Assembly (NCBI RefSeq): GCF_050320075.1
Contig: NZ_CP190018.1
Reading direction: 5' to 3' (one strand)
Source: Escherichia coli
GTDB lineage: Bacteria > Pseudomonadota > Gammaproteobacteria > Enterobacterales > Enterobacteriaceae
DNA: 64,000 nucleotides
Shown: positions 1 to 64,000 of the stretch, piece after piece
How positions within the stretch are numbered: the first letter of the stretch is position 1
How the letters are laid out: each line of letters opens with the position of its first letter
Made by a program: the position numbers and the translations under genes
The notes under the pieces: generated by a model
Seen by the model: only the letters and a program-made list of their open reading frames with translations
The model's database searches: none
What the model was told of the DNA's origin: nothing

Positions 1-445
1 GCATCTTCTTTCAGAGTGTAACCCTGTTTTGTCAGTTGCTCTGCTTCTTGCTCGGTAAAGAACGAACCGATCGGCTTGGTCGGGTTGAGGAATGCCGGAT
101 CGTTAGCGTCGACTTCGACCTGGGTAACCAGCGTTGCTACAGGTTTATTAATGCCACGAGAAAGCAGTTCTTCTCTTAAGGCATTTTGTAGATCGTAACC
201 AATATAACCCTGGCTTAAGGCAACACAGACAGACATCGGCAGCATTGGCGAGTGCGCTTCAGTTTTTGCGGCAGCTTCAAAGGCCTGGTTAATCATGCCC
301 ACCTGCGGCCCGTTACCATGAGTGACGATGACCTCATGTCCCTGGGCAATTAAATCAACAATTGCCTGAGAAGTAATTTTTACCGCTTTCATTTGTCCGG
401 CCAGGTCATCGCCCAGCGCATTCCCGCCCAGGGCGAGAACAATTT
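1..445 (-). CDS. yqeA: carbamate kinase-like protein, partial (N-terminal part; gene continues beyond window start)
   Basis: Reverse-strand translation from ATG at 445 begins MSKKIVLALGGNALG..., a carbamate kinase (amino-acid kinase family) N-terminus; position downstream of hyuA matches the K-12 gene order as I recall it. Confidence 0.8.
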
Positions 446-502
446 TCTTACTCATTTTTCCTCACTCATCATTCTTGATTGTGTATAGATCCCTGGCAGT
501 GG

Positions 503-1888
503 TTAGAGCACGGGAGGGACAAACGGTTTGCGTCGCAGGAATCGACCTCGCCCGGCTTTGCCTGTAAAGGTGCCGTCACAGAAAATCGTTTCACCACGGG
601 ATAAGGTTCTGACAATCGCGCCCTGACAGGTAAAACCCTCCCATGGCGAGTAGTCGGCGTTGTCGTGGAGATGGCGATGCTGAATTTGTTGGCTCTGACG
701 TGGGTCGATAATCACCACGTCGCCATCGGAACCGGGCGCTAATAATCCTTTTTGCGGCCACAGGCCAAACAGCCTGGCGGGCATTGCGCTGGTTAATTCA
801 ACAAAGCGTTCCGGTGTTATACGTCCCGTCATCACGCCACTGGAAAACAGTAACTGCATGCGGTTTTCCACACCGGGTAAGCCATTTGGGCAGCGACTGA
901 AATCGCCTTTAGAAATTTGCAGGCGTTGAGCCATCGAGAAGGTGCAGTGATCGGTTGCCACCACGTCAATCGCACCATCGCTGATGCCACACCACAGTTT
1001 GTCCTGCTCGCGTATGTTACGCAGCGGTGGGCTAAGAATGAACTTCATGCCATCTTCTGTATCGTAACTGCGTTCGTCCAACAGGAGATATTGTGGGCAG
1101 GTTTCAACCCAGACTGGCTGGTGATTCGCACGGGCAAGACGCAGATAATCCAGACCTAAGCCGTTAGACAGGTGGACGATATAGAGCGGGGCGTTACCGG
1201 CAATTTGTGCCAGATTAATCATGCGGGCGATGGCTTCCGCTTCGCATTCCAGAGGGCGACTCAAGGCGTGATAGCGCGGCGCGGTTAACCCTGCGGCGAT
1301 AAATTCCGCCCGCTTGCTGGCGATAGCCGCATCATTTTCCGGGTGCACGGTGGTCAGCGCGCCGGACTCATGCAAGCGGCGTAACGCCTGCAAAACCTCG
1401 TCATCGTTGAGTTTGTATTGATAGGTTAAATAGAGTTTAAAACTGCTCAGTCCTTCTTCGACCATCATCGGAATTTCGTCGAGGATGGCGTGATTAATGT
1501 GCTGGATCACACCGTGAAAGCTGTAGTCGATGACCGCCTTATGGGCGGCATAGCCACGATAAACTTCCAGTTGATGGCGTAATCGGCAGCCATTCGGGCC
1601 AAATCCCATATGGTCAATAATGGTTGTTGTACCGCCACACGCAGCTGCGCGGGTACCGGTAAAAAAATCATCACAACTGCGCGCGATGCCGACATCAATA
1701 TTGAAATGCGTATGGACATCCACGCCGCCAGGGAAAACGTAACAGCCAGTGGCATCAATTTCTTCATACGGGAGCTGCGGCGAAATATTGCTGCCCAATT
1801 GGCGAACAATCCCGCTCTCAATCAGCAAATCTTGTTTGGCTTGTCCATCTGCGTTAACGACAGTGCCGTTTTTGATCAATACGCGCAT
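503..1888 (-). CDS. hyuA: D-phenylhydantoinase / dihydropyrimidinase-family amidohydrolase
   Basis: ORF 503..1900; metal-binding HxH near N-terminus (GGVDVHTHF), cyclic amidohydrolase-like; start trimmed to MRVLIKNGTVV. Confidence 0.85.
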   Translation of the reverse strand: MRVLIKNGTVVNADGQAKQDLLIESGIVRQLGSNISPQLPYEEIDATGCYVFPGGVDVHTHFNIDVGIARSCDDFFTGTRAAACGGTTTIIDHMGFGPNGCRLRHQLEVYRGYAAHKAVIDYSFHGVIQHINHAILDEIPMMVEEGLSSFKLYLTYQYKLNDDEVLQALRRLHESGALTTVHPENDAAIASKRAEFIAAGLTAPRYHALSRPLECEAEAIARMINLAQIAGNAPLYIVHLSNGLGLDYLRLARANHQPVWVETCPQYLLLDERSYDTEDGMKFILSPPLRNIREQDKLWCGISDGAIDVVATDHCTFSMAQRLQISKGDFSRCPNGLPGVENRMQLLFSSGVMTGRITPERFVELTSAMPARLFGLWPQKGLLAPGSDGDVVIIDPRQSQQIQHRHLHDNADYSPWEGFTCQGAIVRTLSRGETIFCDGTFTGKAGRGRFLRRKPFVPPVL

Positions 1889-1892
1889 AGCA

Positions 1893-1923
1893 AACTCCAA
1901 AAACCCTCCGGCGAACCGGAGGG
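1893..1923 (-). terminator. putative intrinsic terminator or attenuator between ygeY and hyuA
   Basis: Hairpin CCCTCCGG-cgaa-CCGGAGGG followed on the minus strand by TTTTTGGAGTTTG. Confidence 0.45.
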
Positions 1924-1940
1924 GAATAAGTGAAGAGTAA

Positions 1941-3152
1941 TTATTCGGTTGCCAGCCAGCTTAACGGGATTGCAGCGTACATCGCGGCACAGGTCACCAG
2001 GTGAGATTTCCAGGTTTTTTCGTTAGGTGCATGCGCTTCAGGTTCTTTACCCGGGCCAAAGCCGATCACCGGAATGCCGTGACGGCCCATGATAGATACG
2101 CCGTTAGTTGAGAAGGTCCACTTATCAACAACCGGCGCTTTGCCAAACAGACCTTCGTAGGCATTCACCAGTGCTTTGACAGTGAAGTGGTCTTCTTCCA
2201 CTTTCCAGGTCGGGAAGTAGCATTCGGTTGGGTAAACCAGGCCAGTCCAGGACGGACGGTCGTAGTTGTACATAGAAACAACCGCGTTAGCTTTCTGTAC
2301 CGCAGGCAGGGCGCGGATTTCGTCCAGCGCGCCTTCCCAGGTTTCGCCCCAGGTCAGACGACGGTCGATTGAAACTGCGCAGCTATCTGCTACAGCGCAA
2401 CGGCTTGGGGATGTGAAGAAGATTTCAGAAACGGTGAGGGTGCCTTTGCCGAGGAATTCATCATAGCCCAGGCGCTGGGAGAGTTCTTGTAATTCGCCAA
2501 GAATCGGACCCATTTTGAAAATGGCGTTGTCACCGCGTTCTGGTGCAGAACCGTGGCAGCTAACACCTTGAACATCAATGCGAATTTCCATACGACCGCG
2601 TTGACCACGGTATACCTGGCAATCAGTCGGTTCAGTACTGACCACAAATTCCGGGCGAATGCCGGATTGTTCAATAATGTACTGCCAGCACAGACCGTCG
2701 CAGTCTTCTTCCTGCACAGTACCGGTAACCAGCAGGGTATATTCATCTTCCAGACCGAGGTCTTTAATGATTTTACCGGCATAAACCATAGATGCCATGC
2801 CGCCTTCCTGGTCGGAAGTACCGCGACCACCGATCAGCTCATCAGTTTCCATGCCTTCGTACGGATCGAAGTCCCAGTTTTTGATGTTGCCAATGCCGAC
2901 GGTATCGATATGAGCGTCCATTGCCACCAGACGCGGGCCGTGGCCGATATAACCGAGAACGTTGCCCATCGGGTCGATTTCAACTTTATCGAAGCCGACT
3001 TTTTCCATCTCTTCTTTAATACGATGTACTACGCGTTTTTCGTCGCAGCTTTCACTGGGAATAGCAACCATGTCGCGCAGGAAGCGAGTCATGTCCGCCT
3101 GGTAATCTTTTGCTTTTTCAAGAATCAGTTTGAATGGAATATTCTTAGCCAT
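1941..3152 (-). CDS. ygeY: M20-family peptidase / deacylase-like protein
   Basis: 403-aa ORF; ArgE/DapE/M20-like metal-binding motifs ([16 protein letters not shown]). Confidence 0.85.
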
Positions 3153-3209
3153 TATTTTTCTCCAGATTTTTTACTCCCCGTTTTGCAGGGAGCAGTTCCA
3201 ATAGGGTGA

Positions 3210-4406
3210 TTAAGGTGCTACAGCGTGTTTGCCTTCCCAGACAACTTCGCGGTAGTGCTTCACGTCTGTGTCGCCTTCAGTGCTGATAACCAGCACTACG
3301 GCATCTTTGTTCAGCGCCAGTTTTTCCATCAGGCTTTGACGTTGCGGGTGATAATGAACCGCTGCGAGAACGCCCAAACCGACAGCGCCGGATTCACCGG
3401 AGATGATGCGTGGGTCATTGCCGTACGGGTTACCCAGCACACGCATACCTAATGCGGCAACGCTGTCCTGGCAGGAGATGAATTGGGTGGCGCAGTTACG
3501 TAGGATTTCCCAGCCCAGCGGGTTAGGTTCGCCGCAGGCCAGGCCCGCCATGATGGTGGCCATATCACCGCCAACGTTGACGATGTCGCCTTTGACGCCG
3601 GAGCGATAAATACAGTCAGCTTTGTCAGGTTCAACAATAATGCTGTGCAGATTTTGCGGGCTGTAGACGTCGACCAGATAACCCAGCACACCACCGGCCA
3701 TTGCACCGACACCGGCTTGCAGCAGAACGTGCGTCGGGGTTACGCCCATTTCACGCATTTGCTCGACGGCTTCATCTGCCAGTGTTGCGTAGCCTTGCAT
3801 GATCCAGGTTGGGATTTTGGTGTAACCTTCCCAGGCGGTATCTTGCACCACTTCCCAGCCGTGCTGCTGCGCGTGTTGCATGGTCAGGCGAACGGTATCG
3901 TCATAGTTCATATCCGTGACGATGCACTCGGCACCGAGGTTCAGAATGGCGTCAACGCGTTCCTGAGCAGAACCTTTCGGCATGTAAATCACCGCATTCT
4001 GTCCGAGTTGCTGTGCTGCCCACGCCACACCGCGCCCGTGGTTGCCGTCGGTGGTGGTCGCGAAAGTCATTTTTTCGCCGATGGCATTTTTCAGGTGCTC
4101 AAATGACAGCGTTTCGATATCAAGATGATATTTTTCGCACAATAATTGAGCGATGGCGTATGCACCGCCGAGCATTTTGAAGGCGTTCAGACCGAATCGT
4201 TTTGATTCGTCTTTGACGAGAATTTTCTTCACACCAAAAAGGTTTGCGAGATCGTTCAGCGCACAAAGCGGTGTTGGGCGATAACCAGCAATTTTCTGGT
4301 GGAACTGGCGCGCCAGTTTGGCCTGGCTTTGCGAAAAGAGCGGTGATGTTTCGCCGTTGAAAAATTTGTTATCGGCGATATCAATCTTCAATGAGAAAAC
4401 GGACAT
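3210..4406 (-). CDS. ygeX: diaminopropionate ammonia-lyase (PLP-dependent)
   Basis: 398-aa ORF; PLP beta-family fold signatures (lysine-containing motif, glycine-rich loops); size and position match K-12 ygeX/dpaL as recalled. Confidence 0.85.
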   Translation of the reverse strand: MSVFSLKIDIADNKFFNGETSPLFSQSQAKLARQFHQKIAGYRPTPLCALNDLANLFGVKKILVKDESKRFGLNAFKMLGGAYAIAQLLCEKYHLDIETLSFEHLKNAIGEKMTFATTTDGNHGRGVAWAAQQLGQNAVIYMPKGSAQERVDAILNLGAECIVTDMNYDDTVRLTMQHAQQHGWEVVQDTAWEGYTKIPTWIMQGYATLADEAVEQMREMGVTPTHVLLQAGVGAMAGGVLGYLVDVYSPQNLHSIIVEPDKADCIYRSGVKGDIVNVGGDMATIMAGLACGEPNPLGWEILRNCATQFISCQDSVAALGMRVLGNPYGNDPRIISGESGAVGLGVLAAVHYHPQRQSLMEKLALNKDAVVLVISTEGDTDVKHYREVVWEGKHAVAP

Positions 4407-4463
4407 ATCCTATCCTTTTGGCCTCTGGAAATAGAGGGCCGACCAGCTGATCGGCCCGAGGGG

Positions 4464-5654
4464 TTATTTCACGCGTTCTTGCGCTTCTTTCAGCAGTTGC
4501 TCGAGCAGTGCACCTGGTTTGGCGTATTTACGGGACAGGATCATCGCGGCGATGATATAAGGCTTCCAGCTGGCTTCTTTGTAGGTCGCGATACGGTATT
4601 TTTCGAATACGCCTTCAGTCACTTCACCTTCTTTGCAGGATACGCCGCTGATATCAGCTGGCAGGCAGTGCATGTACAGGGCTTCGCCATCACGGGTCAG
4701 TTCCATCATCTCTTCAGTACAATGCCAGTCTTTGTGTTGCGCGTTCTGTGCCAGACACTGTTTTTCCAGTGCTTTTAAGCCTTCGTGATCGTTCGCACGC
4801 AGCAATTCAGTACGCTCTTCCATCACTTTGTAAGGTGCCCATGACTTCGGATAAACGATGTCTGCGTCTTTGAAGGCTTCTTCCATGCTGGTGACCTGAC
4901 GGAAGCTACCGCCGGAGGCTTTAGCATTGTTTTTCGCCACTTCAACGACATCCGGGATCAGGTCGTAGCCTTCCGGATGGGCCAGGGTGACATCCATACC
5001 GAAGCGAGTCATCAGACCGATGATGCCTTGTGGTACAGAGAGCGGTTTGCCATAGCTTGGGGAGTAGGCCCAGGTCATGGCGATTTTTTTACCTTTCAGG
5101 TTTTCCAGTGAACCAAAGTGTTCACGTAACCATGCCAGGTCAGCCATTGACTGAGTCGGGTGGTCAATATCGCATTGCAGGTTCACTAAAGCCGGACGCT
5201 GCGGCAGTACGCCCTGCTTGTAGCCGTCATCAAGTGCAGCGCCAACTTCACGCATATAAGCGTTGCCTGCGCCCAGATACATATCGTCGCGAATACCAAT
5301 AGCGTCGGCGCAGAAGGAGATCATATTGGCGGTTTCACGCACGGTTTCGCCGTGAGCGATTTGTGATTTGCCTTCATCGAGATCTTGCTGTGCAAGGCCG
5401 AGCAGGTTAAGCGCGGAAGCATAAGAGAAGCGGGTACGAGTGGAGTTGTCGCGGAATACGGAAATACCTAATCCACTATTAAAGACTTTGGTTGAGATGT
5501 TTTCAGCACGCAGTGCTTTTAATGCTGCGGCAACGTCCAGTACTTGTTTCAGTTCATCTGGCGTCTGTTCCCACGTTAACAAAAAATCTTTCTCGTGAAG
5601 GTGAGAGGTCAGCGAATTGATATCCTTAATCAGCTCATTAACAGTTTTCATCAT
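4464..5654 (-). CDS. ygeW: transcarbamylase-like protein (aspartate/ornithine carbamoyltransferase superfamily)
   Basis: 396-aa ORF with STRTR carbamoyl-phosphate-binding motif and HCLP motif. Confidence 0.85.
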   Translation of the reverse strand: MMKTVNELIKDINSLTSHLHEKDFLLTWEQTPDELKQVLDVAAALKALRAENISTKVFNSGLGISVFRDNSTRTRFSYASALNLLGLAQQDLDEGKSQIAHGETVRETANMISFCADAIGIRDDMYLGAGNAYMREVGAALDDGYKQGVLPQRPALVNLQCDIDHPTQSMADLAWLREHFGSLENLKGKKIAMTWAYSPSYGKPLSVPQGIIGLMTRFGMDVTLAHPEGYDLIPDVVEVAKNNAKASGGSFRQVTSMEEAFKDADIVYPKSWAPYKVMEERTELLRANDHEGLKALEKQCLAQNAQHKDWHCTEEMMELTRDGEALYMHCLPADISGVSCKEGEVTEGVFEKYRIATYKEASWKPYIIAAMILSRKYAKPGALLEQLLKEAQERVK

Positions 5655-5742
5655 AAAGTCCCGGTAGTGGAATGACAGGCAAAGTGGTTTATTTCACTGT
5701 GACTTGCCAAAGTGATTGGTGTTTTCACAGCTATACCTGGGA

Positions 5743-5760
5743 CTAACAATAAGTGTGCCA
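5743..5760 (-). promoter_or_regulatory. candidate sigma54 (-24/-12) promoter for the ygeW operon
   Basis: Minus-strand reading TGGCAC-ACTTA-TTGTT about 90 bp upstream of the ygeW start; GG/-24 good, -12 element imperfect (GT not GC); adjacent divergent ygeV encodes a sigma54-type activator. Confidence 0.3.
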
Positions 5761-6129
5761 GAATTATCCACGGGGCTGCAAAAGACTAATTTGACGGATA
5801 ATGTGTGGGGTTGATCACAAATTGATACCAGCTTCTGGTTGTTTGTAAAATACGAAAACGTTTGGCTTTTTTTATCGCGTTATTTATTTGCTGCTAAGTA
5901 TCAGAAATAAGATAAAGGGGCAGGTTATCCCTCGTCAGTTTGATAAACTCACCGCCGTAATTCTCATATTGATATAGAAATGTGATATCTCTTCCATAAT
6001 TTCATTAGAAAGTGATAAAAATCTTATGTTTTTATCAAAGCCAATTTCGTCTGAGTTAATATCATCATGATCTGTGAACCATCAACGTCTTCAATGATCG
6101 ACTTTTAAGTAAGTCTGGAAGGTAAAGCT

Positions 6130-7908
6130 ATGGAGCTTGCTACTACGCAGTCAGTACTGATGCAAATTCAACCGACAATTCAGCGTTTTGCCAGAATGCT
6201 TGCCAGCGTTTTGCAGCTTGAGGTTGAGATCGTTGATGAAAACTTGTGTCGCGTCGCCGGAACGGGCGCGTATGGGAAGTTTCTTGGCCGCCAGTTGAGC
6301 GGCAACTCACGCCTGCTCCGCCACGTCCTGGAAACGAAAACTGAAAAAGTTGTGACACAATCTCGCTTCGATCCCCTTTGCGAAGGTTGCGATAGTAAAG
6401 AAAATTGCCGTGAAAAAGCATTTCTGGGTACGCCTGTCATTTTACAGGATCGTTGTGTTGGGGTGATAAGTTTGATTGCCGTTACCCACGAGCAACAAGA
6501 ACATATCAGTGATAATTTACGCGAATTTTCTGATTACGTTCGCCATATATCCACCATTTTTGTTTCGAAACTTCTGGAGGATCAGGGGCCAGGAGATAAC
6601 ATCAGTAAAATATTCGCGACCATGATCGATAATATGGATCAGGGCGTATTAGTTGTTGATGATGAAAGTCGGGTTCAGTTTGTTAATCAGACTGCCTTAA
6701 AAACACTTGGTGTTGTACAAAATAATATTATTGGGAAACCTATCCGTTTCAGACCATTAACATTTGAGAGTAATTTTACCCATGGACATATGCAGCATAT
6801 TGTTTCGTGGGACGATAAAAGTGAATTAATCATTGGTCAATTGCATAACATTCAGGGCCGACAATTATTTTTAATGGCGTTTCACCAATCGCATACCAGT
6901 TTTTCTGTAGCAAATGCACCTGATGAACCACATATTGAACAATTGGTTGGCGAGTGCCGTGTTATGCGGCAATTAAAACGACTCATTAGCCGTATTGCAC
7001 CCAGCCCATCCAGCGTTATGGTGGTTGGTGAAAGCGGCACGGGTAAAGAAGTTGTCGCCCGTGCAATCCATAAGTTGAGCGGAAGACGGAATAAACCCTT
7101 TATTGCTATCAACTGTGCCGCGATTCCGGAGCAGCTTCTGGAGAGCGAACTGTTCGGTTATGTTAAAGGCGCATTTACTGGCGCTTCTGCCAACGGTAAA
7201 ACAGGGTTGATTCAGGCGGCGAATACGGGCACGCTGTTTCTCGATGAAATAGGTGATATGCCATTAATGTTGCAGGCTAAATTACTGCGCGCTATTGAGG
7301 CGCGTGAAATTCTGCCGATTGGTGCCAGTAGCCCAATACAAGTCGACATCCGCATCATTTCTGCAACTAATCAGAATTTGGCCCAGTTCATTGCCGAAGG
7401 TAAATTCCGCGAAGATCTCTTCTACCGACTTAATGTTATCCCGATAACTCTTCCACCGCTGCGTGAACGCCAGGAAGATATTGAACTACTGGTGCATTAC
7501 TTTTTACATCTGCATACCCGTCGTCTGGGATCGGTTTATCCTGGCATTGCTCCTGATGTCGTCGAAATATTGCGTAAGCATCGTTGGCCCGGAAACCTGC
7601 GCGAGTTAAGCAATTTGATGGAATATCTGGTTAACGTTGTTCCTTCAGGTGAAGTTATCGATAGCACGCTATTGCCGCCAAATCTGCTGAATAATGGCAC
7701 AACGGAACAAAGTGATGTAACAGAGGTCAGCGAGGCGCACCTGGCACTCGATGATGCGGGCGGCACGGCGCTGGAGGAGATGGAAAAGCAAATGATCCGC
7801 GAGGCGCTTTCACGCCATAACAGCAAGAAGCAAGTTGCTGATGAACTGGGCATCGGTATTGCTACGCTCTATCGCAAGATTAAGAAATATGAGTTGTTAA
7901 ACACATAA
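6130..7908 (+). CDS. ygeV: sigma54-dependent transcriptional activator (AAA+ enhancer-binding protein)
   Basis: 592-aa ORF; Walker A GESGTGKE, GAFTGA sigma54-interaction motif, C-terminal HTH. Confidence 0.9.
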   Translation: MELATTQSVLMQIQPTIQRFARMLASVLQLEVEIVDENLCRVAGTGAYGKFLGRQLSGNSRLLRHVLETKTEKVVTQSRFDPLCEGCDSKENCREKAFLGTPVILQDRCVGVISLIAVTHEQQEHISDNLREFSDYVRHISTIFVSKLLEDQGPGDNISKIFATMIDNMDQGVLVVDDESRVQFVNQTALKTLGVVQNNIIGKPIRFRPLTFESNFTHGHMQHIVSWDDKSELIIGQLHNIQGRQLFLMAFHQSHTSFSVANAPDEPHIEQLVGECRVMRQLKRLISRIAPSPSSVMVVGESGTGKEVVARAIHKLSGRRNKPFIAINCAAIPEQLLESELFGYVKGAFTGASANGKTGLIQAANTGTLFLDEIGDMPLMLQAKLLRAIEAREILPIGASSPIQVDIRIISATNQNLAQFIAEGKFREDLFYRLNVIPITLPPLRERQEDIELLVHYFLHLHTRRLGSVYPGIAPDVVEILRKHRWPGNLRELSNLMEYLVNVVPSGEVIDSTLLPPNLLNNGTTEQSDVTEVSEAHLALDDAGGTALEEMEKQMIREALSRHNSKKQVADELGIGIATLYRKIKKYELLNT

Positions 7909-7917
7909 CCTCAGTGA

Positions 7918-7941
7918 ATCCGGCCTGAATTCAGGCCGGAT
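7918..7941 (+). terminator. hairpin between convergent ygeV and xdhC
   Basis: Perfect inverted repeat ATCCGGCCTGAATTCAGGCCGGAT followed by a short T-rich run. Confidence 0.45.
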
Positions 7942-7947
7942 ATCCTT

Positions 7948-8427
7948 TTACTTCGTTTTCTCGCAATCCAGAACTGTATTTACAATCATCTGATACCCCG
8001 TGCAGCGACAAAGATTTCCCGCCAGACCGCGACGAATTTCCGTAATGGTTAATGGCTTCTCGCGCGGCTTTGCCAGCATTGCCGTGGTAGCCATAATCAG
8101 GCCAGGCGTACAAAACCCGCACTGCACCGCGCCGGATTTCGCATAAGCCTGCTGAACATGAGAAAGTTTTCCGCCTTTCGCTTCACCTTCCAGCGTGCGG
8201 ATCTCTTTTCCTTCAGCCCAGGCGGCAAGGTATAAGCAACTGTCTATTGCTGTGCCGTCGACCAGCACCGTACAGGCACCACATTCACCCACGCAGCACC
8301 CTTGTTTGACACTTAGCAGTCCTTGATCGCGGAGTAATTCCGAGAGCGGCATGCCTGGTGCGGCGTGAAGCTGAAAAGGCATCCCGTTAATGGTGCATTC
8401 GATGGTAATTGTTTCACTGTGATTCAT
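7948..8427 (-). CDS. xdhC: xanthine dehydrogenase Fe-S subunit (2Fe-2S ferredoxin-like)
   Basis: 159-aa ORF; cysteine clusters [11 protein letters not shown] and CGFCTPG. Confidence 0.9.
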
Positions 8428-9302
8428 TGCAATTTTCCCCCCGCCGCGGCGACGGCTTCGCTAATCACTTTTTTGGTCATTGTCTGGATGAGATGCAGAC
8501 GAAACTCTTTACTGGCCCGCCATGAAGAACGCGGGGCGACATCTTGCAGGACAGATTCGCTGATAGCTTCCAGCGTTTGCAGGTTTAATGGCGCATTTTG
8601 TGCAGTCTGTTCGGCATGTTGGCAGCGAATCGGCGTTGGCGCGGCAACACCAAATGCCAGGCGTAATTCGCTGAAATTGCCGCTATCCAGTCGGCAATGT
8701 GCGGCACAGCCAATCGTTGAAATATCCATTGCGTCGCGCATGGCATATTTAAAATGCGCGCTGCCCACGTGTTCTTTCGGCTGGGGCGGAAAATGAAAGG
8801 CGACAAGGATTTCGTCATGCTCAAGAGACACTTTGCCCGGCCCGGTGTGAAAGCCATTAATCGGGACGAAACGAACACTGCGTGGGGAGTGGATCTCCAG
8901 TTTCGCGTCATAAATGAGCGTTGGCGTGGCAGAATCTGCGCTGGTGGCACCGTTGCAAATATTTCCACCGTAGGTAGCGACGTTACGGATCTGCGGTCCA
9001 GCAATGGACGAGGCCGCAGCACATAACGCCGGGAGAAGACGTTGAGTTATAGGATCTTCTATTAGCTGGGTAAATGTCGTTGCAGAGCCGATACGTAGTG
9101 AGCCATCTTCCGCCAGCGTAATTCCCCGCAGCTCCGCCAGATTATGAATATCAACAATATGGCGATAACGGTCATTGTGATGGTGGAGCTGAATCAGTAC
9201 GTCAGTGCCACCGGCGAGCAGTTTGGCCTGCGGGTTGTCAGCCAGCAGGTTGATGGCATCGGCAAGGGTTGCTGCGCGATGGTAAGAAGCAAAATCAAAC
9301 AT
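8424..9302 (-). CDS. xdhB: xanthine dehydrogenase FAD-binding subunit
   Basis: 292-aa ORF overlapping xdhC start by 4 nt; FAD-binding CO dehydrogenase-like (AGGTDV motif). Confidence 0.9.
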
Positions 9303-9312
9303 GATGTTATCC

Positions 9313-11571
9313 TCAAATCAATCCTGCCAGATGGAACTCTTCATATAACCGTTTTGGCGTCAGCGGCAGTGTATTGATTGCAACACCGGTAGCCATCTTC
9401 ACCGCGTTACGAATAGCAGCGGCAACAGGAATTATTGGTGGCTCACCTAGTGACTTATGTCCGTATGCGGATTGCGGCTCATTGATTTCGATGAACGCGC
9501 TTTCCAGTTGTGGCAGATCCGGCATGGTGGGCATTTTGTAATCCAGCAGATTGGGGTTACGGACCACGCCGCTTTTCGCATCGATGATCATCTCTTCAAA
9601 TAGCGCCCAGCCAATGCCCATTCCCATTCCGCCGTGTACCTGACCTTCTGCCAGCAACGGATTAAGAATATGGCCCGAATCATGAACGTTGAGGATGCGG
9701 TTGATGGTGACTTTGCACAGCGCAATATCGATCGTCAGATCAACAAAGGTACAGCCAAACGCTGGTGGGTTAGTGGTGGTTTTGATGGAGCTTTCGGCAG
9801 AGAGCTGCCCACCGCGTTCAGGGTGGTAGAAAGCGTCCATCGCCAAATCTTTTAACGACATTAACGGCTCTTCCGGTCGTTCAACCAGCACGATATGGCC
9901 TTTTATCAGGGTCAGATTCATCGCTGACTGATGTAGCATGACTGCGGCGTGAGCGATGATTTTCTCTTTTAATAACAGTGCCGCACTGCGCAGCGCAGGC
10001 GCGGCAACATAGCTCTGGCGTGAGGCAAATGCGCCGGGATCGAACGGCGTAACATCGGTATCTTGTGTTGAAATAACGCGAACGTCGCTGACCGGAACCC
10101 CCACGGTTTCTGCCACCATTTGCGAGAAGACGGTGTCGGCACCCTGACCGATTTCCGTCGCGCCGCTTTGCACGTTGATGGTTCCATCCTGATTCATCAG
10201 AAGGCGCGCGCCTGCTATTTCTACGCCGACAGGCCAGGTGTTCGAGGTGTAGCTAAAACAGGCGACGCCAACGCCGCGGCGTAAATTGCCTTGCTGGTTC
10301 TGGCACTCTGCACGGCGTTTTTCCCATTCAAAGATTTTCCGGCCTTTTTCAAGACACTCCGGCAACCCTGCGCTGTAAATACGTTTGCCCGTGAGCGGAT
10401 TAGCATCTCCTTCGCGGGCGGCGTTGCGTAAACGAATTTCAACAGGATCAATACCTAACGCTGTCGCGGCGTCATCAAGCATAGACTCAACGGCAAATAC
10501 GACTTGTGGCGCGCCATAACCACGCATCGCACCAGCCGAGGGGAGGTTGGTATAGCAGGTCTTTGAACTGTAAGCGTAGGCACAACGAGGATAAAGGTAA
10601 GCGACTTTATTCCCCCCTGCAGAAGCGATGGAGTGCCCGTGAGATGCATAAGCGCCGGTGTTAGACAGAACATCCAGACTATAACCTTTCAATGTTCCGT
10701 CGCGGTTCACGCCCATTTGCCCGTCAATAGTAAAAGCGTGGCGGGTACGGGTTGCGAGGAAACACTCTTCACGGCTAAGGGAAACTTTCACCGGAATGCC
10801 GCCAAGCTTGCTGGTCAGGAATGCTGCCATTGGCTCTTCCAGTACATCCTGTTTATTACCAAAACCGCCACCGACAAACGGTTTGATGACTCGTACGCAT
10901 GACCAGGGGATATCCAGCGCCTGACCAACCACGCGGCGAACAATGTGCGGGATCTGGGTGCTGGAAACGATGGTAATTCGCGAGTCATCCTCCATCCATG
11001 CCAGCGATGTCACGCTTTCCATGTGACAATGTTGAATGACCGGCGTCTGATAGTGCCCCTGTACCTGGTAGTCGGCGGCATCGATTGTTTGTTGGACATT
11101 GCCCGTCGTCATCGTGCTTTGTTTTAGTAAATTGCCGCCGTTATGGATTGGTTCAGCGTCATCAGCCAGCGCCGCTTCTGGGGTGGTGATAACGGGTAAT
11201 TCTTGCCACTCAATGCTGACCAATTGCGCCGCTTTTTCTGCCGTGAGTTCATCACGGGCCACGACGATGGCAACGGCGTCACCATGGTGACGAACATGGC
11301 GAGTTAGCAGTGCGCGATCGGCGGTATCGCGCTTGTTTTCGTCAAGTGTCCAGGCATGCCCAGCTGTAGCGAATGGGATATCAGGCACATCTTCCCAGGT
11401 AAAAATCGCCAGTACGCCCGGTAAACTTCTGGCTTGTTCATCATTAATACTTACGGCATAACCATGTGCGATAGGGCTACGTACATATTTCGCGTAACAC
11501 ATGCCCGCCATAACATAATCGTCAGTATATCGTGCCCGCCCGGTGACCTTAGCAATGGCATCTACGCGCAT
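9313..11571 (-). CDS. xdhA: xanthine dehydrogenase molybdopterin-binding subunit
   Basis: ORF 9313..11610 trimmed to MRVDAIAKVTGRARY; aldehyde oxidase / xanthine dehydrogenase family large subunit. Confidence 0.9.
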   Translation of the reverse strand: MRVDAIAKVTGRARYTDDYVMAGMCYAKYVRSPIAHGYAVSINDEQARSLPGVLAIFTWEDVPDIPFATAGHAWTLDENKRDTADRALLTRHVRHHGDAVAIVVARDELTAEKAAQLVSIEWQELPVITTPEAALADDAEPIHNGGNLLKQSTMTTGNVQQTIDAADYQVQGHYQTPVIQHCHMESVTSLAWMEDDSRITIVSSTQIPHIVRRVVGQALDIPWSCVRVIKPFVGGGFGNKQDVLEEPMAAFLTSKLGGIPVKVSLSREECFLATRTRHAFTIDGQMGVNRDGTLKGYSLDVLSNTGAYASHGHSIASAGGNKVAYLYPRCAYAYSSKTCYTNLPSAGAMRGYGAPQVVFAVESMLDDAATALGIDPVEIRLRNAAREGDANPLTGKRIYSAGLPECLEKGRKIFEWEKRRAECQNQQGNLRRGVGVACFSYTSNTWPVGVEIAGARLLMNQDGTINVQSGATEIGQGADTVFSQMVAETVGVPVSDVRVISTQDTDVTPFDPGAFASRQSYVAAPALRSAALLLKEKIIAHAAVMLHQSAMNLTLIKGHIVLVERPEEPLMSLKDLAMDAFYHPERGGQLSAESSIKTTTNPPAFGCTFVDLTIDIALCKVTINRILNVHDSGHILNPLLAEGQVHGGMGMGIGWALFEEMIIDAKSGVVRNPNLLDYKMPTMPDLPQLESAFIEINEPQSAYGHKSLGEPPIIPVAAAIRNAVKMATGVAINTLPLTPKRLYEEFHLAGLI

Positions 11572-12025
11572 GCATGATTCACCTGTAGCGGTTGCTTCCC
11601 GCGCTTCCATAGAAATCCCCTCGATTTGAACATTTGGTTCTTATGGCAAAGATTTAGTCTAAGCAGGCAAGATTTACGCCAGAAACGACGATAAGCGTTA
11701 AGGGAGGAAGGAAGTGTGATGATGTTAAAAAAACACAGATATGATACGAAACAGGACCCTGAATAGGGGCAGTGATACGTATCAATATGAGTGGCGATAA
11801 AATCAATGTGATAAATTGGGATTATTACGCATCAGGATGGGAAATAGGGTAAATGAGTCAGGAAATTAGATACATCTACAGTGAATATTTTGCTGATGAT
11901 ACTTCCCTTTGCCAAATGAAATTAACCTCTTTCTCTATTACCGCGTTTTTCCAGAAGCAAGAGATTGGGTATCAAGAGGCTGGCTGCTATGATATGGCGT
12001 CTTGTTTTTTAAGCGAGGAAAGATT

Positions 12026-12778
12026 TTGAGTGCGGGACGCCTGAATAAAAAATCTCTGGGTATCGTGATGTTGTTATCGGTTGGACTGCTTTTGGCGGGC
12101 TGCTCGGGTAGCAAATCATCCGATACAGGAACGTATTCCGGCTCCGTTTACACCGTGAAACGGGGGGATACGCTATATCGTATTTCGCGCACCACGGGAA
12201 CCAGCGTAAAAGAGCTGGCGCGACTGAACGGCATTTCCCCCCCTTACACCATTGAAGTTGGTCAGAAACTAAAACTGGGTGGGGCGAAAAGTAGCAGTAC
12301 ACGTAAATCAACCGCCAAATCAACGACCAAAACCGCATCGGTTACACCGTCATCAGCAGTACCGAAATCTTCCTGGCCGCCAGTAGGGCAACGTTGTTGG
12401 TTATGGCCAACGACAGGGAAAGTTATCATGCCGTATTCGACAGCTGATGGCGGCAATAAAGGGATTGATATCTCAGCTCCACGGGGTACACCTATTTACG
12501 CCGCGGGTGCAGGAAAGGTGGTGTATGTGGGCAACCAGCTGCGTGGCTACGGTAATCTCATCATGATTAAACACAGTGAAGATTACATTACGGCTTACGC
12601 CCATAATGACACGATGCTGGTAAATAATGGGCAAAGCGTAAAGGCTGGGCAAAAAATCGCCACTATGGGGAGCACTGATGCGGCATCGGTTCGCCTGCAT
12701 TTCCAGATTCGTTACCGTGCAACGGCAATTGATCCGCTACGTTACTTGCCGCCTCAGGGCAGCAAGCCAAAATGCTGA
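12026..12778 (+). CDS. ygeR: LysM-domain / M23-peptidase-family lipoprotein
   Basis: Lipobox LLAGCSG, LysM (YTVKRGDTLYRIS), C-terminal M23 motifs; likely TTG start at 12026. Confidence 0.8.
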   Translation: MSAGRLNKKSLGIVMLLSVGLLLAGCSGSKSSDTGTYSGSVYTVKRGDTLYRISRTTGTSVKELARLNGISPPYTIEVGQKLKLGGAKSSSTRKSTAKSTTKTASVTPSSAVPKSSWPPVGQRCWLWPTTGKVIMPYSTADGGNKGIDISAPRGTPIYAAGAGKVVYVGNQLRGYGNLIMIKHSEDYITAYAHNDTMLVNNGQSVKAGQKIATMGSTDAASVRLHFQIRYRATAIDPLRYLPPQGSKPKC

Positions 12779-12856
12779 TGGCGAATTAATCAGCAGTCAG
12801 CAGCGCGGCACTTGCTAAGGAGAGCGTAAGGTTTATAATGCCTTACGCATCTCGAA

Positions 12857-12930
12857 GCGGGCGTAGTTCAATGGTAGAACGAGAGCTTCCCAAGCTCTAT
12901 ACGAGGGTTCGATTCCCTTCGCCCGCTCAA
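12857..12930 (+). tRNA. glyU: tRNA-Gly (anticodon CCC)
   Basis: GCGGGCGTAGTTCAATGGTAGAACGAGAGCTTCCCAAGCTCTATACGAGGGTTCGATTCCCTTCGCCCGCTC; acceptor stem pairs, anticodon loop CTTCCCAAG, T-loop GGTTCGATTCC; 3' end reads CAA rather than CCA. Confidence 0.9.
12913..12928. repeat. attL core: 16-bp direct repeat (tRNA-Gly 3' end)
   Basis: TTCCCTTCGCCCGCTC identical to 32061..32076. Confidence 0.7.
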
Positions 12931-13094
12931 AACAAACATTTCTCAACGTCTACTGAAGTCCATCAAATCCACGAATATCAAGCCTTTCAGCCATTTTCAT
13001 AGCTTATTAACGTCTACTCACAACTACCAGAATCTACACACAGAAGTGTATAGTAATGCGTATAGGACAAAATTTATTTTTTGGAGCTATACAC

Positions 13095-14309
13095 ATGCTG
13101 CTTTCAGACCTTGCTATCAGGCGCGCGAAGCCGAAAGAAAAGGCTTATACACTCAATGACGGTAACGGGCTTTCGTTACTCATTGAGCCGAACGGCTCGA
13201 AAGGGTGGCGACTACGTTACAGATTTGCAGGAAAGCCCAAAATGTTGTCGTTGGGCGTGTACCCTGATGTGTCTCTGTCTGATGCCAGAGCGGCAAGGGA
13301 TGAGGCTAAAAGGCTTCTTGCTGGTGGTATAAATCCAAGTGAGGCCAGAAAAGCTCAAAAGCGAGAACAGGCGAGCAAATTTGGCAATACTTTTGAGGGT
13401 ATCGCTCGCGAATGGTATGAAAAGCGGATCGACAGGTGGTCATCGTCATACGCCGAGGAAATGATCGAGACGTTTGAAAAAGACGTTTTTCCGTACATTG
13501 GCGGCAGGCCGATCGCAGAAATTAAGCCAATGGAGTTGCTTGCGGTTCTCTCCCGTCTTAATGACCGTGGGGCGACCGAAAAATTGCGTAAGGTTCGCCA
13601 GCGATGCGGCGAGGTGTTCCGGTACGCAATCATCACCGGACGCGCTGAATATAACCCCGCACCAGATCTGGCAAGCGCATTTGCTCCACACAAAAAAGAG
13701 CATTATGCCTATTTGAAGGCCGACGAACTGCCGGAATTTTTCCGCGTTCTTAATACGTACACCGGAAGCCAGATCGTCAAGCTGGGTATGCGATTATTGA
13801 TTCTGACAGGGCTCCGGCCAGGGGAATTACGACAGGCAGAATGGCAGGAGATCGATTTTGATAATCGTTTGTGGGAAGTGCCTAAAGAACGAATGAAGAT
13901 GCGCCGTCCTCATTGTGTGCCGCTTTCAGAACAGGCGATCGCTATTCTGGAACAGTTAAAACACATGACGGGGCAGTATCAGTTTATTTTCCCTGGTCGA
14001 ATCCAGCACAGTAAGCCGATGAGTGAAATGGCGATGAACGTGCTTATTCGTCGTATTGGCTATTCTGGGCGCGTTACTGGTCATGGGTTCCGGCACACGA
14101 TGAGCACGATTTTACATGAGCAGGGCTATAACACCGCGTGGATAGAAACGCAGCTTGCACACGTTGATAAGAACTCAATTCGTGGCACGTACAATCATGC
14201 GCAATATCTGGACGGGCGGCGCGAGATGCTCCAGTGGTACGCCGACTATATGGACTCACTGGAACAGGGCGGCAACGTGGTGCATGGCAAGTTCGGAAAA
14301 TGTGGATGA
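13095..14309 (+). CDS. tyrosine integrase, P4-type
   Basis: ORF 13056..14309; N-terminal LSDLAIRRAKPKEKAYTLNDGNGLSL and catalytic-domain HGFRHT ... Y residues typical of P4/CP4-57-like integrases. Confidence 0.85.
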   Translation: MLLSDLAIRRAKPKEKAYTLNDGNGLSLLIEPNGSKGWRLRYRFAGKPKMLSLGVYPDVSLSDARAARDEAKRLLAGGINPSEARKAQKREQASKFGNTFEGIAREWYEKRIDRWSSSYAEEMIETFEKDVFPYIGGRPIAEIKPMELLAVLSRLNDRGATEKLRKVRQRCGEVFRYAIITGRAEYNPAPDLASAFAPHKKEHYAYLKADELPEFFRVLNTYTGSQIVKLGMRLLILTGLRPGELRQAEWQEIDFDNRLWEVPKERMKMRRPHCVPLSEQAIAILEQLKHMTGQYQFIFPGRIQHSKPMSEMAMNVLIRRIGYSGRVTGHGFRHTMSTILHEQGYNTAWIETQLAHVDKNSIRGTYNHAQYLDGRREMLQWYADYMDSLEQGGNVVHGKFGKCG

Positions 14310-14431
14310 CTGGTTGAGTATACAGTAGTAGACTTTGAGCGACGAAAGAAAAAGCTGTGTCTAGGGTCGCTCCCGAAAAACCGTATACCTCGACGGGCTG
14401 GCACAGCCACTACAGTAGAGGACGCTGAGGT

Positions 14432-15235
14432 GTGCGTATGATTGATATTCATGCCGAATTAAACGAATACAAAAAAGATTTTATTTCTTTACGTGAATTT
14501 CTTGAGGTCGTGCTTAAGGTCGCTGGTGATGATTATGATGTTTCAGATCTCATAACTTGGATACTCAGGAGAATAAGCGGAGAACATATCCGCCTGTACA
14601 CAGTAAATGAATTTAAGCTGTTGGAATCTTTTTGTAACCCGTATCGGGATGAATTTGATTATGATGTTCTTTATAGAAATCTGGATGCGGTTCGGAAACA
14701 TGGTTGTTTACCTGGTGAGAGGGATGAAAATGGTTTTCTGGTGTCCGGTTATTGGGAAGATCCCGAATTTGAGAACATTGGATTTATAAGGGGTGAAATT
14801 TTCGCAATTTTTCCCGATGTCCTTGACGCGTTAACGAAGCTGGAAGGCGCTAACTCTTCTGAAAATGACGAGGTACAAGGACGCGATATTGAAAAGAAAG
14901 AGTTGCGTACAGAGGATGATTTATTATCCCAAATCGCAATGCTGGAAAGAGAAAACGCAGAGTTAAGGGCAAGGATAGAGCAGTTAGAGCAAGAGCGCCC
15001 GATACACTTATATAAATACTGGGATAAAGACCCATTAGCTAAGGCTATTGAGATTAGAAACAGAGAGTGGGCCAATTACGATCCAGAAAATGATTTTGCC
15101 ACCAGGGGAAATCAAGAAGCGATAACCAGGGAGCTTAAGCAGTGGGGGGCAAGTAATGCTCTTGCAACGCTCATAGAGAGGACTGCCTGCCCTATTAACC
15201 GAGACAACAGCCAAAAGAACGCAAAGCCGGATTAA
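14432..15235 (+). CDS. hypothetical protein (267 aa), acidic with coiled-coil segment
   Basis: Long ORF in AT-rich DNA between int and alpA; heptad-like LSQIAMLERENAELRARIEQLEQE; no family recognised. Confidence 0.5.
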   Translation: MRMIDIHAELNEYKKDFISLREFLEVVLKVAGDDYDVSDLITWILRRISGEHIRLYTVNEFKLLESFCNPYRDEFDYDVLYRNLDAVRKHGCLPGERDENGFLVSGYWEDPEFENIGFIRGEIFAIFPDVLDALTKLEGANSSENDEVQGRDIEKKELRTEDDLLSQIAMLERENAELRARIEQLEQERPIHLYKYWDKDPLAKAIEIRNREWANYDPENDFATRGNQEAITRELKQWGASNALATLIERTACPINRDNSQKNAKPD

Positions 15236-15248
15236 CGCACCATACCGC

Positions 15249-15399
15249 ATACCCTGAGGGTGATTTACTGTTACCCTGAGGGTATTTTTTTATCTTCCCC
15301 GTCAATTTTACCATCACCCTTAGGGTAGATTTCCTCCCGATTACCATCACCCTTAGGGTTAATTTCCTTCCGGTAACCATTAGGCCTGAGGGTATGAAA
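15249..15399. repeat. array of five palindromic ACCCT(G/T)AGGGT motifs (putative regulator binding sites)
   Basis: taccctgagggt x2, catcacccttagggt(a/t) x2 within a 33-bp direct repeat, ggcctgagggta; located just upstream of alpA. Confidence 0.6.
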
Positions 15400-15462
15400 A
15401 TATTCGTTATTTCTGTGCCATGATTACCTCGTCAAATTGAGTAGACGTTATGAGGTAAATAG

Positions 15463-15660
15463 ATGTCAAATACGCTTATTCGTTTAACAGAAGTTCAGCG
15501 TAGAACTGGATATAGCAAGGCATGGATTTATCGCCTTATGGGGCAAGGTAAATTTCCTGCATCAGTTAAAATTGGCTCGCGAGCGATTGCTTTCGTTGAA
15601 AGTGAAATTGACGAATGGATCAATCAGCGTATTGCCGAATCACGCGGAACGGCTGCCTGA
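15463..15660 (+). CDS. alpA: AlpA-family transcriptional regulator / excisionase-like (MerR-type HTH)
   Basis: 65 aa, LTEVQRRTGYSKAWIYRLMGQGKFP motif characteristic of AlpA/phage regulatory protein. Confidence 0.8.
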   Translation: MSNTLIRLTEVQRRTGYSKAWIYRLMGQGKFPASVKIGSRAIAFVESEIDEWINQRIAESRGTAA

Positions 15661-15735
15661 TTAAATAGCTACGGGTTATTGCCCAAGCTATCCACTAGCA
15701 AATAAAAAGTAACTTAATTCGATAGCGGAGTTTTT

Positions 15736-16560
15736 ATGAAACTGCGAAAAACGCCCGTACAGGGGCAGGGCTTTGTTCGGCCTGAAAACCAGAATCTGCA
15801 AAATTTCGGCGAAATTATCCCGGTTATTTCCGGCGTTATTGGCGGGCGTGAAGCCGCTGTTGTTAGCGCAAAAGCGTTACACAAAGCGTTGGGCGTGGGA
15901 AAAGACTTCTCTACATGGATCACTGATCGTATCTCTGAATATGACTTCACCATTGGGTACGATTACTCAGTCCATAAAACAATTTCCCCAAATTTGGGGA
16001 AAAGCCCGAATGGCGAGGCTTACAGCAAGATTAAGCACTCTGGCAGACCCGGTAAAGACTATCTGTTAAGTGTCGGAATGGCGAAAGAACTGGCAATGAT
16101 CGAACGCACCGAACAGGGCCGCGCCGTTCGTCAGTACTTCATCAAATGCGAGGAGGAGCTACACAAAGTAGCGCCAGTGCGTTCCGCAGCGTTACGCCGT
16201 GAACTGAAAGCCCGTATCACCGTTGCCAGCTACTTTAAGCCGATGTGTGCCGCGCTGGAGGCGTACCGCGCTGAACTGGGTAAAAACACGCTCCAGCACC
16301 ACTACACCACGGAAGCCAATATGCTGGCGCGTATCGTGCTGGGTGGCATGACTGCAAAACAGTGGGCGCAGGCGAACGGCATCACAGGCGAACCACGCGA
16401 CCACATGAGCACGCTGCAGCTTGAGCACCTTTCTTACCTTGAGCAGAGCAATATCACGCTGATTGAGTTAGGCCAGGACTACCACCAGCGGAAAGCTGAA
16501 TTAATTCGTCTTTCGCAACGCTGGTTAGCCCGCCGCATGGAGGTGAGCAGCCATGCGTAA
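15736..16560 (+). CDS. phage antirepressor-like protein (KilA-C-like domain), tentative
   Basis: 274 aa; position after alpA and adjacency to a Bro-N gene; domain call is from memory of motif content only. Confidence 0.45.
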   Translation: MKLRKTPVQGQGFVRPENQNLQNFGEIIPVISGVIGGREAAVVSAKALHKALGVGKDFSTWITDRISEYDFTIGYDYSVHKTISPNLGKSPNGEAYSKIKHSGRPGKDYLLSVGMAKELAMIERTEQGRAVRQYFIKCEEELHKVAPVRSAALRRELKARITVASYFKPMCAALEAYRAELGKNTLQHHYTTEANMLARIVLGGMTAKQWAQANGITGEPRDHMSTLQLEHLSYLEQSNITLIELGQDYHQRKAELIRLSQRWLARRMEVSSHA

Positions 16561-17110
16561 ACCTGTCTTTTATGCCGGGCGCACTGAAATCTCTGTCATT
16601 AAATTCGATGACATTCAGGTGCGCATAGTGAGTATCAACGGCGAGCCGTGGTTTGTTGGCGCTGATGTGTGTGCTGCGCTGGAAATCAGCAATGTTACTG
16701 ATGCTGTTTCAGTTCTGGATAACGACGAGGTAATGACCCTAGCTTTAACCGAGGGGCATTCCGGTAAGCGTGGTGGTGCCAGAAGCTGGAATGTTGTCTC
16801 TGAATCAGGTTTCTACAAACTGATCGCCCGCAGCCGTAAAGCTTCCACACCTGGCACATTTGCGCACCGTTTCAGTAACTGGGTATTCCGCGAGGTTATT
16901 CCTTCAATCCGCAAAACGGGGAGTTATGGTGTTCCGTTTGCCATGCTGAATGATTTCAGTAAACGCCAGGCTGCATATCAACAGGAAGCCAGCAAACGCG
17001 GTTACAGGTTACAGCAATGCAAAGAGGCAAAAGATGCACTGGAACGAGAAGAGCGGGCGCTATGGCGTAAATATCAGCCTGATTTTCTGGAGGGTGAAAG
17101 CAATGTGTAA
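16553..17110 (+). CDS. Bro-N domain protein (prophage antirepressor family), tentative
   Basis: 185 aa; N-terminal FxFxxxxVRxxxxxGEPWFV pattern typical of Bro-N; start overlaps previous stop. Confidence 0.5.
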   Translation: MRKPVFYAGRTEISVIKFDDIQVRIVSINGEPWFVGADVCAALEISNVTDAVSVLDNDEVMTLALTEGHSGKRGGARSWNVVSESGFYKLIARSRKASTPGTFAHRFSNWVFREVIPSIRKTGSYGVPFAMLNDFSKRQAAYQQEASKRGYRLQQCKEAKDALEREERALWRKYQPDFLEGESNV

Positions 17111-17278
17111 CGATCCGAACGTTACAGAAAGAAAAAGCGCCCCGTTGCTGGATAACAGGCAAAACAAAGGCGACCGGGATAGGTCGCCAGTGGGAACAAA
17201 GGAAATCAAACGCATCGCCAACAATGCCAGATTTGCGGCTGGTGGGCAATGTGATCAGTGTGCTGGCTTGCTGGTGGG

Positions 17279-17476
17279 CTATTCCTGCTCTTTAGCATCG
17301 CCATACTGCGATGTTTTCCAGGTATGCGATCCCATTTTTGTGCGCCTGTACTCTTTTAAGAACTTCTCAAGGACAAACGCACATGGTGCAAATCTTTCCT
17401 GTTCTTGTTCGCTTACCGCATTTTTGCGTTGTTTTTTCCTGGATGAGGATAATTTCTTTAATGATTTGTCAGTCAT
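17279..17476 (-). CDS. small basic protein, diverged paralogue of the adjacent 65-aa gene
   Basis: 65 aa; shares C-terminal ...AKEQE and upstream nucleotide similarity with 17534..17731. Confidence 0.3.
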   Translation of the reverse strand: MTDKSLKKLSSSRKKQRKNAVSEQEQERFAPCAFVLEKFLKEYRRTKMGSHTWKTSQYGDAKEQE

Positions 17477-17533
17477 CGTAGATACCTGTAACCCTGTGCG
17501 CCACAGTTCACCGCACCACGGCGCTGGTGATGG

Positions 17534-17731
17534 TTACTCCTGCTCTTTGGCCTTCCGGCGCTGTTCATATTTTAATTTGCGTCCACAGGCATCTAAGACC
17601 CATGCGGAAAAATTAGCACTAGGATTAGTTAATTTTTCTTGTTCAACACTGGCATCAATCCCATCTATAAGCTCGTGCGGGAATCGAATATTTTTCTTTG
17701 CTGATTTGTTGTTTGTGTTTCCGCTAGACAT
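17534..17731 (-). CDS. small DNA-binding-like protein (YlcI/YnfO-like, tentative)
   Basis: 65 aa; IRFPHELIDGIDA ... NFSAWVLDAC resembles small prophage regulators as I recall them; divergent from the rightward operon. Confidence 0.45.
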   Translation of the reverse strand: MSSGNTNNKSAKKNIRFPHELIDGIDASVEQEKLTNPSANFSAWVLDACGRKLKYEQRRKAKEQE

Positions 17732-17757
17732 TGGTACACCTCACTTAAATGGATTTG

Positions 17758-17841
17758 ATGGGCGCACACAATACAGCAAAAAAAGTGAGAAGTTAAGTAT
17801 TGACATGTGCGCACACATGATTTTAATCTGTGCGCACAGTT
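17758..17841. promoter_or_regulatory. three (T)GTGCGCACA palindromes overlapping a TTGACA -35 box (operator/promoter region)
   Basis: ggcgcacaca (17761), TTGACAtgtgcgcacacatg (17801), ctgtgcgcacag (17828). Confidence 0.5.
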
Positions 17842-18132
17842 TGGGTTGCATTGCTCAAATTAAGCAACGCCCCGCAGTGCTCGCAACACATGCAGGGCGT
17901 CTAACCACCAACGATAGAAAGCGTATCGAGGTAGCTATGTTAAATCATACCACACACCCGCAAGGGCGGGACTCGCACAACCTGAATAAATACATCTGGC
18001 GTTTTATCGCCCTGAGCACCGCACAACCACGCGTAATACACATCGAGGCCGCCAGCGAACAGGAAGCCCGTCAGCAATCCCCGGCTGGCTGCGTGATGGT
18101 ATTTACTGCCCGCATCCGTCAGGGGGAATACT

Positions 18133-18390
18133 ATGCGTGATGAACGATTTATTCTTCTGGAGCAAAAATTCAGTGAAGCGCCAAAAAATGAAATTGATGC
18201 TCTTTTGCATATCGCGAATATGCTAAAAGTAGCAACGTTCCTTATAGTTTCGAATCTGGAGCATGAAACGGCGTTAGATATACTGAACAGTGCTGTCGAT
18301 TATTCTGAATATATTGCCGAGGATAAATACAGGCAATTACCAGATTTGTTAGCCCATAAATATAAAGAAGAACCTCACACCGGGAAATAA
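18133..18390 (+). CDS. hypothetical protein (85 aa)
   Basis: ORF in operon context upstream of the replication protein. Confidence 0.4.
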   Translation: MRDERFILLEQKFSEAPKNEIDALLHIANMLKVATFLIVSNLEHETALDILNSAVDYSEYIAEDKYRQLPDLLAHKYKEEPHTGK

Positions 18391-18392
18391 AC

Positions 18393-18695
18393 ATGAAGAA
18401 GATTAAATTTACTGGCTTAAATGCCAGCGGACAGACTCACCCGAAAATCAGGATCGGGGATATTTTCCGGGATAAATATGGTGACAGCGTGGTTATTAAT
18501 TCCGTGTATGAACGGCACATTACATACCGCCGCGCAGGGTACGACTATGACTGTGTGATGCCCGTTCATCAGTTCCGGCGTGATTTTTCACTGGTATGTG
18601 CAGTACCACGCAGTAAGCCCACCAGTAAAGAGAAAGCACGGGCAAATATTCAGGTAATAAAGAACATGATTAACGCATTCAGGGGCAAGAAATGA
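18393..18695 (+). CDS. hypothetical protein (100 aa)
   Basis: ORF tightly spaced, its stop overlaps the next start. Confidence 0.4.
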   Translation: MKKIKFTGLNASGQTHPKIRIGDIFRDKYGDSVVINSVYERHITYRRAGYDYDCVMPVHQFRRDFSLVCAVPRSKPTSKEKARANIQVIKNMINAFRGKK

Positions 18696-27645: not shown

Positions 27646-30401
27646 TGAAACAGGCATGTGTTGAAGCTATTGCGCAGACACTTGGTCGCCAGCCAAAGGC
27701 TGATGAGCTGAAAAATATCGAAGATCGTATCAAAGAAGCAGTGCAACATGTGCACAGAAAGAATGCAAAAGAAGGCAAAAGTGGTATTCCTGATGCTCAA
27801 ACATACATGGATGCTGCAGAACTGGTACGCCAGCGTGTGGTTCATGATGTGTACAAGAAAAGACAGCGTGTTGCCCAGAATGCGATCGCCATCAGTAAAA
27901 TTACTGACACTCTCGATGCTAACATCCCGCCTGATCAGCAGACACCTGTTAATTTGCAGCAGTTTATTTTTGCTGGCCGACGATCGAGAGACAAAGCTGA
28001 TATCTCCGTTGCTTCTGCTGAAGAGCTTGCAATTGGGGCATATCAGGACTGGTCCCGTCAGCTCAGTGCTGAACTTCTAAAAGCAGGTGATGACGTCCGC
28101 AAATTCTTCGAGCAGAGCAGGGCGCTTGGAGAGCAGCGGTTTCGGAGTGTATTCGACAGGCAGGCGGCAAAGTCTGCACAACTCCAGATCCTGAAAGAAA
28201 TTTATGGCGAAGATACCGGGAATCCCCTGGCGAAGAAAATTGCACAGATTTGGAAGGATGTAACAGGCCGTGTTCGTCATGAGATGAACGACAACGGCTT
28301 TGACATAGGCCTGCGAGAAGACTGGCATACGCCATATGTGGATGATGCTGACCTTATTCGCAATGCCGGGCGCGAAGAATGGCTGGCATCGTTACCAGTG
28401 GCAGAGCAAGCTACAGCACGTCTTTCAGGTCGCCAGCCACCGATTGAGTTTGCCCGCCAGAAATGGGTTGATGACGCTTACAACACGCAGGATCGCAGCA
28501 ATTACGTTAATCCTGACGGCAGCATTATGAATGACGTCGAGTACCGTCAGGCACTGGAAGCGATCTTTGAAACGAAGGCCACTGATGGGGCAAACAAAAT
28601 TGAGCCCGGTACATTTATGGGAGCCGGAGGAATAAAGAGCCGTGGTTCTCAGCACAGGGGGATGGCGTTCAAGGATGCGCAGTCACACTTCGCCTATATG
28701 GAGCGATACACTCAGCAGCCGCTGGTGGGGGTGATGATGTCGCACCTGCAATCATCATCCAGGGATTTGGGCGTCGTTAAAGCCTTTGGTCCGGACGCCG
28801 AAAGAAACTTTTCCCTGGTACTGGATCGCATCTATAAGCGCGCAGTAACAGGCGGGAAACGCAAAAAAGAAATGGAGGATGAGGCCAAATTAGTAGCCCG
28901 TATGTTCAACTCAATGGCTGGCCTAAATGGTGTCGCTTCATCGAGTGTGTTCTCTTCAGCTGTTGGTGGTCTGCGTAACCTGATGACCAGCGCCATGCTT
29001 GGCACCAGCGTACTGACAGCAACCAGCGACCAGGCAATTATGCGGGCAAATGCGCAGGCGCTGGGCTTTACCCGTGGTGGAATGCGGCTTTCCGTTAACA
29101 CTATCAAAAACCTGTTTAGTGGAGATGCCAAAAAGGCGAATGCTGAACTCGGTCTGCTGGTGGATTCACATGCTGCTGTGGTTTCGAAAATGGGCGGGTT
29201 TGACTTGTCTCGCGGCATAACTGGCTGGTTCGCAGAGAAGACACTGAAGTGGTCCGGGCTGATCGCTATGGACCGCGCAAACAAAGCGTCGTTTGGTCTC
29301 CTGATGTACAAAAACATTGGCGAGCTGACCAGAAAATTTAAGACGCTGGACGATATGAAAGGAACCGATAAAACCATTCTGGCTAACAAGGGATGGAGCA
29401 ATGAGGACTGGGCCATCATGGCAGCGGCAGAACTCAGGCCGATGACTACTGCCGGGCATATGGGGATGACGCCAGACGCGATTTACGCTGTGCCCGATAA
29501 CGTAATCGCCGACATTATGGCAGACCGTATTACCCGGATTCGTGCCGGGAGTGAAAAGGCACTGGCAGCACTTGGAGATCTCCCTCCAGAACGCCTGAAA
29601 CGGATGAAAGAAGCATTCGACGCTGAGGCTGAGCAGACCATCACGCGCATGATTCGTAATGCACGCGCTGAAGCAGCCCATAAATTGCTGGGAATTACGC
29701 ACGGTGAGATGACCAATGCTGTGACCACCGCTACGGGTATTGATACATATGCCCGTGATGATGCTGGCGAGTTAATGAAGAGCTTCATGCTCTTCAAAAC
29801 AACCCCATTTGCTGGATTTCGGCAACTTGTTAACAGAACACGGGATTTGGACACCGTTCCGGCCATTAAATTTCTGGCCTCATATATCGGGGGAACAACT
29901 CTTGCTGGTATGTTTGCGATCCAGATGAACAGTTTGTTAAATGGTAATGATCCGCTGGATATGACAAAACCAACCACATGGGTTCAGGCTTTACTGAAAG
30001 GTGGTTCGTTCGGTATCTACGGTGATTTTATTTTCCAGGACCATACGCAATATGGCTCCAGCATCGGTGCCACTATGGGTGGCCCTGTGTTGAGCTTTGC
30101 AGAGCAGTTAACAAAATTACTGATTACTAACCCACAGAAGGCTCTACAGGGTGAAGAAACATCATTCGGTGCCGATGCACTGAAAACAGCCCGCATGATC
30201 ACCCCATTCGCAAACCTGTGGTATGCGAAAGCGATAACCAATCACCTGATATTGCAACAACTTCAGGAGATGGCAAACCCTGGTTACAATGATCGAGTAA
30301 GGGACCGCGCGCAACGGGAGTTCGACATAACGAGTTGGTGGGAACCGGGTGCTATTGCGCCACGTAGAGCACCGGATTTTGGAAAGGCGGTGGGGAACTG
30401 A
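27645..30401 (+). CDS. large hypothetical protein (about 918 aa)
   Basis: ATG at 27645 overlaps previous stop (TAATG); ORF track 27624..30401. Confidence 0.65.
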   Translation: MKQACVEAIAQTLGRQPKADELKNIEDRIKEAVQHVHRKNAKEGKSGIPDAQTYMDAAELVRQRVVHDVYKKRQRVAQNAIAISKITDTLDANIPPDQQTPVNLQQFIFAGRRSRDKADISVASAEELAIGAYQDWSRQLSAELLKAGDDVRKFFEQSRALGEQRFRSVFDRQAAKSAQLQILKEIYGEDTGNPLAKKIAQIWKDVTGRVRHEMNDNGFDIGLREDWHTPYVDDADLIRNAGREEWLASLPVAEQATARLSGRQPPIEFARQKWVDDAYNTQDRSNYVNPDGSIMNDVEYRQALEAIFETKATDGANKIEPGTFMGAGGIKSRGSQHRGMAFKDAQSHFAYMERYTQQPLVGVMMSHLQSSSRDLGVVKAFGPDAERNFSLVLDRIYKRAVTGGKRKKEMEDEAKLVARMFNSMAGLNGVASSSVFSSAVGGLRNLMTSAMLGTSVLTATSDQAIMRANAQALGFTRGGMRLSVNTIKNLFSGDAKKANAELGLLVDSHAAVVSKMGGFDLSRGITGWFAEKTLKWSGLIAMDRANKASFGLLMYKNIGELTRKFKTLDDMKGTDKTILANKGWSNEDWAIMAAAELRPMTTAGHMGMTPDAIYAVPDNVIADIMADRITRIRAGSEKALAALGDLPPERLKRMKEAFDAEAEQTITRMIRNARAEAAHKLLGITHGEMTNAVTTATGIDTYARDDAGELMKSFMLFKTTPFAGFRQLVNRTRDLDTVPAIKFLASYIGGTTLAGMFAIQMNSLLNGNDPLDMTKPTTWVQALLKGGSFGIYGDFIFQDHTQYGSSIGATMGGPVLSFAEQLTKLLITNPQKALQGEETSFGADALKTARMITPFANLWYAKAITNHLILQQLQEMANPGYNDRVRDRAQREFDITSWWEPGAIAPRRAPDFGKAVGN

Positions 30402-30715
30402 TGACGAGAGATAAAATTGAATATATTGCTTCTCTTAAATATGAAGCTGAGAAATGGAGAAGGATTGGCTGGTGGGGAACATTAATATCACTCTCTGCTT
30501 TACTTATAGACTCCTGGTTCAGACATATTGATGCAGCATCATTACTTTTTGAATCAGCAGTACTTGGTGGATTCATTTGCTGTTGGGGTGGTAATTATGA
30601 TCGGGCGTCCAAACATAAGAGAGAACTTGACGCGATATGTTTTGCTTTATTCGGTAAGGATTACGAAAGTTCTGACCTTGATATAATTGAATTCAACAAA
30701 ACGGAACTATCGTGA
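30401..30715 (+). CDS. small membrane protein (104 aa)
   Basis: Start overlaps previous stop (TGATG); two hydrophobic helices (WWGTLISLSALLI, AVLGGFICCWGG). Confidence 0.5.
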   Translation: MTRDKIEYIASLKYEAEKWRRIGWWGTLISLSALLIDSWFRHIDAASLLFESAVLGGFICCWGGNYDRASKHKRELDAICFALFGKDYESSDLDIIEFNKTELS

Positions 30716-30723
30716 CATGTCAC

Positions 30724-30749
30724 AGGCCGCTTTCGCGGCCTTGTTTTTA
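30724..30749 (+). terminator. intrinsic terminator ending the cargo operon
   Basis: AGGCCGCTTTCGCGGCCT followed by TGTTTTTA. Confidence 0.6.
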
Positions 30750-31417
30750 ACGAATGCCACCGCCGCCCGGGCGGGAATTCGCAGATAAAAAAGCACGCTG
30801 CACGGTTTTATTAATACTTATACCATTAGGATTGATCCTTCAATGGACAATCCTTCCATCGTGTGGCCAGCCATTCATATTCTTTGTCTTTTCTTCAGTA
30901 TCGGCTTTGCATCTTCTACACCCTGAAAGATGTCGTTTTATGGTGTATCTGATGATTTATTCCCTAACAATAGATATTCGAAAAATTAATCAGTTAAAAC
31001 AATTATTTGGATAATTTCAGGTAAAACTATCTTAATCTTCTGGTGGATCTCAATGCGTAGTGACGGTATCGGGATTAAGGGCGTGGATATTCGCGATATA
31101 TGCCGCTACACCCCTCAACAGTAATAGATATGAGCTTTTCACGCTCTCCTTTCACTGCTGAGAACGGCAACAACGTGCCACAGGAACGCGCTGTAATCGA
31201 TTCTGACGCACTTAATTGCGTTGGGTAATGGTTTTTGCCAGCCTGTGGGGGTAACTCTGTTTTATGAGGCTTTGGCTATAGTGCAAAAATACACTTTGTC
31301 TTGCCTCTCAATTTGATGAGACTGGAACGACAACAGGACAGACCACCAGCAACAGTTACCGTATTCAGCCGTTCTGTGGCACCAGTGGAACTATCAACCC
31401 CTGCTTTCAGAAATGTG

Positions 31418-31573
31418 TTTGCGGGTTATTTTGGGGCGTTTGCGGGTTATTTGGGATGTTTTGCGGGTTATGTGATGCTTGAATAATGAACAGTGTATTT
31501 TGCAACATATTGATACTAAAGAACAAAAAATAGTTAGAATACTAAGATAACCCGGTAACCCGCATAACCCGCA
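31418..31573. repeat. iteron cluster 2: three GTTTGCGGGTTAT and three TAACCCG(C/G)A copies flanking an AT-rich spacer
   Basis: gtttgcgggttatt x2, ttttgcgggttatg, then ataacccggtaacccgcataacccgca; same motif as cluster 1. Confidence 0.6.
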
Positions 31574-31978
31574 CTGTTTTGTATATATATACGAAAAATT
31601 GCATTCAGGAGGGGGGGAGCGAAATCCCTACAATCCATTGCTTATGGGACCGCCCGCCTCGTCAAATTTTTACACCCGCGAAATAAAAAAATACTTCACG
31701 CTGGTGGGCATGATGCTGATATGGGAGGCTTCCATAACGCCACCATTCGGAACTATGCAAATCTGCATAGAAAAGGGGATGCCTGATACAATACCCTCGC
31801 CCGATAAAATCACACCGATAAACTCATCTGCCACGAGTAGAAAGAGCGAACGAACCCGATACGCAGTAATGCTTGTCGGGTACAGCTTTTTAAGGCGGCT
31901 GTAGATATCAGGCCATCCGTGATCATCCACCAGCGAGATAGCCGATAACGATGACGCATAACCCTCAAGCGAGGGATA

Positions 31979-32003
31979 AATGTGTATAGAAATGTGTATA
32001 GAA
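31979..32003. repeat. tandem ATGTGTATAGAA repeats (candidate integrase arm-type sites)
   Basis: aatgtgtatagaa-atgtgtatagaa about 58 bp from attR; related gtgtatag / ctatacaca motifs near int at 13040-13092. Confidence 0.35.
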
Positions 32004-32060
32004 TTGATTTTAGAACTCGCAGGATTCGCGCTATTACTGGCCTTGTGTGATGTTGTATTG

Positions 32061-32076
32061 TTCCCTTCGCCCGCTC
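32061..32076. repeat. attR core: 16-bp direct repeat of the tRNA-Gly 3' end, followed by CA (intact CCA context)
   Basis: TTCCCTTCGCCCGCTC identical to 12913..12928. Confidence 0.7.
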
Positions 32077-32575
32077 CAGAATCTCCCCAGGTGGAGAAGA
32101 CTAAAAAAGTCTTCTCTGTCAGCAACTTAAACAGTTACCTATTTAATTTGCTTAGGAGTTCTACCATTGTGATCCGCCCTTAGTAACTGTCACGTTAAGT
32201 TACACGGTGAGATGACAGTATAACCTAACGTTGGCGGCAGTTGCACCTCTCACACCGCGATAGCACAACGTGAAGATAAAGCCCATCCTGGCATTGTAAT
32301 GTCATCGACAGACTGAACACACGCATTTAAGCCCGATGTGCGGCCTTGTGGCTGCGTAAACAGGTTTATGGTGATATTGGTCCTTGCAAACCATATGCAA
32401 GCTCTATCAGCGTTTCAGCCACGCTCCCAACGGGTACACGGTTATCCTGATAAGGTGTGATCTTTCTGACAATCTGATGAAGTCGCTACGCTCCCGCTTG
32501 TTGCTGTATCACCAACGGGGCTTTATGGTTTCTATTGTCTATAATAATCTCACAATTCCCCTGCATGAGGTTGAT

Positions 32576-32782
32576 ATGACTGTTAGCTACAAGATTACTT
32601 ATGAGCATAGAGACGGTGATCAAATTAGAATGGAAGAGGTTTTATTCCATTCAGAGCATGAACCAACAAAAGATGAAATTCATGATGCAGTAAGAAAAGA
32701 TACTGTGAGATTTAATTCTCCATCTAATGGAGTAACGGCTGTTTCAGGGTTTAAAGTGATTTCGGTTGTCCCTGTTCCATGA
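32576..32782 (+). CDS. small hypothetical protein (about 68 aa)
   Basis: ATG at 32576 preceded by GAGG; part of ORF 32384..32782. Confidence 0.35.
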   Translation: MTVSYKITYEHRDGDQIRMEEVLFHSEHEPTKDEIHDAVRKDTVRFNSPSNGVTAVSGFKVISVVPVP

Positions 32783-32815
32783 ATGGTTATAGAAGGGGCT
32801 GGAAGCCCCTAATTA

Positions 32816-33136
32816 TTACTTCTTAATATCGCCAGTGCATTGATATTCGATAGTCACAAGTGTTTGCATACAACCAGATGAAGAAGGTTGTGAACATTGA
32901 GAAGTGAATCCACCAAAAGGCTCGGCTCCTGAATATCCCCAAGCGGCACAACGCGCTTTGGCTGCATTCATGCCTTGTTGTGGATCTACAACAGGGCTTT
33001 CAAACATACCGTAAGAATAACTCATCCTAACTGTGCCGTCTGATTTGCTTCCACCAGTTGGAACGAGTTGTTTTTTTGTTGCACATCCAGAAATAATCAA
33101 TGTTGAAGCAAGTAACAGCATTAAACTTTTGCGCAT
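32816..33136 (-). CDS. putative lipoprotein
   Basis: Signal peptide and lipobox (LIISGCATK); 106 aa with several Cys. Confidence 0.5.
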   Translation of the reverse strand: MRKSLMLLLASTLIISGCATKKQLVPTGGSKSDGTVRMSYSYGMFESPVVDPQQGMNAAKARCAAWGYSGAEPFGGFTSQCSQPSSSGCMQTLVTIEYQCTGDIKK

Positions 33137-33280
33137 GTAAATAATCCCAAGAGATAATGGTTATGTATTGATTTAAAGCGTTTTTAGATTAATGCATTAA
33201 CTTAGCAAAATTAAGTCTTTTCTGATTGTTTGCAGAGTAAAAATGAGTTGCTTTCGAAATTATTTCGGATGTTTATTGTA

Positions 33281-33448
33281 TTACGGTTTTTCAAACCGTC
33301 TAACTATTGTCGCTATTGAATGGGCAATAATAGCAAGAGGATTCATTTCGTCATTGGAGGCAACAAAAAGTCGGTAACTAATAGCCACAACGAATGCAGC
33401 AATAACGAGAAAGCGGATAGTGCTAAGATGTTTTGAAGATAAATGCAT
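33281..33448 (-). CDS. small hydrophobic peptide (55 aa), speculative
   Basis: MHLSSKHLSTIRFLVIAAFVVAISYRLFVASNDEMNPLAIIAHSIATIVRRFEKP; below the ORF-track size cutoff, found by manual translation. Confidence 0.25.
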   Translation of the reverse strand: MHLSSKHLSTIRFLVIAAFVVAISYRLFVASNDEMNPLAIIAHSIATIVRRFEKP

Positions 33449-33788
33449 AACGCCCCCTAAATGAATGTGAGGGGGATTAAATCATGCAAATTTGTTATGT
33501 GCAATACTGGTAATTTATCCTAATAGTCTACTATTCACCTCAATCTACGTCAACCAATATTTGATGTAGATTTAATTTTCTTTTAAAAACAATATGTTGC
33601 AATTTGTTGGATTTTTGGGTTAGGTTGTTTTTTGAACGTTTCCATCAAGTGTAAAGATACGTTTAGCCTTCATAGTGAGTTCAGTTACTGTCTTTTTATC
33701 TGAAATCGGCGCAAACGTGATCATCGCTTAACGAGAAGATCAGCGCCGTCAGGTCCACGCGGCGACAACTCTGAAATATCAGGAGGCA

Positions 33789-34340
33789 TTACGCTTCCTG
33801 CTCTTTCTTGATACGTTGCACCGTCTGTGTGCTGACACTGAAATCTTTTGCTACGCTCCGAATTGATCCACCATTCGCGAGAGCGGCAGCAATTCCTGCT
33901 CGATCAATTGCTTTTCCATTACCACGTTTTGCTATACGTCCAGCGGCCTTAGCTGCGGCGATCCCTTCACGTTGACGCTCAAGCATCATTTCACGTTCCA
34001 TTTGTGCCACTGCTGCAAGCACTGTGAGCATCATATTCCCTGCGGGAGAGTTCTTCCCTGTCTTAAAGTCTTCTTTATGGAAATGCACAGACACGCCGCG
34101 CTCTGTTAATTGCTCAACCGTTGCCAGTAGGTCGGCTGTATTACGGCAAAGTCGATCAATGCTGTGAACATGCAAAACATCACCTTCCCGCACATAGTTC
34201 ATCATTGCCTCAAACTGTGGGCGCTGGGTATTTTTGCCTGACGCTTTATCTTCAAAGACTTTATCAAGAGTTACTCCAGCTAATTGACGGTCTGTGTTTT
34301 GTTGGACAGTCGATACCCTAATGTATCCAATATTAGCCAT
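33789..34340 (-). CDS. serine recombinase (resolvase / DNA-invertase family)
   Basis: N-terminal IGYIRVSTVQQNTDRQ with catalytic Ser; C-terminal HTH; ORF 33789..34346. Confidence 0.8.
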   Translation of the reverse strand: MANIGYIRVSTVQQNTDRQLAGVTLDKVFEDKASGKNTQRPQFEAMMNYVREGDVLHVHSIDRLCRNTADLLATVEQLTERGVSVHFHKEDFKTGKNSPAGNMMLTVLAAVAQMEREMMLERQREGIAAAKAAGRIAKRGNGKAIDRAGIAAALANGGSIRSVAKDFSVSTQTVQRIKKEQEA

Positions 34341-35267
34341 TTTCATTTTCCTTCTGTGTTGATTTGTGTGTAGTGATTATTGATCGTGTTGATTAGGTGT
34401 GTAAAGGACTTTTTTCACTACGAAATTCGAAGGTTTTTAGTGTGGTGATTTAGCCTGCTTTATCACTACACGTCTTGCATGAGAATCATGTAGTTACATT
34501 TTGGTAAAATTAGCAAGCTATTAAATAGTGTGTTTATTTTGAAAAAATAATTTTTTGTTGCATTAAAGGAAACTTGTTCAATAAATGATAGAACGTTTAT
34601 TGAGCAACAATTTTGCAGTGATGCGCTATATGCCGCATTACATAAGGCTTTGCTGATGATAATGTAAAAGTGAAGAAAGCTAACATTGCTCTTTTAAGCT
34701 ACTTTTCATTGAATTTTTAGTATGGAATTACATAGGGATAAACTATGAATATTCTATGATTTACACGAGATATTCTTGCTGTTTAATTCCGGCTTTGGAG
34801 ATCAGGCATTCGCAAGAATACGCTAACGCGTTGCCTGAAAAGCCATTGCACATAATAGAGGTGAGCGTATAGCGAACTATCAATGTGATCATTGCACGAA
34901 TGATAATGAGTGGATATAGATTCTATATATCGTTAGATTGTAGTTTGATAGTTAATGTGTAATGTAGATTGTATGAGCGTATAGCGAATGTTAGTTAGAT
35001 CAACAACAAACTAACCTTTAAATCTCTTTTATCTTCTCATAGATATGGCTATGCGTAGCAACCGAAGGTTAGCCAATCATCTCTATGCAGCCGTAAGGCT
35101 GTTTTGCATGTAATAGTTGTTTGTTGTTGTTAGACAGTTACCAATTTATAGATCAGAGATAGATGTGAGCGTTGAGCGATACACTAATCATAACAACATC
35201 TTCTTACTTTTTAGTTAGTTGTTAGTAGGTTATTGTTATGCGCGCTATTAGCGCATGTATAAAGGTA

Positions 35268-35370
35268 TCATTTTTATCTAAAGGGCTTTAGACATTTTTG
35301 ATACCTTTTTCATCTCTAAAAAAGTGTAATTTTTATCTAAAGGGGCTTTAGACATTTTTTACACCTTTTT
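35268..35370. repeat. two copies of an approximately 42-bp direct repeat
   Basis: atttttatctaaagggctttagacatttttgataccttttt and atttttatctaaaggggctttagacattttttacaccttttt. Confidence 0.6.
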
Positions 35371-35553
35371 CTGTGCAAGACACTTACCAGTGTGCACAAT
35401 ACTTATGCTTTTCTAAAGCCGGGAATTTTTAAGTTTGATTGATCAATTGTTAACTTTAAAAGTTACTTTTAACAATCACTTAGACGATCTAAAGCCGCAA
35501 TTAACATAATATAAGTTGACATGCAAGCACTTTTTACCGTATAGTGCGGGTTT

Positions 35554-35604
35554 CCTACCTACCCAGGAAATGAGTTCCTACCTACCCAGGAAATGAGTTC
35601 CTAC
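35554..35604. repeat. 23-bp tandem repeat, about 2.2 copies
   Basis: cctacctacccaggaaatgagtt x2 followed by partial cctaca. Confidence 0.65.
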
Positions 35605-36701
35605 AATACTATAATTAAACTACAATTAAACTATCTTTTATAAATTCTTTTATCTTTTAAAGAATAATTATAGGGATACCCGTTAGGGAGTCTTCGACTA
35701 TCCCTTAATCTATTGGCATTCGCCAGAACCTTGCACAAGTTAGACTGATGCTTGTCATAACAGATAGTTTTTGTTTTTTGTTAGTAGTTAGCTGATCTAT
35801 GTTCGCTTTCCGCTCACAACGAATATGTAATCTACTATGTGCAAATAGCCTACGGCTTGCGTATGGCTAATAGTCTTGCGCTGTGCGCAGAACGATAATT
35901 AACTAACTACCATCTAACGATTGAAATTTACTTGTGCAATAACCTGAGCATAAGCGAATGGTTGTTAGTGTCTATGCGCTGTGCGCTTCAATAGTTCCAT
36001 TGATGAGGCTTACGCCAATCTAACGATCATCAATCTATTTAAGAGAAAATCTATTGTGCAATACTCTGACGAGTGCAATAACCTTGTGTGCTACGCGTTA
36101 GCGATGTTAGCACATAGACACAGACAACAACCAACAACAAACAAAAAAGAAAGAATGGTTTTAGTAGTTGAAGGTTAAATAAGTTTCTACCGCTTAAATC
36201 AAGCCGTAGGCGAGCTAAACGTATATAAGGTAGGGAAACACTTAGCGGTAATAGATTAGCTCGTTATAGAGCTTCTGAGGAGCTTTACAGGTATTTTATA
36301 AGATGTCTGAAATCAGAGTTTATCTATCCACCATCTTTCCATCATCTGATAAATCAAAAATAAGCCCCTTAAATAAGCCTCTGACGAGATAAACAACCTC
36401 TACATAAGGGAATGTATTGTTTTTATCAAAACCCCCGTCAGAGTGCGATTGAGAGCGTTTTAGACAACAGGGAAGAATTGTACCAGAGTAGGCAGCACAA
36501 AAAGCTAAGAAAAATTATAAGAAATTGAAAATGATCAAGTTTTTTATAAAAGAGGGTTGACAAAGCCGCCGTTATGTAGTATTGTAAGTAGGGAGGGGAG
36601 AAACATCTCTCTCCATCTAAATAATCAAATCACAGAACACTGCACTTTGAGCCGTCAGGCTGCAAGGTGTGTTTTTCTTTTATCTAAATAAGGAGTTTTT
36701 T

Positions 36702-36884
36702 ATGAAATGGTATACACCGGAACACGTCGTAGAGGCATTTAAAAAAGGTGAGCTAACACGACATCAAGTAAGGATGAACAGGAACACAGCGCGGCGCTGT
36801 GGTTATCCAGAGCGTGAAAAATGCTTTGACGATGCACTAAAAATTATTGATGAACTGCGTAAGGCAGAAGCAGAGAAAGAATAA
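36702..36884 (+). CDS. small hypothetical protein (60 aa)
   Basis: ATG with AAGGAG 8 nt upstream; MKWYTPEHVVEAFKKGELTRHQ. Confidence 0.35.
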   Translation: MKWYTPEHVVEAFKKGELTRHQVRMNRNTARRCGYPEREKCFDDALKIIDELRKAEAEKE

Positions 36885-36907
36885 TAACAGGAGAAGGAGA
36901 AAACCAA

Positions 36908-37087
36908 ATGAATATTAATTTTGATTCTGCAACTTATAACGCGTTGTTAAATCGTGCAAAGGCAGAAGGGAAATCAATTCCAAAACTTGTTAATGAATTA
37001 CTAATTACAGTCCTTACAAAGGAGGAACTAAATGAACCAAAACACCAAAACAATTGCCGAAGCAAAAGCGCAATGCCTCAATAAGAA
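36908..37087 (+). CDS. small ribbon-helix-helix-like protein (about 59 aa), tentative
   Basis: Manual translation MNINFDSATYNALLNRAKAEGKSIPKLVNELL; GGAGAAAA upstream. Confidence 0.3.
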
Positions 37088-37697
37088 AGATAGTAAACAA
37101 ACATATGTAGTAGTTGAACAATGGCTGAAGATGTTTAAAAAGTGGTTCTCACCGTCAGGTAAGGAATACACCGCGACACTTCCAGCCGTTGAAATCTACA
37201 GTTACGTAGCTGGGTTCAATGAACAAGGGCAAGAATGTTACGCCAATCAAAAAACATTAGCTAATATTGGAATGGTTAGTGATCGTCAGGTGCGTAATAT
37301 TATAAATATGTTTATTGATATGGGTGTTCTTTCTGTAGAGGCACGGGACGGGCAAACATCACTCTATAAAGCATTACCCTTTACAGATGCACACATCACA
37401 CCACCGGAAGACGTAAAAACCTCTGTAAACGTAGAACAGCCTGCACCTGAAACACAGGAACCGTTAGAAGCGACACACTCTATTGAGCAGGAAACACAGG
37501 CAGAAATCACGGAACAATCTGATCTTTTTACATGGCTTATTTCCATAGACAGCCAAAAGCCTATGCAAGAAGAAACAGAAAATTTTATAAAACGTGCACT
37601 GACCTCGAAGAGGATAATTCTTGAAGATGATGCTTTTAATGCACTGATGATAGCCCTGAGAAAAGAAAGTGAAATCTATGACTCAATACCATTTTAA
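37032..37697 (+). CDS. hypothetical protein (221 aa), possible winged-helix DNA-binding / replication-initiator-like protein with acidic C-terminal half
   Basis: TLANIGMVSDRQVRNIINMFIDMGVL helix-turn-helix-like segment; functional call is weak. Confidence 0.35.
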   Translation: MNQNTKTIAEAKAQCLNKKDSKQTYVVVEQWLKMFKKWFSPSGKEYTATLPAVEIYSYVAGFNEQGQECYANQKTLANIGMVSDRQVRNIINMFIDMGVLSVEARDGQTSLYKALPFTDAHITPPEDVKTSVNVEQPAPETQEPLEATHSIEQETQAEITEQSDLFTWLISIDSQKPMQEETENFIKRALTSKRIILEDDAFNALMIALRKESEIYDSIPF

Positions 37698-37709
37698 GGA
37701 GAATAAAAA

Positions 37710-47716: not shown

Positions 47717-47935
47717 CTACCATTCCAGTTCATAGTAAGGAGAGATAGGATTATCTTTCGAATACATATCATTTTGAAAAGATGCCATCCATGTTGAAAC
47801 TATAAATGCTTGTATTTGATCTGTATCAGTAGTACTGGTGGTGATGTGTTTATCTAATGAAACGACTTCATCACCCGTTGCGGTTGCTATATTTAAACTT
47901 TGAGAAAAATTATTCATATTGATTGGATTAGTCAT
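47717..47935 (-). CDS. ygeI: small ETT2 protein
   Basis: 72-aa product MTNPINMNNFSQ...; position matches K-12 order as recalled. Confidence 0.6.
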   Translation of the reverse strand: MTNPINMNNFSQSLNIATATGDEVVSLDKHITTSTTDTDQIQAFIVSTWMASFQNDMYSKDNPISPYYELEW

Positions 47936-48102
47936 AAAATTCCCTTTTTTATTTGTCCAGGCCAATAGCCTATACACAATACTTTTTAATCTAGAGTATT
48001 TGATATATATTGCAATAAGGTAATTATCTTAGATGTTTTCATCTCTGTTGTTGACATAACCAGTTGCATACATCTAAACAATAAAATTGCGACAATAAAG
48101 AT

Positions 48103-49479
48103 TTATCGCATACAAATTCTCGTCAGTTGCTTTAGTTTCAAAATGTTGTCAATTATAACTCGATGGCTTTCACTCGAAGTTTCTTTATAGTAGAGTTTCA
48201 TGTTGCTTTTGAGCGGGTTAGGCACATACATATCTACACACTCTTTTATCACAACTGCTTTTCGTCTTCTGGGTTCGAGTTGTAGTGATTTGTCTATACA
48301 AATCCTTGCCTCTTCAATTCTTTCATTATGAAAATTGACAAGTGCTCTATAGTAGTAGAGAGAGGCTATATCAGTTGTGTGTATCTTAGCCTGTTCAAAT
48401 AAGATATGAGATACTTTTGCTTGTCCAGACAGACCAGTTATCAGTCCCATAATAGCTAAAATTTTTCCATCGACATTGGTTATGTCTGATACATAATGTA
48501 AAAGCTCTAATGCTTTTTGAGCAGCAAGTTCAAGTTCATACTTTCCATGAAGTGCCAAAGACATATGGCATTCCGCTAGCAGACAATAACATTCTATTTT
48601 TAGCGTCTGTATATCACTTTTATTTTGTAATCCATCAAATATAGCCATAGCCCTGTAAATGCTTTCAGGAGTAAACTCGTAAAGTTCTTTCTTACCAGCC
48701 AACAGTTCATCTGATAAATAATGATTCTTATAACCTTGGTCCGGTTTAGCTAATCTTACAGAACGCTCTGGATTATGTACCGTTTGAAGGATATTATCTA
48801 TAATAAATTGTGATGTGTTATGTAGTTCATCAACAGGAAGATGATTACTGGCGATGAGGAAAAGATTTTTAGCGTCGATCAGTTCAATGTATAAAGTTTT
48901 CACCGCGTTATTCTGGTTTATTCTTCCTGTAACGAAATAATCTGGCTTGAATCTTCTCAAAAATGAATTTTGCGATATGTGATCATTACAAAAATTTGTC
49001 GCAGCCATCGGATAGGTATAAAGGCCATCGATTTTTTTATTCGAAATGTTTTGCACTAATTCCTGATTAAGTATTAATGGATCCAGAGTATTCAATGAAG
49101 TGGTGAAAGGAAATATAGCTATGGAATAGTCTGAAGTGTTATCTTCATTTATTTTAGTTTTGAAAACCTGTCCACTGAAACGATAACCTTTCCGGTAGAT
49201 TGTTTCTATGCAACGATCATAGCCAATTTTTTCAAAAATGCAGCGCAAAGAATAGATACATCTTGTCAGGGACTCGTCACTTACAATAATATTTTTCCAT
49301 ACTGATTCGATGATCATATCTTTCAGGACAACATGACCAGCGGATTCAAGTAATACGATCAATACTCCTAACTCTTTCGGTGGAATATAAATCTGCTCAT
49401 TTCCTTGAGTAAGAATTCCATCTTCCGTGAGCGTTAATCCCTCGAGAAAATGATATGAGAATTTATTTTCTAAGTCCAT
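48103..49479 (-). CDS. ygeH: HilA-like transcriptional regulator (OmpR-type winged helix plus TPR)
   Basis: 458 aa; N-terminal winged-helix ([12 protein letters not shown]) and repeat-rich C-terminus. Confidence 0.75.
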
Positions 49480-49813
49480 TAGTTATCCTCTATGAAAAAA
49501 TTGGTTTCTTGCATCCTGCATAAGCAATAGAAATTGTGGCTATTCATATTTATGTGTCATTAATGCTACAGGAGTTTACATTCGACATATCTATGATTGT
49601 GTTCACTAATTTATCTTAGGAATTCAGTGATGTAATCTGAAATAGCCTTATTCAATTTTGATAAAATAGATTGTTCTCTAACGCGTTGAAAAATAGTAAT
49701 TTATAGTGTGTTCTTAACTGTTTTAAGATGTTGATTTAAGAAAACATAAGAGAAGCTGGTCATAGTGGTTAACTGCACTATAACCAGCAATTTTTACCAA
49801 ATGCTTGTAATGC

Positions 49814-50305
49814 TTAGCCATTATCTTCTGAATTATCGGTTAAGAGTTCAATATATGCCTGCGCTTTGCTCTTAACACTTTCATCCTCACAATTGTTAAT
49901 AATATGATAGAAACATTGCATTGCGTTATCGATATTTTTAGCCCCAATTTGACATTGACCCATACGATAAATAACTGAATAGTCATCATACGGGGAGTAA
50001 TTGTAACTTAGTTTGTAAAGGTCATATGCTTGTTGATATTTCTTTTTTGACTGGCATACTGATGCAAAACCTTTTAGATATTCATGATTTTCGAACGCAT
50101 AAATGCACAGAAATTTATAATAAATTTCTGCGTCCGTTATATTACCTTTTTCATGGTAGTCGAATGCATATGCATATATTCTATCAAGGATATCAGGAGT
50201 CAATCCATGTAGTAATGCCAGATTTTCTCCTTGTGATAATGCGTGTTTTAGTTGACTTGCCCATTCATCACTGTTATTGAATATTTCAAGTGTATCTGTG
50301 CTCAT
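49814..50305 (-). CDS. ygeG: TPR-type class II T3SS chaperone (SicA/SycD-like)
   Basis: 163-aa product after trimming ORF 49814..50428; TPR repeats. Confidence 0.7.
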   Translation of the reverse strand: MSTDTLEIFNNSDEWASQLKHALSQGENLALLHGLTPDILDRIYAYAFDYHEKGNITDAEIYYKFLCIYAFENHEYLKGFASVCQSKKKYQQAYDLYKLSYNYSPYDDYSVIYRMGQCQIGAKNIDNAMQCFYHIINNCEDESVKSKAQAYIELLTDNSEDNG

Positions 50306-50528
50306 AATATTCCTCTGTGATGTGTTTCGTGATGCTAAATTATTATTAATTGACTCATTATTTTTTGCATTTATCTTTTTTGAATTATGAGTTTTAAGCT
50401 TGCATTGCTTAAGGGTATATTGGTTCATTATTAGTAAAAATACTGACCACTATAAACCAATAATGTCATTAGTTTTTTTCTAATATTCACCTTATTAGTT
50501 ATCTTATTTACGACATTTCATAAATGCC

Positions 50529-51020
50529 TTAATATGCATGACCTTGATTCATATTATCAATTTCCCTTTTTTCGATGAAAATTAAAAAGGGGATTTTTGC
50601 GAAGGGTAGTAAGTCGTCTAGTTTTTTTTCTTTATTATGTCTGGTGACGAGGGGGGATAGAACGTCGGTGCATATAGTAGAGAATTTATTCAGGTCTAAA
50701 TTATTCTCTATTTTGGCCAGTTTTATGAGTTCATTTGTAGCCATACTCATTAAATCATCTGTTATCGGAAATTTATATATGCTCATAGCCGATAATATTG
50801 CTTGCTGAATTATTTCTTCAGAAATATCCGCTATCTTTATTGACAAATCATGTGTTAGATATTTTCCTCCAAGAGATTCTTGTTCAATATAATTTAAACC
50901 AGACCTCATCGTAATTTTAACTGGATTCACGTATTTCTCTTCATTTTTCTTATTTTTGTTCTCCTGATCAGGAACTAATGGTTGCAGTGGTAGGCTATTA
51001 TTAATATTTCGTGGCTTCAT
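50529..51020 (-). CDS. ygeF: ETT2 hypothetical protein
   Basis: 163-aa ORF, AT-rich island DNA; position matches the K-12 order. Confidence 0.55.
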   Translation of the reverse strand: MKPRNINNSLPLQPLVPDQENKNKKNEEKYVNPVKITMRSGLNYIEQESLGGKYLTHDLSIKIADISEEIIQQAILSAMSIYKFPITDDLMSMATNELIKLAKIENNLDLNKFSTICTDVLSPLVTRHNKEKKLDDLLPFAKIPFLIFIEKREIDNMNQGHAY

Positions 51021-51449
51021 TTTACATTTCTCTCATTTGATTAGAGCAAAATCCGAATTCGCAGCTTCTGATAATGTCAAATATCACCTTTTCTCATGCT
51101 TTATTCTATCAAAAATCGCTCATTTTTACTTTTTTTACCATAATGTTACTTAGTGGCATCGGCAATTTACATAACTTACATGTTGTTTTTTATATCCTGA
51201 AAAAACAGATAGATAGTGTGCACACTCGAAATGATATTGGTAACATAAATAGCTTTATTCGTGACAAACATCTCAAAAGATTTCCTTTATTATTTTCGAA
51301 ATTCATTTGATCAAGGTTATCACCTTATGGAGACGTTACGTAGAATGACTATATTTGTTATCGGCACATTAGGGGTATTAAATTTAGTATTGATGGAAGG
51401 TGATTATTGAACAGTAACATCGAGTCACGGTCAAAATGTGAGGTATATA

Positions 51450-51875
51450 ATGGACATTGAGTTTTCGCAGATTCATGAAATGGTCTATATGCATGATATT
51501 GTAAATTCGGACTCGAAAAAGAAACCAAGGATTCCGTTAAAAAAATTCCTTAATGCTGAGAAAGTTCTCACGCAAACAACATCATGGGTACTAAATTCAA
51601 GATATGTGAATGTTAATTCTGTCAGTAAAGTCAACGTAAAGAGTAAAGTTAAAAACAGTTATATCTCACGATCTGTCAATGATGAGTTTAGTTTAACAGA
51701 TGATGAAATCAATTCTTTTAAAGAAACGTTAGTCCTTTCCTCTATTGATTCTCTAAGTAAACTGGTTCTTAATAATCCTCTTTCTGTATTGTTTACATCG
51801 ACTGTACGAAGGAATAATAATAGAGCTAAGATGAATGTTGAGTTCGACTCATGGATTTGCACCAGATGTTGTTGA
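51450..51875 (+). CDS. yqeK: ETT2 hypothetical protein
   Basis: 141-aa product [12 protein letters not shown]... Confidence 0.55.
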
Positions 51876-52023
51876 TACATGATATTTTGCATTGCAAGGT
51901 GATATCTAAAATGAAAGATGTTGATCAAAACTTTGATGCTTTATACTGGCATATACTACAAGCATATTTAATTTTATTGTTTTATGATTAACGAGGTTCC
52001 ATCTTTTTATTATCTATTTAAGT

Positions 52024-52518
52024 TTACCTTGCACAATGCATTATTGCTCTGTTACCAATACTCAAAATAAAAGCATGCTTACCTTGCTTTAGTATATTAT
52101 AGCTTACACTTTTTTCTGGAAAGACATAAAAATCAGGAATAAGTTCTGCAAGTCTATCATCATCGACTTGATCCATGATCTCAAATTTATTAACTTTCTT
52201 TGATGTTAAATGGGCTGTGTCATAGTTTTCAATCCATGTGTATTCAATATTTCGCCGTATTGACTTACTTTCTCTGTTACCTTGTTGCCAGGTTCCGCTC
52301 AACGCAACAGTTCCTGTTTTATTTTTTTGGTTATACATAAAGTCGATGGTAAGATTTGCTCGCCCCTTGTCATTAAAAATTACCCAATTTGCAGTGCATG
52401 TTTCATTATATATCATTTTTTCTGCAGTATAAGAGTAAACAATGAAGAGAATAAACCCACTGATAAAAACTAAAATAAATAATAAGTTTTTTTTATAATC
52501 AATCACGATTAACCTCAC
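52024..52518 (-). CDS. yqeJ: ETT2 hypothetical membrane-anchored protein
   Basis: 164-aa ORF with N-terminal TM helix. Confidence 0.55.
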   Translation of the reverse strand: MRLIVIDYKKNLLFILVFISGFILFIVYSYTAEKMIYNETCTANWVIFNDKGRANLTIDFMYNQKNKTGTVALSGTWQQGNRESKSIRRNIEYTWIENYDTAHLTSKKVNKFEIMDQVDDDRLAELIPDFYVFPEKSVSYNILKQGKHAFILSIGNRAIMHCAR

Positions 52519-53308
52519 GGTAAGACAGGGTTAAACAGCCTGCCACTTCATGTTGGTTATAGTTTTTATTGCATGCCATAACAATCATCCCTGGTGAGGA
52601 TTTTGCAAGAGGGAAGTATAACCACGGATATTTTTTACAGTTAATCCCCGAATCCAGTATCCGTGTCTTATATTTATCGAACTCTTTCAACCCATCAATT
52701 GTATCTTCTGTCACATTAAAATGGCAGCCATTAATTTCCGCAACAGTCTTGTAATCCTTGAAGAATGGCTTCGGTTGATTATTATTCCATAGCCAATGTG
52801 CAGAATATACGCCTATAGCAAATATGCTCAACATAATTAGATAACTTTTTATATGTTTGAGGATTTTGTTATTGAAATTGTTTGCGCCACCAATGCTCTC
52901 TTTGTACCCCGCATTACCTTTTATGGCAGGTGGGGCATTGTGTGTATGTGCGTCTGTTGAAGAGTTTATTACATGATTTTGTATGTTAATGTCATTATGA
53001 ATCTTGAATCCTCTTCTCGGCACGGTTGCAATAAGCGAGTGGGTGGTATCACCAACAGCGCGAAATCCGCGTCTGATAATGGATATGTTCTGATATAACG
53101 TGTTAGTTGGCACACGCATACCTTCTTCTTCCCAGACTCTGGTGAAAAAATCTTGTTGTGCAACCACATCAGGAAAAGCTTCAAGTAGAAGTGATAAACA
53201 ACGACTGGCTGGCGTTGTCAGAACGACGTTAAGATCGGCGTTATGTACCGATATTAATTTTCGGTGCTCAGGCCAGAACTCGATATTATCGTTAATAATC
53301 CAGTACAT
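52499..53308 (-). CDS. yqeI: ToxR/CadC-like winged-helix transcriptional regulator with TM segment
   Basis: 269-aa ORF; N-terminal winged helix, central TM helix. Confidence 0.7.
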   Translation of the reverse strand: MYWIINDNIEFWPEHRKLISVHNADLNVVLTTPASRCLSLLLEAFPDVVAQQDFFTRVWEEEGMRVPTNTLYQNISIIRRGFRAVGDTTHSLIATVPRRGFKIHNDINIQNHVINSSTDAHTHNAPPAIKGNAGYKESIGGANNFNNKILKHIKSYLIMLSIFAIGVYSAHWLWNNNQPKPFFKDYKTVAEINGCHFNVTEDTIDGLKEFDKYKTRILDSGINCKKYPWLYFPLAKSSPGMIVMACNKNYNQHEVAGCLTLSYREVNRD

Positions 53309-53641
53309 ACGTCAATAGACACTAAATCAATCAAAATGGAAATCACATAGTTTGCTAAGTATATTGGTATTTACGGCATAAATATATATTAATTTTATAT
53401 TTATCATAATGATTGAAATGAGGCTTTAATGTCGCAACGTAAAACTTTACGTAAATTAACATGATTAACATTTATGCCACTATTGTTTGTAAATTCATAT
53501 TTCGTAATGCTTCTGAATTTTTCGTGTGATGGTTTTAAATACCATGTTGTTTACTCTTGGGGTTACTGCTTATTTGTAAAATACGGGCATTTCAATAGAT
53601 GCCCGTATAAGCAGAGTATGATTCTGGCAGATTATTTAGTA

Positions 53642-54334
53642 TCAATGTTGGACCGAATGTGAACGAATAAATAACTCGTTTATTTTACCACCCATTCTCT
53701 TTTCGATTCGTTGCTTGTACGCGTAGATGCTACGGATATCCATATCCAGAACTTCAGCAATCTGATATGGATTATAACCAGAAACCATATATCCCATTAT
53801 GGTGAATTCCATCTGAGTTAATGTATTCCCTCTGGTAAATGATAAATAACGACCAATAAATAGTTGTCTGATCTTTTCATTGGCAACATCAAGACCATCA
53901 TCATTATATATGACAGCAGATATTGCAGAGTTGTGTTTTCGCCAGTAGTTAGCTAACGATTGCATATTGCGGTCGCTGACTAAAACAATCCCCATGTCAG
54001 TACTTGCAAGATAGTCAATCCAGTCTTTTTCAAGGAATAGACGTAAAAAACTTACTGAAAAATCGACAAAAATATATCCGCTTAATCTCGCATTGTGGTT
54101 TTTTGTTAAAATACCTTCCACCACACCACGATTAAAATATGAACTTTCTTCGGGCCACATACAAAAACACGAGTTTGCGCAATACTGCAAACGCGGTGAC
54201 TCTTCTGGCATTATTTGGCAATGCATTGAGCAACTATTGCATGTAAGACTTTTATAACGACTACAAAGCCCCATGTTAAGAACCTCCCTATCCGTATATA
54301 ATTGCATAATTTCATTGGTTATTGATGATGTCAA
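53642..54334 (-). CDS. yqeH: LuxR-family transcriptional regulator
   Basis: C-terminal LuxR HTH (TQMEFTIMGYMVSGYNPYQIAEVLDMDIRSIYAYKQRI). Confidence 0.7.
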   Translation of the reverse strand: MTSSITNEIMQLYTDREVLNMGLCSRYKSLTCNSCSMHCQIMPEESPRLQYCANSCFCMWPEESSYFNRGVVEGILTKNHNARLSGYIFVDFSVSFLRLFLEKDWIDYLASTDMGIVLVSDRNMQSLANYWRKHNSAISAVIYNDDGLDVANEKIRQLFIGRYLSFTRGNTLTQMEFTIMGYMVSGYNPYQIAEVLDMDIRSIYAYKQRIEKRMGGKINELFIRSHSVQH

Positions 54335-54733
54335 TACACCATGATTTTGTAAATTTGCTGGGAAAAATTGCGATTAATCTGAATTTGCTATAATTCTGAG
54401 TAAAGCATTTAAAAATGCATTTCTCGTTATTAAATATGATTATGTTTCACTGATTTAATCTTACCTGGTTGATGGTGGTTCAGATAACTATCTCATGGTA
54501 TGAGAATATCTATATCGCAAATTGTTTTTGAATGACCAGAAGATATCTTGCGAATCTAAGTTATGCATCTTAAATAGTCTTATTTAAGATGTTCAGATCT
54601 CTTTGTGTGTTTAACTAACTGATAATACTAGGATATGACGAGAGAAGTGATAGAGCGGAGTTATAACAAATGAACATTATGAAAACTGGAATGGTTCAAA
54701 ATTGTAGCAATTTTGAACCATTCACAATGGATA

Positions 54734-55963
54734 TTAGCTAAAGAACATTACCGATACGCACAGGATACCCACGATCAGCGTAATCAGATTTCCGATGGAA
54801 CGCCAGGGTTTAAGCGCCGGGATGAGATACGTTGACAGCGTAGGCATGATGAAAAGTATCATGGCAATGAGCGGGCCGCTGATCGCGTAAATCATCGAAA
54901 TCGCGTTCGGGTTAATGCAACAAACAATGAAGGTAATCAGCGATACCAACATAATTGATAGTGCGCGGTTAAATGCACGACTTTTCTTTACACCAACCTG
55001 CTGTAGTGTTGTTTTGACGACCTCTGTGGCACCTTCAATAACGCCAAAGTACGTACCCAGGAATGATTTCGACATCGCAACTACTGCGACAATAATCCCG
55101 GAAATTGACAACCATGCTGGGGCGTTCGGCAGCATAGAAAGCGCCGATAAAATGGTAACCCCTTCTTCTTTAGCCGCTTCAATATACGAAGGTGGAATAG
55201 AAAGCAGGCAGCTAAAGACAAAGAACAGTACACTTATGCAGATGATGAGATAAGCGACTTTCATAATTTTTTTGCATTTATCCATAGCATGTTCGCCATA
55301 TTTTTCACGTCTGTCTATGGCAAACGTAGAAATAATGGGCGTATGGCTAAAGGCGAAAACCATCACGGGAATCGATATCCATATCTGGTGAAGGGTATTC
55401 TGATTGAACTCTACCTGGGTAGTTAATAGATCAGGTTGCCAACTACCGACCAGGTAAATAGAAAGAAATAAGAAATAGGCAATCAATGGGAATACCAAAA
55501 ATCCCATTACCCGAATAGTGGCATGGCGTCCCATCAGAAAAATGAGATTCAGGATTAATACAACACCCAGACTCACCAACATACGGATGCGAAGATCAAT
55601 AACCATATGCTTTGCCAGCTGTTCCGTAAGTGAGTTGGTAATTGCCACGGCATATATCAACACGACGACAAAAAAGGCGATGAAGTACAGCGTGGTAATC
55701 AGATTACCAATCTTCTTGCCATAGTAGTGTGTTACCGCGCCCGTTATCCCTTCACCTGCTGATGTTTTTGATGAGAGGATGAACTGGCATAAGGCTTTAT
55801 GTGGCCAATATGTTAAAGGCCAGGCGACCAGAGCAGTAATAAACAGGACCACAGCCCCTGCCGAACCTAACTGAATAGGAAGGAAGAGCGTGCCTGCACC
55901 AACGGCTGTGCCGTAGAGCGCGAAACTCCACAGAGTTTCTTCTTTTGACCAAATATTAGACAT
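54734..55963 (-). CDS. yqeG: amino-acid transporter (HAAAP/serine-threonine permease-like)
   Basis: 409-aa polytopic membrane protein. Confidence 0.8.
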   Translation of the reverse strand: MSNIWSKEETLWSFALYGTAVGAGTLFLPIQLGSAGAVVLFITALVAWPLTYWPHKALCQFILSSKTSAGEGITGAVTHYYGKKIGNLITTLYFIAFFVVVLIYAVAITNSLTEQLAKHMVIDLRIRMLVSLGVVLILNLIFLMGRHATIRVMGFLVFPLIAYFLFLSIYLVGSWQPDLLTTQVEFNQNTLHQIWISIPVMVFAFSHTPIISTFAIDRREKYGEHAMDKCKKIMKVAYLIICISVLFFVFSCLLSIPPSYIEAAKEEGVTILSALSMLPNAPAWLSISGIIVAVVAMSKSFLGTYFGVIEGATEVVKTTLQQVGVKKSRAFNRALSIMLVSLITFIVCCINPNAISMIYAISGPLIAMILFIMPTLSTYLIPALKPWRSIGNLITLIVGILCVSVMFFS

Positions 55964-56217
55964 TATCTGAACGTATCATCTACAAATTAAACAAAATGGA
56001 GGGCAATTTACCATAAACCAGGTTAAGTATGGGAGATTAACGCCCTTTCTACCTCTCTATTGGTGGGTTAGTGGTTGCAAACCTTACGTGCCAGTTATGT
56101 CTCTGACTGCTGGTCAGGCGTATTTCCTTTGTGATAAAAATCACTTTTTTTAAACAATTAAGATAACTGTAATTAACAATCATTTACTATTGCACTGTTA
56201 ATTGGTGCGAGGTTGTG

Positions 56218-57399
56218 ATGAAAGACGTTGTGATTGTCGGGGCGTTACGGACACCTATCGGCTGCTTTCGTGGTGCGTTAGCGGGTCATTCCGCCGTGGA
56301 ACTTGGCAGCCTGGTCGTGAAAGCATTAATAGAACGTACCGGTGTTTCTGCATATGCGGTGGATGAAGTGATTCTTGGTCAGGTGTTGACTGCAGGGGCA
56401 GGGCAGAATCCGGCAAGGCAATCGGCTATTAAAGGTGGTCTTCCTAATAGCGTTTCTGCAATCACGATTAATGACGTTTGCGGTTCCGGGCTTAAAGCAC
56501 TGCATCTGGCTACTCAGGCGATACAGTGTGGCGAGGCTGATATTGTCATCGCCGGTGGTCAGGAAAACATGAGTCGCGCACCACATGTTCTGACTGATAG
56601 CCGCACCGGTGCACAGCTTGGCAATAGCCAGTTGGTTGACAGTCTTGTGCACGATGGGTTGTGGGATGCCTTCAATGATTATCATATTGGTGTCACCGCC
56701 GAAAATCTGGCTCGCGAATATGGCATCAGCCGTCAGTTGCAGGATGCTTACGCACTTAGCTCGCAACAAAAAGCGCGAGCGGCGATTGACGCCGGACGAT
56801 TTAAAGATGAGATCGTCCCGGTAATGACCCAAAGTAACGGTCAGACGTTGGTTGTTGATACCGATGAACAGCCACGCACTGACGCCAGTGCAGAAGGCTT
56901 AGCCCGTTTAAATCCTTCATTTGATAGTCTCGGCTCTGTGACAGCGGGTAATGCATCATCCATAAACGATGGCGCAGCTGCAGTAATGATGATGAGCGAA
57001 GCCAAAGCACGAGCGTTGAATTTACCCGTGCTGGCCCGCATCCGCGCATTTGCCAGTGTTGGTGTAGATCCGGCATTGATGGGAATTGCGCCGGTGTATG
57101 CGACCCGCCGTTGCCTGGAGCGTGTTGGCTGGCAGTTGGCTGATGTCGATCTTATCGAGGCTAATGAAGCGTTTGCTGCACAGGCGCTTTCGGTTGGCAA
57201 GATGCTTGAATGGGATGAGCGTCGGGTCAATGTCAATGGTGGCGCGATCGCACTCGGTCACCCAATAGGCGCTTCCGGTTGCCGAATCCTCGTTTCTCTG
57301 GTTCATGAAATGGTGAAACGTAATGCCCGCAAAGGACTGGCTACGCTTTGTATCGGCGGGGGCCAGGGCGTGGCATTGACCATTGAACGTGACGAATAG
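56218..57399 (+). CDS. yqeF: acetyl-CoA acetyltransferase (thiolase II)
   Basis: Thiolase motifs (VCGSGLKA, NVNGGAIALGHPIGASG, GGGQG). Confidence 0.9.
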   Translation: MKDVVIVGALRTPIGCFRGALAGHSAVELGSLVVKALIERTGVSAYAVDEVILGQVLTAGAGQNPARQSAIKGGLPNSVSAITINDVCGSGLKALHLATQAIQCGEADIVIAGGQENMSRAPHVLTDSRTGAQLGNSQLVDSLVHDGLWDAFNDYHIGVTAENLAREYGISRQLQDAYALSSQQKARAAIDAGRFKDEIVPVMTQSNGQTLVVDTDEQPRTDASAEGLARLNPSFDSLGSVTAGNASSINDGAAAVMMMSEAKARALNLPVLARIRAFASVGVDPALMGIAPVYATRRCLERVGWQLADVDLIEANEAFAAQALSVGKMLEWDERRVNVNGGAIALGHPIGASGCRILVSLVHEMVKRNARKGLATLCIGGGQGVALTIERDE

Positions 57400-57685
57400 C
57401 TCTGCATTTCCTCCTTACCGATAAATATCAGCCGTCATTAATCTGTTGAATAATGGTGGCTGGCGAGTCGACATACATTTTCAGGGCTCCCTGATTTTTC
57501 CATTCTCATGACATATTCGTGATCGACACTGCACTTTTTTCAGTCCTTAACTTAAAAATGAAACATTGTTTTATTTTTAATTGAAAACCCTATCCCGTGG
57601 GCATATCATCCCCTTATAGAGAAAACGAAACAGCGTTTCACTATCGTTTTCTATTTTCACGCTTCACTGATTATCGGAGGTTGAT

Positions 57686-58522
57686 GTGGACGTAAGACAG
57701 AGCATCCACAGTGCGCATGCAAAAACGCTGGATACCCAGGGGCTGCGCAATGAATTTTTGGTTGAAAAGGTATTTGTCGCCGATGAGTACACCATGGTTT
57801 ACAGCCACATTGACCGTATAATTGTTGGCGGCATTATGCCGGTAACTAAAACGGTTTCCGTTGGCGGGGAAGTTGGTAAACAACTCGGCGTAAGCTATTT
57901 CCTGGAACGTCGCGAGTTAGGTGTTATCAATATTGGCGGTGCCGGTACGATTACTGTCGATGGTCAATGCTATGAAATCGGTCACCGCGACGCCCTGTAT
58001 GTTGGTAAAGGTGCAAAAGAAGTTGTCTTTGCCAGTATTGATACCGCCACTCCGGCGAAGTTTTATTACAATTGCGCACCCGCGCATACGACGTATCCCA
58101 CCAAAAAAGTCACACCGGACGAAGTATCTCCAGTCACGTTAGGCGATAACCTCACCAGTAACCGTCGCACGATTAACAAATATTTTGTCCCGGATGTACT
58201 GGAAACCTGCCAATTGAGTATGGGGCTGACGGAGCTGGCTCCGGGTAACTTGTGGAACACCATGCCGTGTCACACCCACGAGCGCCGGATGGAAGTTTAT
58301 TTCTATTTCAATATGGATGATGACGCCTGCGTTTTCCACATGATGGGGCAGCCGCAAGAAACGCGTCATATTGTGATGCATAACGAGCAGGCGGTGATCT
58401 CCCCGAGCTGGTCGATCCATTCCGGTGTCGGAACCAAAGCTTATACCTTTATCTGGGGCATGGTCGGTGAAAACCAGGTCTTTGATGATATGGACCATGT
58501 GGCCGTTAAAGATTTGCGCTAG
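57686..58522 (+). CDS. kduI: 5-dehydro-4-deoxy-D-glucuronate isomerase
   Basis: 278-aa ORF; cupin-type sequence, adjacent to kduD. Confidence 0.85.
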
Positions 58523-58551
58523 TTGTGGGCATAAACGAATAAGGTATTGTT

Positions 58552-59313
58552 ATGATTTTAAGTGCATTTTCTCTCGAAGGTAAAGTTGCGGTCGTCACTG
58601 GTTGTGATACTGGACTGGGTCAGGGGATGGCGTTGGGGCTGGCGCAAGCGGGCTGTGACATTGTTGGCATTAACATCGTTGAACCGACTGAAACCATCAA
58701 GCAGGTCACGGCGCTGGGGCGTCGTTTTTTAAGCCTGACCGCCGATCTGCGAAAGATTGATGGCATTCCAGCACTGCTGGATCGCGCGGTAGCTGAGTTT
58801 GGTCATATTGATATCCTGGTGAATAACGCCGGATTGATTCGGCGCGAAGATGCTCTCGAGTTCAGCGAAAAAGACTGGGACGATGTCATGAACCTGAATA
58901 TCAAGAGCGTATTCTTCATGTCTCAGGCAGCGGCGAAACACTTTATCGCGCAAGGCAATGGCGGCAAGATTATCAATATCGCGTCAATGCTCTCCTTCCA
59001 GGGCGGGATCCGTGTGCCTTCTTATACCGCATCAAAAAGCGGCGTGATGGGCGTGACGCGATTGATGGCGAATGAATGGGCTAAACACAACATTAATGTT
59101 AATGCGATAGCTCCGGGTTACATGGCAACCAACAATACTCAACAACTACGGGCAGATGAACAACGTAGCGCGGAAATTCTCGACCGCATTCCAGCTGGCC
59201 GTTGGGGACTGCCGAGTGACCTGATGGGGCCGGTAGTGTTCCTTGCCTCCAGCGCTTCAGATTATGTGAATGGTTATACCATTGCCGTGGATGGCGGTTG
59301 GCTGGCTCGTTAA
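58552..59313 (+). CDS. kduD: 2-dehydro-3-deoxy-D-gluconate 5-dehydrogenase (SDR family)
   Basis: Rossmann GxxxGxG (TGCDTGLGQG) and YxxxK motifs. Confidence 0.9.
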   Translation: MILSAFSLEGKVAVVTGCDTGLGQGMALGLAQAGCDIVGINIVEPTETIKQVTALGRRFLSLTADLRKIDGIPALLDRAVAEFGHIDILVNNAGLIRREDALEFSEKDWDDVMNLNIKSVFFMSQAAAKHFIAQGNGGKIINIASMLSFQGGIRVPSYTASKSGVMGVTRLMANEWAKHNINVNAIAPGYMATNNTQQLRADEQRSAEILDRIPAGRWGLPSDLMGPVVFLASSASDYVNGYTIAVDGGWLAR

Positions 59314-59335
59314 TTCATTTCTCTTACTTTTATGA

Positions 59336-59360
59336 CCCTGCCGCATGGCAGGGTTTTTTA
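59336..59360 (+). terminator. intrinsic terminator after kduD
   Basis: CCCTGCCGCATGGCAGGG followed by TTTTTTAT. Confidence 0.65.
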
Positions 59361-59627
59361 TACCTGTAGATCATCATAATCCATATCATGGTTATGAAAT
59401 AATCCATATCAATTATCAATTAATGAACTTTATGAATTTTATCTGCTTTAAAATTAGGTGGTTAATAATAATCTCAATTATTCAACTTAATTTGAAAATT
59501 GGAATATCCATCACATAACGACATGTCGTAGCAATTTAATCCATATTTATGCTATTTCCGACCTGACACCTGTGTGAATTGTTCACGTATTTTTTCACTA
59601 TGTCTTACTCTCTGCTGGCAGGAAAAA

Positions 59628-64000: not shown

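Follow-up and report, generated by a model that had tools for sequence, protein, structure and literature searches.

The window, by which we mean the whole stretch of 64,000 nucleotides (64 kb) that was analysed, is part of an Escherichia coli chromosome and carries, from left to right, yqeA<hyuA<ygeY<ygeX<ygeW, ygeV>, <xdhCBA, actS/ygeR, tRNA-Gly and the ETT2 island, with gene identities taken from the RefSeq annotation of an identical strain. This annotation agrees with a preliminary reading made from the DNA alone (the sequence-only reading), which had placed ygeW, ygeX, ygeY, hyuA and yqeA on the minus strand and ygeV divergently on the plus strand, and the coordinates of the ygeW/ygeV spacer equal those given there exactly. 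The genes that flank the spacer, all from annotation, are as follows.

1-455, minus strand: yqeA/arcC, cut by the window edge
503-1888, minus strand: hyuA
1941-3152, minus strand: ygeY
3210-4406, minus strand: ygeX/dpaL
4464..5654, minus strand: ygeW, a knotted carbamoyltransferase, first gene after the promoter
5655..6129: the ygeW/ygeV spacer, 475 bp
6130..7908, plus strand: ygeV (isrR), sigma-54 enhancer-binding protein of 592 aa (also from Pfam and motifs)

The 475-bp spacer is present in 5,180 of 5,426 complete genomes at 95-100% identity. ygeW opens with ATGATG (5651-5656), and its start is placed at 5654 by the ORF tool and at 5651 by PGAP; all 11 orthologues align to one ATG, at the second position. 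Elsewhere in the window, the tRNA-Gly gene (12857-12930) adjoins a long ETT2 type III secretion island (13151-37054), which has few pseudogenes and is far more complete here than in K-12, and a tnpA of the IS200/IS605 family (47263-47721) lies between araE and ygeA.

The gaps among the five genes ygeW-ygeX-ygeY-hyuA-yqeA measure 40-57 bp, and comparison between species identified conserved stem-loops in two of them. A terminator-like hairpin follows yqeA at locus L092, which also holds copies of a motif described below.

4457..4436, minus strand: conserved GC-rich stem-loop in the ygeW-ygeX gap
1923..1904, minus strand: second conserved GC-rich stem-loop, between ygeY and hyuA, with TTTTT after it in E. 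coli
L092, 27705..27680: terminator-like hairpin after yqeA

Both intercistronic stem-loops were found in every one of the 11 species compared, where compensatory base changes accompany them, and most lack a U-tract. Since a U-tract follows only some of them, they may be mRNA stabilisers or attenuators inside the operon, and they look more like such elements than like full terminators. The literature names the unit variously 'ygeW' (PMC8743547) or 'ygeWXY' (PMC10602906); one five-gene transcript from ygeW to yqeA is plausible. In the reductive breakdown of uric acid, these genes encode the lower part of the pathway (PMC12507026).

The TGGCAC-N5-TTGT element that had been proposed upstream of ygeW on the minus strand is present within the spacer as TGGCACACTTATTGT (5760..5746), in the minus-strand context ...ATTCTGGCACACTTATTGTTAGTCC..., and forms part of a sigma-54 -24/-12 element.

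5761..5745, minus strand: sigma-54 -24/-12 element, the 17-mer CTGGCACACTTATTGTT (matrix, conservation, published ChIP-seq and gSELEX)
5734, minus strand: predicted ygeW transcription start (+1), with an 80-nt leader to the ATG at 5654 (-24/-12 geometry)

The GG of the element lies at 5759/5758, the -13 G at 5747 and the -12 T at 5746. Its -24 half, CTGGCAC (5761..5755), is a perfect match that is invariant in 12 species, and the spacing from the GG to the -12 dinucleotide is exactly 10 bp. The T-T-G is present and the -12 C is replaced by T (TTGTT), as recognized in the sequence-only reading, which had called the -12 element imperfect (TTGT instead of TTGC); the same T is invariant in the 12 aligned species. 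The pattern TGGCAC-N5-TTGY has one match only in 64 kb, where 0.44 are expected. When scored with a log-odds matrix derived from 41 published intergenic sigma-54 ChIP-seq sites (Bonocora et al. Table 1, ygeW excluded), CTGGCACACTTATTGTT reaches 15.79 bits, which is the top match in 64 kb on either strand and ranks 16 of 42 among the validated sites. According to the exact score distribution such a score has a frequency of 2e-6 per position, corresponding to 0.0007-0.001 matches expected in the ygeW/ygeV spacer in the ygeW orientation. Matrix matches of 13.4-15.1 bits also occur within ETT2 genes, at 21402-21418 (minus strand), 21830-21846 (plus strand) and 16324-16340 (plus strand), including one antisense in sctN; intragenic sites are common in ChIP-seq data.

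The ygeW sigma-54 site is already known in the literature, and the present result is a confirmation and no discovery. The exact 17-mer is listed by Bonocora et al. (2015, PLoS Genet, Table 1) as sigma-54 ChIP-seq site OS30, assigned to ygeW at a distance of 80, with a peak centre at 3,004,190 and a fold above threshold of 3, versus 11 for xdhA and 26 for ygfK (PMC4591121). It was counted as new in 2015 because it had no EcoCyc entry then. By the rule of those authors, transcription begins 19 bp downstream from the centre of the motif (PMC4591121), and the start at 5734 derived here from the -24/-12 geometry agrees with both this rule and their distance of 80. They also caution that sigma-54 binding is no proof of a productive promoter (PMC4591121). 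A peak of RpoN holoenzyme in gSELEX was subsequently reported in the ygeV/ygeW spacer at 3,004,270, with an intensity of 53-55% (Shimada et al. 2021, PMC8743547), and Lamoureux et al. (2023, PMC10602906) state that sigma-54 promoters have been identified upstream of xdhABC and ygeWXY. In the literature searched, no rpoN-, ygeV- or crp-dependence of ygeW transcription and no mapped ygeW start were reported.

Conservation was assessed at 11 other Enterobacterales loci, from Enterobacter sp. Bisph1, Cedecea, Pluralibacter, Serratia, Kluyvera, Raoultella, Intestinirhabdus, Trabulsiella, Atlantibacter, Citrobacter amalonaticus and Pseudocitrobacter. E. coli YgeV as a protein query returned near-identical E. 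coli entries only, and the diverse set used here was obtained with the Bisph1 orthologue, to which the YgeV proteins of the set are 69-100% identical. Scanning the genome contigs for YgeV gave one close orthologue together with distant paralogues. The divergent ygeW/ygeV order is kept in all 11 other species, with spacers of 456-497 bp. TGGCAC-NN-TTATTGTTA, the -12 T included, is invariant in 12 of 12 species, compared with a mean column identity of 59% across the spacer alignment, and the sigma-54 element is the most conserved 17-mer of the spacer (0.951), above the region of the ribosome-binding site and start codon. E. coli alleles vary at many spacer positions, none of which lies within the sigma-54 element. 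The -12 T (TTGT) is also found in the confirmed pspA and pspG promoters and, being kept in 12 of 12 species, appears to fall within the functional range, though it is non-canonical.

A scan of the spacer gave no plausible sigma-70-like promoter facing ygeW, the sole minus-strand match (5678..5650) being one that overlaps the ygeW start codon. A cis-regulatory leader RNA (a riboswitch or similar) was considered and rejected, since the spacer and leader have no match to Rfam families at E <= 1 and the fold of the ygeW leader is insignificant (z-score -0.2).

The product of the divergent gene has the properties of a sigma-54-dependent activator, as the sequence-only reading had claimed. YgeV contains Sigma54_activat (PF00158, E 8e-71), AAA_lid_14 (PF25601), HTH_8 (PF02954, a Fis-type HTH) and PAS domains by Pfam, and carries the Walker A and the sigma-54-contacting GAFTGA motifs, which identifies it by sequence as a predicted enhancer-binding protein. 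Clostridial homologues are 35-39% identical. The YgeV iModulon comprises ygeWXY, hyuA, xdhABC, ygfK and ygfT (Lamoureux et al. 2023, PMC10602906), and an earlier study, as cited there, found ygfT expression to be lower in a ygeV mutant. ygeV has also been reported to take part in anaerobic urate consumption. In EHEC work, where it was renamed isrR, the reported connections of the gene are to indole signalling and virulence genes and not to purine genes. No report of YgeV-DNA binding was found in the literature searched.

Every 5-mer dyad with a gap of 0-10 (11,264 patterns) was searched for exhaustively in four spacers, those of ygeW, xdhA, ygfK and ygfT. TATCA-N3-TGATA was the only dyad among the 11,264 that is present in all four. 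It occurs at 5 sites in 1,646 bp of regulon spacers versus 7 in 90,543 bp of background, an enrichment of ~39-fold. The copies in the ygeW spacer, those upstream of xdhA and the further occurrences are listed below, together with the sigma-54 promoter of xdhA.

5962..5974, minus strand: candidate YgeV site 1, TATCAATATGAGA, one mismatch to the palindrome, centre -234 (conservation)
5933..5945, minus strand: candidate site 2, TATCAAACTGACG, strong left half only, centre -205 (conservation)
5975..5987, minus strand: weak adjacent site TATCACATTTCTA, centre -247, assignment ambiguous
6060..6072, minus strand: palindrome-like site GATCATGATGATA, centre -332 from ygeW and 58-70 bp before the ygeV ATG (conservation)
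11666..11682, minus strand: sister sigma-54 promoter of xdhA, CTGGCGTAAATCTTGCC, published ChIP-seq site OS29 (matrix, literature)
11801-11813 (-152) and 11780-11792 (-131): xdhA palindromes, 21 bp apart (conservation)
L092 24483-24495 and 9113-9125: further palindrome copies, of the motif common to the ygeW, xdhA, ygfK and ygfT/uacT spacers

In the ygeW spacers of the 12 species, the palindrome of site 1 is found with 0-1 mismatch at -234 to -237 in every case, a half-conserved copy lies at -205 to -208, where TTATCA-N3-TG of site 2 is invariant, and a further copy lies near -332. Altogether these spacers contain 34 palindrome sites (<=2 mismatches), compared with 4.6 ± 2.1 in shuffles. A 12-mer, CTCATATTGATA, is common to the ygeW spacer and the regions upstream of xdhA and ygfT, and the region upstream of ygfK has a perfect palindrome, TATCATAATGATA. 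The best palindromes in E. coli are positioned at -202 for ygfK, at -199 for ygfT and at -152 and -131 for xdhA, so that site 2 of ygeW (-205) matches ygfK and ygfT in position. A perfect palindrome, TATCAAGATGATA, is additionally present at 4118-4130 inside the ygeX/dpaL coding sequence and may be a chance occurrence or an internal site.

The xdhA, ygfK and ygfT promoters share with ygeW their ChIP-seq sites, their membership of the YgeV iModulon and an upstream TATCA-N3-TGATA, whereas they have the canonical GC at -12 and weaker -24 halves. The enhancer pair of xdhA (-152, -131) is also nearer its promoter than is the ygeW pair. The xdhA promoter and both of its palindromes are invariant in 5 species, and a conserved TTTTTAA..CATCACA block is located ~35 bp upstream of the xdhA -24 element. 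The repetition at xdhA, ygfK and ygfT of the same pattern of sigma-54 element, YgeV site and spacing fits a single YgeV regulon. On the basis of the fixed position in 12 species and the dyad common to four promoters, we propose, with moderate confidence, that the TATCA-N3-TGATA palindromes are candidate binding sites for YgeV.

The palindromes lie 200-330 bp from the ygeW promoter and 60-200 bp from the ygeV start, and could also autoregulate ygeV. The proposed enhancer is unusually far upstream of ygeW, yet only ~150 bp from the ygeV start, and could thus serve a ygeV promoter instead of, or besides, that of ygeW. A conserved -10-like TATCAT on the plus strand (6052-6068) is located 65-70 bp upstream of the ygeV ATG and lacks a good -35. 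The palindrome-like GATCATGATGATA overlaps this hexamer and could serve in ygeV autoregulation.

The spacer also contains two CRP-like sites.

5804..5819, minus strand: CRP-like site TGTGATCAACCCCACA, centre -77.5 (<=2 mismatches to TGTGA-N6-TCACA)
5981-5996, minus strand: second, weaker CRP-like site, conserved across species, centre -254.5

All 12 species have the promoter-proximal site at -77.5/-78.5, the Pseudocitrobacter copy matching the consensus perfectly, and the core of the site is unchanged among E. coli variants. A native Crp site in the ygeW/ygeV spacer and glucose repression of urate degradation have been mentioned in the literature (PMC12507026). The good half of the weaker site coincides with the invariant ATCACA of TATCACATTTCTA. 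This second site might act on the promoter of ygeV; the idea of a class II CRP-dependent promoter that uses it was considered and set aside, the geometry being unconvincing. Between enhancer and promoter no conserved IHF consensus was found in the 12 species, in which the IHF matches coincide with the palindromes. Hence, CRP may supply the bend. Relative to the literature searched, both the candidate YgeV palindrome and the position of the CRP-like site at -77.5 appear to be new.

Sequence, comparative and published binding evidence thus agree with the original proposal that ygeW is served by a sigma-54 promoter and that this promoter is paired with its divergent neighbour ygeV. Overall, we consider it highly probable that the ygeW unit has a sigma-54 promoter activated by YgeV, probably through the upstream palindromes, with a CRP-like site between the two. 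In this model, sigma-54 RNA polymerase, whose binding is shown in the literature, occupies the -24 GG and -12 GT as a closed complex. YgeV would probably bind TATCA-N3-TGATA ~200-235 bp upstream and reach the closed complex by DNA looping, making contact via its GAFTGA loop, and its ATP hydrolysis would then open the promoter near 5734. The CRP-like site at -77.5, between enhancer and promoter, probably gives catabolite control, and CRP bound there may provide the bend that IHF contributes at other sigma-54 promoters. A more specific proposal, namely that the enterobacterial urate regulon has an undescribed design in which YgeV binds the 13-bp palindrome unusually far upstream (about -200 to -235), CRP at -77.5 replaces IHF as architectural co-activator and the conserved -12 T tunes the closed complex so that both inputs are required, is put forward tentatively and is in our view slightly less probable than its negation.

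Two alternatives concern the promoter and its activator. The sigma-54 site might be bound but unproductive, and a CRP-dependent sigma-70 promoter within the spacer might drive ygeW instead. The weak ChIP signal (fold above threshold of 3), the imperfect -12 element, the conserved CRP-like sites with the reported glucose repression, and the warning of Bonocora et al. that many sites may never fire are all in keeping with this. It is nevertheless very unlikely: no sigma-70 -35/-10 pair is directed toward ygeW except the one over the start codon, and for transcription starting near 5734, a CRP site centred at -77.5 fits neither the standard class I nor the standard class II placement. In addition, the flanks of the 17-mer diverge among the 12 species whereas the element itself, -12 T included, never changes, a pattern that is hard to reconcile with an inert site; the gene for an enhancer-binding protein is always adjacent, and ygeW is co-regulated with other sigma-54 promoters. 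Even less probable is a true sigma-54 promoter that responds to another enhancer-binding protein, for example to NtrC through cross-talk, while YgeV has its role in other processes such as indole/LEE regulation. The ties of YgeV/IsrR to indole signalling and virulence genes in EHEC would suit such an arrangement, and no direct YgeV-ygeW report was found in the literature searched. Against it stand the divergent pairing kept in all 12 species, the one palindrome common to four YgeV iModulon promoters, the reported part of ygeV in anaerobic urate consumption and, as far as the earlier study is cited, the lower ygfT expression in a ygeV mutant. As for NtrC itself, a ChIP-seq study summarized by Bonocora et al. 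gave no binding upstream of hypA or zraP (PMC4591121), and no equivalent statement for ygeW was found in that paper.

The third alternative retains sigma-54 and YgeV, and attributes the palindromes to IHF or another dimeric regulator, or to operators of ygeV, with the enhancer located elsewhere. This is unlikely, yet deserves more weight than the two alternatives above. The palindromes are 200-330 bp from the ygeW promoter and only 60-200 bp from the ygeV start, the half-site TATCA is similar to WATCAA, the core of IHF sites, ygeX contains a perfect copy, and YgeV binding is absent from the literature searched. However, a motif with dyad symmetry is the kind that a dimeric HTH protein recognizes, unlike the asymmetric site of IHF, and an unbiased scan of dyads placed this motif alone at the top. 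It is furthermore present in four promoters of one iModulon, three of which carry it near -200, and xdhA, ygfK and ygfT have no divergent ygeV gene to regulate.

A sigma-54-dependent promoter, probably under the control of YgeV and CRP, would account for the silence of the pathway in standard cultures and for its repression by glucose. Work is under way to engineer the anaerobic reductive breakdown of uric acid into probiotic E. coli against hyperuricaemia (PMC12507026). Nothing new is contributed by the sigma-54 site as such; testable targets for the step by which urate or a related signal induces the regulon are offered by the predicted YgeV palindrome and the placement of the CRP-like site. 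With respect to the published site OS30 and the gSELEX peak, the 17-mer, the gene and the predicted start 80 bp before ygeW are identical; the strain analysed here is non-K-12, and its promoter sequence is unchanged.

The prp system is under catabolite control, and an IHF site has been described there. Like ygeV/ygeW, prpR/prpBCDE of E. coli and Salmonella combines a divergent activator gene with a sigma-54 promoter of a catabolic operon (prpB is site OS01), and the two are also alike in having a CRP-like site in the shared spacer. They differ in inducer and pathway, and in that the ygeW spacer lacks a conserved IHF match and has its CRP-like site between enhancer and promoter. The closest counterparts of the non-canonical -12 element are the EcoCyc-confirmed sigma-54 promoters of pspA (TTGGCACGCAAATTGTA) and pspG (TTGGCATGATTCTTGTA), which have TTGT at -12 as does ygeW, with matrix scores of 14.6 bits for pspA, 15.8 for pspG and 15.8 for ygeW. 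The psp system is unlike ygeW in its physiology and in its activator, PspF, which has no sensory domain. A parallel at the level of the regulon is provided by DioR, a sigma-54 enhancer-binding protein of Clostridiales that is predicted to control the homologous dpaL/ygeW-ygfK-ssnA-ygeY genes (Nie et al. 2019, BMC Genomics). As with YgeV, a sigma-54 regulator is thereby set over a homologous gene cluster, but DioR belongs to another phylum and presumably recognizes another enhancer motif.

Follow-up and report, generated by a model that had tools for sequence, protein, structure and literature searches.

Integration of a 19-kb element at glyU

The window analysed here, a 64-kb stretch of the chromosome of Escherichia coli strain YZLc1-3, contains a 19,148-bp element (core to core, window 12913-32078; hereafter E1) at the 3' end of the tRNA gene glyU. 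It is followed by a second glyU element, an IS1 copy and an ETT2 remnant at 46.4-55 kb. The features are as follows (coordinates in the window, strand, description).

12857-12928, plus: tRNA-Gly(CCC) gene glyU, integration target (ARAGORN; Rfam tRNA 71.6 bits; compared with fS10a and O26)
12913-12930, plus: attL core, 18 bp, one mismatch against the consensus TTCCCTTCGCCCGCTCCA
12940-13054, plus: left attP arm with short repeats (AACGTCTACT at 12945 and 13009, GTGTATAG at 13047)
13095-14309, plus: tyrosine integrase, P4 family (PHROG 1, 5.9e-78; tblastn with P4 Int, 38.7% identity)
14354-14421, plus: int-alpA RNA motif (Rfam RF02996; 46.9 bits against a gathering score of 35.8, E 8e-7)
14438-15235, plus: 265-aa coiled-coil protein, member of the swappable int module
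15250-15396, plus: array of five palindromes ACCCT(G/T)AGGGT, upstream of alpA
15463-15660, plus: AlpA/Vis-type excisionase-regulator (PHROG 2790 and 66; 37% identical to P4 Vis)
15736-16560, plus: antirepressor-type gene AntA/AntB (PHROG anti-repressor families; RefSeq), the first of a pair spanning 15736-17110
16553-17110, plus: antirepressor-type gene BRO-N (PHROG anti-repressor families; RefSeq)
17279-17476, minus: small divergent gene, phrog_21027
17534-17731, minus: small divergent gene, YlcI/YnfO
17937-18140, plus: Icd-like gene (NCBIfam phage_ICD_like, 68.6 bits)
Within 17937-18695, plus: 85-aa ORF and then a DUF4222 gene, after the Icd-like gene
18692-20818, plus: DUF927 primase-helicase, replication protein (PHROG 1139 "DNA primase", 6e-174; Pfam DUF927, 1.6e-46)
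21029-21454, plus: SSB
21491-21988, plus: ProQ/FinO-family protein
21969-22645, plus: region starting with a 138-aa Ant-like ORF
22394-22619, plus: PerC-like gene, annotated as frameshifted
22624-22645, plus: strong terminator-like hairpin
22751-22957, plus: 68-aa ORF (phrog_4934), first gene in the cassette transcription unit
23054-25585, plus: gp15-like internal virion protein with a transglycosylase-type domain (PHROG 992, 1e-289)
25585-27645, plus: gp16-like internal virion protein (PHROG 1145; BLASTP against epsilon15 gp16)
27645-30401, plus: gp17-like virion structural (core/ejection) protein (PHROG 684, 6e-294)
30401-30785, plus: 104-aa ORF at the gp18 position, then a terminator region common to Uetakeviruses (right homology arm; hairpin 30724-30741)
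31417-31598, plus: three iterons GTTTGCGGGTTAT at 21-bp spacing, inverted copies and an AT-rich palindrome
31936-32060, plus: right attP arm, specific to the glyU-type int module, with tandem AAATGTGTATAG x2 at 31978-32001
32061-32078, plus: attR core, identical to the 18-bp consensus and bearing the native CCA end of glyU
32079-45441, plus: second, unrelated glyU element
45442-46209 (approximate), plus: IS1, which truncates the integrase of the second element and abuts the ETT2 remnant (RefSeq IS1B transposase; the match to other genomes stops at 45441)

The preliminary description had drawn a roughly 19.1-kb element between two copies of a direct repeat of the tRNA 3' end, and these bounds were borne out. 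With up to two mismatches allowed, the 16-mer TTCCCTTCGCCCGCTC occurred just twice in the window, on the plus strand in each case (12913-12928 and 32061-32076), and none of 100 dinucleotide-preserving shuffles gave two matches. Because ARAGORN and Rfam place tRNA-Gly(CCC) at 12857-12928, the first copy is the 3' end of the tRNA. In 17 other complete E. coli genomes the element lay at glyU with matches ending at window 32078, and no related genome with different ends was seen. In strain fS10a the DNA past this point is ygeQ/ETT2, unlike the module found downstream in the window. The empty site was recovered in O26:H11 strain FWSEC0001, where glyU (...GCTCCA) runs straight into the sequence found after attR in the window. 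The attP junction was present in metagenome contig Ga0209547_100127, which joins the integrase end to the right end (window 31962-32078) via one copy of the core; this contig comes from a relative that is 95% identical but has other cargo, and its junction could reflect a tandem array. The repeat at 32061 does not lie inside a conserved gene, which the preliminary description had named as grounds for refutation. The hypothetical ORF that RefSeq annotates there (151 aa; 31670-32125, minus strand) cannot count as such a gene: it spans the junction, changes length where the downstream context differs and had no match in PHROG or PADLOC.

The functional core is 18 bp rather than 16 bp, since TTCCCTTCGCCCGCTCCA is unaltered at attR, at the empty attB of O26:H11 and in the metagenomic attP. 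The attL copy in the window ends in ...GCTCAA (...GCTCAAA), a C to A change at tRNA position 75, so that this glyU is without an encoded CCA; strain fS10a, with the same element, has kept the CCA at attL. Comparison of attL, attR, attB and attP gave one common core. E1 thus entered the glyU 3' end by tyrosine-integrase recombination between attP TTCCCTTCGCCCGCTCCA and the identical tRNA sequence, leaving the native tRNA end at attR.

As first described, the integrase (404 aa) is tRNA-proximal, 167 bp past the tRNA on the same strand, and reads into the element in the P4-type arrangement. It scored 329 bits against the NCBIfam PRK09692 domain, under the 434-bit cutoff. The short repeats of the left arm are candidate arm-type sites for Int and AlpA, and the palindrome array upstream of alpA may be operator-like. 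The 265-aa protein had no PHROG, NCBIfam or PADLOC match, and Pfam gave weak coiled-coil matches only.

The DNA beyond attR was correctly recognized as a second foreign module: window 32079-45441 was present in only 34 of the 5,426 complete E. coli genomes that made up our survey set. It contains a DNA invertase, a Rep-like gene, a major capsid protein and a 613-aa tape-measure-like gene, and its inward-facing integrase (44280-45455, minus strand) is unrelated to that of E1 (about 23% identity). In O26:H11 this element is flanked by the same core as E1, whereas the window copy has lost its distal att repeat, removed by IS1. Further on lies ETT2, published as inserted next to glyU (PMC2808357, PMC4313913), in agreement with the suggestion that this tRNA gene has been used serially. 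While they have the tRNA locus in common, E1 and its 13.4-kb neighbour are recent, integrase-borne and each flanked by the tRNA core, and ETT2, a type III secretion island, is old and immobile.

A cassette of podovirus ejection genes

Three ORFs of 843, 686 and 918 aa (about 7.3 kb together) form a cassette which extends from the gp15 start codon through the phage terminator. They matched PHROG 992, 1145 and 684 with E-values down to 1e-294, and their order is that of gp15-gp16-gp17 in epsilon15 (p18-p20 in phiV10), with amino acid identities to epsilon15 of 79%, 68% and 89%, lengths of 2532/2061/2757 nt against 2529/1905/2757 nt, and the same downstream terminator. Because gp15-gp17 are placed after a T7-gp14-family core protein, we take them for internal core/ejection proteins. 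Unlike its Uetakevirus counterparts, the E1 cassette is not part of a prophage: it follows a primase-SSB-ProQ module, and gp11-gp14 are missing. Compared with epsilon15, its gp16-like protein (gp16L) has its central segment (nt 26354-27054, about aa 265-480) replaced. This segment contains the motif HEALH, and no homolog of it was found. The 104-aa ORF after gp17L has the look of a small membrane protein from its sequence, and in a prophage of Ca. Erwinia dacicola the ORF that follows gp17 is 81% identical to it at the amino acid level. Upstream of the cassette, a sigma-70 promoter was not detected.

All three ORFs were intact in every copy examined. Against epsilon15, dN/dS was 0.045-0.12, with 0.045 for gp17L; among copies of the element (satellite copies, in the reading proposed below), gp16L had 15-17 synonymous versus 1 nonsynonymous change and gp17L 15 versus 3. 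Judging from these substitution patterns, the cassette is maintained by selection, with no sign of decay.

RefSeq annotation and a PHROG scan revealed no capsid, portal, terminase, tail or lysis genes in E1. A small terminase was not found, and comparison with epsilon15, phiV10 and the resident prophage gave no pac- or cos-like match, which leaves E1 packaging unexplained.

Distribution, cassette exchange and co-occurrence with Uetakevirus

E1-type cargo was present in 36 of the 5,426 genomes, counting two sites together. Besides glyU, the cargo (window 15692-31935) was found between yicC and dinD, linked there to another int/alpA module and with the match to the window ending at 31935, and the glyU int module was joined to different cargo in the metagenome contig. 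By this arrangement E1 belongs to a mobile modular family. Among the 5,426 genomes its cassette type was confined to the satellite context (36/36 occurrences). Strain F11 carries a phiV10-type cassette in place of that of E1, with 7.6 kb 96.9% identical to a phiV10-type prophage and endpoints that fall in conserved flanks. In strain YZLc1-3 itself, guaA and yfgI flank a complete Uetakevirus prophage whose cassette is of a third type. Similarity between the two cassettes of this genome is confined to the first ~430 nt of gp15L (left homology arm; window 23043-23472, 95% identical) and to window 30711-30785 (right homology arm, 97% identical), and conservation of gp15 is limited to the first ~230 aa. 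These alignments indicate that cassettes are exchanged with phages via conserved flanks, F11 representing at least one recent replacement.

The Uetakevirus portal-capsid region was found in 25 of the 36 carriers (69%) versus 523 of the 5,390 other genomes (10%), an odds ratio of 21 (Fisher p 1.6e-17) that ignores clonal relatedness, several carriers being near-identical strains. The gp16-17 type of the prophage differed from that of the satellite in each of the 25 co-occurring genomes, a difference that would fit the satellite proposal and would fit the absence of a functional link too.

E1 could instead be an inert mosaic, a P4-type tRNA island with a captured epsilon15-like prophage fragment, whose virion genes are functionless and whose movement is rare or nil. 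We consider this unlikely. It would account for the missing packaging function, for the lack of structural genes beyond the three core proteins, for the PerC-like gene being frameshifted in every E1-type copy examined and for the rarity of the element. However, the large ORFs, about 7.3 kb in total, are unbroken in all copies, changes among the satellite copies are mainly synonymous, the cassette boundaries fall precisely at start codon and terminator, one and the same cargo is joined to two different integrase modules at two chromosomal sites, and at least one cassette was recently replaced; a functioning, selected unit is therefore favored.

A proposed Uetakevirus satellite and its alternatives

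We propose, with a probability of roughly 0.6, that E1 is a satellite of Uetakevirus phages which carries its own ejection proteins. It would be excised by Int plus AlpA, after which the DUF927 primase-helicase would replicate the circle; the probable starting point is the iteron region at 31.4-31.6 kb, a putative replication origin. Since E1 is without capsid, portal, terminase, tail and lysis genes, a helper would be needed for transfer, most likely a temperate podovirus from Uetakevirus, the genus of epsilon15 and phiV10 and the apparent source of the cassette. Derepression of this helper could be the task of the antirepressor genes, as it is of epsilon in P4 acting on P2. Helper capsids would receive E1 DNA, perhaps in dimeric form, as 2 x 19.1 kb is close to the 39.3 kb of the helper, and its ejection proteins would be loaded through the conserved gp15 N-terminus. 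Cassette swaps with phages would use two flanks nearly identical to the helper, namely the ~430 nt at the start of gp15 and the terminator after the cassette.

P4, with its helper P2, is similar in integrase family, in its position next to a tRNA gene with a duplicated 3' end, in the Vis/AlpA regulator, in encoding a large primase-helicase along with iterons, and in having no capsid, tail or lysis genes; the antirepressor-type genes could be the counterpart of P4 epsilon. On the other hand, E1 is 19 kb against about 10-11 kb, carries podovirus ejection proteins where P4 has myovirus capsid-size determinants, and has only 2 of the 7 core components in the SatelliteFinder definition (PMC10085698). 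The DUF927 primase-helicase showed no similarity to P4 alpha, tblastn found no E1 homolog of P4 alpha, epsilon, sid, delta, psu or the cI region, and the P2/P4 cos sequence was not in E1. With PICIs and cfPICIs E1 shares the order int, alpA, primase/replicase. Its DUF927-SSB module is also present in E. coli beside ClpP/major-capsid fusion genes, in elements judged capsid-forming-PICI-like by annotation only, and like cfPICIs it encodes phage-homologous virion proteins and would be less than wholly helper-reliant. It differs from them in having no small terminase, Ppi/Rpp-type capsid-morphogenesis, capsid, portal, protease, head-tail adaptor or terL genes. In the limited set of papers searched we found no report of internal core/ejection proteins in any satellite family, and the cargo suggests an undescribed kind of phage satellite.

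About as improbable as the inert mosaic, we think, is a role in interference or defense, in which the E1 ejection proteins co-assemble into the capsids of a Uetakevirus, resident or incoming, and render them non-infective, or block superinfection, to the benefit of host or element. Interference with helper assembly is common among known satellites (PMC10085698). The cassette type is unlike that of the co-resident prophage in every co-occurring genome, E1 and Uetakevirus cassettes have only the gp15 docking N-terminus (~230 aa) in common, and gp16L bears its orphan insert with HEALH, not in epsilon15. Yet PADLOC defense models had no match in E1, and the F11 cassette is nearly identical to those of phiV10-type phages, which it would not be expected to poison. 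Such a role is compatible with the satellite reading and does not exclude it. Very improbable is an integrative mobilizable element transferred by conjugation via a co-resident plasmid or ICE, with the phage genes as incidental cargo: E1 carries SSB and a ProQ/FinO-family protein, genes of types common in the leading and regulatory regions of conjugative plasmids, and a packaging function was not found, but its annotated and PHROG-scanned genes include no relaxase, coupling protein, T4SS gene or recognizable oriT, its replication module is common to elements with ClpP/major-capsid fusion genes, and it co-occurs strongly with one phage genus.

If E1 is indeed a Uetakevirus satellite, its particles would deliver E1 DNA with a DNA-entry apparatus unlike that of the helper, for example past entry blocks in lysogens.

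Integration at glyU and the neighbouring elements

Two copies of the 16-mer TTCCCTTCGCCCGCTC lie in the window (12913-12928 and 32061-32076), with no third at up to two mismatches, and a pair of copies was obtained in none of 100 shuffles of the window. Since tRNA-Gly(CCC) glyU spans 12857-12928 (ARAGORN and Rfam), the copy at 12913-12928 forms the tRNA 3' end, and the preliminary description was right to regard this direct repeat as more than a chance match. The locus is recognised by its flanking genes xdhABC, actS (ygeR) and glyU. At attR the repeat runs on as ...GCTCCA, the native CCA end, whereas at attL the sequence reads ...GCTCAAA (window 12926-12930) instead of ...GCTCCAA. Comparison of these continuations therefore gives a core of 18 bp, TTCCCTTCGCCCGCTCCA, with one substitution at attL. 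Because attL of the same element in strain fS10a keeps the CCA, the encoded CCA was lost from the glyU of the window by a point change. The tRNA-Gly(CCC) of the window, having no encoded CCA, would need CCA addition; in strain F11, glyU is a 74-nt tRNA in the RefSeq annotation.

The whole element between the two cores, E1 (19.1 kb), is present at glyU in 18 complete E. coli genomes. In all of these except the window's own strain, YZLc1-3 (NZ_CP123240.1, with which the window is identical in sequence), the match stops at window 32078, so that the proposed boundary recurs in related genomes. Beyond E1, fS10a continues with ygeQ and ETT2 secretion genes and not with the downstream DNA of the window. 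The empty site called for in the preliminary description was found in the O26:H11 strain FWSEC0001, which is without E1 and in which the post-attR sequence of the window comes immediately after glyU; this attB equals the left side of attL joined to the right side of attR. A query joining right arm, core and left arm as expected in attP had no match in IMG/VR and matched one metagenome contig, Ga0209547_100127. There, an integrase module 95% identical to window 12913-15899 and a single core are followed by 116 bp matching 31962-32078. The attP is that of a close relative whose cargo differs; the same junction could also arise from a tandem array. Judged by sequence comparison, and with attP taken from the close relative, the classical set of attL, attR, attB and attP is complete. 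The integrase, described as tRNA-proximal in the usual P4-type arrangement, is indeed an intact 404-aa ORF (13095-14309, PHROG 1) adjoining the att site, 38.7% identical to P4 Int over 406 aa. E1 has thus integrated site-specifically at the 18-bp core.

The DNA beyond attR was taken to be a second foreign module, and this holds. Window 32079-45441 was found in 34 of 5,426 genomes, O26:H11 strains among them, and the O26:H11 copy has the E1 core on both sides, once at glyU and again 13.5 kb away. The distal core lies within a 22-bp identity just outside the integrase of this second element, which sits at the tRNA-distal end, faces inward and is about 23% identical to the E1 integrase. The window copy of this integrase is cut short by an IS1 that has also eliminated the distal repeat. 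Only after the IS1 does the ETT2 remnant (ygeK, pbl, ygeH, ygeG ... yqeF) begin, ETT2 being a published glyU island (PMC2808357, PMC4313913); an assignment of the post-attR region to ETT2 backbone was accordingly rejected in favour of a separate 13.4-kb element. With two unrelated integrases using overlapping glyU cores atop an older island, glyU has served as an insertion hotspot serially, as had been proposed.

The second element (32079-45441 in the window, 3003-16494 in locus L004) has about 37% GC and encodes a DNA invertase, a Rep-like protein, one HK97-type major capsid protein (phrog_29), a 613-aa tape-measure-like protein and the inward-facing integrase. It may be another satellite-like element. 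Within it, 34347-36700 is a 2.4-kb stretch whose longest ORF is at most 71 aa; it has neither an Rfam hit nor a phage database match, its one recognisable feature is a 23-bp tandem repeat at 35552-35604, and it is conserved in the other carriers of the second element. Beside the IS1, ETT2 (46400-55100) is cut down to ygeK, pbl, ygeH, ygeG and yqeH-K, and an IS200/IS605 tnpA lies at about 61230-61690, between araE and ygeA.

As a tRNA island the locus is routine, although its documentation is unusually full, with attL, attR, attB, attP and a tandem of two distinct elements at a single tRNA. The initial observation and its interpretation are correct and, as stated, ordinary; the point of interest is the cargo.

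Gene content of E1 and its ejection cassette

The features of E1 are, in order (window coordinates where assigned):

13095-14309, P4-family integrase
Rfam int-alpA RNA motif
265-aa coiled-coil protein
15250-15396, array of five palindromes
AlpA
AntA/AntB and BRO-N antirepressor-type proteins
two small genes, minus strand
Icd-like gene
DUF4222 gene
708-aa DUF927 primase-helicase
SSB
ProQ/FinO protein
22394-22619, PerC-like gene, annotated as frameshifted
terminator
68-aa ORF, first of the cassette unit
23054-25585, gp15L, 843 aa
25585-27645, gp16L, 686 aa
27645-30401, gp17L, 918 aa
104-aa ORF, last of the cassette unit
second terminator
31417-31598 (31.4-31.6 kb), iteron and AT-rich region

The gp15L, gp16L and gp17L proteins match PHROG 992, 1145 and 684, with E values down to 1e-294, and share 79%, 68% and 89% identity, respectively, with their counterparts gp15, gp16 and gp17 in Salmonella phage epsilon15, where the gene order is the same. 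In epsilon15 and in phiV10 these genes come after the tubular tail genes and a core protein of the T7-gp14 family, and one of the three proteins has a transglycosylase-type domain. On the basis of this position and content we attribute them to the internal core, that is, to the ejection proteins. None of the phage genes that neighbour the cassette is present in E1, where phage similarity begins 10 nt before the gp15 start codon and stops at the late-operon terminator.

The central ~215 residues of gp16L (~265-480; nt 26354-27054) differ from epsilon15 and contain the motif HEALH. The segment 26354-27054 is an AT-richer replacement, conserved among the satellite copies. No hit to this domain was obtained in Pfam, among PDB sequences or in a word-indexed protein search, and a comparison with 1.84 billion representative proteins returned only a 74-aa fragment. 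The single-sequence AlphaFold model of gp16L (pLDDT 53.7) was too poor for a fold search. The HEALH motif gives the idea that the insert might be a zincin.

Among the other features, the five palindromes ACCCT(G/T)AGGGT upstream of alpA are operator-like in appearance. The region 31417-31598 holds three iterons GTTTGCGGGTTAT at 21-bp spacing, inverted copies and an AT-rich palindrome, and is likely the replication origin of E1. The PerC-family gene is annotated as frameshifted in all five copies inspected (YZLc1-3, fS10a, PU-1, MS 196-1 and F11); it must be either recoded or a long-standing pseudogene that has travelled with the element. Over 12-47 kb, Rfam at E<=0.1 gave only the tRNA and the int-alpA motif, and no C4/CI-type immunity RNA, the Icd-like gene notwithstanding. 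Pfam scans of the 265-aa and 138-aa ORFs were uninformative. When 10 proteins were scanned with PADLOC, the one hit was AntA/AntB (candidate family PDC-S22, E 8e-10, 84 residues); the defence models matched neither the cassette proteins nor the other proteins of unknown function.

Cassette exchange and association with Uetakevirus prophages

Between yicC and dinD the cargo of E1 (window 15692-31935) recurs, 98-99% identical, behind a different integrase, accessory gene and alpA. Comparison of these variants and of the metagenome contig defines the glyU int/att module, about 3 kb long and contiguous only in the circle, in which 31936/31962-32078 is joined to 12931-15691/15899. The yicC-dinD variants (loci L006 and L007) are flanked only by the 12-bp repeat GGTGTACATAAT (at ~4296 and ~23216/24209), which lies some 70 bp upstream of their integrase and is a candidate att core. 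In contig Ga0209547_100127 (372-8807), the glyU int/att module accompanies other cargo, including a 470-aa primase-helicase (phrog_2850); a 680-aa protein encoded there (phrog_7694) contains an injection-transglycosylase-type domain. An association between this integrase module and phage DNA-injection proteins may be of wider occurrence.

The segment from primase to gp17 occurs in 36 of 5,426 genomes, and the epsilon15-type gp16-17 likewise in 36; in complete E. coli genomes, the epsilon15-type cassette is therefore found only in the satellite context. All three cassette ORFs are intact in every copy examined. Values of dN/dS against epsilon15 are 0.045-0.12, and among satellite copies 15-17 synonymous changes face one nonsynonymous change in gp16L and 15 face three in gp17L, the counts being small. 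In strain F11 the glyU element is the same, but its cassette is of phiV10 type (2514/1803/2475 nt); the encoded proteins are 91%, 97.5% and 99.2% identical to phiV10 p18-p20, and over 7.6 kb the cassette is 96.9% identical to a prophage of another strain. This exchange has one endpoint in the 5' part of gp15 and the other in the terminator region. The cassette is thus maintained and exchanged with Uetakeviruses, the epsilon15/phiV10-type podoviruses, through conserved flanks, and the int/att unit is modular. Three epsilon15-type loci from the gp17L scan, in Pseudocitrobacter, Ca. Erwinia dacicola and Buttiauxella, were considered as satellites and rejected, since gp11-gp14 upstream mark them as ordinary prophages.

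E1 is also co-resident with Uetakevirus prophages, both statistically and physically. The genomes were scanned with a chimera of satellite gp16L-17L and the portal-to-capsid region of phiV10. A second place, the Uetakevirus portal-capsid region, was present in 25 of 36 carriers, while 523 of the 5,390 remaining genomes hold that region (odds ratio 21, p 1.6e-17, uncorrected for clonality). No carrier had three places, and the satellite's own cassette type is therefore in no co-resident prophage. YZLc1-3 itself contains a complete 39.3-kb Uetakevirus prophage between guaA and yfgI (NZ_CP123240.1, 1462891-1502168; loci L011 and L010). Its cassette (2622/1698/2550 nt) is of a third type, unlike epsilon15 and phiV10, so that at least three very divergent Uetakevirus ejection cassettes exist between conserved flanks. 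The sequence that this third type shares with E1 is confined to the first 430 nt of gp15 (95%) and to 75 nt at the terminator (97%); gp17 is 22% identical and similarity in gp16 is undetectable. The co-resident prophage of AH19D088 has a phiV10-type cassette.

E1 compared with known phage satellites

In the SatelliteFinder definitions, P4-like satellites have 7 core components, PICIs 5 and cfPICIs 11 (PMC10085698). The only P4 homologs in E1 are Int (38.7%) and Vis (37%); tblastn detected neither Sid, Delta and Psu of the capsid-size and regulation operon (E<=0.01) nor similarity to the primase-helicase alpha and the antirepressor epsilon, and the first 12 nt of the P2/P4 cos sequences are absent from the window. 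By analogy, the DUF927 protein and the Ant/BRO proteins may supply functions like those of alpha and epsilon. Of the PICI set (PMC10085698), E1 has an integrase, an AlpA-type regulator and a primase-replicase, but neither a small terminase nor a capsid-morphogenesis gene, no ORF giving such a PHROG match; the sole 'terminase' match is weak and partial (2e-10 on 64 residues of the 138-aa ORF). PICIs are said to have no other phage structural genes (PMC10085698), whereas E1 has three virion core genes. The cfPICI set (own capsid, portal, protease, head-tail adaptor/connector and terL) is entirely missing from E1; the DUF927-SSB module also occurs in E. coli beside ClpP/capsid fusion genes, cfPICI-like by annotation alone. 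From these comparisons, E1 is satellite-like and yet outside all four families whose definitions were checked. What P4-like satellites, PICIs, cfPICIs and PLEs are described to take over is the size of the capsid, packaging specificity or the capsid as a whole (PMC10085698). Literature searched outside the subscription journals yielded no report of satellites with ejection or internal virion proteins, or of satellites tied to Uetakevirus or epsilon15. Uetakevirus prophages can be miscalled as PICIs (PMC10121019).

We consider E1 to be a new variant of phage satellite tied to Uetakeviruses, with a probability of roughly 0.6. In the proposed cycle, Int and AlpA would excise E1, the DUF927 protein would replicate it at the iterons, and the Ant/BRO proteins would derepress the helper, the phage partner. 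E1 would then be packaged into Uetakevirus capsids and its own core proteins loaded into the particles. Support for helper-dependent packaging and transfer is indirect and comes from the co-occurrence with Uetakevirus prophages, the prophage resident in YZLc1-3 and the exchange of cassettes with such phages. The weak point of the satellite reading is packaging: neither a small terminase nor a shared pac- or cos-like sequence was found. Comparison of E1 with epsilon15, phiV10 and the resident prophage by blastn (word size 7), tblastx and exact k-mers of at least 14 nt revealed no packaging signal, the only matches being at the cassette flanks, weakly in BRO-N and distantly in the integrase. As to size, two units of E1 (19.1 kb) would nearly fill a head that takes the 39.3-kb prophage, which may be coincidence. 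A satellite-specific 51-mer matched two IMG/VR contigs, whose names look like isolate-genome proviruses and which are not evidence of encapsidation. Rivals to the satellite reading are that E1 is an inert mosaic, that its role is interference with the helper, or that it moves by conjugative mobilisation.

More tentatively, the satellite could belong to an undescribed family that parasitises Uetakeviruses and supplies a swappable ejectosome instead of remodelling or building capsids, with entry machinery different from that of the helper; we regard this narrower reading as possible but rather doubtful. The ejectosome would consist of gp15-gp16-gp17, docking by the conserved gp15 N-terminus and including the orphan HEALH-containing domain.

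Elements of this kind, about 19 kb long, are likely missed or rejected by current satellite finders. If the cassette proteins are loaded into helper capsids, control of DNA entry would be a new layer of satellite-helper conflict. E1 would also be a naturally occurring model for the recruitment of podovirus ejection proteins, in which variable modules follow a conserved docking part at the N-terminus, and would explain the movement of divergent ejection cassettes among Uetakeviruses infecting Salmonella, Enterobacter and E. coli. Should the ejectosome reading be true, particles could bypass entry-level exclusion in helper lysogens, and satellites would be a reservoir from which phages exchange ejection cassettes.

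Follow-up and report, generated by a model that had tools for sequence, protein, structure and literature searches.

The glyU gene and the attachment sites

The window analysed here, a stretch of 64,000 nucleotides of Escherichia coli DNA, contains a single tRNA gene, glyU, which encodes tRNA-Gly(CCC) and has xdhABC and actS as its upstream neighbours. ARAGORN placed the tRNA at 12857-12928. By position, the acceptor strand CGCCCGC occupies 12920-12926 and is followed by the discriminator T (U73) at 12927, C74 at 12928, A at 12929, and A76 at 12930. The gene therefore encodes a 3' end other than CCA, reading T-C-A-A at 12927-12930. In agreement with this, PGAP annotated the glyU tRNA as 71 nt long, without CCA, in the near-identical RefSeq genome YZLc1-3 (NZ_CP123240.1), and as 74 nt long in all other strains examined. 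A simple scan found no terminator that would define the glyU 3' trailer in either context. Coordinates of the main features are collected in Table 1.

Table 1. Positions of the principal features of the glyU locus within the window
Feature	Position	Strand	Details
Promoter-like site 5' of glyU	12812..12839	+	TTGCTA, 16-nt spacer, TATAAT; 10/12 matches in a consensus scan; consensus match only
glyU, tRNA-Gly(CCC)	12857..12930	+	Same as the K-12 gene through C74; 3' end CAA, not CCA; ARAGORN and alignment with K-12 and nine island-bearing strains
attL core (18-bp block)	12913..12930	+	TTCCCTTCGCCCGCTC[A]A; matches attR at 17/18 positions
Variant base	12929	+	A in place of C75 in the CCA terminus; position 1065533 of NZ_CP123240.1
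Island body, ~19.1 kb	12931..32060	+	Genes from the PGAP annotation of near-identical YZLc1-3; present in some genomes, absent from others
Tyrosine integrase, 404 aa	13095..14309	+	165 nt downstream of the tRNA; Pfam Arm-DNA-bind_3, Phage_int_M, Phage_integrase, E 2e-26 to 6e-33
Cargo, four overlapping ORFs (843/686/918/104 aa)	23054..30715	+	First three homologous to Salmonella phage epsilon15 gp15, gp16, gp17
attR core	32061..32078	+	TTCCCTTCGCCCGCTCCA, the displaced glyU 3' fragment; the DNA beyond it is what adjoins glyU directly in island-free strains

Comparison of the two att cores revealed 16 identical bases, a C/A mismatch, and a final A. Only 0.01 matches to the 18-mer with up to three mismatches would be expected by chance in the window, and no copies of the tRNA 3' end were found there beyond attL and attR. 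The sequence-only reading had stated that glyU ends in CAA and the distal repeat in CCA; both were read correctly and at the right coordinates (CAA at 12928-12930, CCA at 32076-32078). In the sister copy carried by strain AH19D088, the repeat was perfect at both ends (18/18).

Empty sites were identified in the island-free strains D3, LR-50, OHT76-1, and N64. Each matched window positions 32061-32500 at 100%, with a tRNA-Gly annotated under the match, and in each glyU-CCA was directly joined to the sequence that follows 32078 in the window. Because of this junction, positions 12931-32078 are an island of ~19.1 kb that has entered the glyU 3' end. The glyU site is likewise empty in K-12 and Ch1, where glyU-CCA is accompanied by other flanks. 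The att layout proposed earlier, with the tRNA beside the integrase at attL, a CCA fragment at attR, and CCA in island-free strains, was thus borne out; we also looked for island-free strains encoding CAA, and those examined encode CCA. Judged from these sequence comparisons, the island is a tRNA-gene-targeting, tyrosine-integrase insertion in the glyU 3' end that arose by ordinary site-specific recombination. Across the public assembly collection, an identical integrase protein is recorded in 2,239 blocks.

An attP-type junction was detected in the metagenome contig Ga0209547_100127 (L023), where the reverse strand of positions 1-260 reads from the island right end through TTCCCTTCGCCCGCTCCA into the island left end. 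This relative is ~95% identical at the left end and is not the same copy as that of the window; the ends of the contig do not overlap, and the junction represents either an excised circle or a tandem array. In strain 08-00022, the island left end and core were preceded by sequence of another integrase-bearing element rather than by glyU, which suggests that islands can be stacked in tandem at the glyU hotspot. ETEC1747 and NZ_CM163382.1 each had two matching places in one genome. The attR core of SCU-105 (~39160-39176 of its locus, L013) has lost one C, reading TTCCCTTCGCCGCTCCA, and retains its CCA end; this 1-nt loss shows that point lesions also erode att remnants in other strains.

Island cargo and the right flank

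Besides the integrase, the island encodes an HTH regulator, AntA/AntB, BRO-N, Icd-like, DUF4222, and DUF927 proteins, SSB, ProQ/FinO, a PerC pseudogene, and a phage virion-protein module. The frameshift in the PerC-family regulator gene (22394-22619) is annotated in YZLc1-3, SCU-105, and AH19D088 alike; being common to all three, it was inherited and is not the assembly error of one genome.

The virion-protein module follows the gene order of epsilon15 gp15, gp16, gp17, and gp18. Its three large ORFs matched phrog_992, phrog_1145, and phrog_684 in PHROGs with E values down to 1e-294, and the 918-aa protein shares 88.9% identity with epsilon15 gp17 (tblastn). The 104-aa ORF had no match of its own, and its position is that of gp18. 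A lysozyme or transglycosylase-like domain was found in the cargo, and epsilon15 gp15 is a lytic transglycosylase. We also considered the cargo as a defence system. Neither Pfam nor PADLOC, searched for such systems, returned a match to the cargo ORFs, and this candidate was rejected, as PHROGs and tblastn both pointed to epsilon15-like virion proteins. An integrase-bearing island carrying only a podovirus virion-protein module is unusual and may merit an examination of its own; among its possible identities are a mosaic remnant and a satellite of epsilon15-like phages.

The site itself is well known. glyU is an insertion hotspot and the location of the ETT2 type III secretion cluster (PMC2808357, PMC4313913). 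In the genomes compared here, the ETT2 cluster lies downstream of glyU in some strains and a second mobile element in others, and the island is therefore one more insertion at a known hotspot. In the window, a second mobile element lies directly right of attR, from 32079 to ~45500. It encodes a serine recombinase, several hypothetical proteins, and a major capsid protein (~40939-41967), and has a tyrosine integrase gene at its far end (44280-45455, minus strand). A related second element abuts glyU CCA directly in island-free N64. No third copy of the tRNA 3' end that could belong to the second element was found in the window. Further right lie an IS1 copy (~45497-46194) and ETT2 remnants, including a LuxR-type regulator gene, ygeH, ygeG, and yqeK. 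In Ch1, glyU is directly followed by an ETT2 block of ~19 kb with genes for the type III secretion apparatus, and this block is absent from the window.

Short intergenic tandem direct repeats were also observed in the two elements, at 15308-15373 (2 x 33 nt), 31417-31458 (2 x 21 nt), 35258-35371 (2 x ~59 nt), and 35552-35597 (2 x 23 nt, the pair being identical). These may be iterons or regulator-binding sites.

Origin of the CAA end

The sequence-only reading held that the element had supplied an imperfect copy of the tRNA 3' end. Generalized to the island, this would mean an attP that intrinsically carries CAA, so that each integration swaps CCA for CAA and the mismatch marks the crossover. 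Such a model predicts the variant at attL and CCA at attR, as found, and in this single copy a mutation of attP before integration is compatible with the data. Several copies of an element are needed, however, to judge whether the tRNA end that it supplies is imperfect, and here all others supply CCA. We identified 80 complete E. coli genomes in which the island left end adjoins glyU; attL reads CCA in every one of the 79 besides YZLc1-3. SCU-105 and AH19D088 are among the copies with CCA at attL, and their integrase protein is identical to that of the window. All 10 further assemblies with an identical integrase likewise read CCA, and a junction scan that allowed either base recovered C at position 75 in 11/11 metagenome or viral contigs, including the attP-type junction of L023. 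CAA was thus found in none of the 79 genomes, 10 assemblies, or 11 contigs, and the repeat of AH19D088 is perfect at both of its ends.

Junction searches gave the same picture. When the 160-nt attL junction of the window was used as the query, only YZLc1-3 matched at 100%, and the next class, at 99.4%, carried one mismatch. With the CCA junction of SCU-105 as the query, 18 records matched at 100% and YZLc1-3 fell to 99.4%. Swapping CAA for CCA in the query gained exactly one match in each identity class of the relatives (from 96.9 to 97.5% and from 99.4 to 100%). In the alignment, the junctions of 9/9 relatives, which span ~77-99% identity over the island left end, read CGCCCGCTCCA-AACAAAC, that is, CCA. 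The SCU-105 island differs from that of the window by 11 substitutions and two single-base indels in 19.2 kb, and the variant base is one of the 11. We also used the last 41 bases of the gene as a query, which matched 5,408 E. coli genomes. Among the matches listed, only YZLc1-3 was identical to the end, and all other glyU matches listed stopped at C74.

As a property of the island family, an intrinsically CAA-ended attP is refuted by these sequences, and we regard the model as a whole as exceedingly improbable. Because all other island copies and the attP-type junction of L023 read CCA, the 18-bp copy of the glyU 3' end in attP is perfect. Integration of such an attP would normally regenerate an intact glyU with an encoded CCA. 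On the available comparisons, CAA is private to one lineage and not a property of the island. This check guards against over-reading a single mismatch between att repeats.

The A at 12929 is probably a real and recent substitution at C75, private to the lineage of this island copy. A single C-to-A change would have occurred in attL after integration or shortly before integration. The window and the RefSeq record of YZLc1-3, its nearest complete genome, differ by four substitutions (26024, 31411, 45703, and 60273) and no indels in 64 kb, and both read CAA. The window is either a sister isolate of YZLc1-3 or another version of the same assembly. Since the A is shared despite the four other differences, either it passed to two isolates by descent or it persisted through re-polishing. 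An error of base calling or polishing left in the assembly of a strain that really encodes CCA would also account for a variant that is a singleton, both among the 5,408 genomes (in the matches listed) and among all other island copies. In addition, at the two island-internal sites that differ from the RefSeq record (26024 and 31411), the window has T and A against C in all relatives; should the window and the record be versions of the same assembly, these C-to-T and C-to-A changes from the consensus of the relatives would be substitution errors of the same type. Nevertheless, the A is present in both sequences although they differ elsewhere, and the variant is a substitution, whereas the commoner long-read error is an indel in homopolymer length. 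By our own estimate, about one genome with a private SNP in a given 3-nt target is expected among 5,408, so that a singleton of this kind is not itself a sign of error. We consider an error unlikely, while granting it a real chance.

Selection for the substitution was also weighed: an attL-attR mismatch might impede excision and so keep the island in place, or the change might down-tune tRNA-Gly(CCC). Mismatches in the overlap region affect tyrosine recombinases, and strand exchange must take place within the 18-bp identity block that contains the variant. However, the overlap region could lie anywhere in those 18 bp, the variant occurs in one lineage only and without recurrence, and att remnants decay neutrally elsewhere, as in the 1-nt deletion at the SCU-105 attR. 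We therefore regard functional selection as very improbable, and a real, recent, private C75-to-A substitution remains our preferred reading.

The mismatch had also been taken to locate the crossover in the terminal bases of the acceptor stem, and this did not hold. Taken together, attL, attR, the empty sites, and the attP-type junction confine strand exchange to the 18-bp block of identity, which starts with the final two bases of the T-loop and continues through the 3' strands of the T-stem and acceptor stem as far as A76. As the substitution is private and recent, it carries no reliable information on where within this block the crossover took place. If it predated integration, it would place the crossover only 5' of C75, anywhere in the 16-bp block at 12913-12928.

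The flanks were compared with a view to the order of the two events. No genome in the collection had the same island with both of the same flanks, and only one record spans attR. The closest chromosome examined was that of Ch1, with one difference from the window over 12.9 kb of the left flank; it is without the island, and its ETT2 on the right is intact. Left-flank matches were found in Ch1 and 10 other genomes, none of which is among the island-bearing records listed. N64 has the right flank in common locally, with only ~97% identity overall.

Consequences for tRNA-Gly(CCC) and relation to known systems

Every tRNA gene of E. coli includes the CCA, and repair is the only role of the CCA-adding enzyme Cca; a C at the 3' terminus strongly inhibits RNase T, which trims 3' trailers (PMC5824355). 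With a real substitution, the transcript would read ...U73-C74-A-A-A-A-C-A-A-A... and could not be trimmed to a usable CCA end. In the pathway we infer, 3' exonucleases would strip the A-rich trailer until RNase T is slowed at the 3'-terminal C, leaving a tRNA that ends in C74. Cca would then add C75 and A76 and yield a normal tRNA, probably in a lower amount. Given a real substitution, rescue of the CAA-ended tRNA-Gly(CCC) by Cca along these lines is plausible. The proposal in the sequence-only reading that a CAA-ended tRNA would need the CCA-adding enzyme is accordingly reasonable as an inference, in line with the repair role of E. coli Cca (PMC5824355).

The tRNA encoded by glyU reads GGG only, and the glyT tRNA-Gly(UCC) reads both GGA and GGG (PMC7461829). 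Because glyT also reads GGG, loss of the encoded CCA in glyU is probably tolerated. We consider it quite unlikely that the substitution is both real and consequential, with tRNA-Gly(CCC) wholly dependent on Cca and a core mismatch that could reduce excision and help to fix the island.

In its architecture, the locus is a textbook tRNA-targeted island insertion of an already known kind, and its unusual CAA end is a variant of one genome. The Islander database is built on the signature of genomic islands that enter the 3' ends of tRNA genes via tyrosine integrases (PMC4383910). The present island shares with these an intact tRNA adjoining the integrase, a displaced fragment (here 18 bp) as the direct repeat at the far end, an attP, observed as a junction in a relative only, whose tRNA 3' fragment restores the gene, and empty sites in related strains. 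It differs only in the one substitution in the CCA end of one genome, and there is otherwise nothing unusual.

The island also resembles the P4-like satellites of Enterobacterales (PMC8628076, PMC9122126), with which it shares a tyrosine integrase with an N-terminal arm-binding domain beside a tRNA, an Icd-like gene, a large DUF927 replication-type protein, and a variable cargo region at the far end. Unlike in those satellites, the cargo here is the epsilon15-like gp15-gp17 module and not a recognised defence system. The DUF927 protein is present, and none of the capsid-hijacking genes psu, sid, and delta appears in the PGAP annotation. As these three are not annotated, the island was not classed among the P4-like satellites.

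Genes without an encoded CCA, whose tRNAs rely on Cca, include those for many Bacillus subtilis tRNAs and, in E. coli, for some of the tRNAs of phage T4. Like glyU in the window, these genes encode a non-CCA end, and trimming followed by nucleotide addition by Cca is needed. Unlike glyU, they are conserved and have a dedicated processing route, whereas the change here is a one-base lesion that keeps C74. We rejected the notion that glyU is a tRNA gene intrinsically without CCA: CAA was found in one of 5,408 E. coli genomes (among the matches listed), the other island copies read CCA, and the CAA end is therefore not conserved.

Overall, the finding matters little in itself: the sequence was read correctly, but its interpretation went too far. 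Should the base prove real, the strain would offer a convenient natural system for seeing how E. coli processes a tRNA without an encoded C75, with no open question depending on it. If the substitution is both real and consequential, this would be a natural E. coli in which a chromosomal tRNA gene has lost its encoded CCA.

Follow-up and report, generated by a model that had tools for sequence, protein, structure and literature searches.

Five putative arm-type integrase sites at the ends of a P4-family island in the glyU gene of Escherichia coli

Results

The glyU island and its genes

By the window, we mean the whole 64-kb stretch of E. coli DNA that was analysed. It contains an island at the 3' end of glyU, and the two ends of the island are marked by a 16-bp core, TTCCCTTCGCCCGCTC, that has exactly two copies in the window (0.01 were expected). 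In E. coli genomes without the island, glyU joins directly onto the sequence that begins at 32061 in the window (genome sequence comparison), so the intervening 19.1 kb is an insertion with precise ends. The boundaries that had been proposed in a preliminary description of this DNA are borne out by that junction. The gene names that we use come partly from the RefSeq annotation of E. coli YZLc1-3, which is 100% identical to the window. The features on which the rest of this work depends are as follows.

12857-12928, + strand: tRNA-Gly(CCC) gene glyU, the integration target (ARAGORN; RefSeq annotation of the identical strain YZLc1-3)
12913-12928, + strand: attL core, the 16-bp direct repeat TTCCCTTCGCCCGCTC, which is the 3' end of glyU
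13095-14309, + strand: P4-family tyrosine integrase (int), 404 aa, WP_001580988.1 (Pfam, RefSeq)
15463-15660, + strand: AlpA-family HTH protein, 65 aa (Pfam Phage_AlpA, E = 2.4e-19)
32061-32076, + strand: attR core, the second copy of the 16-bp repeat TTCCCTTCGCCCGCTC; the island-free junction begins here

The integrase has the Pfam domains Arm-DNA-bind_3, Phage_int_M, and Phage_integrase. Arm-DNA-bind_3 (PF13356; E = 1.9e-26) covers residues 3-88 as a separate N-terminal domain, which matches the solved N-domains of CP4-like integrases (3JU0 and 3JTZ). The AlpA-family protein is a candidate for the excisionase or regulator of the island. The other island genes that RefSeq names, all of them on the + strand, encode AntA/AntB, BRO-N, Icd-like, DUF4222, DUF927 primase, SSB, ProQ, and PerC proteins, and there are three large ORFs without a recognisable family. 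The island has the unidirectional series of int, alpA, Bro-network genes, and a primase that PICIs have (Pfam and RefSeq), and the gene order fits the integration/Bro/replication/late plan of the Gram-negative PICI satellites (PMC10111431). PICIs are also characterized by captured late or capsid genes and by a helper phage on which their induction and packaging depend. No capsid or other late-gene families were recognised in the island by Pfam or, for the distal ORFs at 23054-30715, by PADLOC.

Several other features of the region deserve mention. Four successive ORFs of 843, 686, 918, and 104 aa occupy the distal third of the island (23054-30715, + strand), and none of them matched anything in Pfam or PADLOC. 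A diverged glyU island in strain EC2001 (L013, 10223-17592) has a trio of ORFs of similar size, which are, according to RefSeq, an SLT transglycosylase-domain protein and two hypothetical proteins; these are followed by a Rap1a/Tai-family immunity protein. At the right end, RefSeq has a hypothetical protein of 151 aa (WP_258796595.1; 31670-32125, - strand) that crosses the attR arm and the attR core and continues into host DNA. It is probably not a real gene: Pfam gave no match, and most of the sister islands lack this annotation. Finally, about 1.7 kb beyond attR, and so outside the island, there is a gene for a "recombinase family protein" (33789-34346, - strand; of the resolvase/invertase type, judging from its RefSeq name), which is next to yecR, on the margin of the ETT2 type III secretion region.

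Five related units inside the two cores

Just inside the cores there are five copies of a short word, each of which can be framed as a 12-bp unit. We number them in the order that they would have in attP.

12939-13040, + strand: spacer of the attL (P') arm, with TCTAC-type direct repeats
13043-13054, + strand: P'1, putative arm-type unit GAAGTGTATAGT; holds a -10-like TATAGT at 13049-13054
13055-13066, + strand: P'2, putative arm-type unit AATGCGTATAGG; 12 bp after P'1
13086-13097, - strand: P'3, putative inverted arm-type unit (GCTATACACATG on the + strand); between the GGAG Shine-Dalgarno and the int ATG, with the ATG included
31965-32040, + strand: conserved block of the attR (P) arm, comprising the tandem pair and the flanking CAAGCG, ATTTTAGAAC, and TTACTGG
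31979-31990, + strand: P1, putative arm-type unit AATGTGTATAGA
31991-32002, + strand: P2, putative arm-type unit AATGTGTATAGA; 12 bp downstream of P1, with 58 bp from it to the attR core

On the attR side, ATGTGTATAGAA is present in tandem (31980-31991 and 31992-32003). The 9-mers TGTGTATAG within this pair are at 31981-31989 and 31993-32001, and the pair ends 57-58 bp to the left of the attR core. On the attL side, the corresponding 9-mers are AGTGTATAG at 13045-13053 and TGCGTATAG at 13057-13065, about 114 bp to the right of the attL core. Both are in the + orientation, and this pair matches the attR pair in its 12-bp period as well as in its orientation. The fifth copy is the inverted CTATACACA at 13087-13095, whose final A is the A of the integrase's ATG at 13095.

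The preliminary description had pointed to motifs of this kind as candidate arm sites: a tandem pair about 58 bp inside attR, and related motifs with an inverted copy just inside attL, at the integrase start. Everything that it described is present at both ends, with coordinates that were off by 1-3 bp and with an inverted copy that runs 3 bp further than had been indicated. What we add is that the two pairs are co-oriented with a 12-bp period, that the inverted copy sits on the start codon of int, and that the attL arm has a second family of repeats (TCTAC).

These words are concentrated at the island's ends. Exact GTGTATAG occurs six times in the 64-kb window (both strands), as compared to 1.19 times expected from shuffles, and four of the six copies are found no more than 200 bp inward of the cores (Poisson P(>=4) = 1.3e-10), so the motif is not as frequent elsewhere. 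A variant, GCGTATAG, joins these four copies within about 150 bp of the 16-bp repeats. The remaining exact copies, at 481 and 47970, are lone singletons, in line with chance. If the motif is relaxed to RYGTATAR, then there are 18 matches in the window, of which 5 are at the island ends (P = 2.8e-8).

The repeated word, which is unrelated to the core, recurs in each arm of the attP that we reconstructed, with units at 13043-13097 on one side and at 31979-32002 on the other. The attP of the excised circle would read P1-P2, 58 bp, core, about 114 bp, P'1-P'2, about 19 bp, and the inverted P'3. The doubled motifs would be at about -78 and +134 relative to the centre of attP, which places them 212 bp, or roughly 20 helical turns, apart.

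Sister islands in E. coli

Among 5,426 complete E. coli genomes, this integrase is present at glyU in 80, and the attR-arm block is present in 98. We compared ten glyU islands (the window, L002-L004, and L008-L014, as listed), whose cargo is widely different. All ten have the five sites, and at fixed offsets: core+133, core+145, core+174, attR core-79, and attR core-67. So the motif is not missing from the homologous elements. The alignment blocks GTGTATAGTAATGCGTATAG, CTATACAC, and AATGTGTATAGAAATGTGTATAGAA are essentially invariant over the ten islands, with single-base changes in two of them, and the flanks of the sites diverge. The divergence of the flanks is greatest in EC2001, which has the most diverged of these islands (its Int is 80% identical): the arm sequence is otherwise scrambled and the five sites are kept. 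Furthermore, the P4-like satellites of E. coli at selC (L005) and at argW (L006) have a TGTGTATAG-type word at equal distances.

The tRNA-derived sequences at the ends of these islands vary as well. In six of the ten glyU islands, the attR tRNA fragment has a 1-bp deletion (TTCCCTTCGCC-GCTCC); the affected attR cores are at 38807 in L003, 35142 in L004, 32492 in L008, 27972 in L010, and 20097 in both L011 and L012. The fragment in L013 has two substitutions instead of the deletion, and the attR of the window is intact. These changes recall the "damage" to the attR tRNA that was described for PICIs (PMC10111431). At the 3' end of the window's glyU (12927-12931), the sequence is GCTCAAAAC, and the other nine attL sites have GCTCCAAAC. 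This implies that the encoded CCA end of the window's tRNA is CAA; the attR copy retains CTCCA. Also, the argW satellite of strain uk_P46212 has about 13 GGGCT(G) repeats just inside its right end (L006 30660-30725), in a run that is about 40 bp to the left of its arm-site pair.

Related integrases in other species

To survey the family, we used an alignment of six integrases to scan genomes, one for each species. The scan yielded 80 loci, mostly from Enterobacterales, at which the integrase is 46-85% identical to that of the window and lies beside a tRNA or tmRNA gene. Upstream of int, we then looked for two features together: a tandem pair in which at least 7 of 9 positions match and the period is 12 bp, and an inverted copy with at most one mismatch. 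The pattern is present in 63 of the 80 loci, and the other 17 fail this automatic test. With strict positions (an inverted copy on the ATG, and a pair that starts 46-58 bp ahead of it), there are 47 of 80. In controls, the pattern was found in none of 500 windows from the same loci and in 2 of 1600 and 9 of 1600 shuffles. The 9-mers fall into several classes, namely TGTGTATAG/TGCGTATAG, TGGGGGTAT, TGGGGGCAT, GGGGGCC, and TGTTGGTAT.

Because most of these islands exceed the 10-kb flank that we fetched downstream, just 11 far ends in L015-L094 were open to examination: a tandem pair of the same motif was found within this flank in 11 of 64 clean loci. In the 10 of these that were checkable, what follows the pair, 56-60 bp on, is a direct repeat of 11 bp or more from the tRNA's 3' end, and this holds across motif classes. 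Overall, the distance from pair to core in the other loci is 56-60 bp in the far arm and 108-120 bp in the int arm. Our literature search found nothing on arm-type sites of P4-like integrases and nothing relevant on the glyU island. From these comparisons, it appears that the geometry of pair, pair, and inverted copy is general to the P4 integrase family rather than confined to helper-embedded PICIs (HE-PICIs), which goes slightly beyond the literature.

Which protein reads the 9-mer

The class of the 9-mer changes with the arm domain of Int. When the alignment columns of Int are scored for their mutual information with 9-mer class, the high values gather in the arm domain, at residues 5-50. 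Nine of the top 10 columns and 12 of the top 15 are within residues 1-60 (hypergeometric P ~1e-8), although some of this co-variation reflects phylogenetic inertia, as the sequences are related; the contrast between the N-domain and the rest of the protein and the discordant pairs below mitigate this in part. The leading positions are 41, 50, 31, 48, 6, 27, 10, 24, 21, 37, and 19.

Pairs of integrases with discordant parts tell the same story. In L037 and L048, the C parts of Int are 90-91% identical and the N-domains are 55-58% identical, and the 9-mers are different. L019, which also targets glyU, uses TGGGGGTAT, and its integrase is 53% identical to the window's in the N-domain and 72% identical in the C part. 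The N-domain of the selC integrase of L064 is closer to P4 (62% identical) than to the selC satellite L005 (51%), whereas its C part is closer to L005 (74%) than to P4 (40%). More broadly, motif class and target tRNA assort combinatorially: both the GTATA and the GGGGTA classes occur at glyU, three classes occur at selC, and four occur at tRNA-Arg(UCU).

At tRNA-Arg(UCU), we also noticed what looks like a clear case of the exchange of an N-domain together with its arms between elements with a common target. In the pairs L037/L048 and L033/L054, residues 91-404 of Int are 90-91% identical, the arm domains are only 55% identical, and the 9-mers are GGGGGCC versus TGTTGGTAT.

The doubled motif might be bound not by Int but by the AlpA/Vis-type protein of the island, or by another small regulator, and might act as an excision-directionality site or as an operator. 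The authors who described the doubled motif of HE-PICIs left binding by AlpA possible (PMC10111431), the alpA gene is just 1.2 kb downstream of int, and the attL copies are in the regulatory region of int. But AlpA proteins that are 80-85% identical, with identical TGYSKAWIY helix regions, are found beside different 9-mer classes (the window, with TGTGTATAG, versus L028, with TGGGGGTAT; and L013 versus L021). The class of the 9-mer tracks residues 5-50 of Int rather than AlpA, and the attL arm contains a separate family of repeats, TCTAC with 10-bp phasing, that is a better candidate for a directionality factor. We therefore consider it unlikely that AlpA or a similar regulator is the reader of the 9-mer. 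There is strong circumstantial evidence, short of proof because the compared sequences are related, that it is the N-domain of Int that the 9-mer follows, rather than the core, the target tRNA, the catalytic domain, or AlpA.

TCTAC repeats and the start of int

The spacer between the attL core and P'1 contains TCTAC at core+37, +101, and +121 (P(>=3) = 4e-5), with degenerate copies at +47 and +111. In L004, copies of (C)GTCTAC/TCTAC (20160-20260) are at core+27, 37, 47, 91, 101, 111, and 121, with exact 10-bp phasing (P(>=7) = 8e-13). P4 has GTCC/GTCT repeats in the corresponding place of its int-side arm. Because phasing by the helical turn is typical of excisionase-type proteins, with Apl as an example (PMC7498355), we propose the TCTAC repeats as candidate sites for AlpA/Vis-type proteins, or in other words for the recombination directionality factor (RDF). 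We also compared both arms to the IHF consensus WATCAANNNNTTR by eye, and as we found only partial and non-conserved matches, we do not claim an IHF site.

A scan of 12800-13200 for consensus sigma-70 promoters found the glyU promoter only, and none in 12900-13100. In a relaxed search, the best promoter-like match was ACCAGA-17-TATAGT, whose -10 (13049-13054) is within P'1 and whose -35 is poor. As nothing but this relaxed search gave a match, we treat the int promoter as putative. P4 has TTGAAA-18-CATAAT at the equivalent relative place, which is the modal position across the family.

Might the attL copies be nothing more than the context of the promoter, Shine-Dalgarno, and start codon of int, with the attR pair being an unrelated repeat? 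TATAGT within P'1 does resemble a -10, and the inverted copy does lie between the Shine-Dalgarno and the ATG. However, there is no gene start at the attR pair, yet it has the same 9-mer, 12-bp period, and orientation as the attL pair. Also, in other lineages, a different tandem pair comes with a different sequence in front of the ATG (GTACCCCCAATG accompanies TGGGGGTAT, and ATGCCCCCAATG accompanies TGGGGGCAT), which is not expected of generic translation signals. We find this explanation very improbable.

The overlap with expression signals may matter even if the units are arm-type sites. In P4, Int and Vis are reported to repress Pint by binding DNA near the start site (Piazzolla 2006, via PMC2951348 and PMC7286903). 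In KplE1 (CPS-53), the int promoter is embedded in attL, the arm and RDF sites double as operators, and both Int (IntS) and the RDF (TorI) repress int (PMC2951348). In the window, P'1 and P'2 cover the promoter-like -10 and P'3 covers the stretch from the ribosome binding site to the ATG, which makes autorepression likely: by analogy with the reports for P4 and KplE1, Int probably represses its own gene via the P' sites. We are less sure of autoregulation than of the arm sites because there is no consensus sigma-70 promoter and the -35 is poor. IntS belongs to another integrase lineage, and its P' sites share a TAAA motif (PMC2951348). We considered KplE1/IntS as a model for the argW element and rejected it: the P' motif of IntS is TAAA, and L006, whose integrase is not the same, is a P4-like satellite.

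Discussion

Comparison with known attachment sites

Repeats in the attP arms of phage P4 were reportedly described by Pierson and Kahn in 1987 (J Mol Biol 196:487). The P4 record (NC_001609) annotates 12-nt units, with the sequence TGGGGGCAT, as "attP arm sequence repeat". It has a tandem pair in the far arm (4174-4151) that is 53 bp from the core (4097-4078), a second pair on the int side (3965-3942) that is 112 bp from the core, and an inverted unit (3926-3915) that abuts an ATG. Homology supports the alignment of this ATG with the start of the window's Int. So P4 and the window are alike in having 12-nt units, in the number, period, and orientation of these units, in the inverted unit at the ATG of int, and, for both the far arm and the int arm, in the distance from pair to core (58 and about 114 bp in the window, 53 and 112 bp in P4). 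In both, int is beside attP and reads away from the core, integration is targeted to a tRNA gene's 3' end, and Int contains Arm-DNA-bind_3. They differ in the sequence of the unit (TGTGTATAG/TGCGTATAG in the window), in the target (glyU versus leuX), and in the integrase itself, which is 40% identical overall and 46% identical in the N-domain. Also, the window's element does not have the sid, delta, and psu genes of P4. P4 has a sixth repeat inside int (3621-3632), and we did not find a counterpart at the equivalent place in the window's int; TTATACAC at 13145 falls within conserved coding sequence, so it is uninformative.

Least probable of all is that the repeats are iterons of a replication origin that is bound by the DUF927 primase/helicase: the region that P4 requires in cis for replication does adjoin its attP (NC_001609) and the island does encode a DUF927 primase, but the P4 annotation assigns the ori repeats and the arm repeats to different sequence families, the 9-mers are kept in islands with different replication proteins (DUF927 in the window, a "DNA primase family" protein in L002, and a RepA helicase in L009), and neither a fixed distance from the core nor co-variation with the N-domain of Int is expected of iterons.

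The doubled motif of HE-PICIs is the other close parallel. A 2023 study (PMC10111431) found the motif tgTGTATTGCantgTGTATTGCa, doubled with a 12-bp period, at positions -81 and +132 counted from the centre of attP, or 213 bp apart, and proposed that it is bound by the integrase's arm domains or by AlpA. According to that study, HE-PICIs are the only elements with the motif, and it makes no mention of a third, inverted copy at the start of int (PMC10111431). The window resembles the HE-PICIs in its two co-oriented doubled motifs with a 12-bp period, which are 212 bp apart, in its organisation (int, alpA, Bro, and primase), and, partly, in the word itself (TGTGTAT). It differs in the core of the word, which is GTATAG rather than GTATTGC, and in the target, which is a tRNA gene rather than a late gene of a prophage. 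Of the features that define the HE-PICI doubled motif, the window shares the geometry alone: the core word TGTATTGC is absent, with TGTGTATAG in its place, and the target is glyU.

The integrase of phage lambda is heterobivalent and has five arm sites, which are distinct from the core and are split 2 + 3 between the arms; its tandem arm sites are about one helical turn apart. The window's integrase would be of the same heterobivalent type, and it too has five (putative) sites that are split 2 + 3, are distinct from the core, and in tandem lie about one helical turn apart. The N-domain family and the consensus of lambda are different, though. Also, the P' sites of lambda are three direct repeats beside a core-proximal IHF site, whereas those of the window are two direct copies and one inverted copy, are farther from the core, and overlap the start of int.

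How the sites may work

The preliminary description reasoned that arm-type sites are expected to flank the core of a P4/lambda-type integrase. This reading has gained support from the P4-identical layout, from the Arm-DNA-bind_3 domain, and from a 9-mer that changes with the N-domain of Int over 80 loci. As the sites are also non-random in their position and conserved across the sister islands, we think it very likely that the five TGTGTATAG-type units are binding sites of the arm type for the island's own P4-family integrase. By every criterion that can be applied to sequences, they belong to the class of P4-type attP arm sites. That kind of site has been known since 1987, and the new details are the sequence of the unit and the glyU target.

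By analogy with lambda and P4, we infer the following scheme for recombination. The N-terminal Arm-DNA-bind_3 domain of each Int protomer would dock on one 9-mer and the C-terminal domains would grip the 16-bp tRNA-derived core, so that each protomer would bridge an arm 9-mer and a core half-site. Bending of the DNA, probably by IHF together with an AlpA/Vis-type factor on the 10-bp-phased TCTAC repeats, would bring the arms to the core. The resulting intasome would then integrate the island into glyU or excise it.

Implications

For the island itself, the arm sites fix the boundaries and indicate that the recombination module is complete. Given that int, alpA, and both arms are intact and that the cores are identical, the island is probably still mobile. 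The geometry should also be useful for other islands with P4-type integrases: the far end can be located from two doubled motifs of 12-bp period, one about 57 bp before the core and one about 113 bp after it, even if the tRNA repeat is short or damaged. And the table of co-variation points to the residues of the N-domain that may read the 9-mer, which helps if orthogonal integrases are to be engineered. Nothing here upsets the current understanding; the generality of the geometry and the apparent shuffling of N-domains with their arms should be moderately interesting to those who study site-specific recombination or predict islands.

A broader idea, which we favor by a modest degree, is that the P4-type integrases share an "arm code" across the family. 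Under this idea, doubled motifs about 210 bp apart are accompanied by a third site on the start of int, about a dozen residues of the N-domain (within 5-50) specify the 9-mer, and N-domains have been shuffled repeatedly, along with their sets of arms, among catalytic domains with different tRNA targets. If this is true, then it would generalise the doubled motif of the HE-PICIs, and it would provide a simple rule for calling both ends of an island and for choosing orthogonal pairs of integrases and att sites.

What the first reader, a model, noticed from the sequence alone, without database searches (positions are those of the whole stretch)
14432..15235. AT-rich 267-aa orphan gene between integrase and alpA, a possible single-gene cargo
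The gene has clearly lower GC than its flanks and occupies the integrase-proximal slot where accessory genes commonly sit in P4-like and PICI-like elements. The protein is acidic with a C-terminal leucine-zipper-like coiled coil and no recognisable enzymatic motif. It could be an abortive-infection, superinfection-exclusion or helper-interference factor.
Basis: inference. Interest (0 to 1): 0.45.

Follow-up and report, generated by a model that had tools for sequence, protein, structure and literature searches.

The report
Modular regulator gene guarding the alpA promoter
The "orphan" gene between the integrase and alpA of this E. coli satellite-like island is not an orphan: it belongs to an undescribed family of modular proteins that most likely bind a phased array of palindromes in front of alpA, the island's master switch, through a conserved tail, while their swappable head may act as a sensor.

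Summary
The ORF is real. Its true start is the ATG at 14438 (265 aa). It is acidic, AT-rich mainly in its N-terminal half, and has no hit in Pfam, PHROG, PADLOC or NCBIfam. It is not an orphan and probably not passive cargo.

Homologues occur in Enterobacterales, Orbaceae and Pasteurellaceae. In 22 of the 23 related loci examined, they lie directly upstream of an AlpA-family gene on the same strand. None was found in phage or plasmid records.

The protein has three parts:
- a swappable N-terminal domain;
- a leucine zipper (aa 158-186);
- a conserved 70-aa helical C domain ("C1").

Between its stop codon and alpA lie five 11-bp palindromes (ACCCTNAGGGT) spaced 22, 43, 33 and 34 bp apart, about whole helical turns. 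The exact motif occurs nowhere else in the 64 kb.

Across loci the repeat type follows the C-domain type, not the N domain or the AlpA type. C1 goes with 5-1-5 palindromes. An alternative C domain goes with direct repeats.

Best reading (confidence about 0.6): a dimeric DNA-binding regulator, probably a repressor, of the alpA promoter, with a variable input domain. DNA binding and the sign of regulation are inferred, not shown.

The gene is preceded by the Rfam int-alpA RNA (RF02996), which appears to be its 5' leader.

I found no paper describing this protein family.

The parts
12857..12928 (+). tRNA-Gly(CCC) (glyU), the integration site and left boundary of the island
   Evidence: ARAGORN; Rfam tRNA at 71.6 bits. 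Flanked by xdhA and actS, as in E. coli SCU-105.
13095..14309 (+). P4-type tyrosine integrase (404 aa by the PGAP start; the longest ORF starts at 13056)
   Evidence: Homologous integrases in related loci carry Arm-DNA-bind_3, Phage_int_M and Phage_integrase domains.
14354..14421 (+). int-alpA RNA motif (Rfam RF02996), which ends 17 nt before the ATG of the gene and is probably its structured 5' leader
   Evidence: 46.9 bits against a gathering score of 35.8, E = 2e-7. The same motif is found in 16 of 17 related loci, in those checked ending about 15-20 nt before the first slot ORF, whatever that ORF encodes. The outer stem shows compensatory changes.
14438..15235 (+). Gene X (265 aa plus stop), the gene in the finding
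14438..14851 (+). X N-terminal domain (aa 1-138): acidic (pI 4.5), 38.9% GC, a swappable cassette with a winged-helix-like alpha/beta topology in aa 4-64 plus a helical subdomain
14909..14995 (+). X leucine-zipper-like coiled coil (aa 158-186), preceded by a disordered acidic linker (aa 139-157)
   Evidence: A single long helix in both AF2 models. The only database signals are coiled-coil families.
14996..15202 (+). X conserved C-terminal domain 'C1' (aa 187-255; motifs ERPILL, DDPLxLAIxIRNxEW and AIExVACPIxR), the proposed DNA-binding module
15251..15393 (.). Array of five 11-bp palindromes: ACCCTGAGGGT at 15251 and 15273, ACCCTTAGGGT at 15316 and 15349, and a degenerate GGCCTGAGGGT at 15383. 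Centre-to-centre spacings are 22, 43, 33 and 34 bp. Proposed operators of X.
   Evidence: Four exact matches against 0.76 expected in 64 kb, all inside this spacer. Confirmed independently by the repeat finder. Enrichment and association with C-domain type are, helical phasing.
15414..15424 (+). Possible extended -10 element (TGTGCCATGAT) of the alpA promoter. The last palindrome is centred about 43 bp upstream of the implied start site.
   Evidence: Read from the sequence and from similar TGnnAnnAT elements in related loci. The consensus promoter scan found nothing here, so this is tentative.
15424..15458 (+). Possible hairpin pairing TTACCTCGT with AUGAGGUAA, which would sequester the alpA Shine-Dalgarno sequence
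   Evidence: MFE -9.4 kcal/mol with z = -1.2, not significant on its own. Across 12 loci, 76% of cells pair against 46% or less in slid controls, with weak covariation.
15463..15660 (+). alpA (65 aa), an AlpA-family HTH regulator and the presumed target of the module
   Evidence: Homologues carry Pfam Phage_AlpA and HTH_17. Its role as PICI activator is described in PMC6092414 and PMC11773190.

Best explanation
Gene X most likely encodes a dimeric, sequence-specific DNA-binding regulator of the alpA promoter. alpA is the master switch of this Gram-negative PICI-like island.

Proposed mechanism:
- The leucine zipper (aa 158-186) dimerises the protein.
- The conserved four-helix C1 domain (aa 187-255) reads 5-1-5 palindromes (ACCCTNAGGGT).
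- Five such sites sit on one face of the helix between X's stop codon and the alpA promoter, which would allow cooperative occupancy.
- The acidic, cassette-like N-terminal domain is an input or sensor module whose specificity varies between islands.

The most likely direction is repression. X would hold alpA, and therefore excision and replication of the island, silent until the N domain is engaged, for example by a helper-phage protein. The sign of regulation cannot be read from the sequence.

Shown here:
- the gene, its modular family and its fixed position upstream of alpA;
- the palindrome array, its statistical enrichment and its helical phasing;
- the association between repeat type and C-domain type.

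Inferred, not shown:
- that C1 binds the array;
- that this controls alpA;
- that it represses;
- that the N domain senses a signal.
For: 1. Synteny. In 8 loci found through exact-protein look-ups, an X relative lies upstream of an AlpA-family gene on the same strand. The same holds in 14 of 15 loci from a genome scan with the C-domain alignment. The gap is 70-320 bp. A P4-type integrase usually lies upstream. The islands differ in replication module (DUF927, AAA_25 or DnaB-like).

2. Modularity. The C1 domain is joined to at least six unrelated N domains, and the window's N domain is also joined to a different C domain, C2. In Kluyvera, Raoultella, Pantoea and Orbaceae the protein is split into two ORFs.

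3. The operator array. There are four exact ACCCTNAGGGT sites plus one degenerate site, confined to 15251-15393, against 0.76 expected in 64 kb.

4. Association with C-domain type.
- The window-derived consensus, allowing up to 2 mismatches, hits the X-alpA spacer 3-6 times in independent loci L016-L021, against 1-3 hits in the other 8 kb (P from 5e-5 to 2e-9).
- The degenerate form AC[CT][CA]TNA[GT][AG]GT gives 30 hits in the spacers of 12 of 14 C1 loci, against 2 in about 190 kb elsewhere.
- It gives 0 hits in the spacers of 9 loci without C1.

5. The repeat type follows the C domain, not AlpA or the N domain.
- AlpA-1 with C1 (window, L002, L016-18, L021): palindromes.
- AlpA-1 with C2 (L007, L013; AlpA 80% identical to the window's, with nearly the same HTH residues): CACTTCCAA direct repeats.
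- AlpA-2 with C1 (L005): ACCGTGAGGGT palindromes.
- AlpA-2 with diverged C2 (L011, L015): other direct repeats.
- A palindrome fits the zipper-containing C1.

6. Phasing. The spacings between 31 pairs of adjacent sites cluster at about 2, 3, 4 and 5 helical turns (resultant 0.8 at a 10.5-bp period).

7. C1 is the only mildly basic part of the protein (pI 8.1), whereas the N domain has pI 4.5.

8. The family is absent from 50,697 phage and 72,556 plasmid records. It therefore appears specific to chromosomal islands of this type.

9. Literature. AlpA is the activator of Gram-negative PICIs and its expression is triggered by helper phage. The trigger is unknown, and whether a repressor exists is described as 'unclear' (PMC6092414; PMC11773190).
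Against: - The C domain and the repeats are physically adjacent, so their association could reflect co-inheritance of a DNA block rather than function.
- The loci are not phylogenetically independent, and the degenerate pattern was defined after seeing the data.
- The most conserved C1 residues (AIExVACPIxR) do not change where half-sites change (ACCCT versus ACTAT), so the specificity determinants are not identified.
- The characterised PICIs EcCIMP1 and, apparently, EcCICFT073 lack X, yet their alpA is still induced by helper phage (PMC6092414). X therefore cannot be the general sensor.
- No sigma-70 consensus promoter was found for alpA or for X, so operator-to-promoter geometry is tentative.
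- There are no expression or binding data.
Confidence: 0.6

Rival explanations
1. X is accessory cargo: a single-gene anti-phage, superinfection-exclusion or helper-interference factor sitting in an integrase-proximal hotspot. The downstream repeats would then be its own terminator or regulatory region, or irrelevant.
For: - The slot holds unrelated proteins in other islands, some followed by plain terminators (L034), and one is a DUF6387 protein.
- The N domain is a low-GC swapped cassette. A variable sensor joined to a constant module is also typical of defence proteins.
- PICIs and P4-like satellites are known to carry defence hotspots (own knowledge; the library search found no paper placing a hotspot at int-alpA).
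Against: - No PADLOC hit and no enzymatic, membrane or nucleotide-binding domain.
- The constant module is a 70-aa helical domain with a zipper, which is not an effector-like fold.
- The tight linkage to alpA holds across bacterial orders and across different island backbones.
- A phased multi-site palindrome array that tracks the C domain is not expected for cargo.
- This rival is not fully exclusive of the main explanation, because a phage-sensing regulator could also give a defence phenotype.
Confidence: 0.15
2. The palindromes are bound by a different protein (AlpA autoregulation, integrase arm domain, or a host factor). X's C domain is associated with them only because the two are neighbours and are inherited as one recombination block. 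X would then do something else.
For: - AlpA activates its own promoter in PICIs (PMC6092414), so AlpA sites are expected upstream of alpA.
- C1 has no recognisable DNA-binding fold.
- Mosaic boundaries show that block-wise recombination occurs here.
Against: - AlpA proteins with nearly identical HTH residues sit behind completely different repeat types, and both AlpA types occur with both repeat classes.
- The spacer segment that stays constant with AlpA type is the alpA-proximal stretch of about 35-70 nt, not the array.
- The array is more than 2 kb from the attL core, on the far side of int, so it is not placed where arm-type sites lie.
- The pattern of palindromes with the zipper domain and direct repeats without it is hard to explain by linkage alone.
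Confidence: 0.13
3. X is an activator rather than a repressor. Bound at about -43 and further upstream, it would recruit RNA polymerase to a weak alpA promoter that lacks a -35 element when its N domain receives a signal.
For: - There is no -35 or sigma-70 consensus in the spacer.
- The promoter-proximal site is centred about 43 bp upstream of the putative start, a classical class-II activator position.
- alpA is an induced gene (PMC6092414).
Against: - The promoter assignment is tentative.
- Multi-site phased arrays extending 175 bp upstream are more typical of repressor or looping systems.
- Islands without X still induce alpA (PMC11773190).
- This is a variant of the main explanation, with the same binding and the opposite sign.
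Confidence: 0.2
4. X is an architectural or recombination accessory protein (a co-factor of the AlpA/Vis-type excisionase), or a centromere- or iteron-binding protein for the excised island.
For: - It is located in the 'integration zone' between int and the AlpA-family RDF-like gene.
- Arrays of repeats next to the gene that reads them are also typical of partition and replication systems (own knowledge).
Against: - The array is not at either island end and is far from the att core.
- The replication module (DUF4222, DUF927 primase and SSB) lies 3-6 kb downstream.
- There is no similarity to ParB, ParR or Rep families.
Confidence: 0.05

Closest known systems
SaPI Stl / Gram-positive PICI Rpr master repressors
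   Same: - An island-encoded regulator next to int that gates the excision and replication programme.
- Highly variable between islands, with a DNA-binding part plus a variable part that, in Stl, docks a specific helper-phage protein (PMC6092414 introduction).
   Different: - Stl and Rpr use a recognisable N-terminal HTH and are transcribed divergently from the genes they repress.
- X is co-directional with int and alpA. Its constant (proposed DNA-binding) module is C-terminal with a zipper and has no detectable HTH family.
- There is no sequence or fold similarity.
- Derepression by a phage protein is untested here.
AlpA-controlled Gram-negative PICIs (EcCICFT073, EcCIMP1)
   Same: The same island plan: tRNA site, P4-type int, alpA, AntA and Bro-N zone, DUF927 primase, PerC, and captured virion genes (PMC10111431 four-zone scheme).
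   Different: - The characterised members have no X. EcCIMP1 has a 428-bp gap with no homologue and no palindromes.
- The literature describes only int and alpA in the integration zone.
Rfam RF02996 int-alpA RNA motif (Weinberg et al. 2017, candidate sRNA; function unknown)
   Same: It is present immediately upstream of X at 14354-14421, above the gathering score, and in 16 of 17 related loci.
   Different: - It is an RNA element, not the protein.
- The new point here is that it consistently abuts the start codon of whatever protein gene fills the slot, so it looks like a cis-acting leader rather than a free sRNA. This is an inference.
Phage immunity modules (lambda CI/Cro with multiple operators) and MerR-type regulators (HTH, coiled coil, effector domain)
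   Same: - A dimeric regulator with cognate multi-site operators inherited together as a specificity cassette.
- A coiled-coil dimerisation helix linking a DNA-binding part and an input part.
   Different: - The domain order is reversed relative to MerR.
- There is no HTH or RHH signature.
- Operators lie downstream of the regulator's own gene and upstream of the next gene, not in a divergent promoter region.
[quoted passage not shown]
   Same: Domain shuffling among satellite regulatory proteins. The window has AntA and Bro-N genes just downstream.
   Different: X has no Bro-N, KilA-C or ANT domains, and it lies in the integration zone, not the Bro zone.

Membership tests
Gram-negative PICI-like satellite (the island as a whole) | Unidirectional int, alpA and primase genes at a specific att site, with no full phage structural or lysis set | tested here: met
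   tRNA-Gly site, int, alpA, DUF927 primase/helicase, SSB and PerC, all on the + strand. The late zone holds only a few virion-protein homologues.
Gram-negative PICI-like satellite (the island as a whole) | Induction and packaging by a helper phage | not testable with these tools
   This needs an experiment. attR was not located.
Stl/Rpr-type master repressor | Recognisable HTH DNA-binding domain | tested here: not met
Stl/Rpr-type master repressor | Cognate operators between the repressor gene and the genes it controls | tested here: inconclusive
   A phased array that tracks the C-domain type lies between X and alpA. Binding itself was not tested.
Stl/Rpr-type master repressor | Divergent transcription from the controlled operon | tested here: not met
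   X, int and alpA are all on the + strand.
Stl/Rpr-type master repressor | Derepression by binding a helper-phage protein | not testable with these tools
   Only indirect support: the N domain is a hypervariable swapped cassette.
Known anti-phage defence systems (PADLOC-DB v2) | Match to a model of a known or candidate defence protein | tested here: not met
   0 families at E <= 1.
bZIP / leucine-zipper transcription factors | A basic DNA-contacting region immediately N-terminal to the zipper | tested here: not met
   Pfam bZIP_2 scores only E = 0.055, over the zipper. The segment before the zipper is acidic and disordered (pI 4.7, pLDDT < 50).
Rfam RF02996 int-alpA RNA (the flanking element) | Covariance-model score at or above the curated gathering threshold | tested here: met
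   46.9 bits against 35.8 at 14354-14421.
Pfam DUF6387 (a protein occupying the same slot in UPEC132) | Match to PF19924 | tested here: not met
   Only the L035 protein matches (9e-38). X and the other 20 slot proteins do not.

The most novel reading that the evidence does not exclude
X-type slot proteins are the missing gatekeepers of a large subset of Gram-negative PICI-like satellites. The constant zipper-plus-C module would sit on a phased operator array and silence alpA. The hypervariable N-terminal cassette would be a receptor for a specific helper-phage (or replication-associated) protein, whose binding releases alpA and fires the island. The N cassette would then define helper range, as Stl does in SaPIs but with an unrelated protein. 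The Rfam int-alpA RNA would be the translational leader that sets the level of the gatekeeper.
Probability: 0.3. Interest if true: 0.8.

Novelty: new variant of a known kind. Interest (0 to 1): 0.6.

Why it matters
How helper phages switch on alpA in Gram-negative PICIs is an acknowledged open question. PMC6092414 says the existence of a repressor there is 'unclear' and that identification of the phage-encoded inducer was still 'under study'.

This locus offers a concrete, testable candidate for a subset of these islands:
- a protein family with no annotation;
- a defined 11-bp operator, with five sites at known coordinates;
- a natural set of N-domain and C-domain swaps that predict specificity changes.

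It also changes how the Rfam int-alpA RNA should be read. The motif is catalogued as a candidate sRNA, but here it looks like the leader of a protein gene that had been overlooked.

If the variable N domain turns out to be a phage sensor, it would help predict helper-satellite pairings from sequence.

Tried and rejected
Searches that found nothing useful:
- Family searches of X against Pfam, PHROGs, PADLOC and NCBIfam gave only coiled-coil noise.
- Pfam on 22 different slot proteins found only DUF6387, in one unrelated protein.
- PDB sequence searches with the full-length and C-domain profiles gave coiled-coil hits only.
- Foldseek against AFDB50 returned only 'Uncharacterized protein' entries, from Enterobacterales and Acinetobacter/Moraxellaceae.
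- tblastn against the phage and plasmid collections found no match.

Technical failures and dead ends:
A narrower alignment, A3, worked.
- A search for attR using the tRNA 3' end found only the tRNA itself.
- The promoter scan found no sigma-70 consensus anywhere in 12900-15800. Promoter placement is therefore by eye and tentative.
- RNAalifold on the alpA 5' UTR gave no consensus structure. The named hairpin has only modest support.

Hypotheses considered and rejected:
- EcCIMP1_002, annotated as 'UvrB-like', might have been an X relative. The EcCIMP1 int-alpA gap has no X homologue and no palindromes.
- SEN1998 of ROD21 turned out to be the AlpA-like RDF, not an X relative.

Literature:
- Searches for a repressor or sensor upstream of alpA, for DUF6387 and for int-alpA found nothing describing this protein.
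- The supplement of Weinberg et al. 2017 is not held in the library.
Full report
**Where the window comes from and what the island is**

The window is an E. coli chromosome. The finding lies in an island inserted at tRNA-Gly(CCC) (12857-12928), next to xdhABC and actS. All island genes run on the + strand:
- a P4-type integrase (13095-14309);
- the gene in question (X, 14438-15235);
- alpA (15463-15660);
- AntA and Bro-N genes;
- an Icd-like gene, DUF4222, a DUF927 primase/helicase, SSB, ProQ/FinO and PerC;
- large proteins that match phage virion families (phrog_992 and phrog_684).

This is the four-zone layout (Integration, Bro, Replication, Late) described for Gram-negative PICI satellites (PMC10111431). 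It resembles EcCIMP1 (PMC11773190).

**Checking the observation**

The ORF exists. The first in-frame start is a GTG at 14432. Homologues begin with MIDI and PGAP starts the protein (WP_001580987.1, 'hypothetical') at the ATG at 14438, giving 265 aa.

Its GC content is 41.5%, against 50.1% for int and 52.8% for antA. The spacer and alpA downstream are also low (42.7% and 43.9%). The dip is strongest in the N-terminal half (38.9%).

The protein is acidic (pI 4.67). The coiled coil spans aa 158-186 and is not terminal: a conserved 70-aa domain follows it.

Pfam, PHROGs, PADLOC and NCBIfam give nothing beyond coiled-coil noise.

It is not an orphan:
- 43 clusters at 90% identity and 65 representative hits at 50% identity;
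- this allele is in 144-179 of 5,426 complete E. coli genomes;
- relatives occur across Enterobacterales, Orbaceae and Pasteurellaceae;
- structural relatives, all uncharacterised, occur in Acinetobacter.

**Anatomy of the protein family**

The alignments show two separable modules.

The C-terminal roughly 100 aa consist of a zipper plus a domain I call 'C1'. Its motifs are ERPILL, DDPLxLAIxIRNxEW and AIExVACPIxR. C1 is conserved in proteins of 109-515 aa that carry at least six unrelated N-terminal regions.

Conversely, the window's N domain (aa 1-138) also occurs fused to a different C domain, 'C2' (FAGKDTALMLIAGLA...).

AlphaFold models support this layout:
- The N domain is confident (pLDDT about 80-90). 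Residues 4-64 have a winged-helix-like order of helices and strands.
- The linker is disordered.
- The coiled coil is one long helix.
- C1 is a four-helix domain (pLDDT 88 with the deeper alignment).

The window and L002 occupy the same chromosomal site. They share 94.7% nucleotide identity from the tRNA through int, the leader and the first 7 codons of X. There is no similarity across the N domain. Identity returns to 80-87% from C1 through the spacer, alpA and antA.

**Genomic context is fixed**

Exact-protein look-ups for divergent homologues gave the order int - X - alpA, or X - alpA, every time. This held for homologues sharing only C1 (P0034, P0036, P0038) and for those sharing only the N domain (P0079, P0084, P0091, P0100).

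A scan of one genome per species with the C-domain alignment returned 15 loci. Of these, 14 have an AlpA-family gene 70-320 bp downstream on the same strand, and 8 have a recognisable P4-type integrase upstream.

The islands differ in their replication genes (DUF927, AAA_25, DnaB-like). No homologue exists in 50,697 phage or 72,556 plasmid records.

**The repeat array**

The 227-bp spacer between X and alpA holds the following sites:

| Start | Sequence |
|---|---|
| 15251 | ACCCTGAGGGT |
| 15273 | ACCCTGAGGGT |
| 15316 | ACCCTTAGGGT |
| 15349 | ACCCTTAGGGT |
| 15383 | GGCCTGAGGGT (degenerate) |

The exact motif occurs nowhere else in the 64 kb, against 0.76 matches expected by chance. A looser form of the motif matches once more, at 26369.

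Centre-to-centre spacings are 22, 43, 33 and 34 bp. Across all C1 loci, the spacings between 31 pairs of adjacent sites cluster at about 2, 3, 4 and 5 helical turns (resultant 0.8 at a 10.5-bp period). This places the sites on one face of the DNA, as expected for cooperative protein binding.

**The repeats follow the C domain**

The consensus taken from the window alone (up to 2 mismatches) hits the X-alpA spacer 3-6 times in the independent loci L016-L021, against 1-3 hits in the remaining 8 kb (P from 5e-5 to 2e-9).

The degenerate 5-1-5 palindrome AC[CT][CA]TNA[GT][AG]GT gives:
- 30 hits in the spacers of 12 of 14 C1 loci;
- 2 hits in about 190 kb of other sequence;
- 0 hits in the spacers of 9 loci that lack C1.

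Half-sites drift with phylogeny. They are ACCCT in enterics, ACCAT or ACTAT-like in Xenorhabdus and Cedecea, and ACTAT in Orbaceae and Pasteurellaceae. The architecture stays the same.

Loci with the C2 domain instead have direct repeats:
- CACTTCCAA in L007 and L013;
- CTACCAA in L011;
- CGCCCCCA in L015.

This follows the divergence of C2 itself.

All four combinations of AlpA type and C type exist:

| AlpA type | C type | Loci | Repeat type |
|---|---|---|---|
| AlpA-1 | C1 | window, L002, L016-18, L021 | palindromes |
| AlpA-1 | C2 | L007, L013 | direct repeats |
| AlpA-2 | C1 | L005 | palindromes |
| AlpA-2 | C2 | L011, L015 | direct repeats |

The repeat class goes with the C domain in each case. 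The AlpA of L007 is 80% identical to the window's, with nearly the same helix-turn-helix residues, yet sits behind a different repeat type. What stays constant with AlpA type is only the last 35-70 nt before alpA.

Palindromes accompany the zipper-bearing C1 and direct repeats accompany C2, which is what dimer versus non-dimer recognition would predict.

**Interpretation**

The simplest account is that the zipper plus C1 forms a dimeric DNA-binding module whose operators are the palindromes. On this account X regulates alpA and the N domain is a variable input module.

According to the literature, AlpA is the activator that starts the Gram-negative PICI cycle. Its expression is triggered by helper phage through an unknown factor, and whether a repressor exists is 'unclear' (PMC6092414; confirmed for EcCIMP1 in PMC11773190).

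I favour repression. The reasons are the multi-site phased array reaching 175 bp upstream and the analogy with Stl. However, the promoter-proximal site is centred about 43 bp upstream of a tentative start site, behind a possible extended -10 (TGTGCCATGAT, 15414-15424). That geometry would also suit a class-II activator. The consensus scan found no sigma-70 promoter here at all.

**Limits**

- Binding has not been shown.
- C1 has no recognisable DNA-binding fold.
- The C domain and the array are adjacent, so linkage could mimic co-evolution.
- The loci are related to one another.
- X is not universal. EcCIMP1 has a 428-bp gap with no homologue and no palindromes.
- Four other E. coli islands carry other proteins in the slot: a 237-aa protein with a C1-like tail and different repeats, two proteins of 260 and 321 aa that share an N-terminal motif (the 321-aa one is followed by a plain terminator), and a DUF6387 protein.

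X can be at most the gatekeeper of a subset of these islands.

**Side findings**

1. The int-X spacer matches Rfam RF02996 'int-alpA RNA' (14354-14421, 46.9 bits against a gathering score of 35.8). The motif occurs in 16 of 17 related loci. It ends about 15-20 nt before the first slot ORF whatever that ORF encodes. Its outer stem shows compensatory changes: GCTGTG/CACAGC, GCTATG/CATAGC and GCCGCG/CGCGGC. It therefore looks like a cis-acting leader of the slot gene.

2. In Kluyvera, Raoultella, Pantoea and Orbaceae the protein is split in two. The first ORF, which carries the N1 domain, ends in (P)MDFDDDIPF. From my own knowledge, this is the C-terminal docking peptide of E. coli SSB.

3. A hairpin may sequester the alpA Shine-Dalgarno sequence. 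Support is modest.

**Novelty**

I found no paper describing this protein. The kind of thing is known: a mobile-element regulator with cognate operators and a variable sensor part. The protein family, its operator and its placement are not described. I rate it a new variant of a known kind, with interest 0.6.

Noticed in passing
window 14354-14421 (+); also L002, L005, L007, L011, L013, L015-L021, L023, L034, L035: The int-X spacer matches Rfam RF02996 'int-alpA RNA', catalogued as a candidate sRNA. In 16 of 17 related loci it ends about 15-20 nt before the start codon of whatever gene fills the int-alpA slot (C1-type X, C2-type X, DUF6387 or another protein). Its outer stem shows compensatory changes. 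It looks like a cis-acting 5' leader of the slot gene.
   Followed up: partly
L016 about 3484-3803, L017 about 3420-3790, L018 about 3484-3803, L023 3108-3428: In the split two-gene versions of the slot protein, the first ORF (N1 domain) ends in ...(P)MDFDDDIPF*. This is identical to the C-terminal docking tip of E. coli SSB (own knowledge). It may be an SSB-tail mimic, hinting that the input module talks to replication or repair proteins. The window's fused X lacks this tail.
   Followed up: partly
window 15424-15458: A hairpin (TTACCTCGT ... ATGAGGTAA) would sequester the alpA Shine-Dalgarno sequence. It is conserved in loci with this AlpA type: 76% of cells pair, against 46% or less in slid controls. 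It is not significant by single-sequence folding (z = -1.2). If the alpA promoter starts inside the 5' arm, only read-through transcripts from X would be translationally blocked.
   Followed up: partly
window 23054-25585, 25585-27645, 27645-30401: Three large 'hypothetical' genes in the late zone match phage virion families: phrog_992 (head protein / transglycosylase-like), phrog_1145 and phrog_684 (virion structural protein). They have no PADLOC hits. They resemble the podovirus ejection-protein-like genes of EcCIMP1, so the helper may be a P22/Kapi1-like phage.
   Followed up: partly
window 14321-14339 and 14411-14429: A direct repeat, TACAGTAGTAGAC... and TACAGTAGAGGAC..., brackets the int-alpA RNA motif. 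The upstream copy region (ATAGACAGT / GTAGAC) is also conserved in related loci. Its function is unknown.
   Followed up: no
L005, L011, L016, L017, L023, L034, L035 (Bro zones): C4 antisense RNA, isrK and c4-a1b1 (P1/P4-type immunity RNAs) are present in the Bro zone of many related islands. None was detected in the window's island (12800-23000, E <= 1), although an Icd-like gene is annotated there.
   Followed up: no
L019 2137-3394 (Xenorhabdus ehlersii): An IS630-like transposase has inserted into the small first slot ORF between the int-alpA RNA and X. This is a natural disruption of the two-gene version.
   Followed up: no
L032 2549-3262 (E. coli 08-00022): The slot protein here has a tail distantly resembling C1 (AIRELWSTYDPDDP...GAGSNVARAVNLILRP) but no zipper. 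Its spacer carries different repeats (ATGGTGGTT / AACCACCAAT). It may represent a third specificity class.
   Followed up: no

What the first reader, a model, noticed from the sequence alone, without database searches (positions are those of the whole stretch)
15249..15399. Array of five palindromic ACCCT(G/T)AGGGT sites upstream of alpA
Five 10-12 bp palindromes, two of them embedded in a 33-bp direct repeat, fill the gap between the 267-aa gene and alpA. Palindromes at helical-repeat spacing suggest cooperative binding by a dimeric regulator (AlpA itself, an integrase arm-binding domain, or a helper-phage regulator). This is probably the induction or excision control switch of the element.
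Basis: seen in the sequence. Interest (0 to 1): 0.5.

Follow-up and report, generated by a model that had tools for sequence, protein, structure and literature searches.

The report
Operator array controlling a satellite's alpA
Four perfect and one weak copy of an 11-bp palindrome sit at fixed, helically phased positions upstream of alpA, the master-switch gene of a phage-satellite island in E. coli, and comparison with relatives suggests they are docking sites for the uncharacterised protein encoded just upstream, not for AlpA or the integrase.

Summary
There are four perfect ACCCT(G/T)AGGGT sites at 15251, 15273, 15316 and 15349, and one degenerate site at 15383. About 0.02 perfect sites are expected by chance in the 64-kb window. 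Spacings are 22, 43, 33 and 34 bp, close to multiples of 11.

The array lies in a 19-kb PICI-like satellite integrated at tRNA-Gly, between a 265/267-aa gene ("ORF-X") and alpA.

Comparison with over 100 related loci shows that the palindromes do not track AlpA. Identical AlpA proteins occur with and without them. They do not track integrase or AntA either. They track the C-terminal ~75-residue domain of ORF-X. All 22 distinct loci with that domain carry the sites, and none of 42 loci with other ORF-X types do.

Distant homologues keep the 5-1-5 dyad at the same distances from the alpA start codon but with changed half-sites (ACTAT, ACTGT, ACCCA). Every other ORF-X class has its own repeated motif.

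Best reading: a swappable regulator-plus-operator cassette controls the alpA promoter. DNA binding by ORF-X is inferred, because its fold matches nothing known. Whether it represses or activates is unresolved. No paper found describes it.

The parts
12857..12928 (+). tRNA-Gly(CCC), the integration site. Its last 16 nt (12913-12928, TTCCCTTCGCCCGCTC) form the left att repeat.
   Evidence: ARAGORN, Rfam tRNA, direct repeat D5.
32061..32076 (+). Right att repeat, identical to the 16-bp left repeat. It sets the island length at about 19.1 kb.
   Evidence: the repeat finder D5, 100% identity.
13095..14309 (+). Tyrosine integrase, P4-type with an arm-binding N-terminal domain.
   Evidence: ORF list. 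RefSeq annotation of the identical strain SCU-105. Pfam Arm-DNA-bind_3, Phage_int_M and Phage_integrase hits on homologues.
14354..14421 (+). Match to Rfam int-alpA RNA (RF02996). It ends 17 nt before the ORF-X ATG.
   Evidence: cmscan 46.9 bits against a gathering score of 35.8. The motif sits in the same place upstream of ORF-X in 10 related loci of 5 ORF-X classes.
14438..15235 (+). ORF-X. It is 265 aa from the ATG at 14438, or 267 aa from the GTG at 14432. It is an uncharacterised protein and the proposed regulator. It has a variable N-terminal alpha/beta domain, a disordered linker, a long helix and a conserved C-terminal domain.
   Evidence: ORF list. No match in Pfam, NCBIfam, PADLOC or PHROGs. 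AlphaFold model.
14912..14995 (+). Predicted long helix or coiled coil of ORF-X (residues 161-188 of the 267-aa numbering). It is the proposed dimerisation element.
   Evidence: AF2 secondary structure. Only weak coiled-coil and bZIP-type Pfam hits, E 0.01-0.06.
14987..15217 (+). Conserved C-terminal four-helix domain of ORF-X (residues ~186-262). It is the part that co-varies with the palindromes and is the proposed DNA-binding domain.
   Evidence: Alignments. 171 cluster representatives carry the domain, always at the C-terminus. AF2 pLDDT 88.9. 22 of 22 loci with the domain have sites and 0 of 42 without it do.
15251..15261 (.). Site 1, ACCCTGAGGGT, perfect.
15273..15283 (.). Site 2, ACCCTGAGGGT, perfect. 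It extends to a 13-bp palindrome, TACCCTGAGGGTA, and is followed by T7, which makes it look like a weak terminator.
15316..15326 (.). Site 3, ACCCTTAGGGT, perfect. It lies in the first 33-bp repeat unit (15308-15340).
15349..15359 (.). Site 4, ACCCTTAGGGT, perfect. It lies in the second 33-bp repeat unit (15341-15373). Its centre is 109 nt from the alpA ATG, the most conserved site position in the family.
15383..15393 (.). Site 5, GGCCTGAGGGT, a degenerate promoter-proximal copy. Its centre is 75 nt from the ATG. Both the degeneracy and the position are conserved.
15396..15401 (+). Candidate -10 hexamer P1, GAAAAT (GATAAT or TAAAAT in relatives). With this promoter, site 5 falls in the -35/-10 spacer.
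   Evidence: Reading of the alignment. The strict consensus scan found no promoter. This is an inference.
15416..15424 (+). Candidate extended -10 P2, TGcCATGAT. The TGn + NAnnAT pattern lies 46-47 nt before the ATG in 22 of 63 distinct loci, and TGnTTTAAT lies at the same place in distant low-GC relatives. With this promoter, site centres fall near -43, -77, -110, -153 and -175.
   Evidence: This is an inference; the transcription start is not mapped.
15425..15457 (+). Conserved inverted repeat, TACCTCGT-N17-ATGAGGTA, which would be a 5'-UTR hairpin. It overlaps the alpA Shine-Dalgarno sequence. It belongs to the alpA module and is present in all ORF-X classes.
   Evidence: RNA fold. Alignments.
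15463..15660 (+). alpA, 65 aa, Phage_AlpA/HTH_17 family. It is the regulated gene.
   Evidence: ORF list. PHROG 'excisionase and transcriptional regulator'. Pfam hits on homologues.

Best explanation
The five sites are the operator array of a swappable regulatory cassette that controls the alpA promoter of a PICI-like phage satellite.

Proposed mechanism:
1. ORF-X, encoded immediately upstream, dimerises through its long helix.
2. Its conserved C-terminal four-helix domain reads the 5-bp half-sites ACCCT/AGGGT, which are separated by one free base.
3. Dimers bound on one face of the DNA at multiples of ~11 bp cooperate.
4. Occupancy of the weak promoter-proximal site sets alpA transcription. 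That site overlaps the -35 region or the spacer of the alpA promoter.
5. alpA transcription in turn sets induction of the island: excision, replication and transfer.
6. The variable N-terminal part of ORF-X, or control of ORF-X synthesis through the int-alpA RNA leader, would couple the switch to the helper phage.

What is shown: the sites, their phasing and fixed geometry, and their exclusive co-variation with the ORF-X C-terminal domain.

What is inferred: that ORF-X binds them, that it dimerises, where the promoter lies, and the link to the helper phage.

The sign is unresolved. I put a repressor (Stl- or CI-like) and an activator (a class II-like position at about -43) at roughly equal odds.
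For: 1. The array is far beyond chance.

2. Phylogenetic footprint. In L019 the spacers have diverged, AlpA is 72% identical and Int 58%. Three perfect ACCCTNAGGGT sites and the 22-bp pair spacing are still kept, and the central base varies freely.

3. Geometry. Across about 30 distinct class-A loci, spacings cluster at 21-23, 29-36 (mostly 32-34), 42-44 and 55-56 bp. Site centres sit at about 75, 108, 151, 174 and 206 nt from the alpA ATG. Length variants of the region differ mostly by about 22 or 33 bp.

4. Exclusive association. All 22 distinct IMG/VR loci whose ORF-X carries the ...(V/T)ACPI(K/N)R domain have sites, and 21 of them have two or more. None of 42 loci with other ORF-X types has any site, even allowing one mismatch.

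5. The N-terminal domain can be replaced without changing the sites. P0028 and P0030 are 35% and 32% identical overall, yet the sites are the same. The specificity therefore maps to the C-terminal part.

6. AlpA, Int and AntA do not co-vary with the sites.

7. Distant homologues (domain about 40-50% identical) are all directly upstream of an alpA-type gene. They keep 5-1-5 dyads at about 148 and 106 nt from the ATG but with altered half-sites: ACTAT-N-ATAGT, the symmetric double change ACTGT-C-ACAGT, and ACCCA-T-AGGGT.

8. Each other ORF-X class has its own repeated motif in the same place. This is the pattern seen in phage immunity regions.

9. The C-terminal domain folds confidently (pLDDT 88.9). 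It is always C-terminal to diverse N-termini in 171 cluster representatives.

10. Known biology. alpA is required for induction of Gram-negative PICIs. Its promoter is switched on by helper phages through an unknown route (PMC6092414, PMC11773190).

Against: 2. ORF-X's C-terminus is physically adjacent to the sites. Part of the association could therefore be linkage within one recombination block.

3. The transcription start is unmapped, and the strict sigma-70 scan found no promoter.

4. Some PICIs work without any ORF-X. In EcCICFT073 alpA is the second ORF. EcCIMP1 has only a 427-bp gap. Helper induction of alpA therefore does not need such a protein in general.

5. In one subgroup the promoter-proximal element reads CCCTCA-N4-TGAGGG, a different half-site spacing.
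Confidence: 0.6

Rival explanations
1. The sites bind a transcription factor from the helper phage or the host. Each cassette type would answer to a different helper. ORF-X would be an unrelated accessory gene that travels with the promoter region.
For: Helper phages induce alpA promoters in PICIs that lack ORF-X, and on plasmids without other island genes (PMC6092414). In EcCIMP1 the reporter is still induced in an alpA deletion. ORF-X has no recognisable DNA-binding fold.
Against: No homologue of ORF-X exists in 50,697 phage genomes. A scan of 2.9 million viral contigs for paired sites found them only in this island family, apart from 4 unrelated high-GC or tandem-repeat loci. The site type follows the ORF-X C-terminal domain across hosts from enterics to low-GC taxa, while half-sites change with that domain. 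It is hard to see why a helper factor would co-vary with the C-terminal half of a neighbouring gene but not with its N-terminal half.
Confidence: 0.17
2. The sites are AlpA's own autoregulatory operator.
For: AlpA activates its own promoter in EcCICFT073 and probably in EcCIMP1. AlpA-family proteins bind promoter DNA. The P. aeruginosa AlpA element lies between -35 and -10.
Against: Identical AlpA proteins (100% identity) occur with class-A arrays, with class-B motifs and with other motifs. The window's AlpA is 95% identical to that of L003, which has no ACCCT site. Loci with AlpA 72-82% identical keep the array.
Confidence: 0.03
3. The sites are integrase arm-type or excisionase sites that build the excision complex.
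For: The integrase has an arm-binding domain, and AlpA relatives can act as excisionases.
Against: The sites are about 2.3 kb from attL. There are none near either att repeat and none elsewhere in the window. There is no co-variation with Int. The sites are palindromic, unlike typical arm sites. Their position is fixed relative to the alpA ATG, not to att.
Confidence: 0.02
4. The palindromes act in RNA or as terminators. They would form hairpins that stop read-through from int and ORF-X into alpA.
For: Sites 1 and 2 score as weak terminator-like hairpins, and site 2 is followed by T7. The region folds better than shuffles, z -3.6. Symmetric double changes would also preserve a hairpin.
Against: A 5-bp stem around a 1-nt loop cannot form as such. 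The T-run is not conserved (L002 and L019). The half-site sequence is conserved, not just complementarity. The ~11-bp phasing and the fixed distance to the promoter have no RNA rationale. The low fold energy comes from palindromic repeats pairing with each other.
Confidence: 0.05
5. Another island-encoded protein binds the sites, for example a Bro-N/AntA, PerC, YlcI/YnfO or Icd-like protein.
For: Bro-N network proteins are often DNA-binding regulators in satellites (PMC10111431).
Against: AntA is about 81-82% identical in class A, B and C islands. Downstream gene content differs among loci that share the sites. Only ORF-X and alpA are constant neighbours.
Confidence: 0.08

Closest known systems
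SaPI Stl master repressor and its operators (Gram-positive PICIs)
   Same: It is an island-encoded regulator next to int. It binds several dyad-symmetric sites in the adjacent intergenic region and gates the island's lytic operon. Its sensor parts are variable and recognise different helper proteins. It is exchanged as a module.
   Different: Stl is divergently transcribed, has a classical N-terminal HTH, and is proven to bind DNA and helper proteins. ORF-X is co-directional with int and alpA and has an unclassified C-terminal domain. Nothing about it has been tested, and it might be an activator. Gram-negative PICIs are reported to lack a known repressor (PMC6092414).
Immunity regions of lambdoid and P2-like phages (repressor gene plus OR/OL operators; heteroimmunity)
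   Same: A regulator gene and its repeated dyad operators co-vary as one mosaic block while flanking genes stay the same. There are multiple phased sites of graded strength, with the weakest next to the promoter.
   Different: Here the cassette sits in a satellite and controls a single small activator/excisionase gene. There is no divergent promoter pair and no Cro-like partner.
P4 late promoter PLL upstream of vis (the alpA homologue), activated by P2 Ogr or P4 delta and modulated by Vis
   Same: The gene order is the same: int, then promoter, then vis/alpA, then eta/antA-like, then the primase. The promoter lacks a good -35. Relatives of this island carry P4-type C4/CI RNA and isrK.
   Different: From my own knowledge, the Ogr/delta site is a single TGT-N12-ACA dyad near -55. 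Here there is an array of 3-6 sites of 5-1-5 dyads with a cognate upstream ORF. The window island has no detectable C4 RNA.
PalpA of EcCICFT073 and EcCIMP1 (characterised Gram-negative PICIs)
   Same: The regulated gene and its role are the same: alpA is needed for induction, and the promoter is induced by the helper (PMC6092414, PMC11773190).
   Different: Those islands have no ORF-X in the int-alpA slot. No operator has been defined for them. EcCIMP1's 427-bp region has unrelated palindromes.
Rfam int-alpA RNA motif (RF02996)
   Same: It occupies the same int-alpA interval of the same island family and is present in this window at 14354-14421.
   Different: It is a different element. It lies upstream of ORF-X, about 830 bp from the palindromes. 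It is an RNA-structure candidate, not a DNA site array.
P. aeruginosa AlpA binding element (GGGACG-N5-GGTA between -35 and -10)
   Same: It is a promoter-embedded site linked to an AlpA-named regulator.
   Different: It is a single, non-palindromic element, and AlpA itself is the binder (PMC7969949). In this island, AlpA specificity is excluded by the comparison with relatives.

Membership tests
Repressor/activator-operator (immunity-like) cassette of a mobile element | Several copies of one dyad-symmetric site, more than chance would give. | tested here: met
   Four perfect sites and one degenerate site against 0.02 expected. Relatives have 3-6 copies.
Repressor/activator-operator (immunity-like) cassette of a mobile element | Sites positioned at or overlapping the regulated promoter, with conserved geometry. 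| tested here: inconclusive
   Distances to the alpA ATG are fixed across divergent loci. The proximal site falls at about -43 with promoter candidate P2, or in the spacer with P1. The start site is not mapped, and the strict promoter scan was negative.
Repressor/activator-operator (immunity-like) cassette of a mobile element | An adjacent regulator gene whose DNA-binding part co-varies with the site sequence. | tested here: met
   22 of 22 against 0 of 42. Half-site changes occur in distant domain subgroups. Other ORF-X classes have their own motifs.
Repressor/activator-operator (immunity-like) cassette of a mobile element | The regulator has a recognisable DNA-binding fold. | tested here: not met
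Repressor/activator-operator (immunity-like) cassette of a mobile element | Direct protein-DNA binding and a regulatory effect. | not testable with these tools
   Needs EMSA or footprinting, and reporter assays.
AlpA autoregulatory operator | Site type follows the AlpA allele or its recognition helix. | tested here: not met
   Identical AlpA proteins occur with three different upstream site classes. Divergent AlpA proteins occur with the same sites.
Integrase arm-type sites | Located in the att arms and following the integrase N-terminal domain. | tested here: not met
   The sites are about 2.3 kb from attL, with none at attL or attR. There is no co-variation with Int.
Intrinsic terminator | A stable GC-rich hairpin followed by a U-run, conserved in relatives. 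| tested here: not met
   Only sites 1 and 2 score weakly. The stem is 4-5 bp. The T-run is absent in L002 and L019.
Gram-negative PICI / P4-like satellite (the host element) | Integrase, alpA and primase in one orientation, about 10-20 kb, flanked by att repeats at a tRNA, with no phage structural or lysis genes. | tested here: met
   Annotation of the identical strain. 16-bp att repeats 19.1 kb apart. The DUF927 primase is at 18692-20818.
Gram-negative PICI / P4-like satellite (the host element) | Induction and packaging by a helper phage. | not testable with these tools
   Shown only for relatives of the wider family, EcCIMP1 and EcCICFT073 (literature).

The most novel reading that the evidence does not exclude
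ORF-X proteins may be the missing master regulators and helper sensors of Gram-negative PICI-like satellites. They would be a large family built from interchangeable N-terminal sensor domains, a dimerising helix and a previously unrecognised DNA-binding fold. Each would travel with its own operator array as a 'heteroimmunity' cassette inserted between the int-alpA RNA leader and alpA. If so, satellites diversify their induction specificity the way temperate phages diversify immunity.
Probability: 0.4. Interest if true: 0.8.

Novelty: new variant of a known kind. Interest (0 to 1): 0.62.

Why it matters
How helper phages switch on Gram-negative PICIs is an open question. alpA is known to be the switch, but no repressor, operator or phage inducer has been defined (PMC6092414, PMC11773190).

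This locus offers a concrete, testable cis-element and a candidate trans-factor:
- a defined 11-bp site;
- a defined 75-residue domain;
- natural cassette swaps that predict specificity.

If confirmed, it would add a new DNA-binding domain family. It would explain the hypervariable int-alpA slot seen across Enterobacterales and Pasteurellaceae-like hosts. It would also give orthogonal regulator-operator pairs for engineering satellite-based vectors.

Tried and rejected

2. Family libraries. Pfam, NCBIfam, PADLOC and PHROGs gave no family for ORF-X of classes A, B or C.

It said nothing about enterobacteria.

5. A literature search for the motif string returned only irrelevant eukaryotic or viral hits. 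Searches for a PICI repressor, operator or inducer found no description.

6. I tried to locate EcCICFT073 in CFT073 by guessing coordinates and landed on a lambdoid prophage instead. I did not pursue it.

7. The strict sigma-70 promoter scan found no promoter. The promoter assignments rest on my reading of alignments.

8. The RNA-structure reading was considered and rejected as the main explanation.

Full report
**1. Observation**

The region 15249-15399 contains four perfect copies of the 11-bp palindrome ACCCT(G/T)AGGGT, at 15251, 15273, 15316 and 15349. A degenerate fifth copy, GGCCTGAGGGT, starts at 15383.

A zero-mismatch search finds only these four in the 64-kb window. Shuffles give a mean of 0.02, and 0 of 100 shuffles reach four.

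Sites 3 and 4 lie in a 33-bp tandem repeat. Spacings are 22, 43, 33 and 34 bp.

**2. Context**

The window is E. coli chromosome (xdhA, actS/ygeR). It is 100% identical over the 1.5-kb query region to strain SCU-105.

tRNA-Gly(CCC) lies at 12857-12928. Its last 16 nt are repeated at 32061-32076. This delimits a 19.1-kb island. All of the following genes are on the + strand:
- integrase (13095-14309);
- a hypothetical gene, here called ORF-X (14438-15235);
- the palindrome array;
- alpA (15463-15660);
- antA, a Bro-N gene, an Icd-like gene and a DUF4222 gene;
- a DUF927 primase;
- SSB, ProQ/FinO and PerC genes;
- four large unknown ORFs.

This is the layout of Gram-negative PICI / P4-like satellites.

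In such islands alpA is the activator required for induction. Its promoter is positively autoregulated and is switched on by helper phages through an unidentified factor. No repressor is known (PMC6092414; PMC11773190).

**3. The sites do not belong to AlpA, Int or AntA**

- L003, a related island at tRNA-Thr, has an AlpA 95% identical to the window's, with an identical helix-turn-helix. Its upstream region is unrelated and has no ACCCT site.
- L004 has AlpA 77% identical and carries two copies of ACCGCAATTGCGGT instead.
- Among 80 AlpA loci from IMG/VR, pairs and triples with 100% identical AlpA carry class-A arrays, class-B motifs or other motifs.
- Conversely, L019 has AlpA 72% and Int 58% identical and keeps the array.
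- Int is about 66% identical and AntA about 81% identical to the window's in islands of classes A, B and C alike.
- No site lies near either att end.

**4. The sites track the C-terminal domain of ORF-X**

ORF-X has few close homologues: 31 proteins.

Homologues only 32-41% identical overall have a different N-terminal domain. They keep the last ~85 residues (ERPILL..DPL..AIEIRNREWANYDPEND.ATRGNQ.AI..EL..G......IE.VACPIKR) and they keep the array.

In the IMG/VR sample, all 22 distinct loci with this domain have at least one site within one mismatch. Of these, 21 have two or more. None of 42 loci with other ORF-X types has any (after correcting my regular expression for the window's TACPINR ending).

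A scan of 2.9 million viral contigs for paired sites returned 25 loci. Of these, 21 belong to this island family and all carry the domain. The other four are unrelated high-GC or tandem-repeat sequences.

**5. Footprint and geometry**

Spacers diverge while sites persist. The central base is free (G, C, T or A).

Spacings across loci cluster at 21-23, 29-36 (mostly 32-34), 42-44 and 55-56 bp. Site centres sit at about 75, 108, 151, 174 and 206 nt from the alpA ATG. Natural length variants differ mostly by about 22 or 33 bp.

The promoter-proximal copy is degenerate in nearly all members, and that degeneracy is itself conserved.

**6. Distant relatives**

A profile of the domain finds 171 cluster representatives. 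The domain is always at the C-terminus, on proteins of 57-515 aa with varied N-termini.

All nine distant members that I located sit directly upstream of a small gene. Five of these genes are annotated Phage_AlpA. The other three (L116, L241, L242) have no Pfam hit, so for them alpA identity is inferred from position and size.

Their intergenic regions keep the 5-1-5 dyad with changed half-sites:
- ACCCATAGGGT and ACCCTATGGGT, three copies at 21-bp spacing (L119);
- ACTAT-N-ATAGT at 148 and 106 nt from the ATG (L116, L241, L242);
- a symmetric double change to ACTGT-C-ACAGT in L242;
- ACTAT-N-ATAGT in L243 and L244.

The general form is AC..T-N-A..GT. Conservation of the dyad architecture and of the distances, together with half-site turnover in step with domain divergence, is the signature of a co-evolving protein-site pair.

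**7. The slot as a whole**

The int-alpA slot is hypervariable. Every ORF-X class has its own repeated motif upstream of alpA:
- class B: GGTGGGCRC / GYGCCCACC;
- class C: ACCGCAATTGCGGT, two copies;
- class D: TTGCATGCAA;
- class E/H: five or six direct A(C/T)TTCCAAA repeats;
- class G: inverted GGAGTTATCA;
- others: AACCGGTT, and ACCGGAA-N19-TTCCGGT.

This is how phage immunity regions look.

**8. What ORF-X is**

ORF-X matches no Pfam, NCBIfam, PADLOC or PHROG family. No homologue exists in 50,697 phage genomes.

AlphaFold gives an alpha/beta N-domain (1-140), a disordered linker, a long helix (161-188) and a helical C-domain. Modelled alone with 46 sequences, the C-domain is a confident four-helix unit with pLDDT 88.9.

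Fold searches give nothing informative. DNA binding is therefore inferred from co-variation, not from fold.

**9. Promoter and sign**

The strict scan finds no sigma-70 promoter. I see two candidates.

- P1 is GAAAAT at 15396-15401. It would put site 5 in the spacer.
- P2 is an extended -10, TGcCATGAT, at 15416-15424. The pattern recurs 46-47 nt from the ATG in 22 of 63 distinct loci. It appears as TGnTTTAAT at the same place in the distant low-GC group. P2 would put site centres near -43, -77, -110, -153 and -175.

Overlap with the core promoter suits a repressor. A site at -43 on a promoter without a -35 also suits a class II-type activator. I cannot decide between them.

**10. Comparison and novelty**

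In function this most resembles SaPI Stl with its operators, or a phage immunity region. In position it resembles P4's PLL region upstream of vis.

It is not the Rfam int-alpA RNA. That motif matches 14354-14421, just upstream of ORF-X.

No paper in the searchable library describes ORF-X or these sites.

I rate it a new variant of a known kind: an operator array with a cognate regulator, where the regulator family, the site and the role in Gram-negative satellites are undescribed.

**11. Verdict**

A control switch for alpA bound by a dimeric regulator is plausible. AlpA and Int are excluded as binders. ORF-X is the leading candidate, with confidence 0.6. A helper or host factor is the main rival.
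- Interest is 0.62.

Noticed in passing
window 14354-14421 (+); also L002, L004, L005, L006, L019, L063, L066, L068, L087, L117: The Rfam 'int-alpA RNA' motif (RF02996) matches immediately upstream of the variable ORF-X, ending 17 nt before its ATG. It does not lie next to alpA. This holds in at least five ORF-X classes, so the motif looks like a conserved leader of whatever gene occupies the slot.
   Followed up: partly
L006 5561-5648, L009 (EcCIMP1) 1100-1327, L019 4857-5084, L068, L072, L079, L117; window 12800-32200: Relatives carry P4-type immunity RNAs downstream of alpA/antA: C4 antisense RNA, isrK and c4-a1b1 targets. The island in the window has none detectable at E <= 0.1.
   Followed up: partly
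window 15425-15457: A conserved inverted repeat overlaps the alpA Shine-Dalgarno sequence. It reads TACCTCGT-N17-ATGAGGTA here and CTCGTAA-N13-TTACGAG in most relatives. It is present in all ORF-X classes. It could be a translational control hairpin or an AlpA-module DNA site.
   Followed up: partly
window 23054-30715: Four co-directional cargo ORFs of 843, 686, 918 and 104 aa sit at the distal end of the island. They have no PADLOC hit. They may be an undescribed accessory or defence system.
   Followed up: partly
window 31417-31458: A 21-bp tandem direct repeat (GTTTGCGGGTTATTTTGGGGC and an 81% identical copy) lies about 600 bp inside the right att repeat. It could be an integrase arm-site or a replication or packaging element.
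   Followed up: no
L040/L031 (5 perfect sites), L039, L051/L026 (3 sites) compared with window 15308-15373: The array is polymorphic in copy number among near-identical E. coli islands. It gains or loses whole 33-bp or 22-bp units, which keeps the helical phase.
   Followed up: yes
L120-L199 (genome-contig scan): Paired ACCCTNAGGGT sites are a genome-wide dispersed or tandem repeat in several Chloroflexi/Anaerolineae MAGs, a Bacteroidia MAG and rumen MAG RUG12190. These are unrelated to the enterobacterial island.
   Followed up: no
L009 3358-3784 (EcCIMP1 int-alpA gap, minus strand): The experimentally helper-inducible alpA promoter region of EcCIMP1 has no large ORF-X. It carries its own palindromes: CTTTGTC-GCT-GACAAAG, TCACGC-N6-GCGTGA, and a 15-bp-arm inverted repeat AAAGACCGCAATATG-N5-CATATTGTGGTCTTT.
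   Followed up: no

Follow-up and report, generated by a model that had tools for sequence, protein, structure and literature searches.

Three short, related palindromes lie between two divergent gene sets on an E. coli chromosomal island, next to a TTGACA hexamer. Are they the operators of a repressor and, if so, which protein of the island would bind them and what would it control? We addressed this question in the window, i.e. the whole stretch of 64,000 nucleotides of contig NZ_CP190018.1 that was analysed here, and in related loci from E. coli and other bacteria. Altogether, our analysis indicates that the three sites, termed O1 to O3, are probably operators of the adjacent 65-aa DUF3950 protein, which together would form an autoregulated switch that silences the replication operon.

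The island and its divergent genes

The palindromes belong to a 19.2-kb int-alpA island that is inserted at the tRNA-Gly gene of the E. coli chromosome and bounded by probable attachment sites (Table 1). Its rightward genes start with an integrase, a hypothetical gene, an AlpA-like HTH protein and AntA/B and BRO-N proteins. Two small leftward genes (17279-17476 and 17534-17731) follow 3' of the BRO-N zone, and the second of these is separated by a gap of 205 bp from a rightward operon that begins with an icd-like gene. The first-pass annotation had described this operon as leading to a replication protein, and indeed it is a tight series of overlapping genes that terminates in a 708-aa DUF927 primase. 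Genes for SSB, ProQ/FinO and PerC and four large ORFs without assignment come after the primase. The order of int, AlpA-like HTH, Bro-N zone, primase, SSB and PerC is that of Gram-negative PICIs, and the same order of modules is found in EcCICFT073 and in the EDL933-type element. No annotated capsid, rpp, terS-like or packaging gene lies within 12913-32076.

Other parts of the island and its surroundings are recorded here for completeness. The AntA/AntB-type and BRO-N 'antirepressor'-like genes (15736-17110, plus strand), located between alpA and the candidate repressor operon, form the variable 'Bro zone' of Gram-negative PICIs, which is missing in several islands with the same operators. Downstream of the integrase gene, and before the ORF that follows it, the sequence matches the Rfam int-alpA RNA motif (RF02996; 46.9 bits at a gathering score of 35.8; 14354-14421, plus strand). 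Four co-directional cargo ORFs of 843, 686, 918 and 104 aa occupy the right end of the island (23054-30715, plus strand); they gave zero matches in PADLOC and NCBIfam and could represent an uncharacterised defence or accessory system. The island is adjoined, at about 36700-46200, by a second mobile element which, as annotated in the identical RefSeq record, contains numerous small ORFs along with genes for a major capsid protein and a leftward integrase; IS1 comes after it. Positions 61096-61219 (plus strand) match the Hfq-binding sRNA STnc490 over its full length (RF01405, 143.9 bits).

Table 1. Features of the island and of its divergent promoter region; positions refer to the window.
Feature	Position	Strand	Description
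Probable attL/attR	12913-12928 and 32061-32076		16-bp direct repeat TTCCCTTCGCCCGCTC; 3' end of tRNA-Gly and its copy
Second small ORF	17279-17476	-	65 aa, phrog_21027; predicted co-transcription with the DUF3950 gene
Candidate repressor gene	17534-17731	-	65 aa, WP_000094456; DUF3950, YlcI-YnfO family
O1	17759-17768		TGGGCGCACA, palindrome match 9/10; over -10 and predicted start of the leftward promoter
PL -10 candidate	17768-17773	-	TATTGT, read from the sequence
PL -35, weak	17791-17796	-	TTAACT
PR -35	17800-17805	+	TTGACA; T32 T33 G33 A33 C29 in 33 distinct related sequences
O2	17806-17815		TGTGCGCACA, exact; 14-mer CATGTGCGCACACA at 17804-17817; fills the PR -35/-10 spacer
PR -10, alternative	17822-17827	+	TTTAAT, 16-bp spacer
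PR -10 candidate	17824-17829	+	TAATCT, 18-bp spacer; TAnnnT here: T25 A31 T28 of 33
O3	17828-17839		CTGTGCGCACAG, exact 12-bp palindrome; TGTGCGCACA exact within, at 17829-17838
Leader hairpin HP1	17867-17900	+	followed by conserved CTAACCACCAAC; covariation
Leader hairpin HP2	17912-17928	+	abuts the Shine-Dalgarno GAGG (17928-17931) of the icd-like gene
Rightward operon	17937-20818	+	icd-like 17937-18140, hypothetical 18133-18390, DUF4222 18393-18695, DUF927 primase 18692-20818

Three sites on two predicted promoters

The initial description of three palindromes was correct for O2 and O3, which are exact copies, and had to be relaxed for O1, which deviates by one mismatch and is an imperfect palindrome. 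The clustering of the sites exceeds chance. Three matches fall within 81 bp, none of 300 block-wise dinucleotide shuffles contained three or more matches per 100 bp, and a Poisson scan puts the estimate for such a cluster at about 2.5e-5; likewise, the best triple of 12-mers in the intergenic region was equalled by none of 300 shuffles. Outside the three sites, the 64 kb hold one further match to TGTGCGCACA with at most one mismatch (at 35882), and with up to two mismatches neither the island nor the 64 kb is enriched in additional target sites beyond chance. The overlap of a palindrome with the TTGACA box, also part of the first description, applies to the extended 14-mer of O2, which covers the last two bases of the hexamer; the 10-mer only abuts it.

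With respect to the putative rightward (PR) and leftward (PL) promoters, O3 covers the 3' end of the PR -10 and the predicted start site (~17836; for PL, the start is expected near 17761), and on the opposite strand a TATnnT hexamer runs into O1 (in the window TATTGT, 17773 to 17768). Hence, with O1 on the leftward and O3 on the rightward -10/start region, the relation between site and promoter is the same in both directions. A consensus promoter scan did not call PR because its -10 candidates are imperfect: TAATCT agrees with TATAAT in 3 of 6 positions, and position 2 of TTTAAT is not an A. We therefore base the assignment of the promoter on its conservation. The distances of 47 bp between O1 and O2 and of 23 bp between O2 and O3 are not helically in phase, so that no cooperative geometry is evident in the window.

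We assessed conservation in 36 related loci: eight E. coli islands of the same layout, EcCICFT073, one O157 element, and 26 loci that the protein alignment retrieved from Orbales and from Enterobacterales other than E. coli. As regards co-resident islands, the second element seen in 'clone D i2' does not occur at the corresponding position in CFT073. The same architecture recurs in E. coli, Serratia, Rahnella, Pectobacterium, Klebsiella, Pantoea, Xenorhabdus, Brenneria, Affinibrenneria, Proteus, Arsenophonus and Symbiopectobacterium and, among Orbales, in Gilliamella and Orbus. The 33 distinct sequences retain the TTGAC of the -35 and the TAnnnT of the -10 with an 18-bp spacer, whereas the DNA between and after these elements varies. 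When loci are aligned on the -35, the centre of O2 falls at position +11 from the start of this hexamer; O3 follows O2 at 23 bp in 27 of the 36 loci, and most of them have an O1 equivalent 45-47 bp ahead of O2. A minus-strand TAT(A/T/G)(G/C/T)T likewise adjoins O1 in most related loci, and for most loci the best triple of 12-mers beats all or nearly all shuffles.

The dyad itself changes from island to island, and its three copies change together: O2 and O3 agree in 11.2 of 14 positions within a locus and in 7.3 of 14 between loci whose proteins differ at the N-terminus. The window shares TGTGCGCACA with the E. coli island L004 and two Rahnella loci (L014 and L015). Other variants are GTGTTCAACAC in L005, GTGCGATTCAC in L006 and L007, GTGTGTTTCA in L008 and L009, TGGGCCACACC in EcCICFT073, GTGGGGGTGCAC in Klebsiella and GTGTATATGCAC-like sites in several Serratia, Brenneria and Pectobacterium loci, and Gilliamella and Orbus carry TGTGCGGACA as non-palindromic direct repeats. 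By our reading of these sequences, at least a dozen distinct operator variants exist among the 36 loci. Fixed positions combined with concerted variation are the expected signature of an immunity-type switch, and this comparison supports such a switch here; promoter activity, binding and derepression we infer from it.

A DUF3950 protein that varies with the operators

Both leftward genes had been taken for YlcI-like genes on first inspection. For the gene next to the sites this was borne out: its product matches the YlcI/YnfO model NF041551 with 59 bits (cut-off 30) and PF13132 with E=1.6e-6, and PGAP names WP_000094456 a YlcI/YnfO family protein. The gene at 17279-17476 is not part of this assignment, as its product has no match in Pfam or NCBIfam, nor to a toxin family. 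The E. coli islands retain this second small ORF irrespective of their operators, and so does the O157 island, which has an Arc-like protein; no copy was detected in the 26 loci from outside E. coli, which have all three sites. Together, the two genes are arranged in an antitoxin-toxin-like order. In the freely accessible literature, we found no functional description of YlcI/YnfO or DUF3950 proteins. The homologue in EcCICFT073 is C_RS30120.

Which protein of the island follows the operators? Operator similarity correlates with identity of the N-terminal 14 aa of the adjacent small protein, i.e. the part before an invariant R-F-P motif (Mantel r=0.75, p=1e-4), and does so when the rest of the protein is controlled for (partial r=0.60, p=1e-4; reverse partial r=0.26), although these statistics are inflated because gene and operators are adjacent, and thus inherited together, and because the loci are phylogenetically related. 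Pairwise comparisons agree with this association. The two Rahnella loci combine the N-terminus of the window protein (SSGNTNNKSAKKN) with TGTGCGCACA sites in diverged flanking DNA. L003 and L009 have identical integrases and AlpA-like proteins and differ in the small protein and the operators; L006 and L007, as well as L008 and L009, share small protein and operators and differ in integrase, AlpA-like protein and replicase. The window and L004 have identical operators and different AlpA-like proteins, and L012 and L013 have the same protein and operators upstream of a different first ORF. Among E. coli loci of different operator types, identity amounts to 82-95% for the icd-like protein and, for the second small ORF, to 57-67% relative to the version of the window and 67-100% relative to that of CFT073. 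As such, the operators do not track AlpA, the integrase, the replicase, the icd-like gene or the second small gene, and these sequence comparisons point to the DUF3950 protein as their specificity determinant. Conserved hexamers, fixed and concertedly varying sites and an operator sequence that follows the adjacent small divergent gene all speak for the repressor-controlled early promoter that the first-pass annotation had proposed.

How might such a small protein recognise DNA? A candidate β-strand motif, NIRFPHE, resembles NLRWPRE of Arc, in a register that we take to place residues 12, 14 and 16 at the base-contacting Q9, N11 and R13 of Arc. R16 is invariant in the protein alignment, and the four columns most strongly associated with operator type are 12 and 14 plus 3 and 6 in the arm. 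In the monomer model (pLDDT 74), the N-terminus is extended and helices span residues 19-35 and 41-64. A linker-fused single-chain dimer was modelled with low confidence (pLDDT 61) and contains no strand and no β ribbon. Pfam returned no significant ribbon-helix-helix family for the window protein, the CFT073 variant or the O157 Arc-like variant, and a PDB profile search and Foldseek with the DUF3950 protein gave nothing significant. Altogether, the protein is likely a ribbon-helix-helix repressor that acts as a dimer; the evidence for this fold is moderate and the assignment is not established.

Variants of the candidate repressor in E. coli have a common C-terminal tail, RRQRRKAKEQE. In the EDL933-type element of E. 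coli O157:H7 EC4115 (L011), a different, unannotated small protein (MSTPLEKRSPPYQMRLPEDF..., Pfam Arc E 0.04) is encoded at about 3900-4080; it is Arc-like and unrelated to DUF3950, yet occupies the same island position, and GGTAATTACC palindromes lie there on a TTGACA promoter that overlaps its start codon. DUF3950 homologues of about 43% identity are also encoded by lambda, 434, HK629 and other lambdoid phages, and that of phage O276 (L040) runs leftward at 200-394, 200-400 bp from the right genome end near cos. Lambda is a helper of EcCICFT073. Since this helper carries a DUF3950 homologue, cross-talk with the island protein is conceivable.

Alternative readings and the proposed switch

The comparisons above also bear on whether another island protein, namely the AlpA-like HTH protein, the icd-like protein or the second small ORF, binds the sites, with the DUF3950 protein having another role. 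Each of these candidates has something in its favour: for AlpA, activation of EcCICFT073 gene transcription has been proven (PMC6092414); phrog_6196 and phrog_1743, the families that the icd-like protein matches, carry the label 'transcriptional repressor'; and the second small ORF, which is basic, is predicted to share a transcript with the DUF3950 gene. However, identical AlpA-like proteins accompany different operators (L003 and L009) and different ones accompany identical operators (L006/L007, L008/L009, and the window and L004), the icd-like protein and the second small ORF both stay highly similar across operator types, and the latter is missing from non-E. coli loci that retain the three-site layout. 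We thus consider a different binder unlikely. A similarly small chance is left for an addiction pair, in which the DUF3950 protein and the downstream small ORF act like antitoxin and toxin, with mainly autoregulatory sites and incidental control of the rightward genes. What argues against this is the placement of O2 and O3, which are 45-70 bp upstream of the leftward -10 and exactly on the conserved PR -35 spacer, -10 and start region; moreover, the presumed toxin has no toxin-family match and went undetected in 26 non-E. coli loci that possess all three sites.

Could the sites instead belong to the host, or act as structures in their own right? A host transcription factor that recognises a generic GTG...CAC dyad would explain why the outer GTG/CAC triplets are common to most operator variants, but not why inner bases and register vary between islands and yet are shared by the three sites of any one island. 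Different island types also occur within the same species, and the motif is not enriched elsewhere in the 64 kb, which makes this reading very unlikely. A CRP site has the form TGTGA-N6-TCACA, whose spacing O1 to O3 do not fit. It is extremely unlikely that the palindromes are nucleic-acid hairpins (terminator or attenuator) or replication iterons. A scan does flag 17804-17819 with its T-rich tail as terminator-like on the plus strand, but all sites lie at or upstream of the predicted start, they repeat each other, and non-palindromic forms exist, as in the TGTGCGGACA direct repeats of Gilliamella and Orbus. Because the T-rich tail after O2 is not conserved in related loci, we rejected O2 as a terminator. 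As to iterons, a paper citing the EcCICFT073 work places the PICI origin downstream of pri (PMC10111431).

Two hairpins are predicted downstream of the sites, in the leader of the rightward transcript; 1571 of 5426 complete E. coli genomes share this leader. In 25 sequences of HP1 and HP2, 96% of the cells are paired and compensatory changes affect 11 of 15 pairs (4 of 5 in HP2), with G-U intermediates nearly absent, as would also be compatible with a role at the level of DNA; none of 500 shuffles reached the observed covariation values. Rfam gave no C4, isrK or CI match at the gathering threshold, nor at E<=5 over 17300-18700, where the leader matched no other family either, and blastn of 17840-18140 against a phage collection retrieved a packaged PICI only, without similarity to P4. 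An RNA-based immunity of the P4/P1 type was rejected on these grounds.

We thus favour the autoregulated switch built on the DUF3950 protein. Bound to O2 in the spacer and to O3 at the -10 and start, this protein would exclude RNA polymerase from PR, and such occlusion would keep the operon of icd-like, DUF4222 and primase genes, the replication operon of the satellite island, silent. Its binding to O1 would curb transcription from the leftward promoter and hence its own synthesis. Because the specificities of protein and operators differ among islands, the module behaves like an immunity region. How repression would be lifted is a matter of speculation; it may involve the helper-induced activator AlpA, e.g. 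through convergent read-through, or an antirepressor encoded by the helper. Indeed, alpA transcription is convergent into the leftward operon, so that interference or read-through is one possibility. In EcCICFT073, AlpA is an activator needed for island induction and transfer, and its over-expression alone set off excision and replication (PMC6092414). Since over-expressed AlpA sufficed there, existing data do not formally require a repressor.

The proposed arrangement resembles known systems in different respects. In immI of P22, Arc and Mnt are ribbon-helix-helix repressors at the divergent Pant/Pmnt promoters; as we propose here, a small repressor gene of this type is divergent from the controlled operon, the operators lie in the core promoter and the repressor autoregulates. 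Unlike Arc, which has one 21-bp operator, the DUF3950 protein faces three separate dyads spaced by 47 and 23 bp; it has no significant sequence or Pfam match to Arc, and the genes under control are a satellite replication module rather than an antirepressor. Lambdoid cI/cro regions share with our locus three related dyads that span divergent promoters (OR1-3) and modular, mutually distinct specificities, but the fold here is apparently not HTH, and neither a Cro-like antagonist nor a LexA-like cleavage domain was identified. P4 (PLE, CI RNA) and P1 immI (c4 RNA-icd-ant) have, as predicted for the island, an early promoter followed by a structured leader and an icd/kil-like small gene, whereas control here is apparently exerted by a protein at the DNA level. 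In SaPIs and Gram-positive PICIs, the gene of the master repressor Stl (Rpr) is likewise divergent from the replication operon, at the stl-str promoters, and this is the presumed point of island quiescence, as we propose here (PMC6092414). Stl proteins are larger HTH repressors that are inactivated by helper-phage proteins, in contrast to the 65-aa DUF3950 protein. The kind of system is well known, its design matching that of P22 Arc/Mnt and its function that of SaPI Stl, with a protein family to which no function had been assigned.

The authors who defined Gram-negative PICIs noted in 2018 that it was unclear whether these islands possess a global repressor, only the activator AlpA being characterised (PMC6092414). 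CI/C4-like RNAs are reported for other Gram-negative PICIs (PMC10111431), and according to a 2023 survey the zone that separates alpA from the replication genes consists of Bro-network genes and immunity RNAs. No description of the present module was found in the freely accessible PICI and EcCICFT073 literature. Whether DUF3950/YlcI-type proteins are what Gram-negative PICIs, EcCICFT073 among them, use as the so far missing master repressor and immunity determinant, with an unrelated Arc-like substitute in some islands such as the O157 type, appears to us evenly balanced.

In summary, our study names a concrete candidate, amenable to testing, for the switch that silences a large satellite family. 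If the proposal is true, helper induction via AlpA overrides or bypasses this switch, and a first function is assigned to a family that includes its namesakes ylcI and ynfO of E. coli K-12 as well as the ORF at the right end of lambda. The module would also supply a natural set of mutually distinct small repressor/operator pairs. Gram-negative PICIs are widespread and carry virulence, defence and other cargo; a defined repressor with three operators would thus open island silencing, the switch-on by helper phages and the immunity between co-resident islands to experimental test.

Follow-up and report, generated by a model that had tools for sequence, protein, structure and literature searches.

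GhoT is a type V toxin of 57 aa with two transmembrane helices and, Hok aside, most type I toxins of E. coli are smaller than two-helix peptides of 52-64 aa. Small accessory genes of prophages also include the morons, such as bor and lom of lambda, and genes for exclusion proteins of the HK97 gp15 type. TisB/IstR-1, ZorO/OrzO, ShoB/OhsC and DinQ/AgrB are chromosomal type I loci of E. coli with long structured 5' UTRs (PMC4147584, PMC3919570): their toxins are single helices of 26-29 aa, and the cognate sRNA is divergent, with 18-21 nt of complementarity (PMC4147584, PMC3919570). Sequestration of the ribosome-binding site (RBS) is common in type I toxin mRNAs according to section 2.1.2 of PMC4147584. 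Two features of type I toxins are found at the locus described here, namely a small hydrophobic peptide with predicted transmembrane helices and an RBS sequestered in a stable predicted structure. As read from its sequence, the locus may best be explained as a genuine, tightly throttled small membrane-peptide gene with a type-I-toxin-like expression logic, a composite reading to which we give slightly less than an even chance.

The locus lies in a 64,000-nucleotide stretch of E. coli DNA (the window), which matches the E. coli YZLc1-3 chromosome (NZ_CP123240.1) at 100% identity. A first-pass annotation had placed there an unannotated hydrophobic peptide with a single membrane helix, between a lipoprotein gene and a recombinase gene, and had raised the possibility of a type I toxin or an exclusion factor. 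The location, strand and size of the ORF, as well as its YecR lipoprotein and recombinase flanks, were confirmed by the ORF listing and by Pfam:

33281-33448, minus strand: 55-aa ORF with an ATG start (ORF listing), belonging to the type 1 allele; its predicted product is a two-helix peptide of the inner membrane
33453-33458, minus strand: Shine-Dalgarno sequence (SD) AGGGGG, read from the sequence 4 nt upstream of the ATG; AGGAGG in the L012 and L031 alleles
32816-33136, minus strand: yecR-family lipoprotein gene (PF13992, E 1.8e-23), downstream of the ORF and 144 nt apart from it
33789-34346, minus strand: gene for a small serine recombinase of 185 aa, DNA invertase-like (PF00239, Resolvase domain, E 1e-38; phrog_125, DNA invertase), upstream of the ORF

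The ORF translates into MHLSSKHLSTIRFLVIAAFVVAISYRLFVASNDEMNPLAIIAHSIATIVRRFEKP. That it is unannotated holds for the genome records: there is no PGAP/RefSeq feature at the ORF in the identical genome, and the type 1 allele is unannotated in 21 of 21 genomes among the matches listed. The same cannot be said of the protein databases, where the identical 55-aa protein is already deposited as 'Uncharacterised protein' (CTS30664.1, on 572 contigs) and a 52-aa homologue is annotated as hypothetical. A literature search for the accessions and the peptide sequences found no mention of them.

The peptide module occurs as three allelic types, which encode peptides of 55, 52 and 64 aa (types 2 and 3 at 60% and 26% identity, respectively). 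Type 1, the allele of the window, is found at a nucleotide identity of at least 95% in about 104 of 5,426 complete E. coli genomes. Type 2 (WP_000550450.1/WP_000550449.1) is found in about 172 of the 5,426, O104:H4 included, and PGAP labels it 'hypothetical protein' in other E. coli. Type 3, which has a GTG start, goes unannotated in strains NDM1, Dog168 and B1S11, where it occupies the same position. A profile search run exhaustively over 1.84 billion representative proteins returned the three Escherichia types only. Likewise, pattern scans of genome, viral and metagenome collections matched types 1-3 only, all in Escherichia or gut metagenomes, with no fourth type and no host outside Escherichia. 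A word-indexed search for distant homologues returned only alleles of at least 96% identity, tblastn against plasmids returned two E. coli records along with chance Rhizobium matches, and phage records gave no match. The family is carried by about 5% of complete E. coli genomes, O104:H4 and many STEC, ETEC and APEC strains among them, and standard annotation overlooks two of its three allelic types.

In some loci the module is altered. L004 (strain A15) and L011 (strain 95-3322) are natural recombinants, in which a type 1 leader (hairpin CCCCU/AGGGG) is joined to a type 2 ORF at a junction near the start codon; PGAP leaves their ORF unannotated, though the protein is identical to the annotated WP_000550450.1. 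At L012 (strain 2013C-4830), IS2 replaces the recombinase side of the module, and the promoter, the leader (CCUCCU/AGGAGG) and the ORF are intact.

The window contains two tandem islands at tRNA-Gly(CCC) (12857-12928). At their junction, 16 bp of the tRNA 3' end are repeated (32061-32076). The ORF belongs to the second island (about 32.1-45.5 kb), where it sits at the tRNA-proximal (att-proximal) end. This island carries genes for the recombinase, a Rep/HTH-like protein, a lambda-E-type major capsid protein, a 613-aa protein with a tape-measure PHROG match and, at the far end, a tyrosine integrase. Related elements adjoin thrW, glyU and a tRNA-Leu gene (leuX-type) in other E. coli, with the same module at the tRNA-proximal end each time. 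The island itself (32061-45500) is compact, at about 13 kb, with little besides these genes; E. coli carries it at three distinct tRNA sites, and IMG/VR lists it. Its gene content has no obvious counterpart in the P4-like, PICI or cfPICI sets, and it may be an undescribed satellite type; the module marks the cargo end in this little-described family of small integrative elements that bear a capsid gene. The first island (12929-32060), at the same tRNA-Gly, encodes an integrase, a DUF927 primase-like protein, SSB, ProQ/FinO and Icd-like proteins, together with three very large ORFs in a row (843, 686 and 925 aa), whose only annotation is 'hypothetical'.

The recombinase gene is a swappable cassette with breakpoints at 33729 and about 34566, as seen at L003, L007, L015, L028 and L035, which differ there. 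It can be replaced, between the same conserved flanks, by an unrelated gene on the opposite strand that encodes a 183-aa protein with a signal peptide, the peptide module remaining unchanged; the recombinase is therefore not needed for the presence of the module. We also considered that an invertase might flip the adjacent segment or the promoter of the peptide gene, and rejected this idea: 17 of 17 related loci are collinear, and the apparent breakpoint in O6:H16 is a cassette swap, not an inversion. Between the recombinase gene and the replication-like genes lies a gene-less, AT-rich region of about 2.2 kb (34400-36650) with many short inverted repeats. It is 75-97% identical and collinear in 17 related elements, no inversion being seen despite the adjacent invertase, and in the window it includes a private insertion of about 800 bp (34750-35550). 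It could serve as an origin or for packaging, or encode a long non-coding RNA.

The length of the ORF says little about coding. The intergenic region comprises 652 nt at 35% G+C, and an ORF of at least 55 aa is found in 764 of 2000 shuffles (38%), so that the case for a gene must rest on other evidence. It is this frequency that lends support to a reading in which the locus is no protein gene at all, the open frame being incidental and the transcript either a non-coding RNA or simply the 5' portion of the yecR mRNA. The divergence between alleles points the same way: dN/dS is 0.64 between types, and the differences fall on the three codon positions as 11/10/14, with almost no three-base periodicity. 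PGAP, for its part, calls no ORF in type 1 or type 3 genomes.

Several observations stand against an incidental frame. The frame is intact in 41 of 41 complete homologous loci from genomes, IMG/VR and metagenomes, and it is open in all three divergent types. Type 3 is too diverged for a good DNA alignment; a 64-codon open frame would be found there by chance in about 1% of cases, and one that is also as hydrophobic as observed in 0.014% of trials. Types 1 and 2 differ at 35 of 156 nt, and the correlation of their hydropathy profiles (0.874) is reached in 1.4% of neutral simulations (p about 0.014); their amino-acid identity is not above the neutral expectation (28% of simulations reach it). 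A translation signal is present, the AGGGGG listed above being replaced by the canonical AGGAGG in some alleles, and the leader hairpin described below has as its 3' arm, without exception, a purine run resembling an SD, 4-9 nt ahead of an ATG or GTG. The start codon is unambiguous, since an in-frame TGA 12 codons upstream closes the frame. Neither outcome that would have refuted the first-pass annotation, a missing translation signal or an unconserved frame in homologous regions, was observed. Finally, the yecR-family gene accompanies the type 1 allele only and is absent downstream of types 2 and 3. This absence counts against a yecR mRNA leader and also led us to reject the ORF as a uORF for yecR. 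We consider a non-coding locus quite unlikely, and it is very likely that the ORF is a real translated gene.

Constraint on the peptide is nonetheless weak at the protein level. Within type 1, dN/dS is 0.15-0.31 and within-type variants are conservative (V/I, A/S, M/I). In codons 1-26, by contrast with the second half of the ORF, dS is oddly low (0.12 vs 0.75), and dN/dS is about 1. Recombination, of the kind seen in A15 and 95-3322, probably contributes to this uneven divergence along the ORF. Note that an antisense ORF of 38 aa (33320-33436, plus strand), codon-aligned with the sense frame, is open in types 1 and 2; it is hydrophilic, lacks an SD and can be explained most simply by codon usage in the sense frame.

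The hydrophobic, membrane-bound character proposed in the first-pass annotation was supported by hydropathy and structure prediction, the single helix was not. The peptides of 52-64 aa have GRAVY values of 0.56-0.97 and a hydrophobic core at residues 13-30. AlphaFold2, run on a shallow alignment of four sequences, predicted a helix at residues 3-32, a four-residue turn and a second helix at residues 37-53 (pLDDT 74), i.e. a two-helix hairpin. In all three types, basic residues are found at both termini and acidic residues in the inter-helix loop, following the positive-inside rule. The predicted topology is that of an N-in/C-in helical hairpin of the inner membrane, with both termini in the cytoplasm and a short acidic loop in the periplasm; provided that the peptide is translated, a membrane helical hairpin of this kind is likely. 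The second helix, of about 13 hydrophobic residues, is short enough that an amphipathic helix lying on the membrane surface is also possible.

Family searches left the peptide without relatives. At E-values up to 1, its only Pfam match was ThrE (0.043), which falls short of the cutoff of that family, and NCBIfam, PHROG, Rfam and PDB sequence searches with the peptide or locus gave zero matches. Among toxin families, Pfam and NCBIfam profiles gave no match to Hok/Gef (PF01848), Ldr, Ibs, ShoB, TisB, DinQ, ZorO or Fst. They gave none to GhoT/OrtT either, and the neighbouring genes are yecR and the recombinase gene, with no GhoS-type partner. As for holins and antiholins, there was no PHROG or Pfam match, and no lysis genes are annotated in the element. 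PADLOC returned zero matches for the peptide (all three types), the recombinase, YecR and the adjacent small proteins. Features of this kind are well known; as a family, the peptides are an uncharacterised sequence orphan whose members are already in databases as hypothetical proteins.

The region upstream of the ORF contains the following elements, to which we add an antisense site within the ORF:

33525-33553, minus strand: promoter-like site P1 (TTGACG, 17-nt spacer, TAGACT), a consensus match with a predicted start near 33518 and a leader of about 70 nt
33444-33488, minus strand: two-tier leader hairpin (MFE -16.3 kcal/mol, z -3.4)
33476-33504, minus strand: candidate second promoter P2 (TTGCAC, 17-nt spacer, (TG)aTTTAAT), a consensus match only
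33542-33572, no strand assigned: 12-bp inverted repeat AATCTACGTCAA-N7-TTGATGTAGATT overlapping the P1 -35 (-12.5 kcal/mol, z -4.9)
33560-33729, no strand assigned: near-invariant non-coding stretch upstream of P1 in all types (94% identity between types), bounded by the cassette breakpoint at 33729, the left boundary of the module
33326-33331, plus strand: -10-like hexamer AATAAT on the antisense strand of the ORF, weakly indicating an antisense-RNA promoter and lacking a usable -35 in this allele; a -10-like hexamer occupies homologous codons in all three types

P1 is the top-scoring promoter-like site on the sense strand in all three types, its -35 and surroundings being invariant; in type 3 it reads TTGACG-17-AATAAT with an upstream TG. 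We call it sigma-70-like in the sense of a consensus match only. The stretch upstream of it contains a 34-aa ORF (33620-33724, minus strand) whose frame changes in type 3 while the DNA similarity continues, which indicates that the conservation at 33560-33729 is non-coding. A leftward promoter-like site, TTGAAC/TTGACC (around 33633, plus strand), is conserved within this stretch, and RNAalifold found no RNA covariation in it.

The leader hairpin buries the translation start in two tiers. In the upper stem, the anti-SD CCCCCU (33475-33470) pairs with the SD; in the lower stem, UGCAUGAU pairs with GUUAUGCA, the latter including the start codon. Six representative leaders adopt one fold, with MFEs of -12.6 to -16.3 kcal/mol and z-scores of -2.8 to -4.5, and the SD and start codon are buried by the same fold in 11 of 11 distinct leader variants. 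Between types 1 and 2, identity is only 52% in the leader, against 94% over the 230 nt upstream. Within otherwise 98%-identical type 1 alleles, CCCCCU/AGGGGG has changed to CCUCCU/AGGAGG (L012, L031), a compensatory change; the stem shows paired changes in type 2 (CUUCC/GGAAG and CCUCC/GGAGG) and in type 3 (CACUCC/GGAGUG). Comparison of the alleles thereby gives direct evidence for a functional leader structure occluding translation initiation, and the leader provides a clean natural example of SD/anti-SD covariation. A full-length P1 transcript would be poorly translatable, and the peptide would be made at a very low level. For translation to occur, the hairpin would have to be opened or bypassed, whether by 5' processing, by a standby ribosome or by use of a P2 transcript starting just past the anti-SD.

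P2 is a hypothetical promoter only, but its geometry, like that of P1 relative to it, is curious. It reads TTGCAC-17-TTTAAT, TTGCAA-17-TCTAAT and TCTACA-16-TATAAT in the three types, and is the second- or third-best sense-strand site in each. Its -10 ends exactly at the start of the anti-SD in every type, though the segment is only 52% identical between types, and 'T.TAATC' is invariant in a seven-sequence alignment. In types 1 and 2, the -10 is without the key A at position 2 but is preceded by the upstream TG. Since the P2 -10 abuts the anti-SD, a P2 transcript would lack it. This arrangement could make the peptides orphan, Escherichia-restricted membrane toxins that have no classical antitoxin and are run by a two-promoter switch, a scheme that we regard as improbable. 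P1, as the strong upstream promoter, would make an inert transcript, its anti-SD locking the SD and AUG, and would occlude P2; a regulator bound to the inverted repeat over the P1 -35 would then allow P2 to fire, the short transcript free of the anti-SD would be translated, and the cell would be killed or arrested. The trigger would be induction or loss of the satellite-like element, or phage attack.

Downstream of the ORF, no terminator was seen between it and yecR in the window (type 1), so that the two may be co-transcribed. In type 2, a strong hairpin lies 3' of the ORF. The thrW-integrated elements (L002, 3568-3720, and equivalents) share a strong hairpin 3' of the peptide gene and carry, in place of the yecR cargo, a convergent 50-aa ORF that is highly basic (MKNIAAIKRNNRKIHARKF...) and annotated as hypothetical.

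The inverted repeat upstream of P1 can be read in two ways. On the plus strand it would form a hairpin followed by UUAAUUUUCUUUU, i.e. a terminator-like hairpin; an operator is an equally good reading. Type 3 retains the stem (-15.7 kcal/mol) but has a weak U tract. The first possibility bears on a classical type I pair, in which a cis-encoded antisense RNA would start inside the ORF, near 33338 (AATAAT) or 33436 (TGcTAAGAT), cover the start codon and leader, end at 33542-33585, and either block translation or trigger cleavage by RNase III. Such a pair would account for the terminator-like hairpin with its U tract just upstream of P1, in which the imperfect positions are G.U on the plus strand, and would suit the toxin-like features of the locus (a small membrane peptide and an occluded RBS). 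A weighted scan also detected antisense sites with scores of 9.2-9.3 in types 2 and 3, where they fall on homologous Ile-Ile or Ile-Leu codons around ORF nt 110-130. A good antisense -35 is found only in type 2 (TTAACA) and type 3 (TGGTCA), however: of the two sites in the allele of the window, one has no -35 and the other, TGcTAAGAT (33421-33429), scores 6.0. The same scan found no antisense promoter conserved across the three types, and a consensus promoter scan of the plus strand over 32700-34500 found none. The U tract is weak in type 3, the leader that would have to be paired is the least conserved segment (52% identity), and Rfam gave no match over 32500-36500. We therefore judge a classical type I pair unlikely.

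Nor did a partner emerge elsewhere. Pairing of the peptide-gene RNA with the upstream region, as computed with RNAduplex, was no better than that of shuffles, and 12-mer Watson-Crick matches over the whole 64-kb window were at chance level. The best trans candidate, at the 3' end of the recombinase gene (16 nt with 4 G.U pairs), was rejected: it is unconserved in types 2 and 3 and absent where the recombinase is replaced. The 34-aa ORF of the conserved upstream region was rejected as a partner protein, its frame being lost in type 3 while the DNA similarity continues. For an antitoxin of this allele, the evidence from sequence searches is leaning negative. The search for an antisense RNA suggested by the first-pass annotation gave a terminator-like hairpin on the plus strand and partial promoter candidates in types 2 and 3, and no conserved antisense promoter, trans-complementary RNA or Rfam match. 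As for the proposed type I toxin or exclusion factor, the leader hairpin sequestering the SD is typical of the former, but there is no conserved antisense promoter, trans RNA or family match to go with it.

The peptide could be membrane-active and harmful when made in quantity, its gene being a type-I-toxin-like accessory that serves element maintenance or interferes with phages. A toxin-like function, i.e. membrane damage upon de-repression in the service of element retention or abortive phage defence, is in our analysis a possibility that falls somewhat below an even chance. The peptide might instead be a benign membrane protein of the moron type, made at a low level, that binds a host membrane protein or blocks DNA entry by a competing phage, as in superinfection exclusion; it would cause no membrane damage, and the leader hairpin would merely set a low translation rate. 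The att-proximal position beside variable cargo such as the YecR lipoprotein, the gene's own promoter, the strong hairpin after the ORF in type 2 and the failure to find an antitoxin all speak for such a protein, and the fast allelic diversification behind an invariant regulatory region would fit a surface engaged in an arms race. On the other hand, PHROG, PADLOC and Pfam gave no match to an exclusion or defence protein, and an SD and AUG held in a hairpin of -13 to -16 kcal/mol would be unusual for a protein that is made constitutively. We regard both the benign role and the purely rate-setting hairpin as rather unlikely, and keep the throttled, toxin-like gene as the preferred reading. If the peptide is made and membrane-active, an unrecognised sequence-orphan family joins the toxin-like peptides of E. 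coli mobile elements. The interest of this is modest: a specialist would not be strongly surprised without experimental toxicity or a new control mechanism.

How the locus compares with the systems introduced above can now be specified. Like a moron, it forms an independent unit of a gene with its own promoter, located at the border of an integrated element and beside small envelope cargo (the YecR lipoprotein). Unlike morons, with which it shares no homology, it is present as diversified alleles in every related element examined, not sporadically, and its translation is strongly occluded. The likeness to GhoT is architectural only, consisting of a similar size and a predicted two-helix membrane hairpin; there is no Pfam match at an E-value of 1 or below, and no GhoS-like endoribonuclease gene is adjacent.

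In comparison with Hok/Sok (plasmid R1 and chromosomal hok; PMC4147584), no Hok/Gef Pfam match, mok-like coupling ORF or Sok-like antisense RNA was found here, and the peptide is a predicted helical hairpin with no conserved cysteines. Both, however, involve a membrane peptide of about 50 aa encoded on a mobile element, a structurally occluded translation start and a gene position suited to maintenance of the element. With respect to TisB, ZorO, ShoB and DinQ, the peptide is twice as long as the toxins, and complementarity of at least 12 nt beyond chance is absent from the 64-kb window. What the locus has in common with these four is the long leader with a sequestered RBS, from which the primary transcript would be expected to be inert and to need processing or a standby site.
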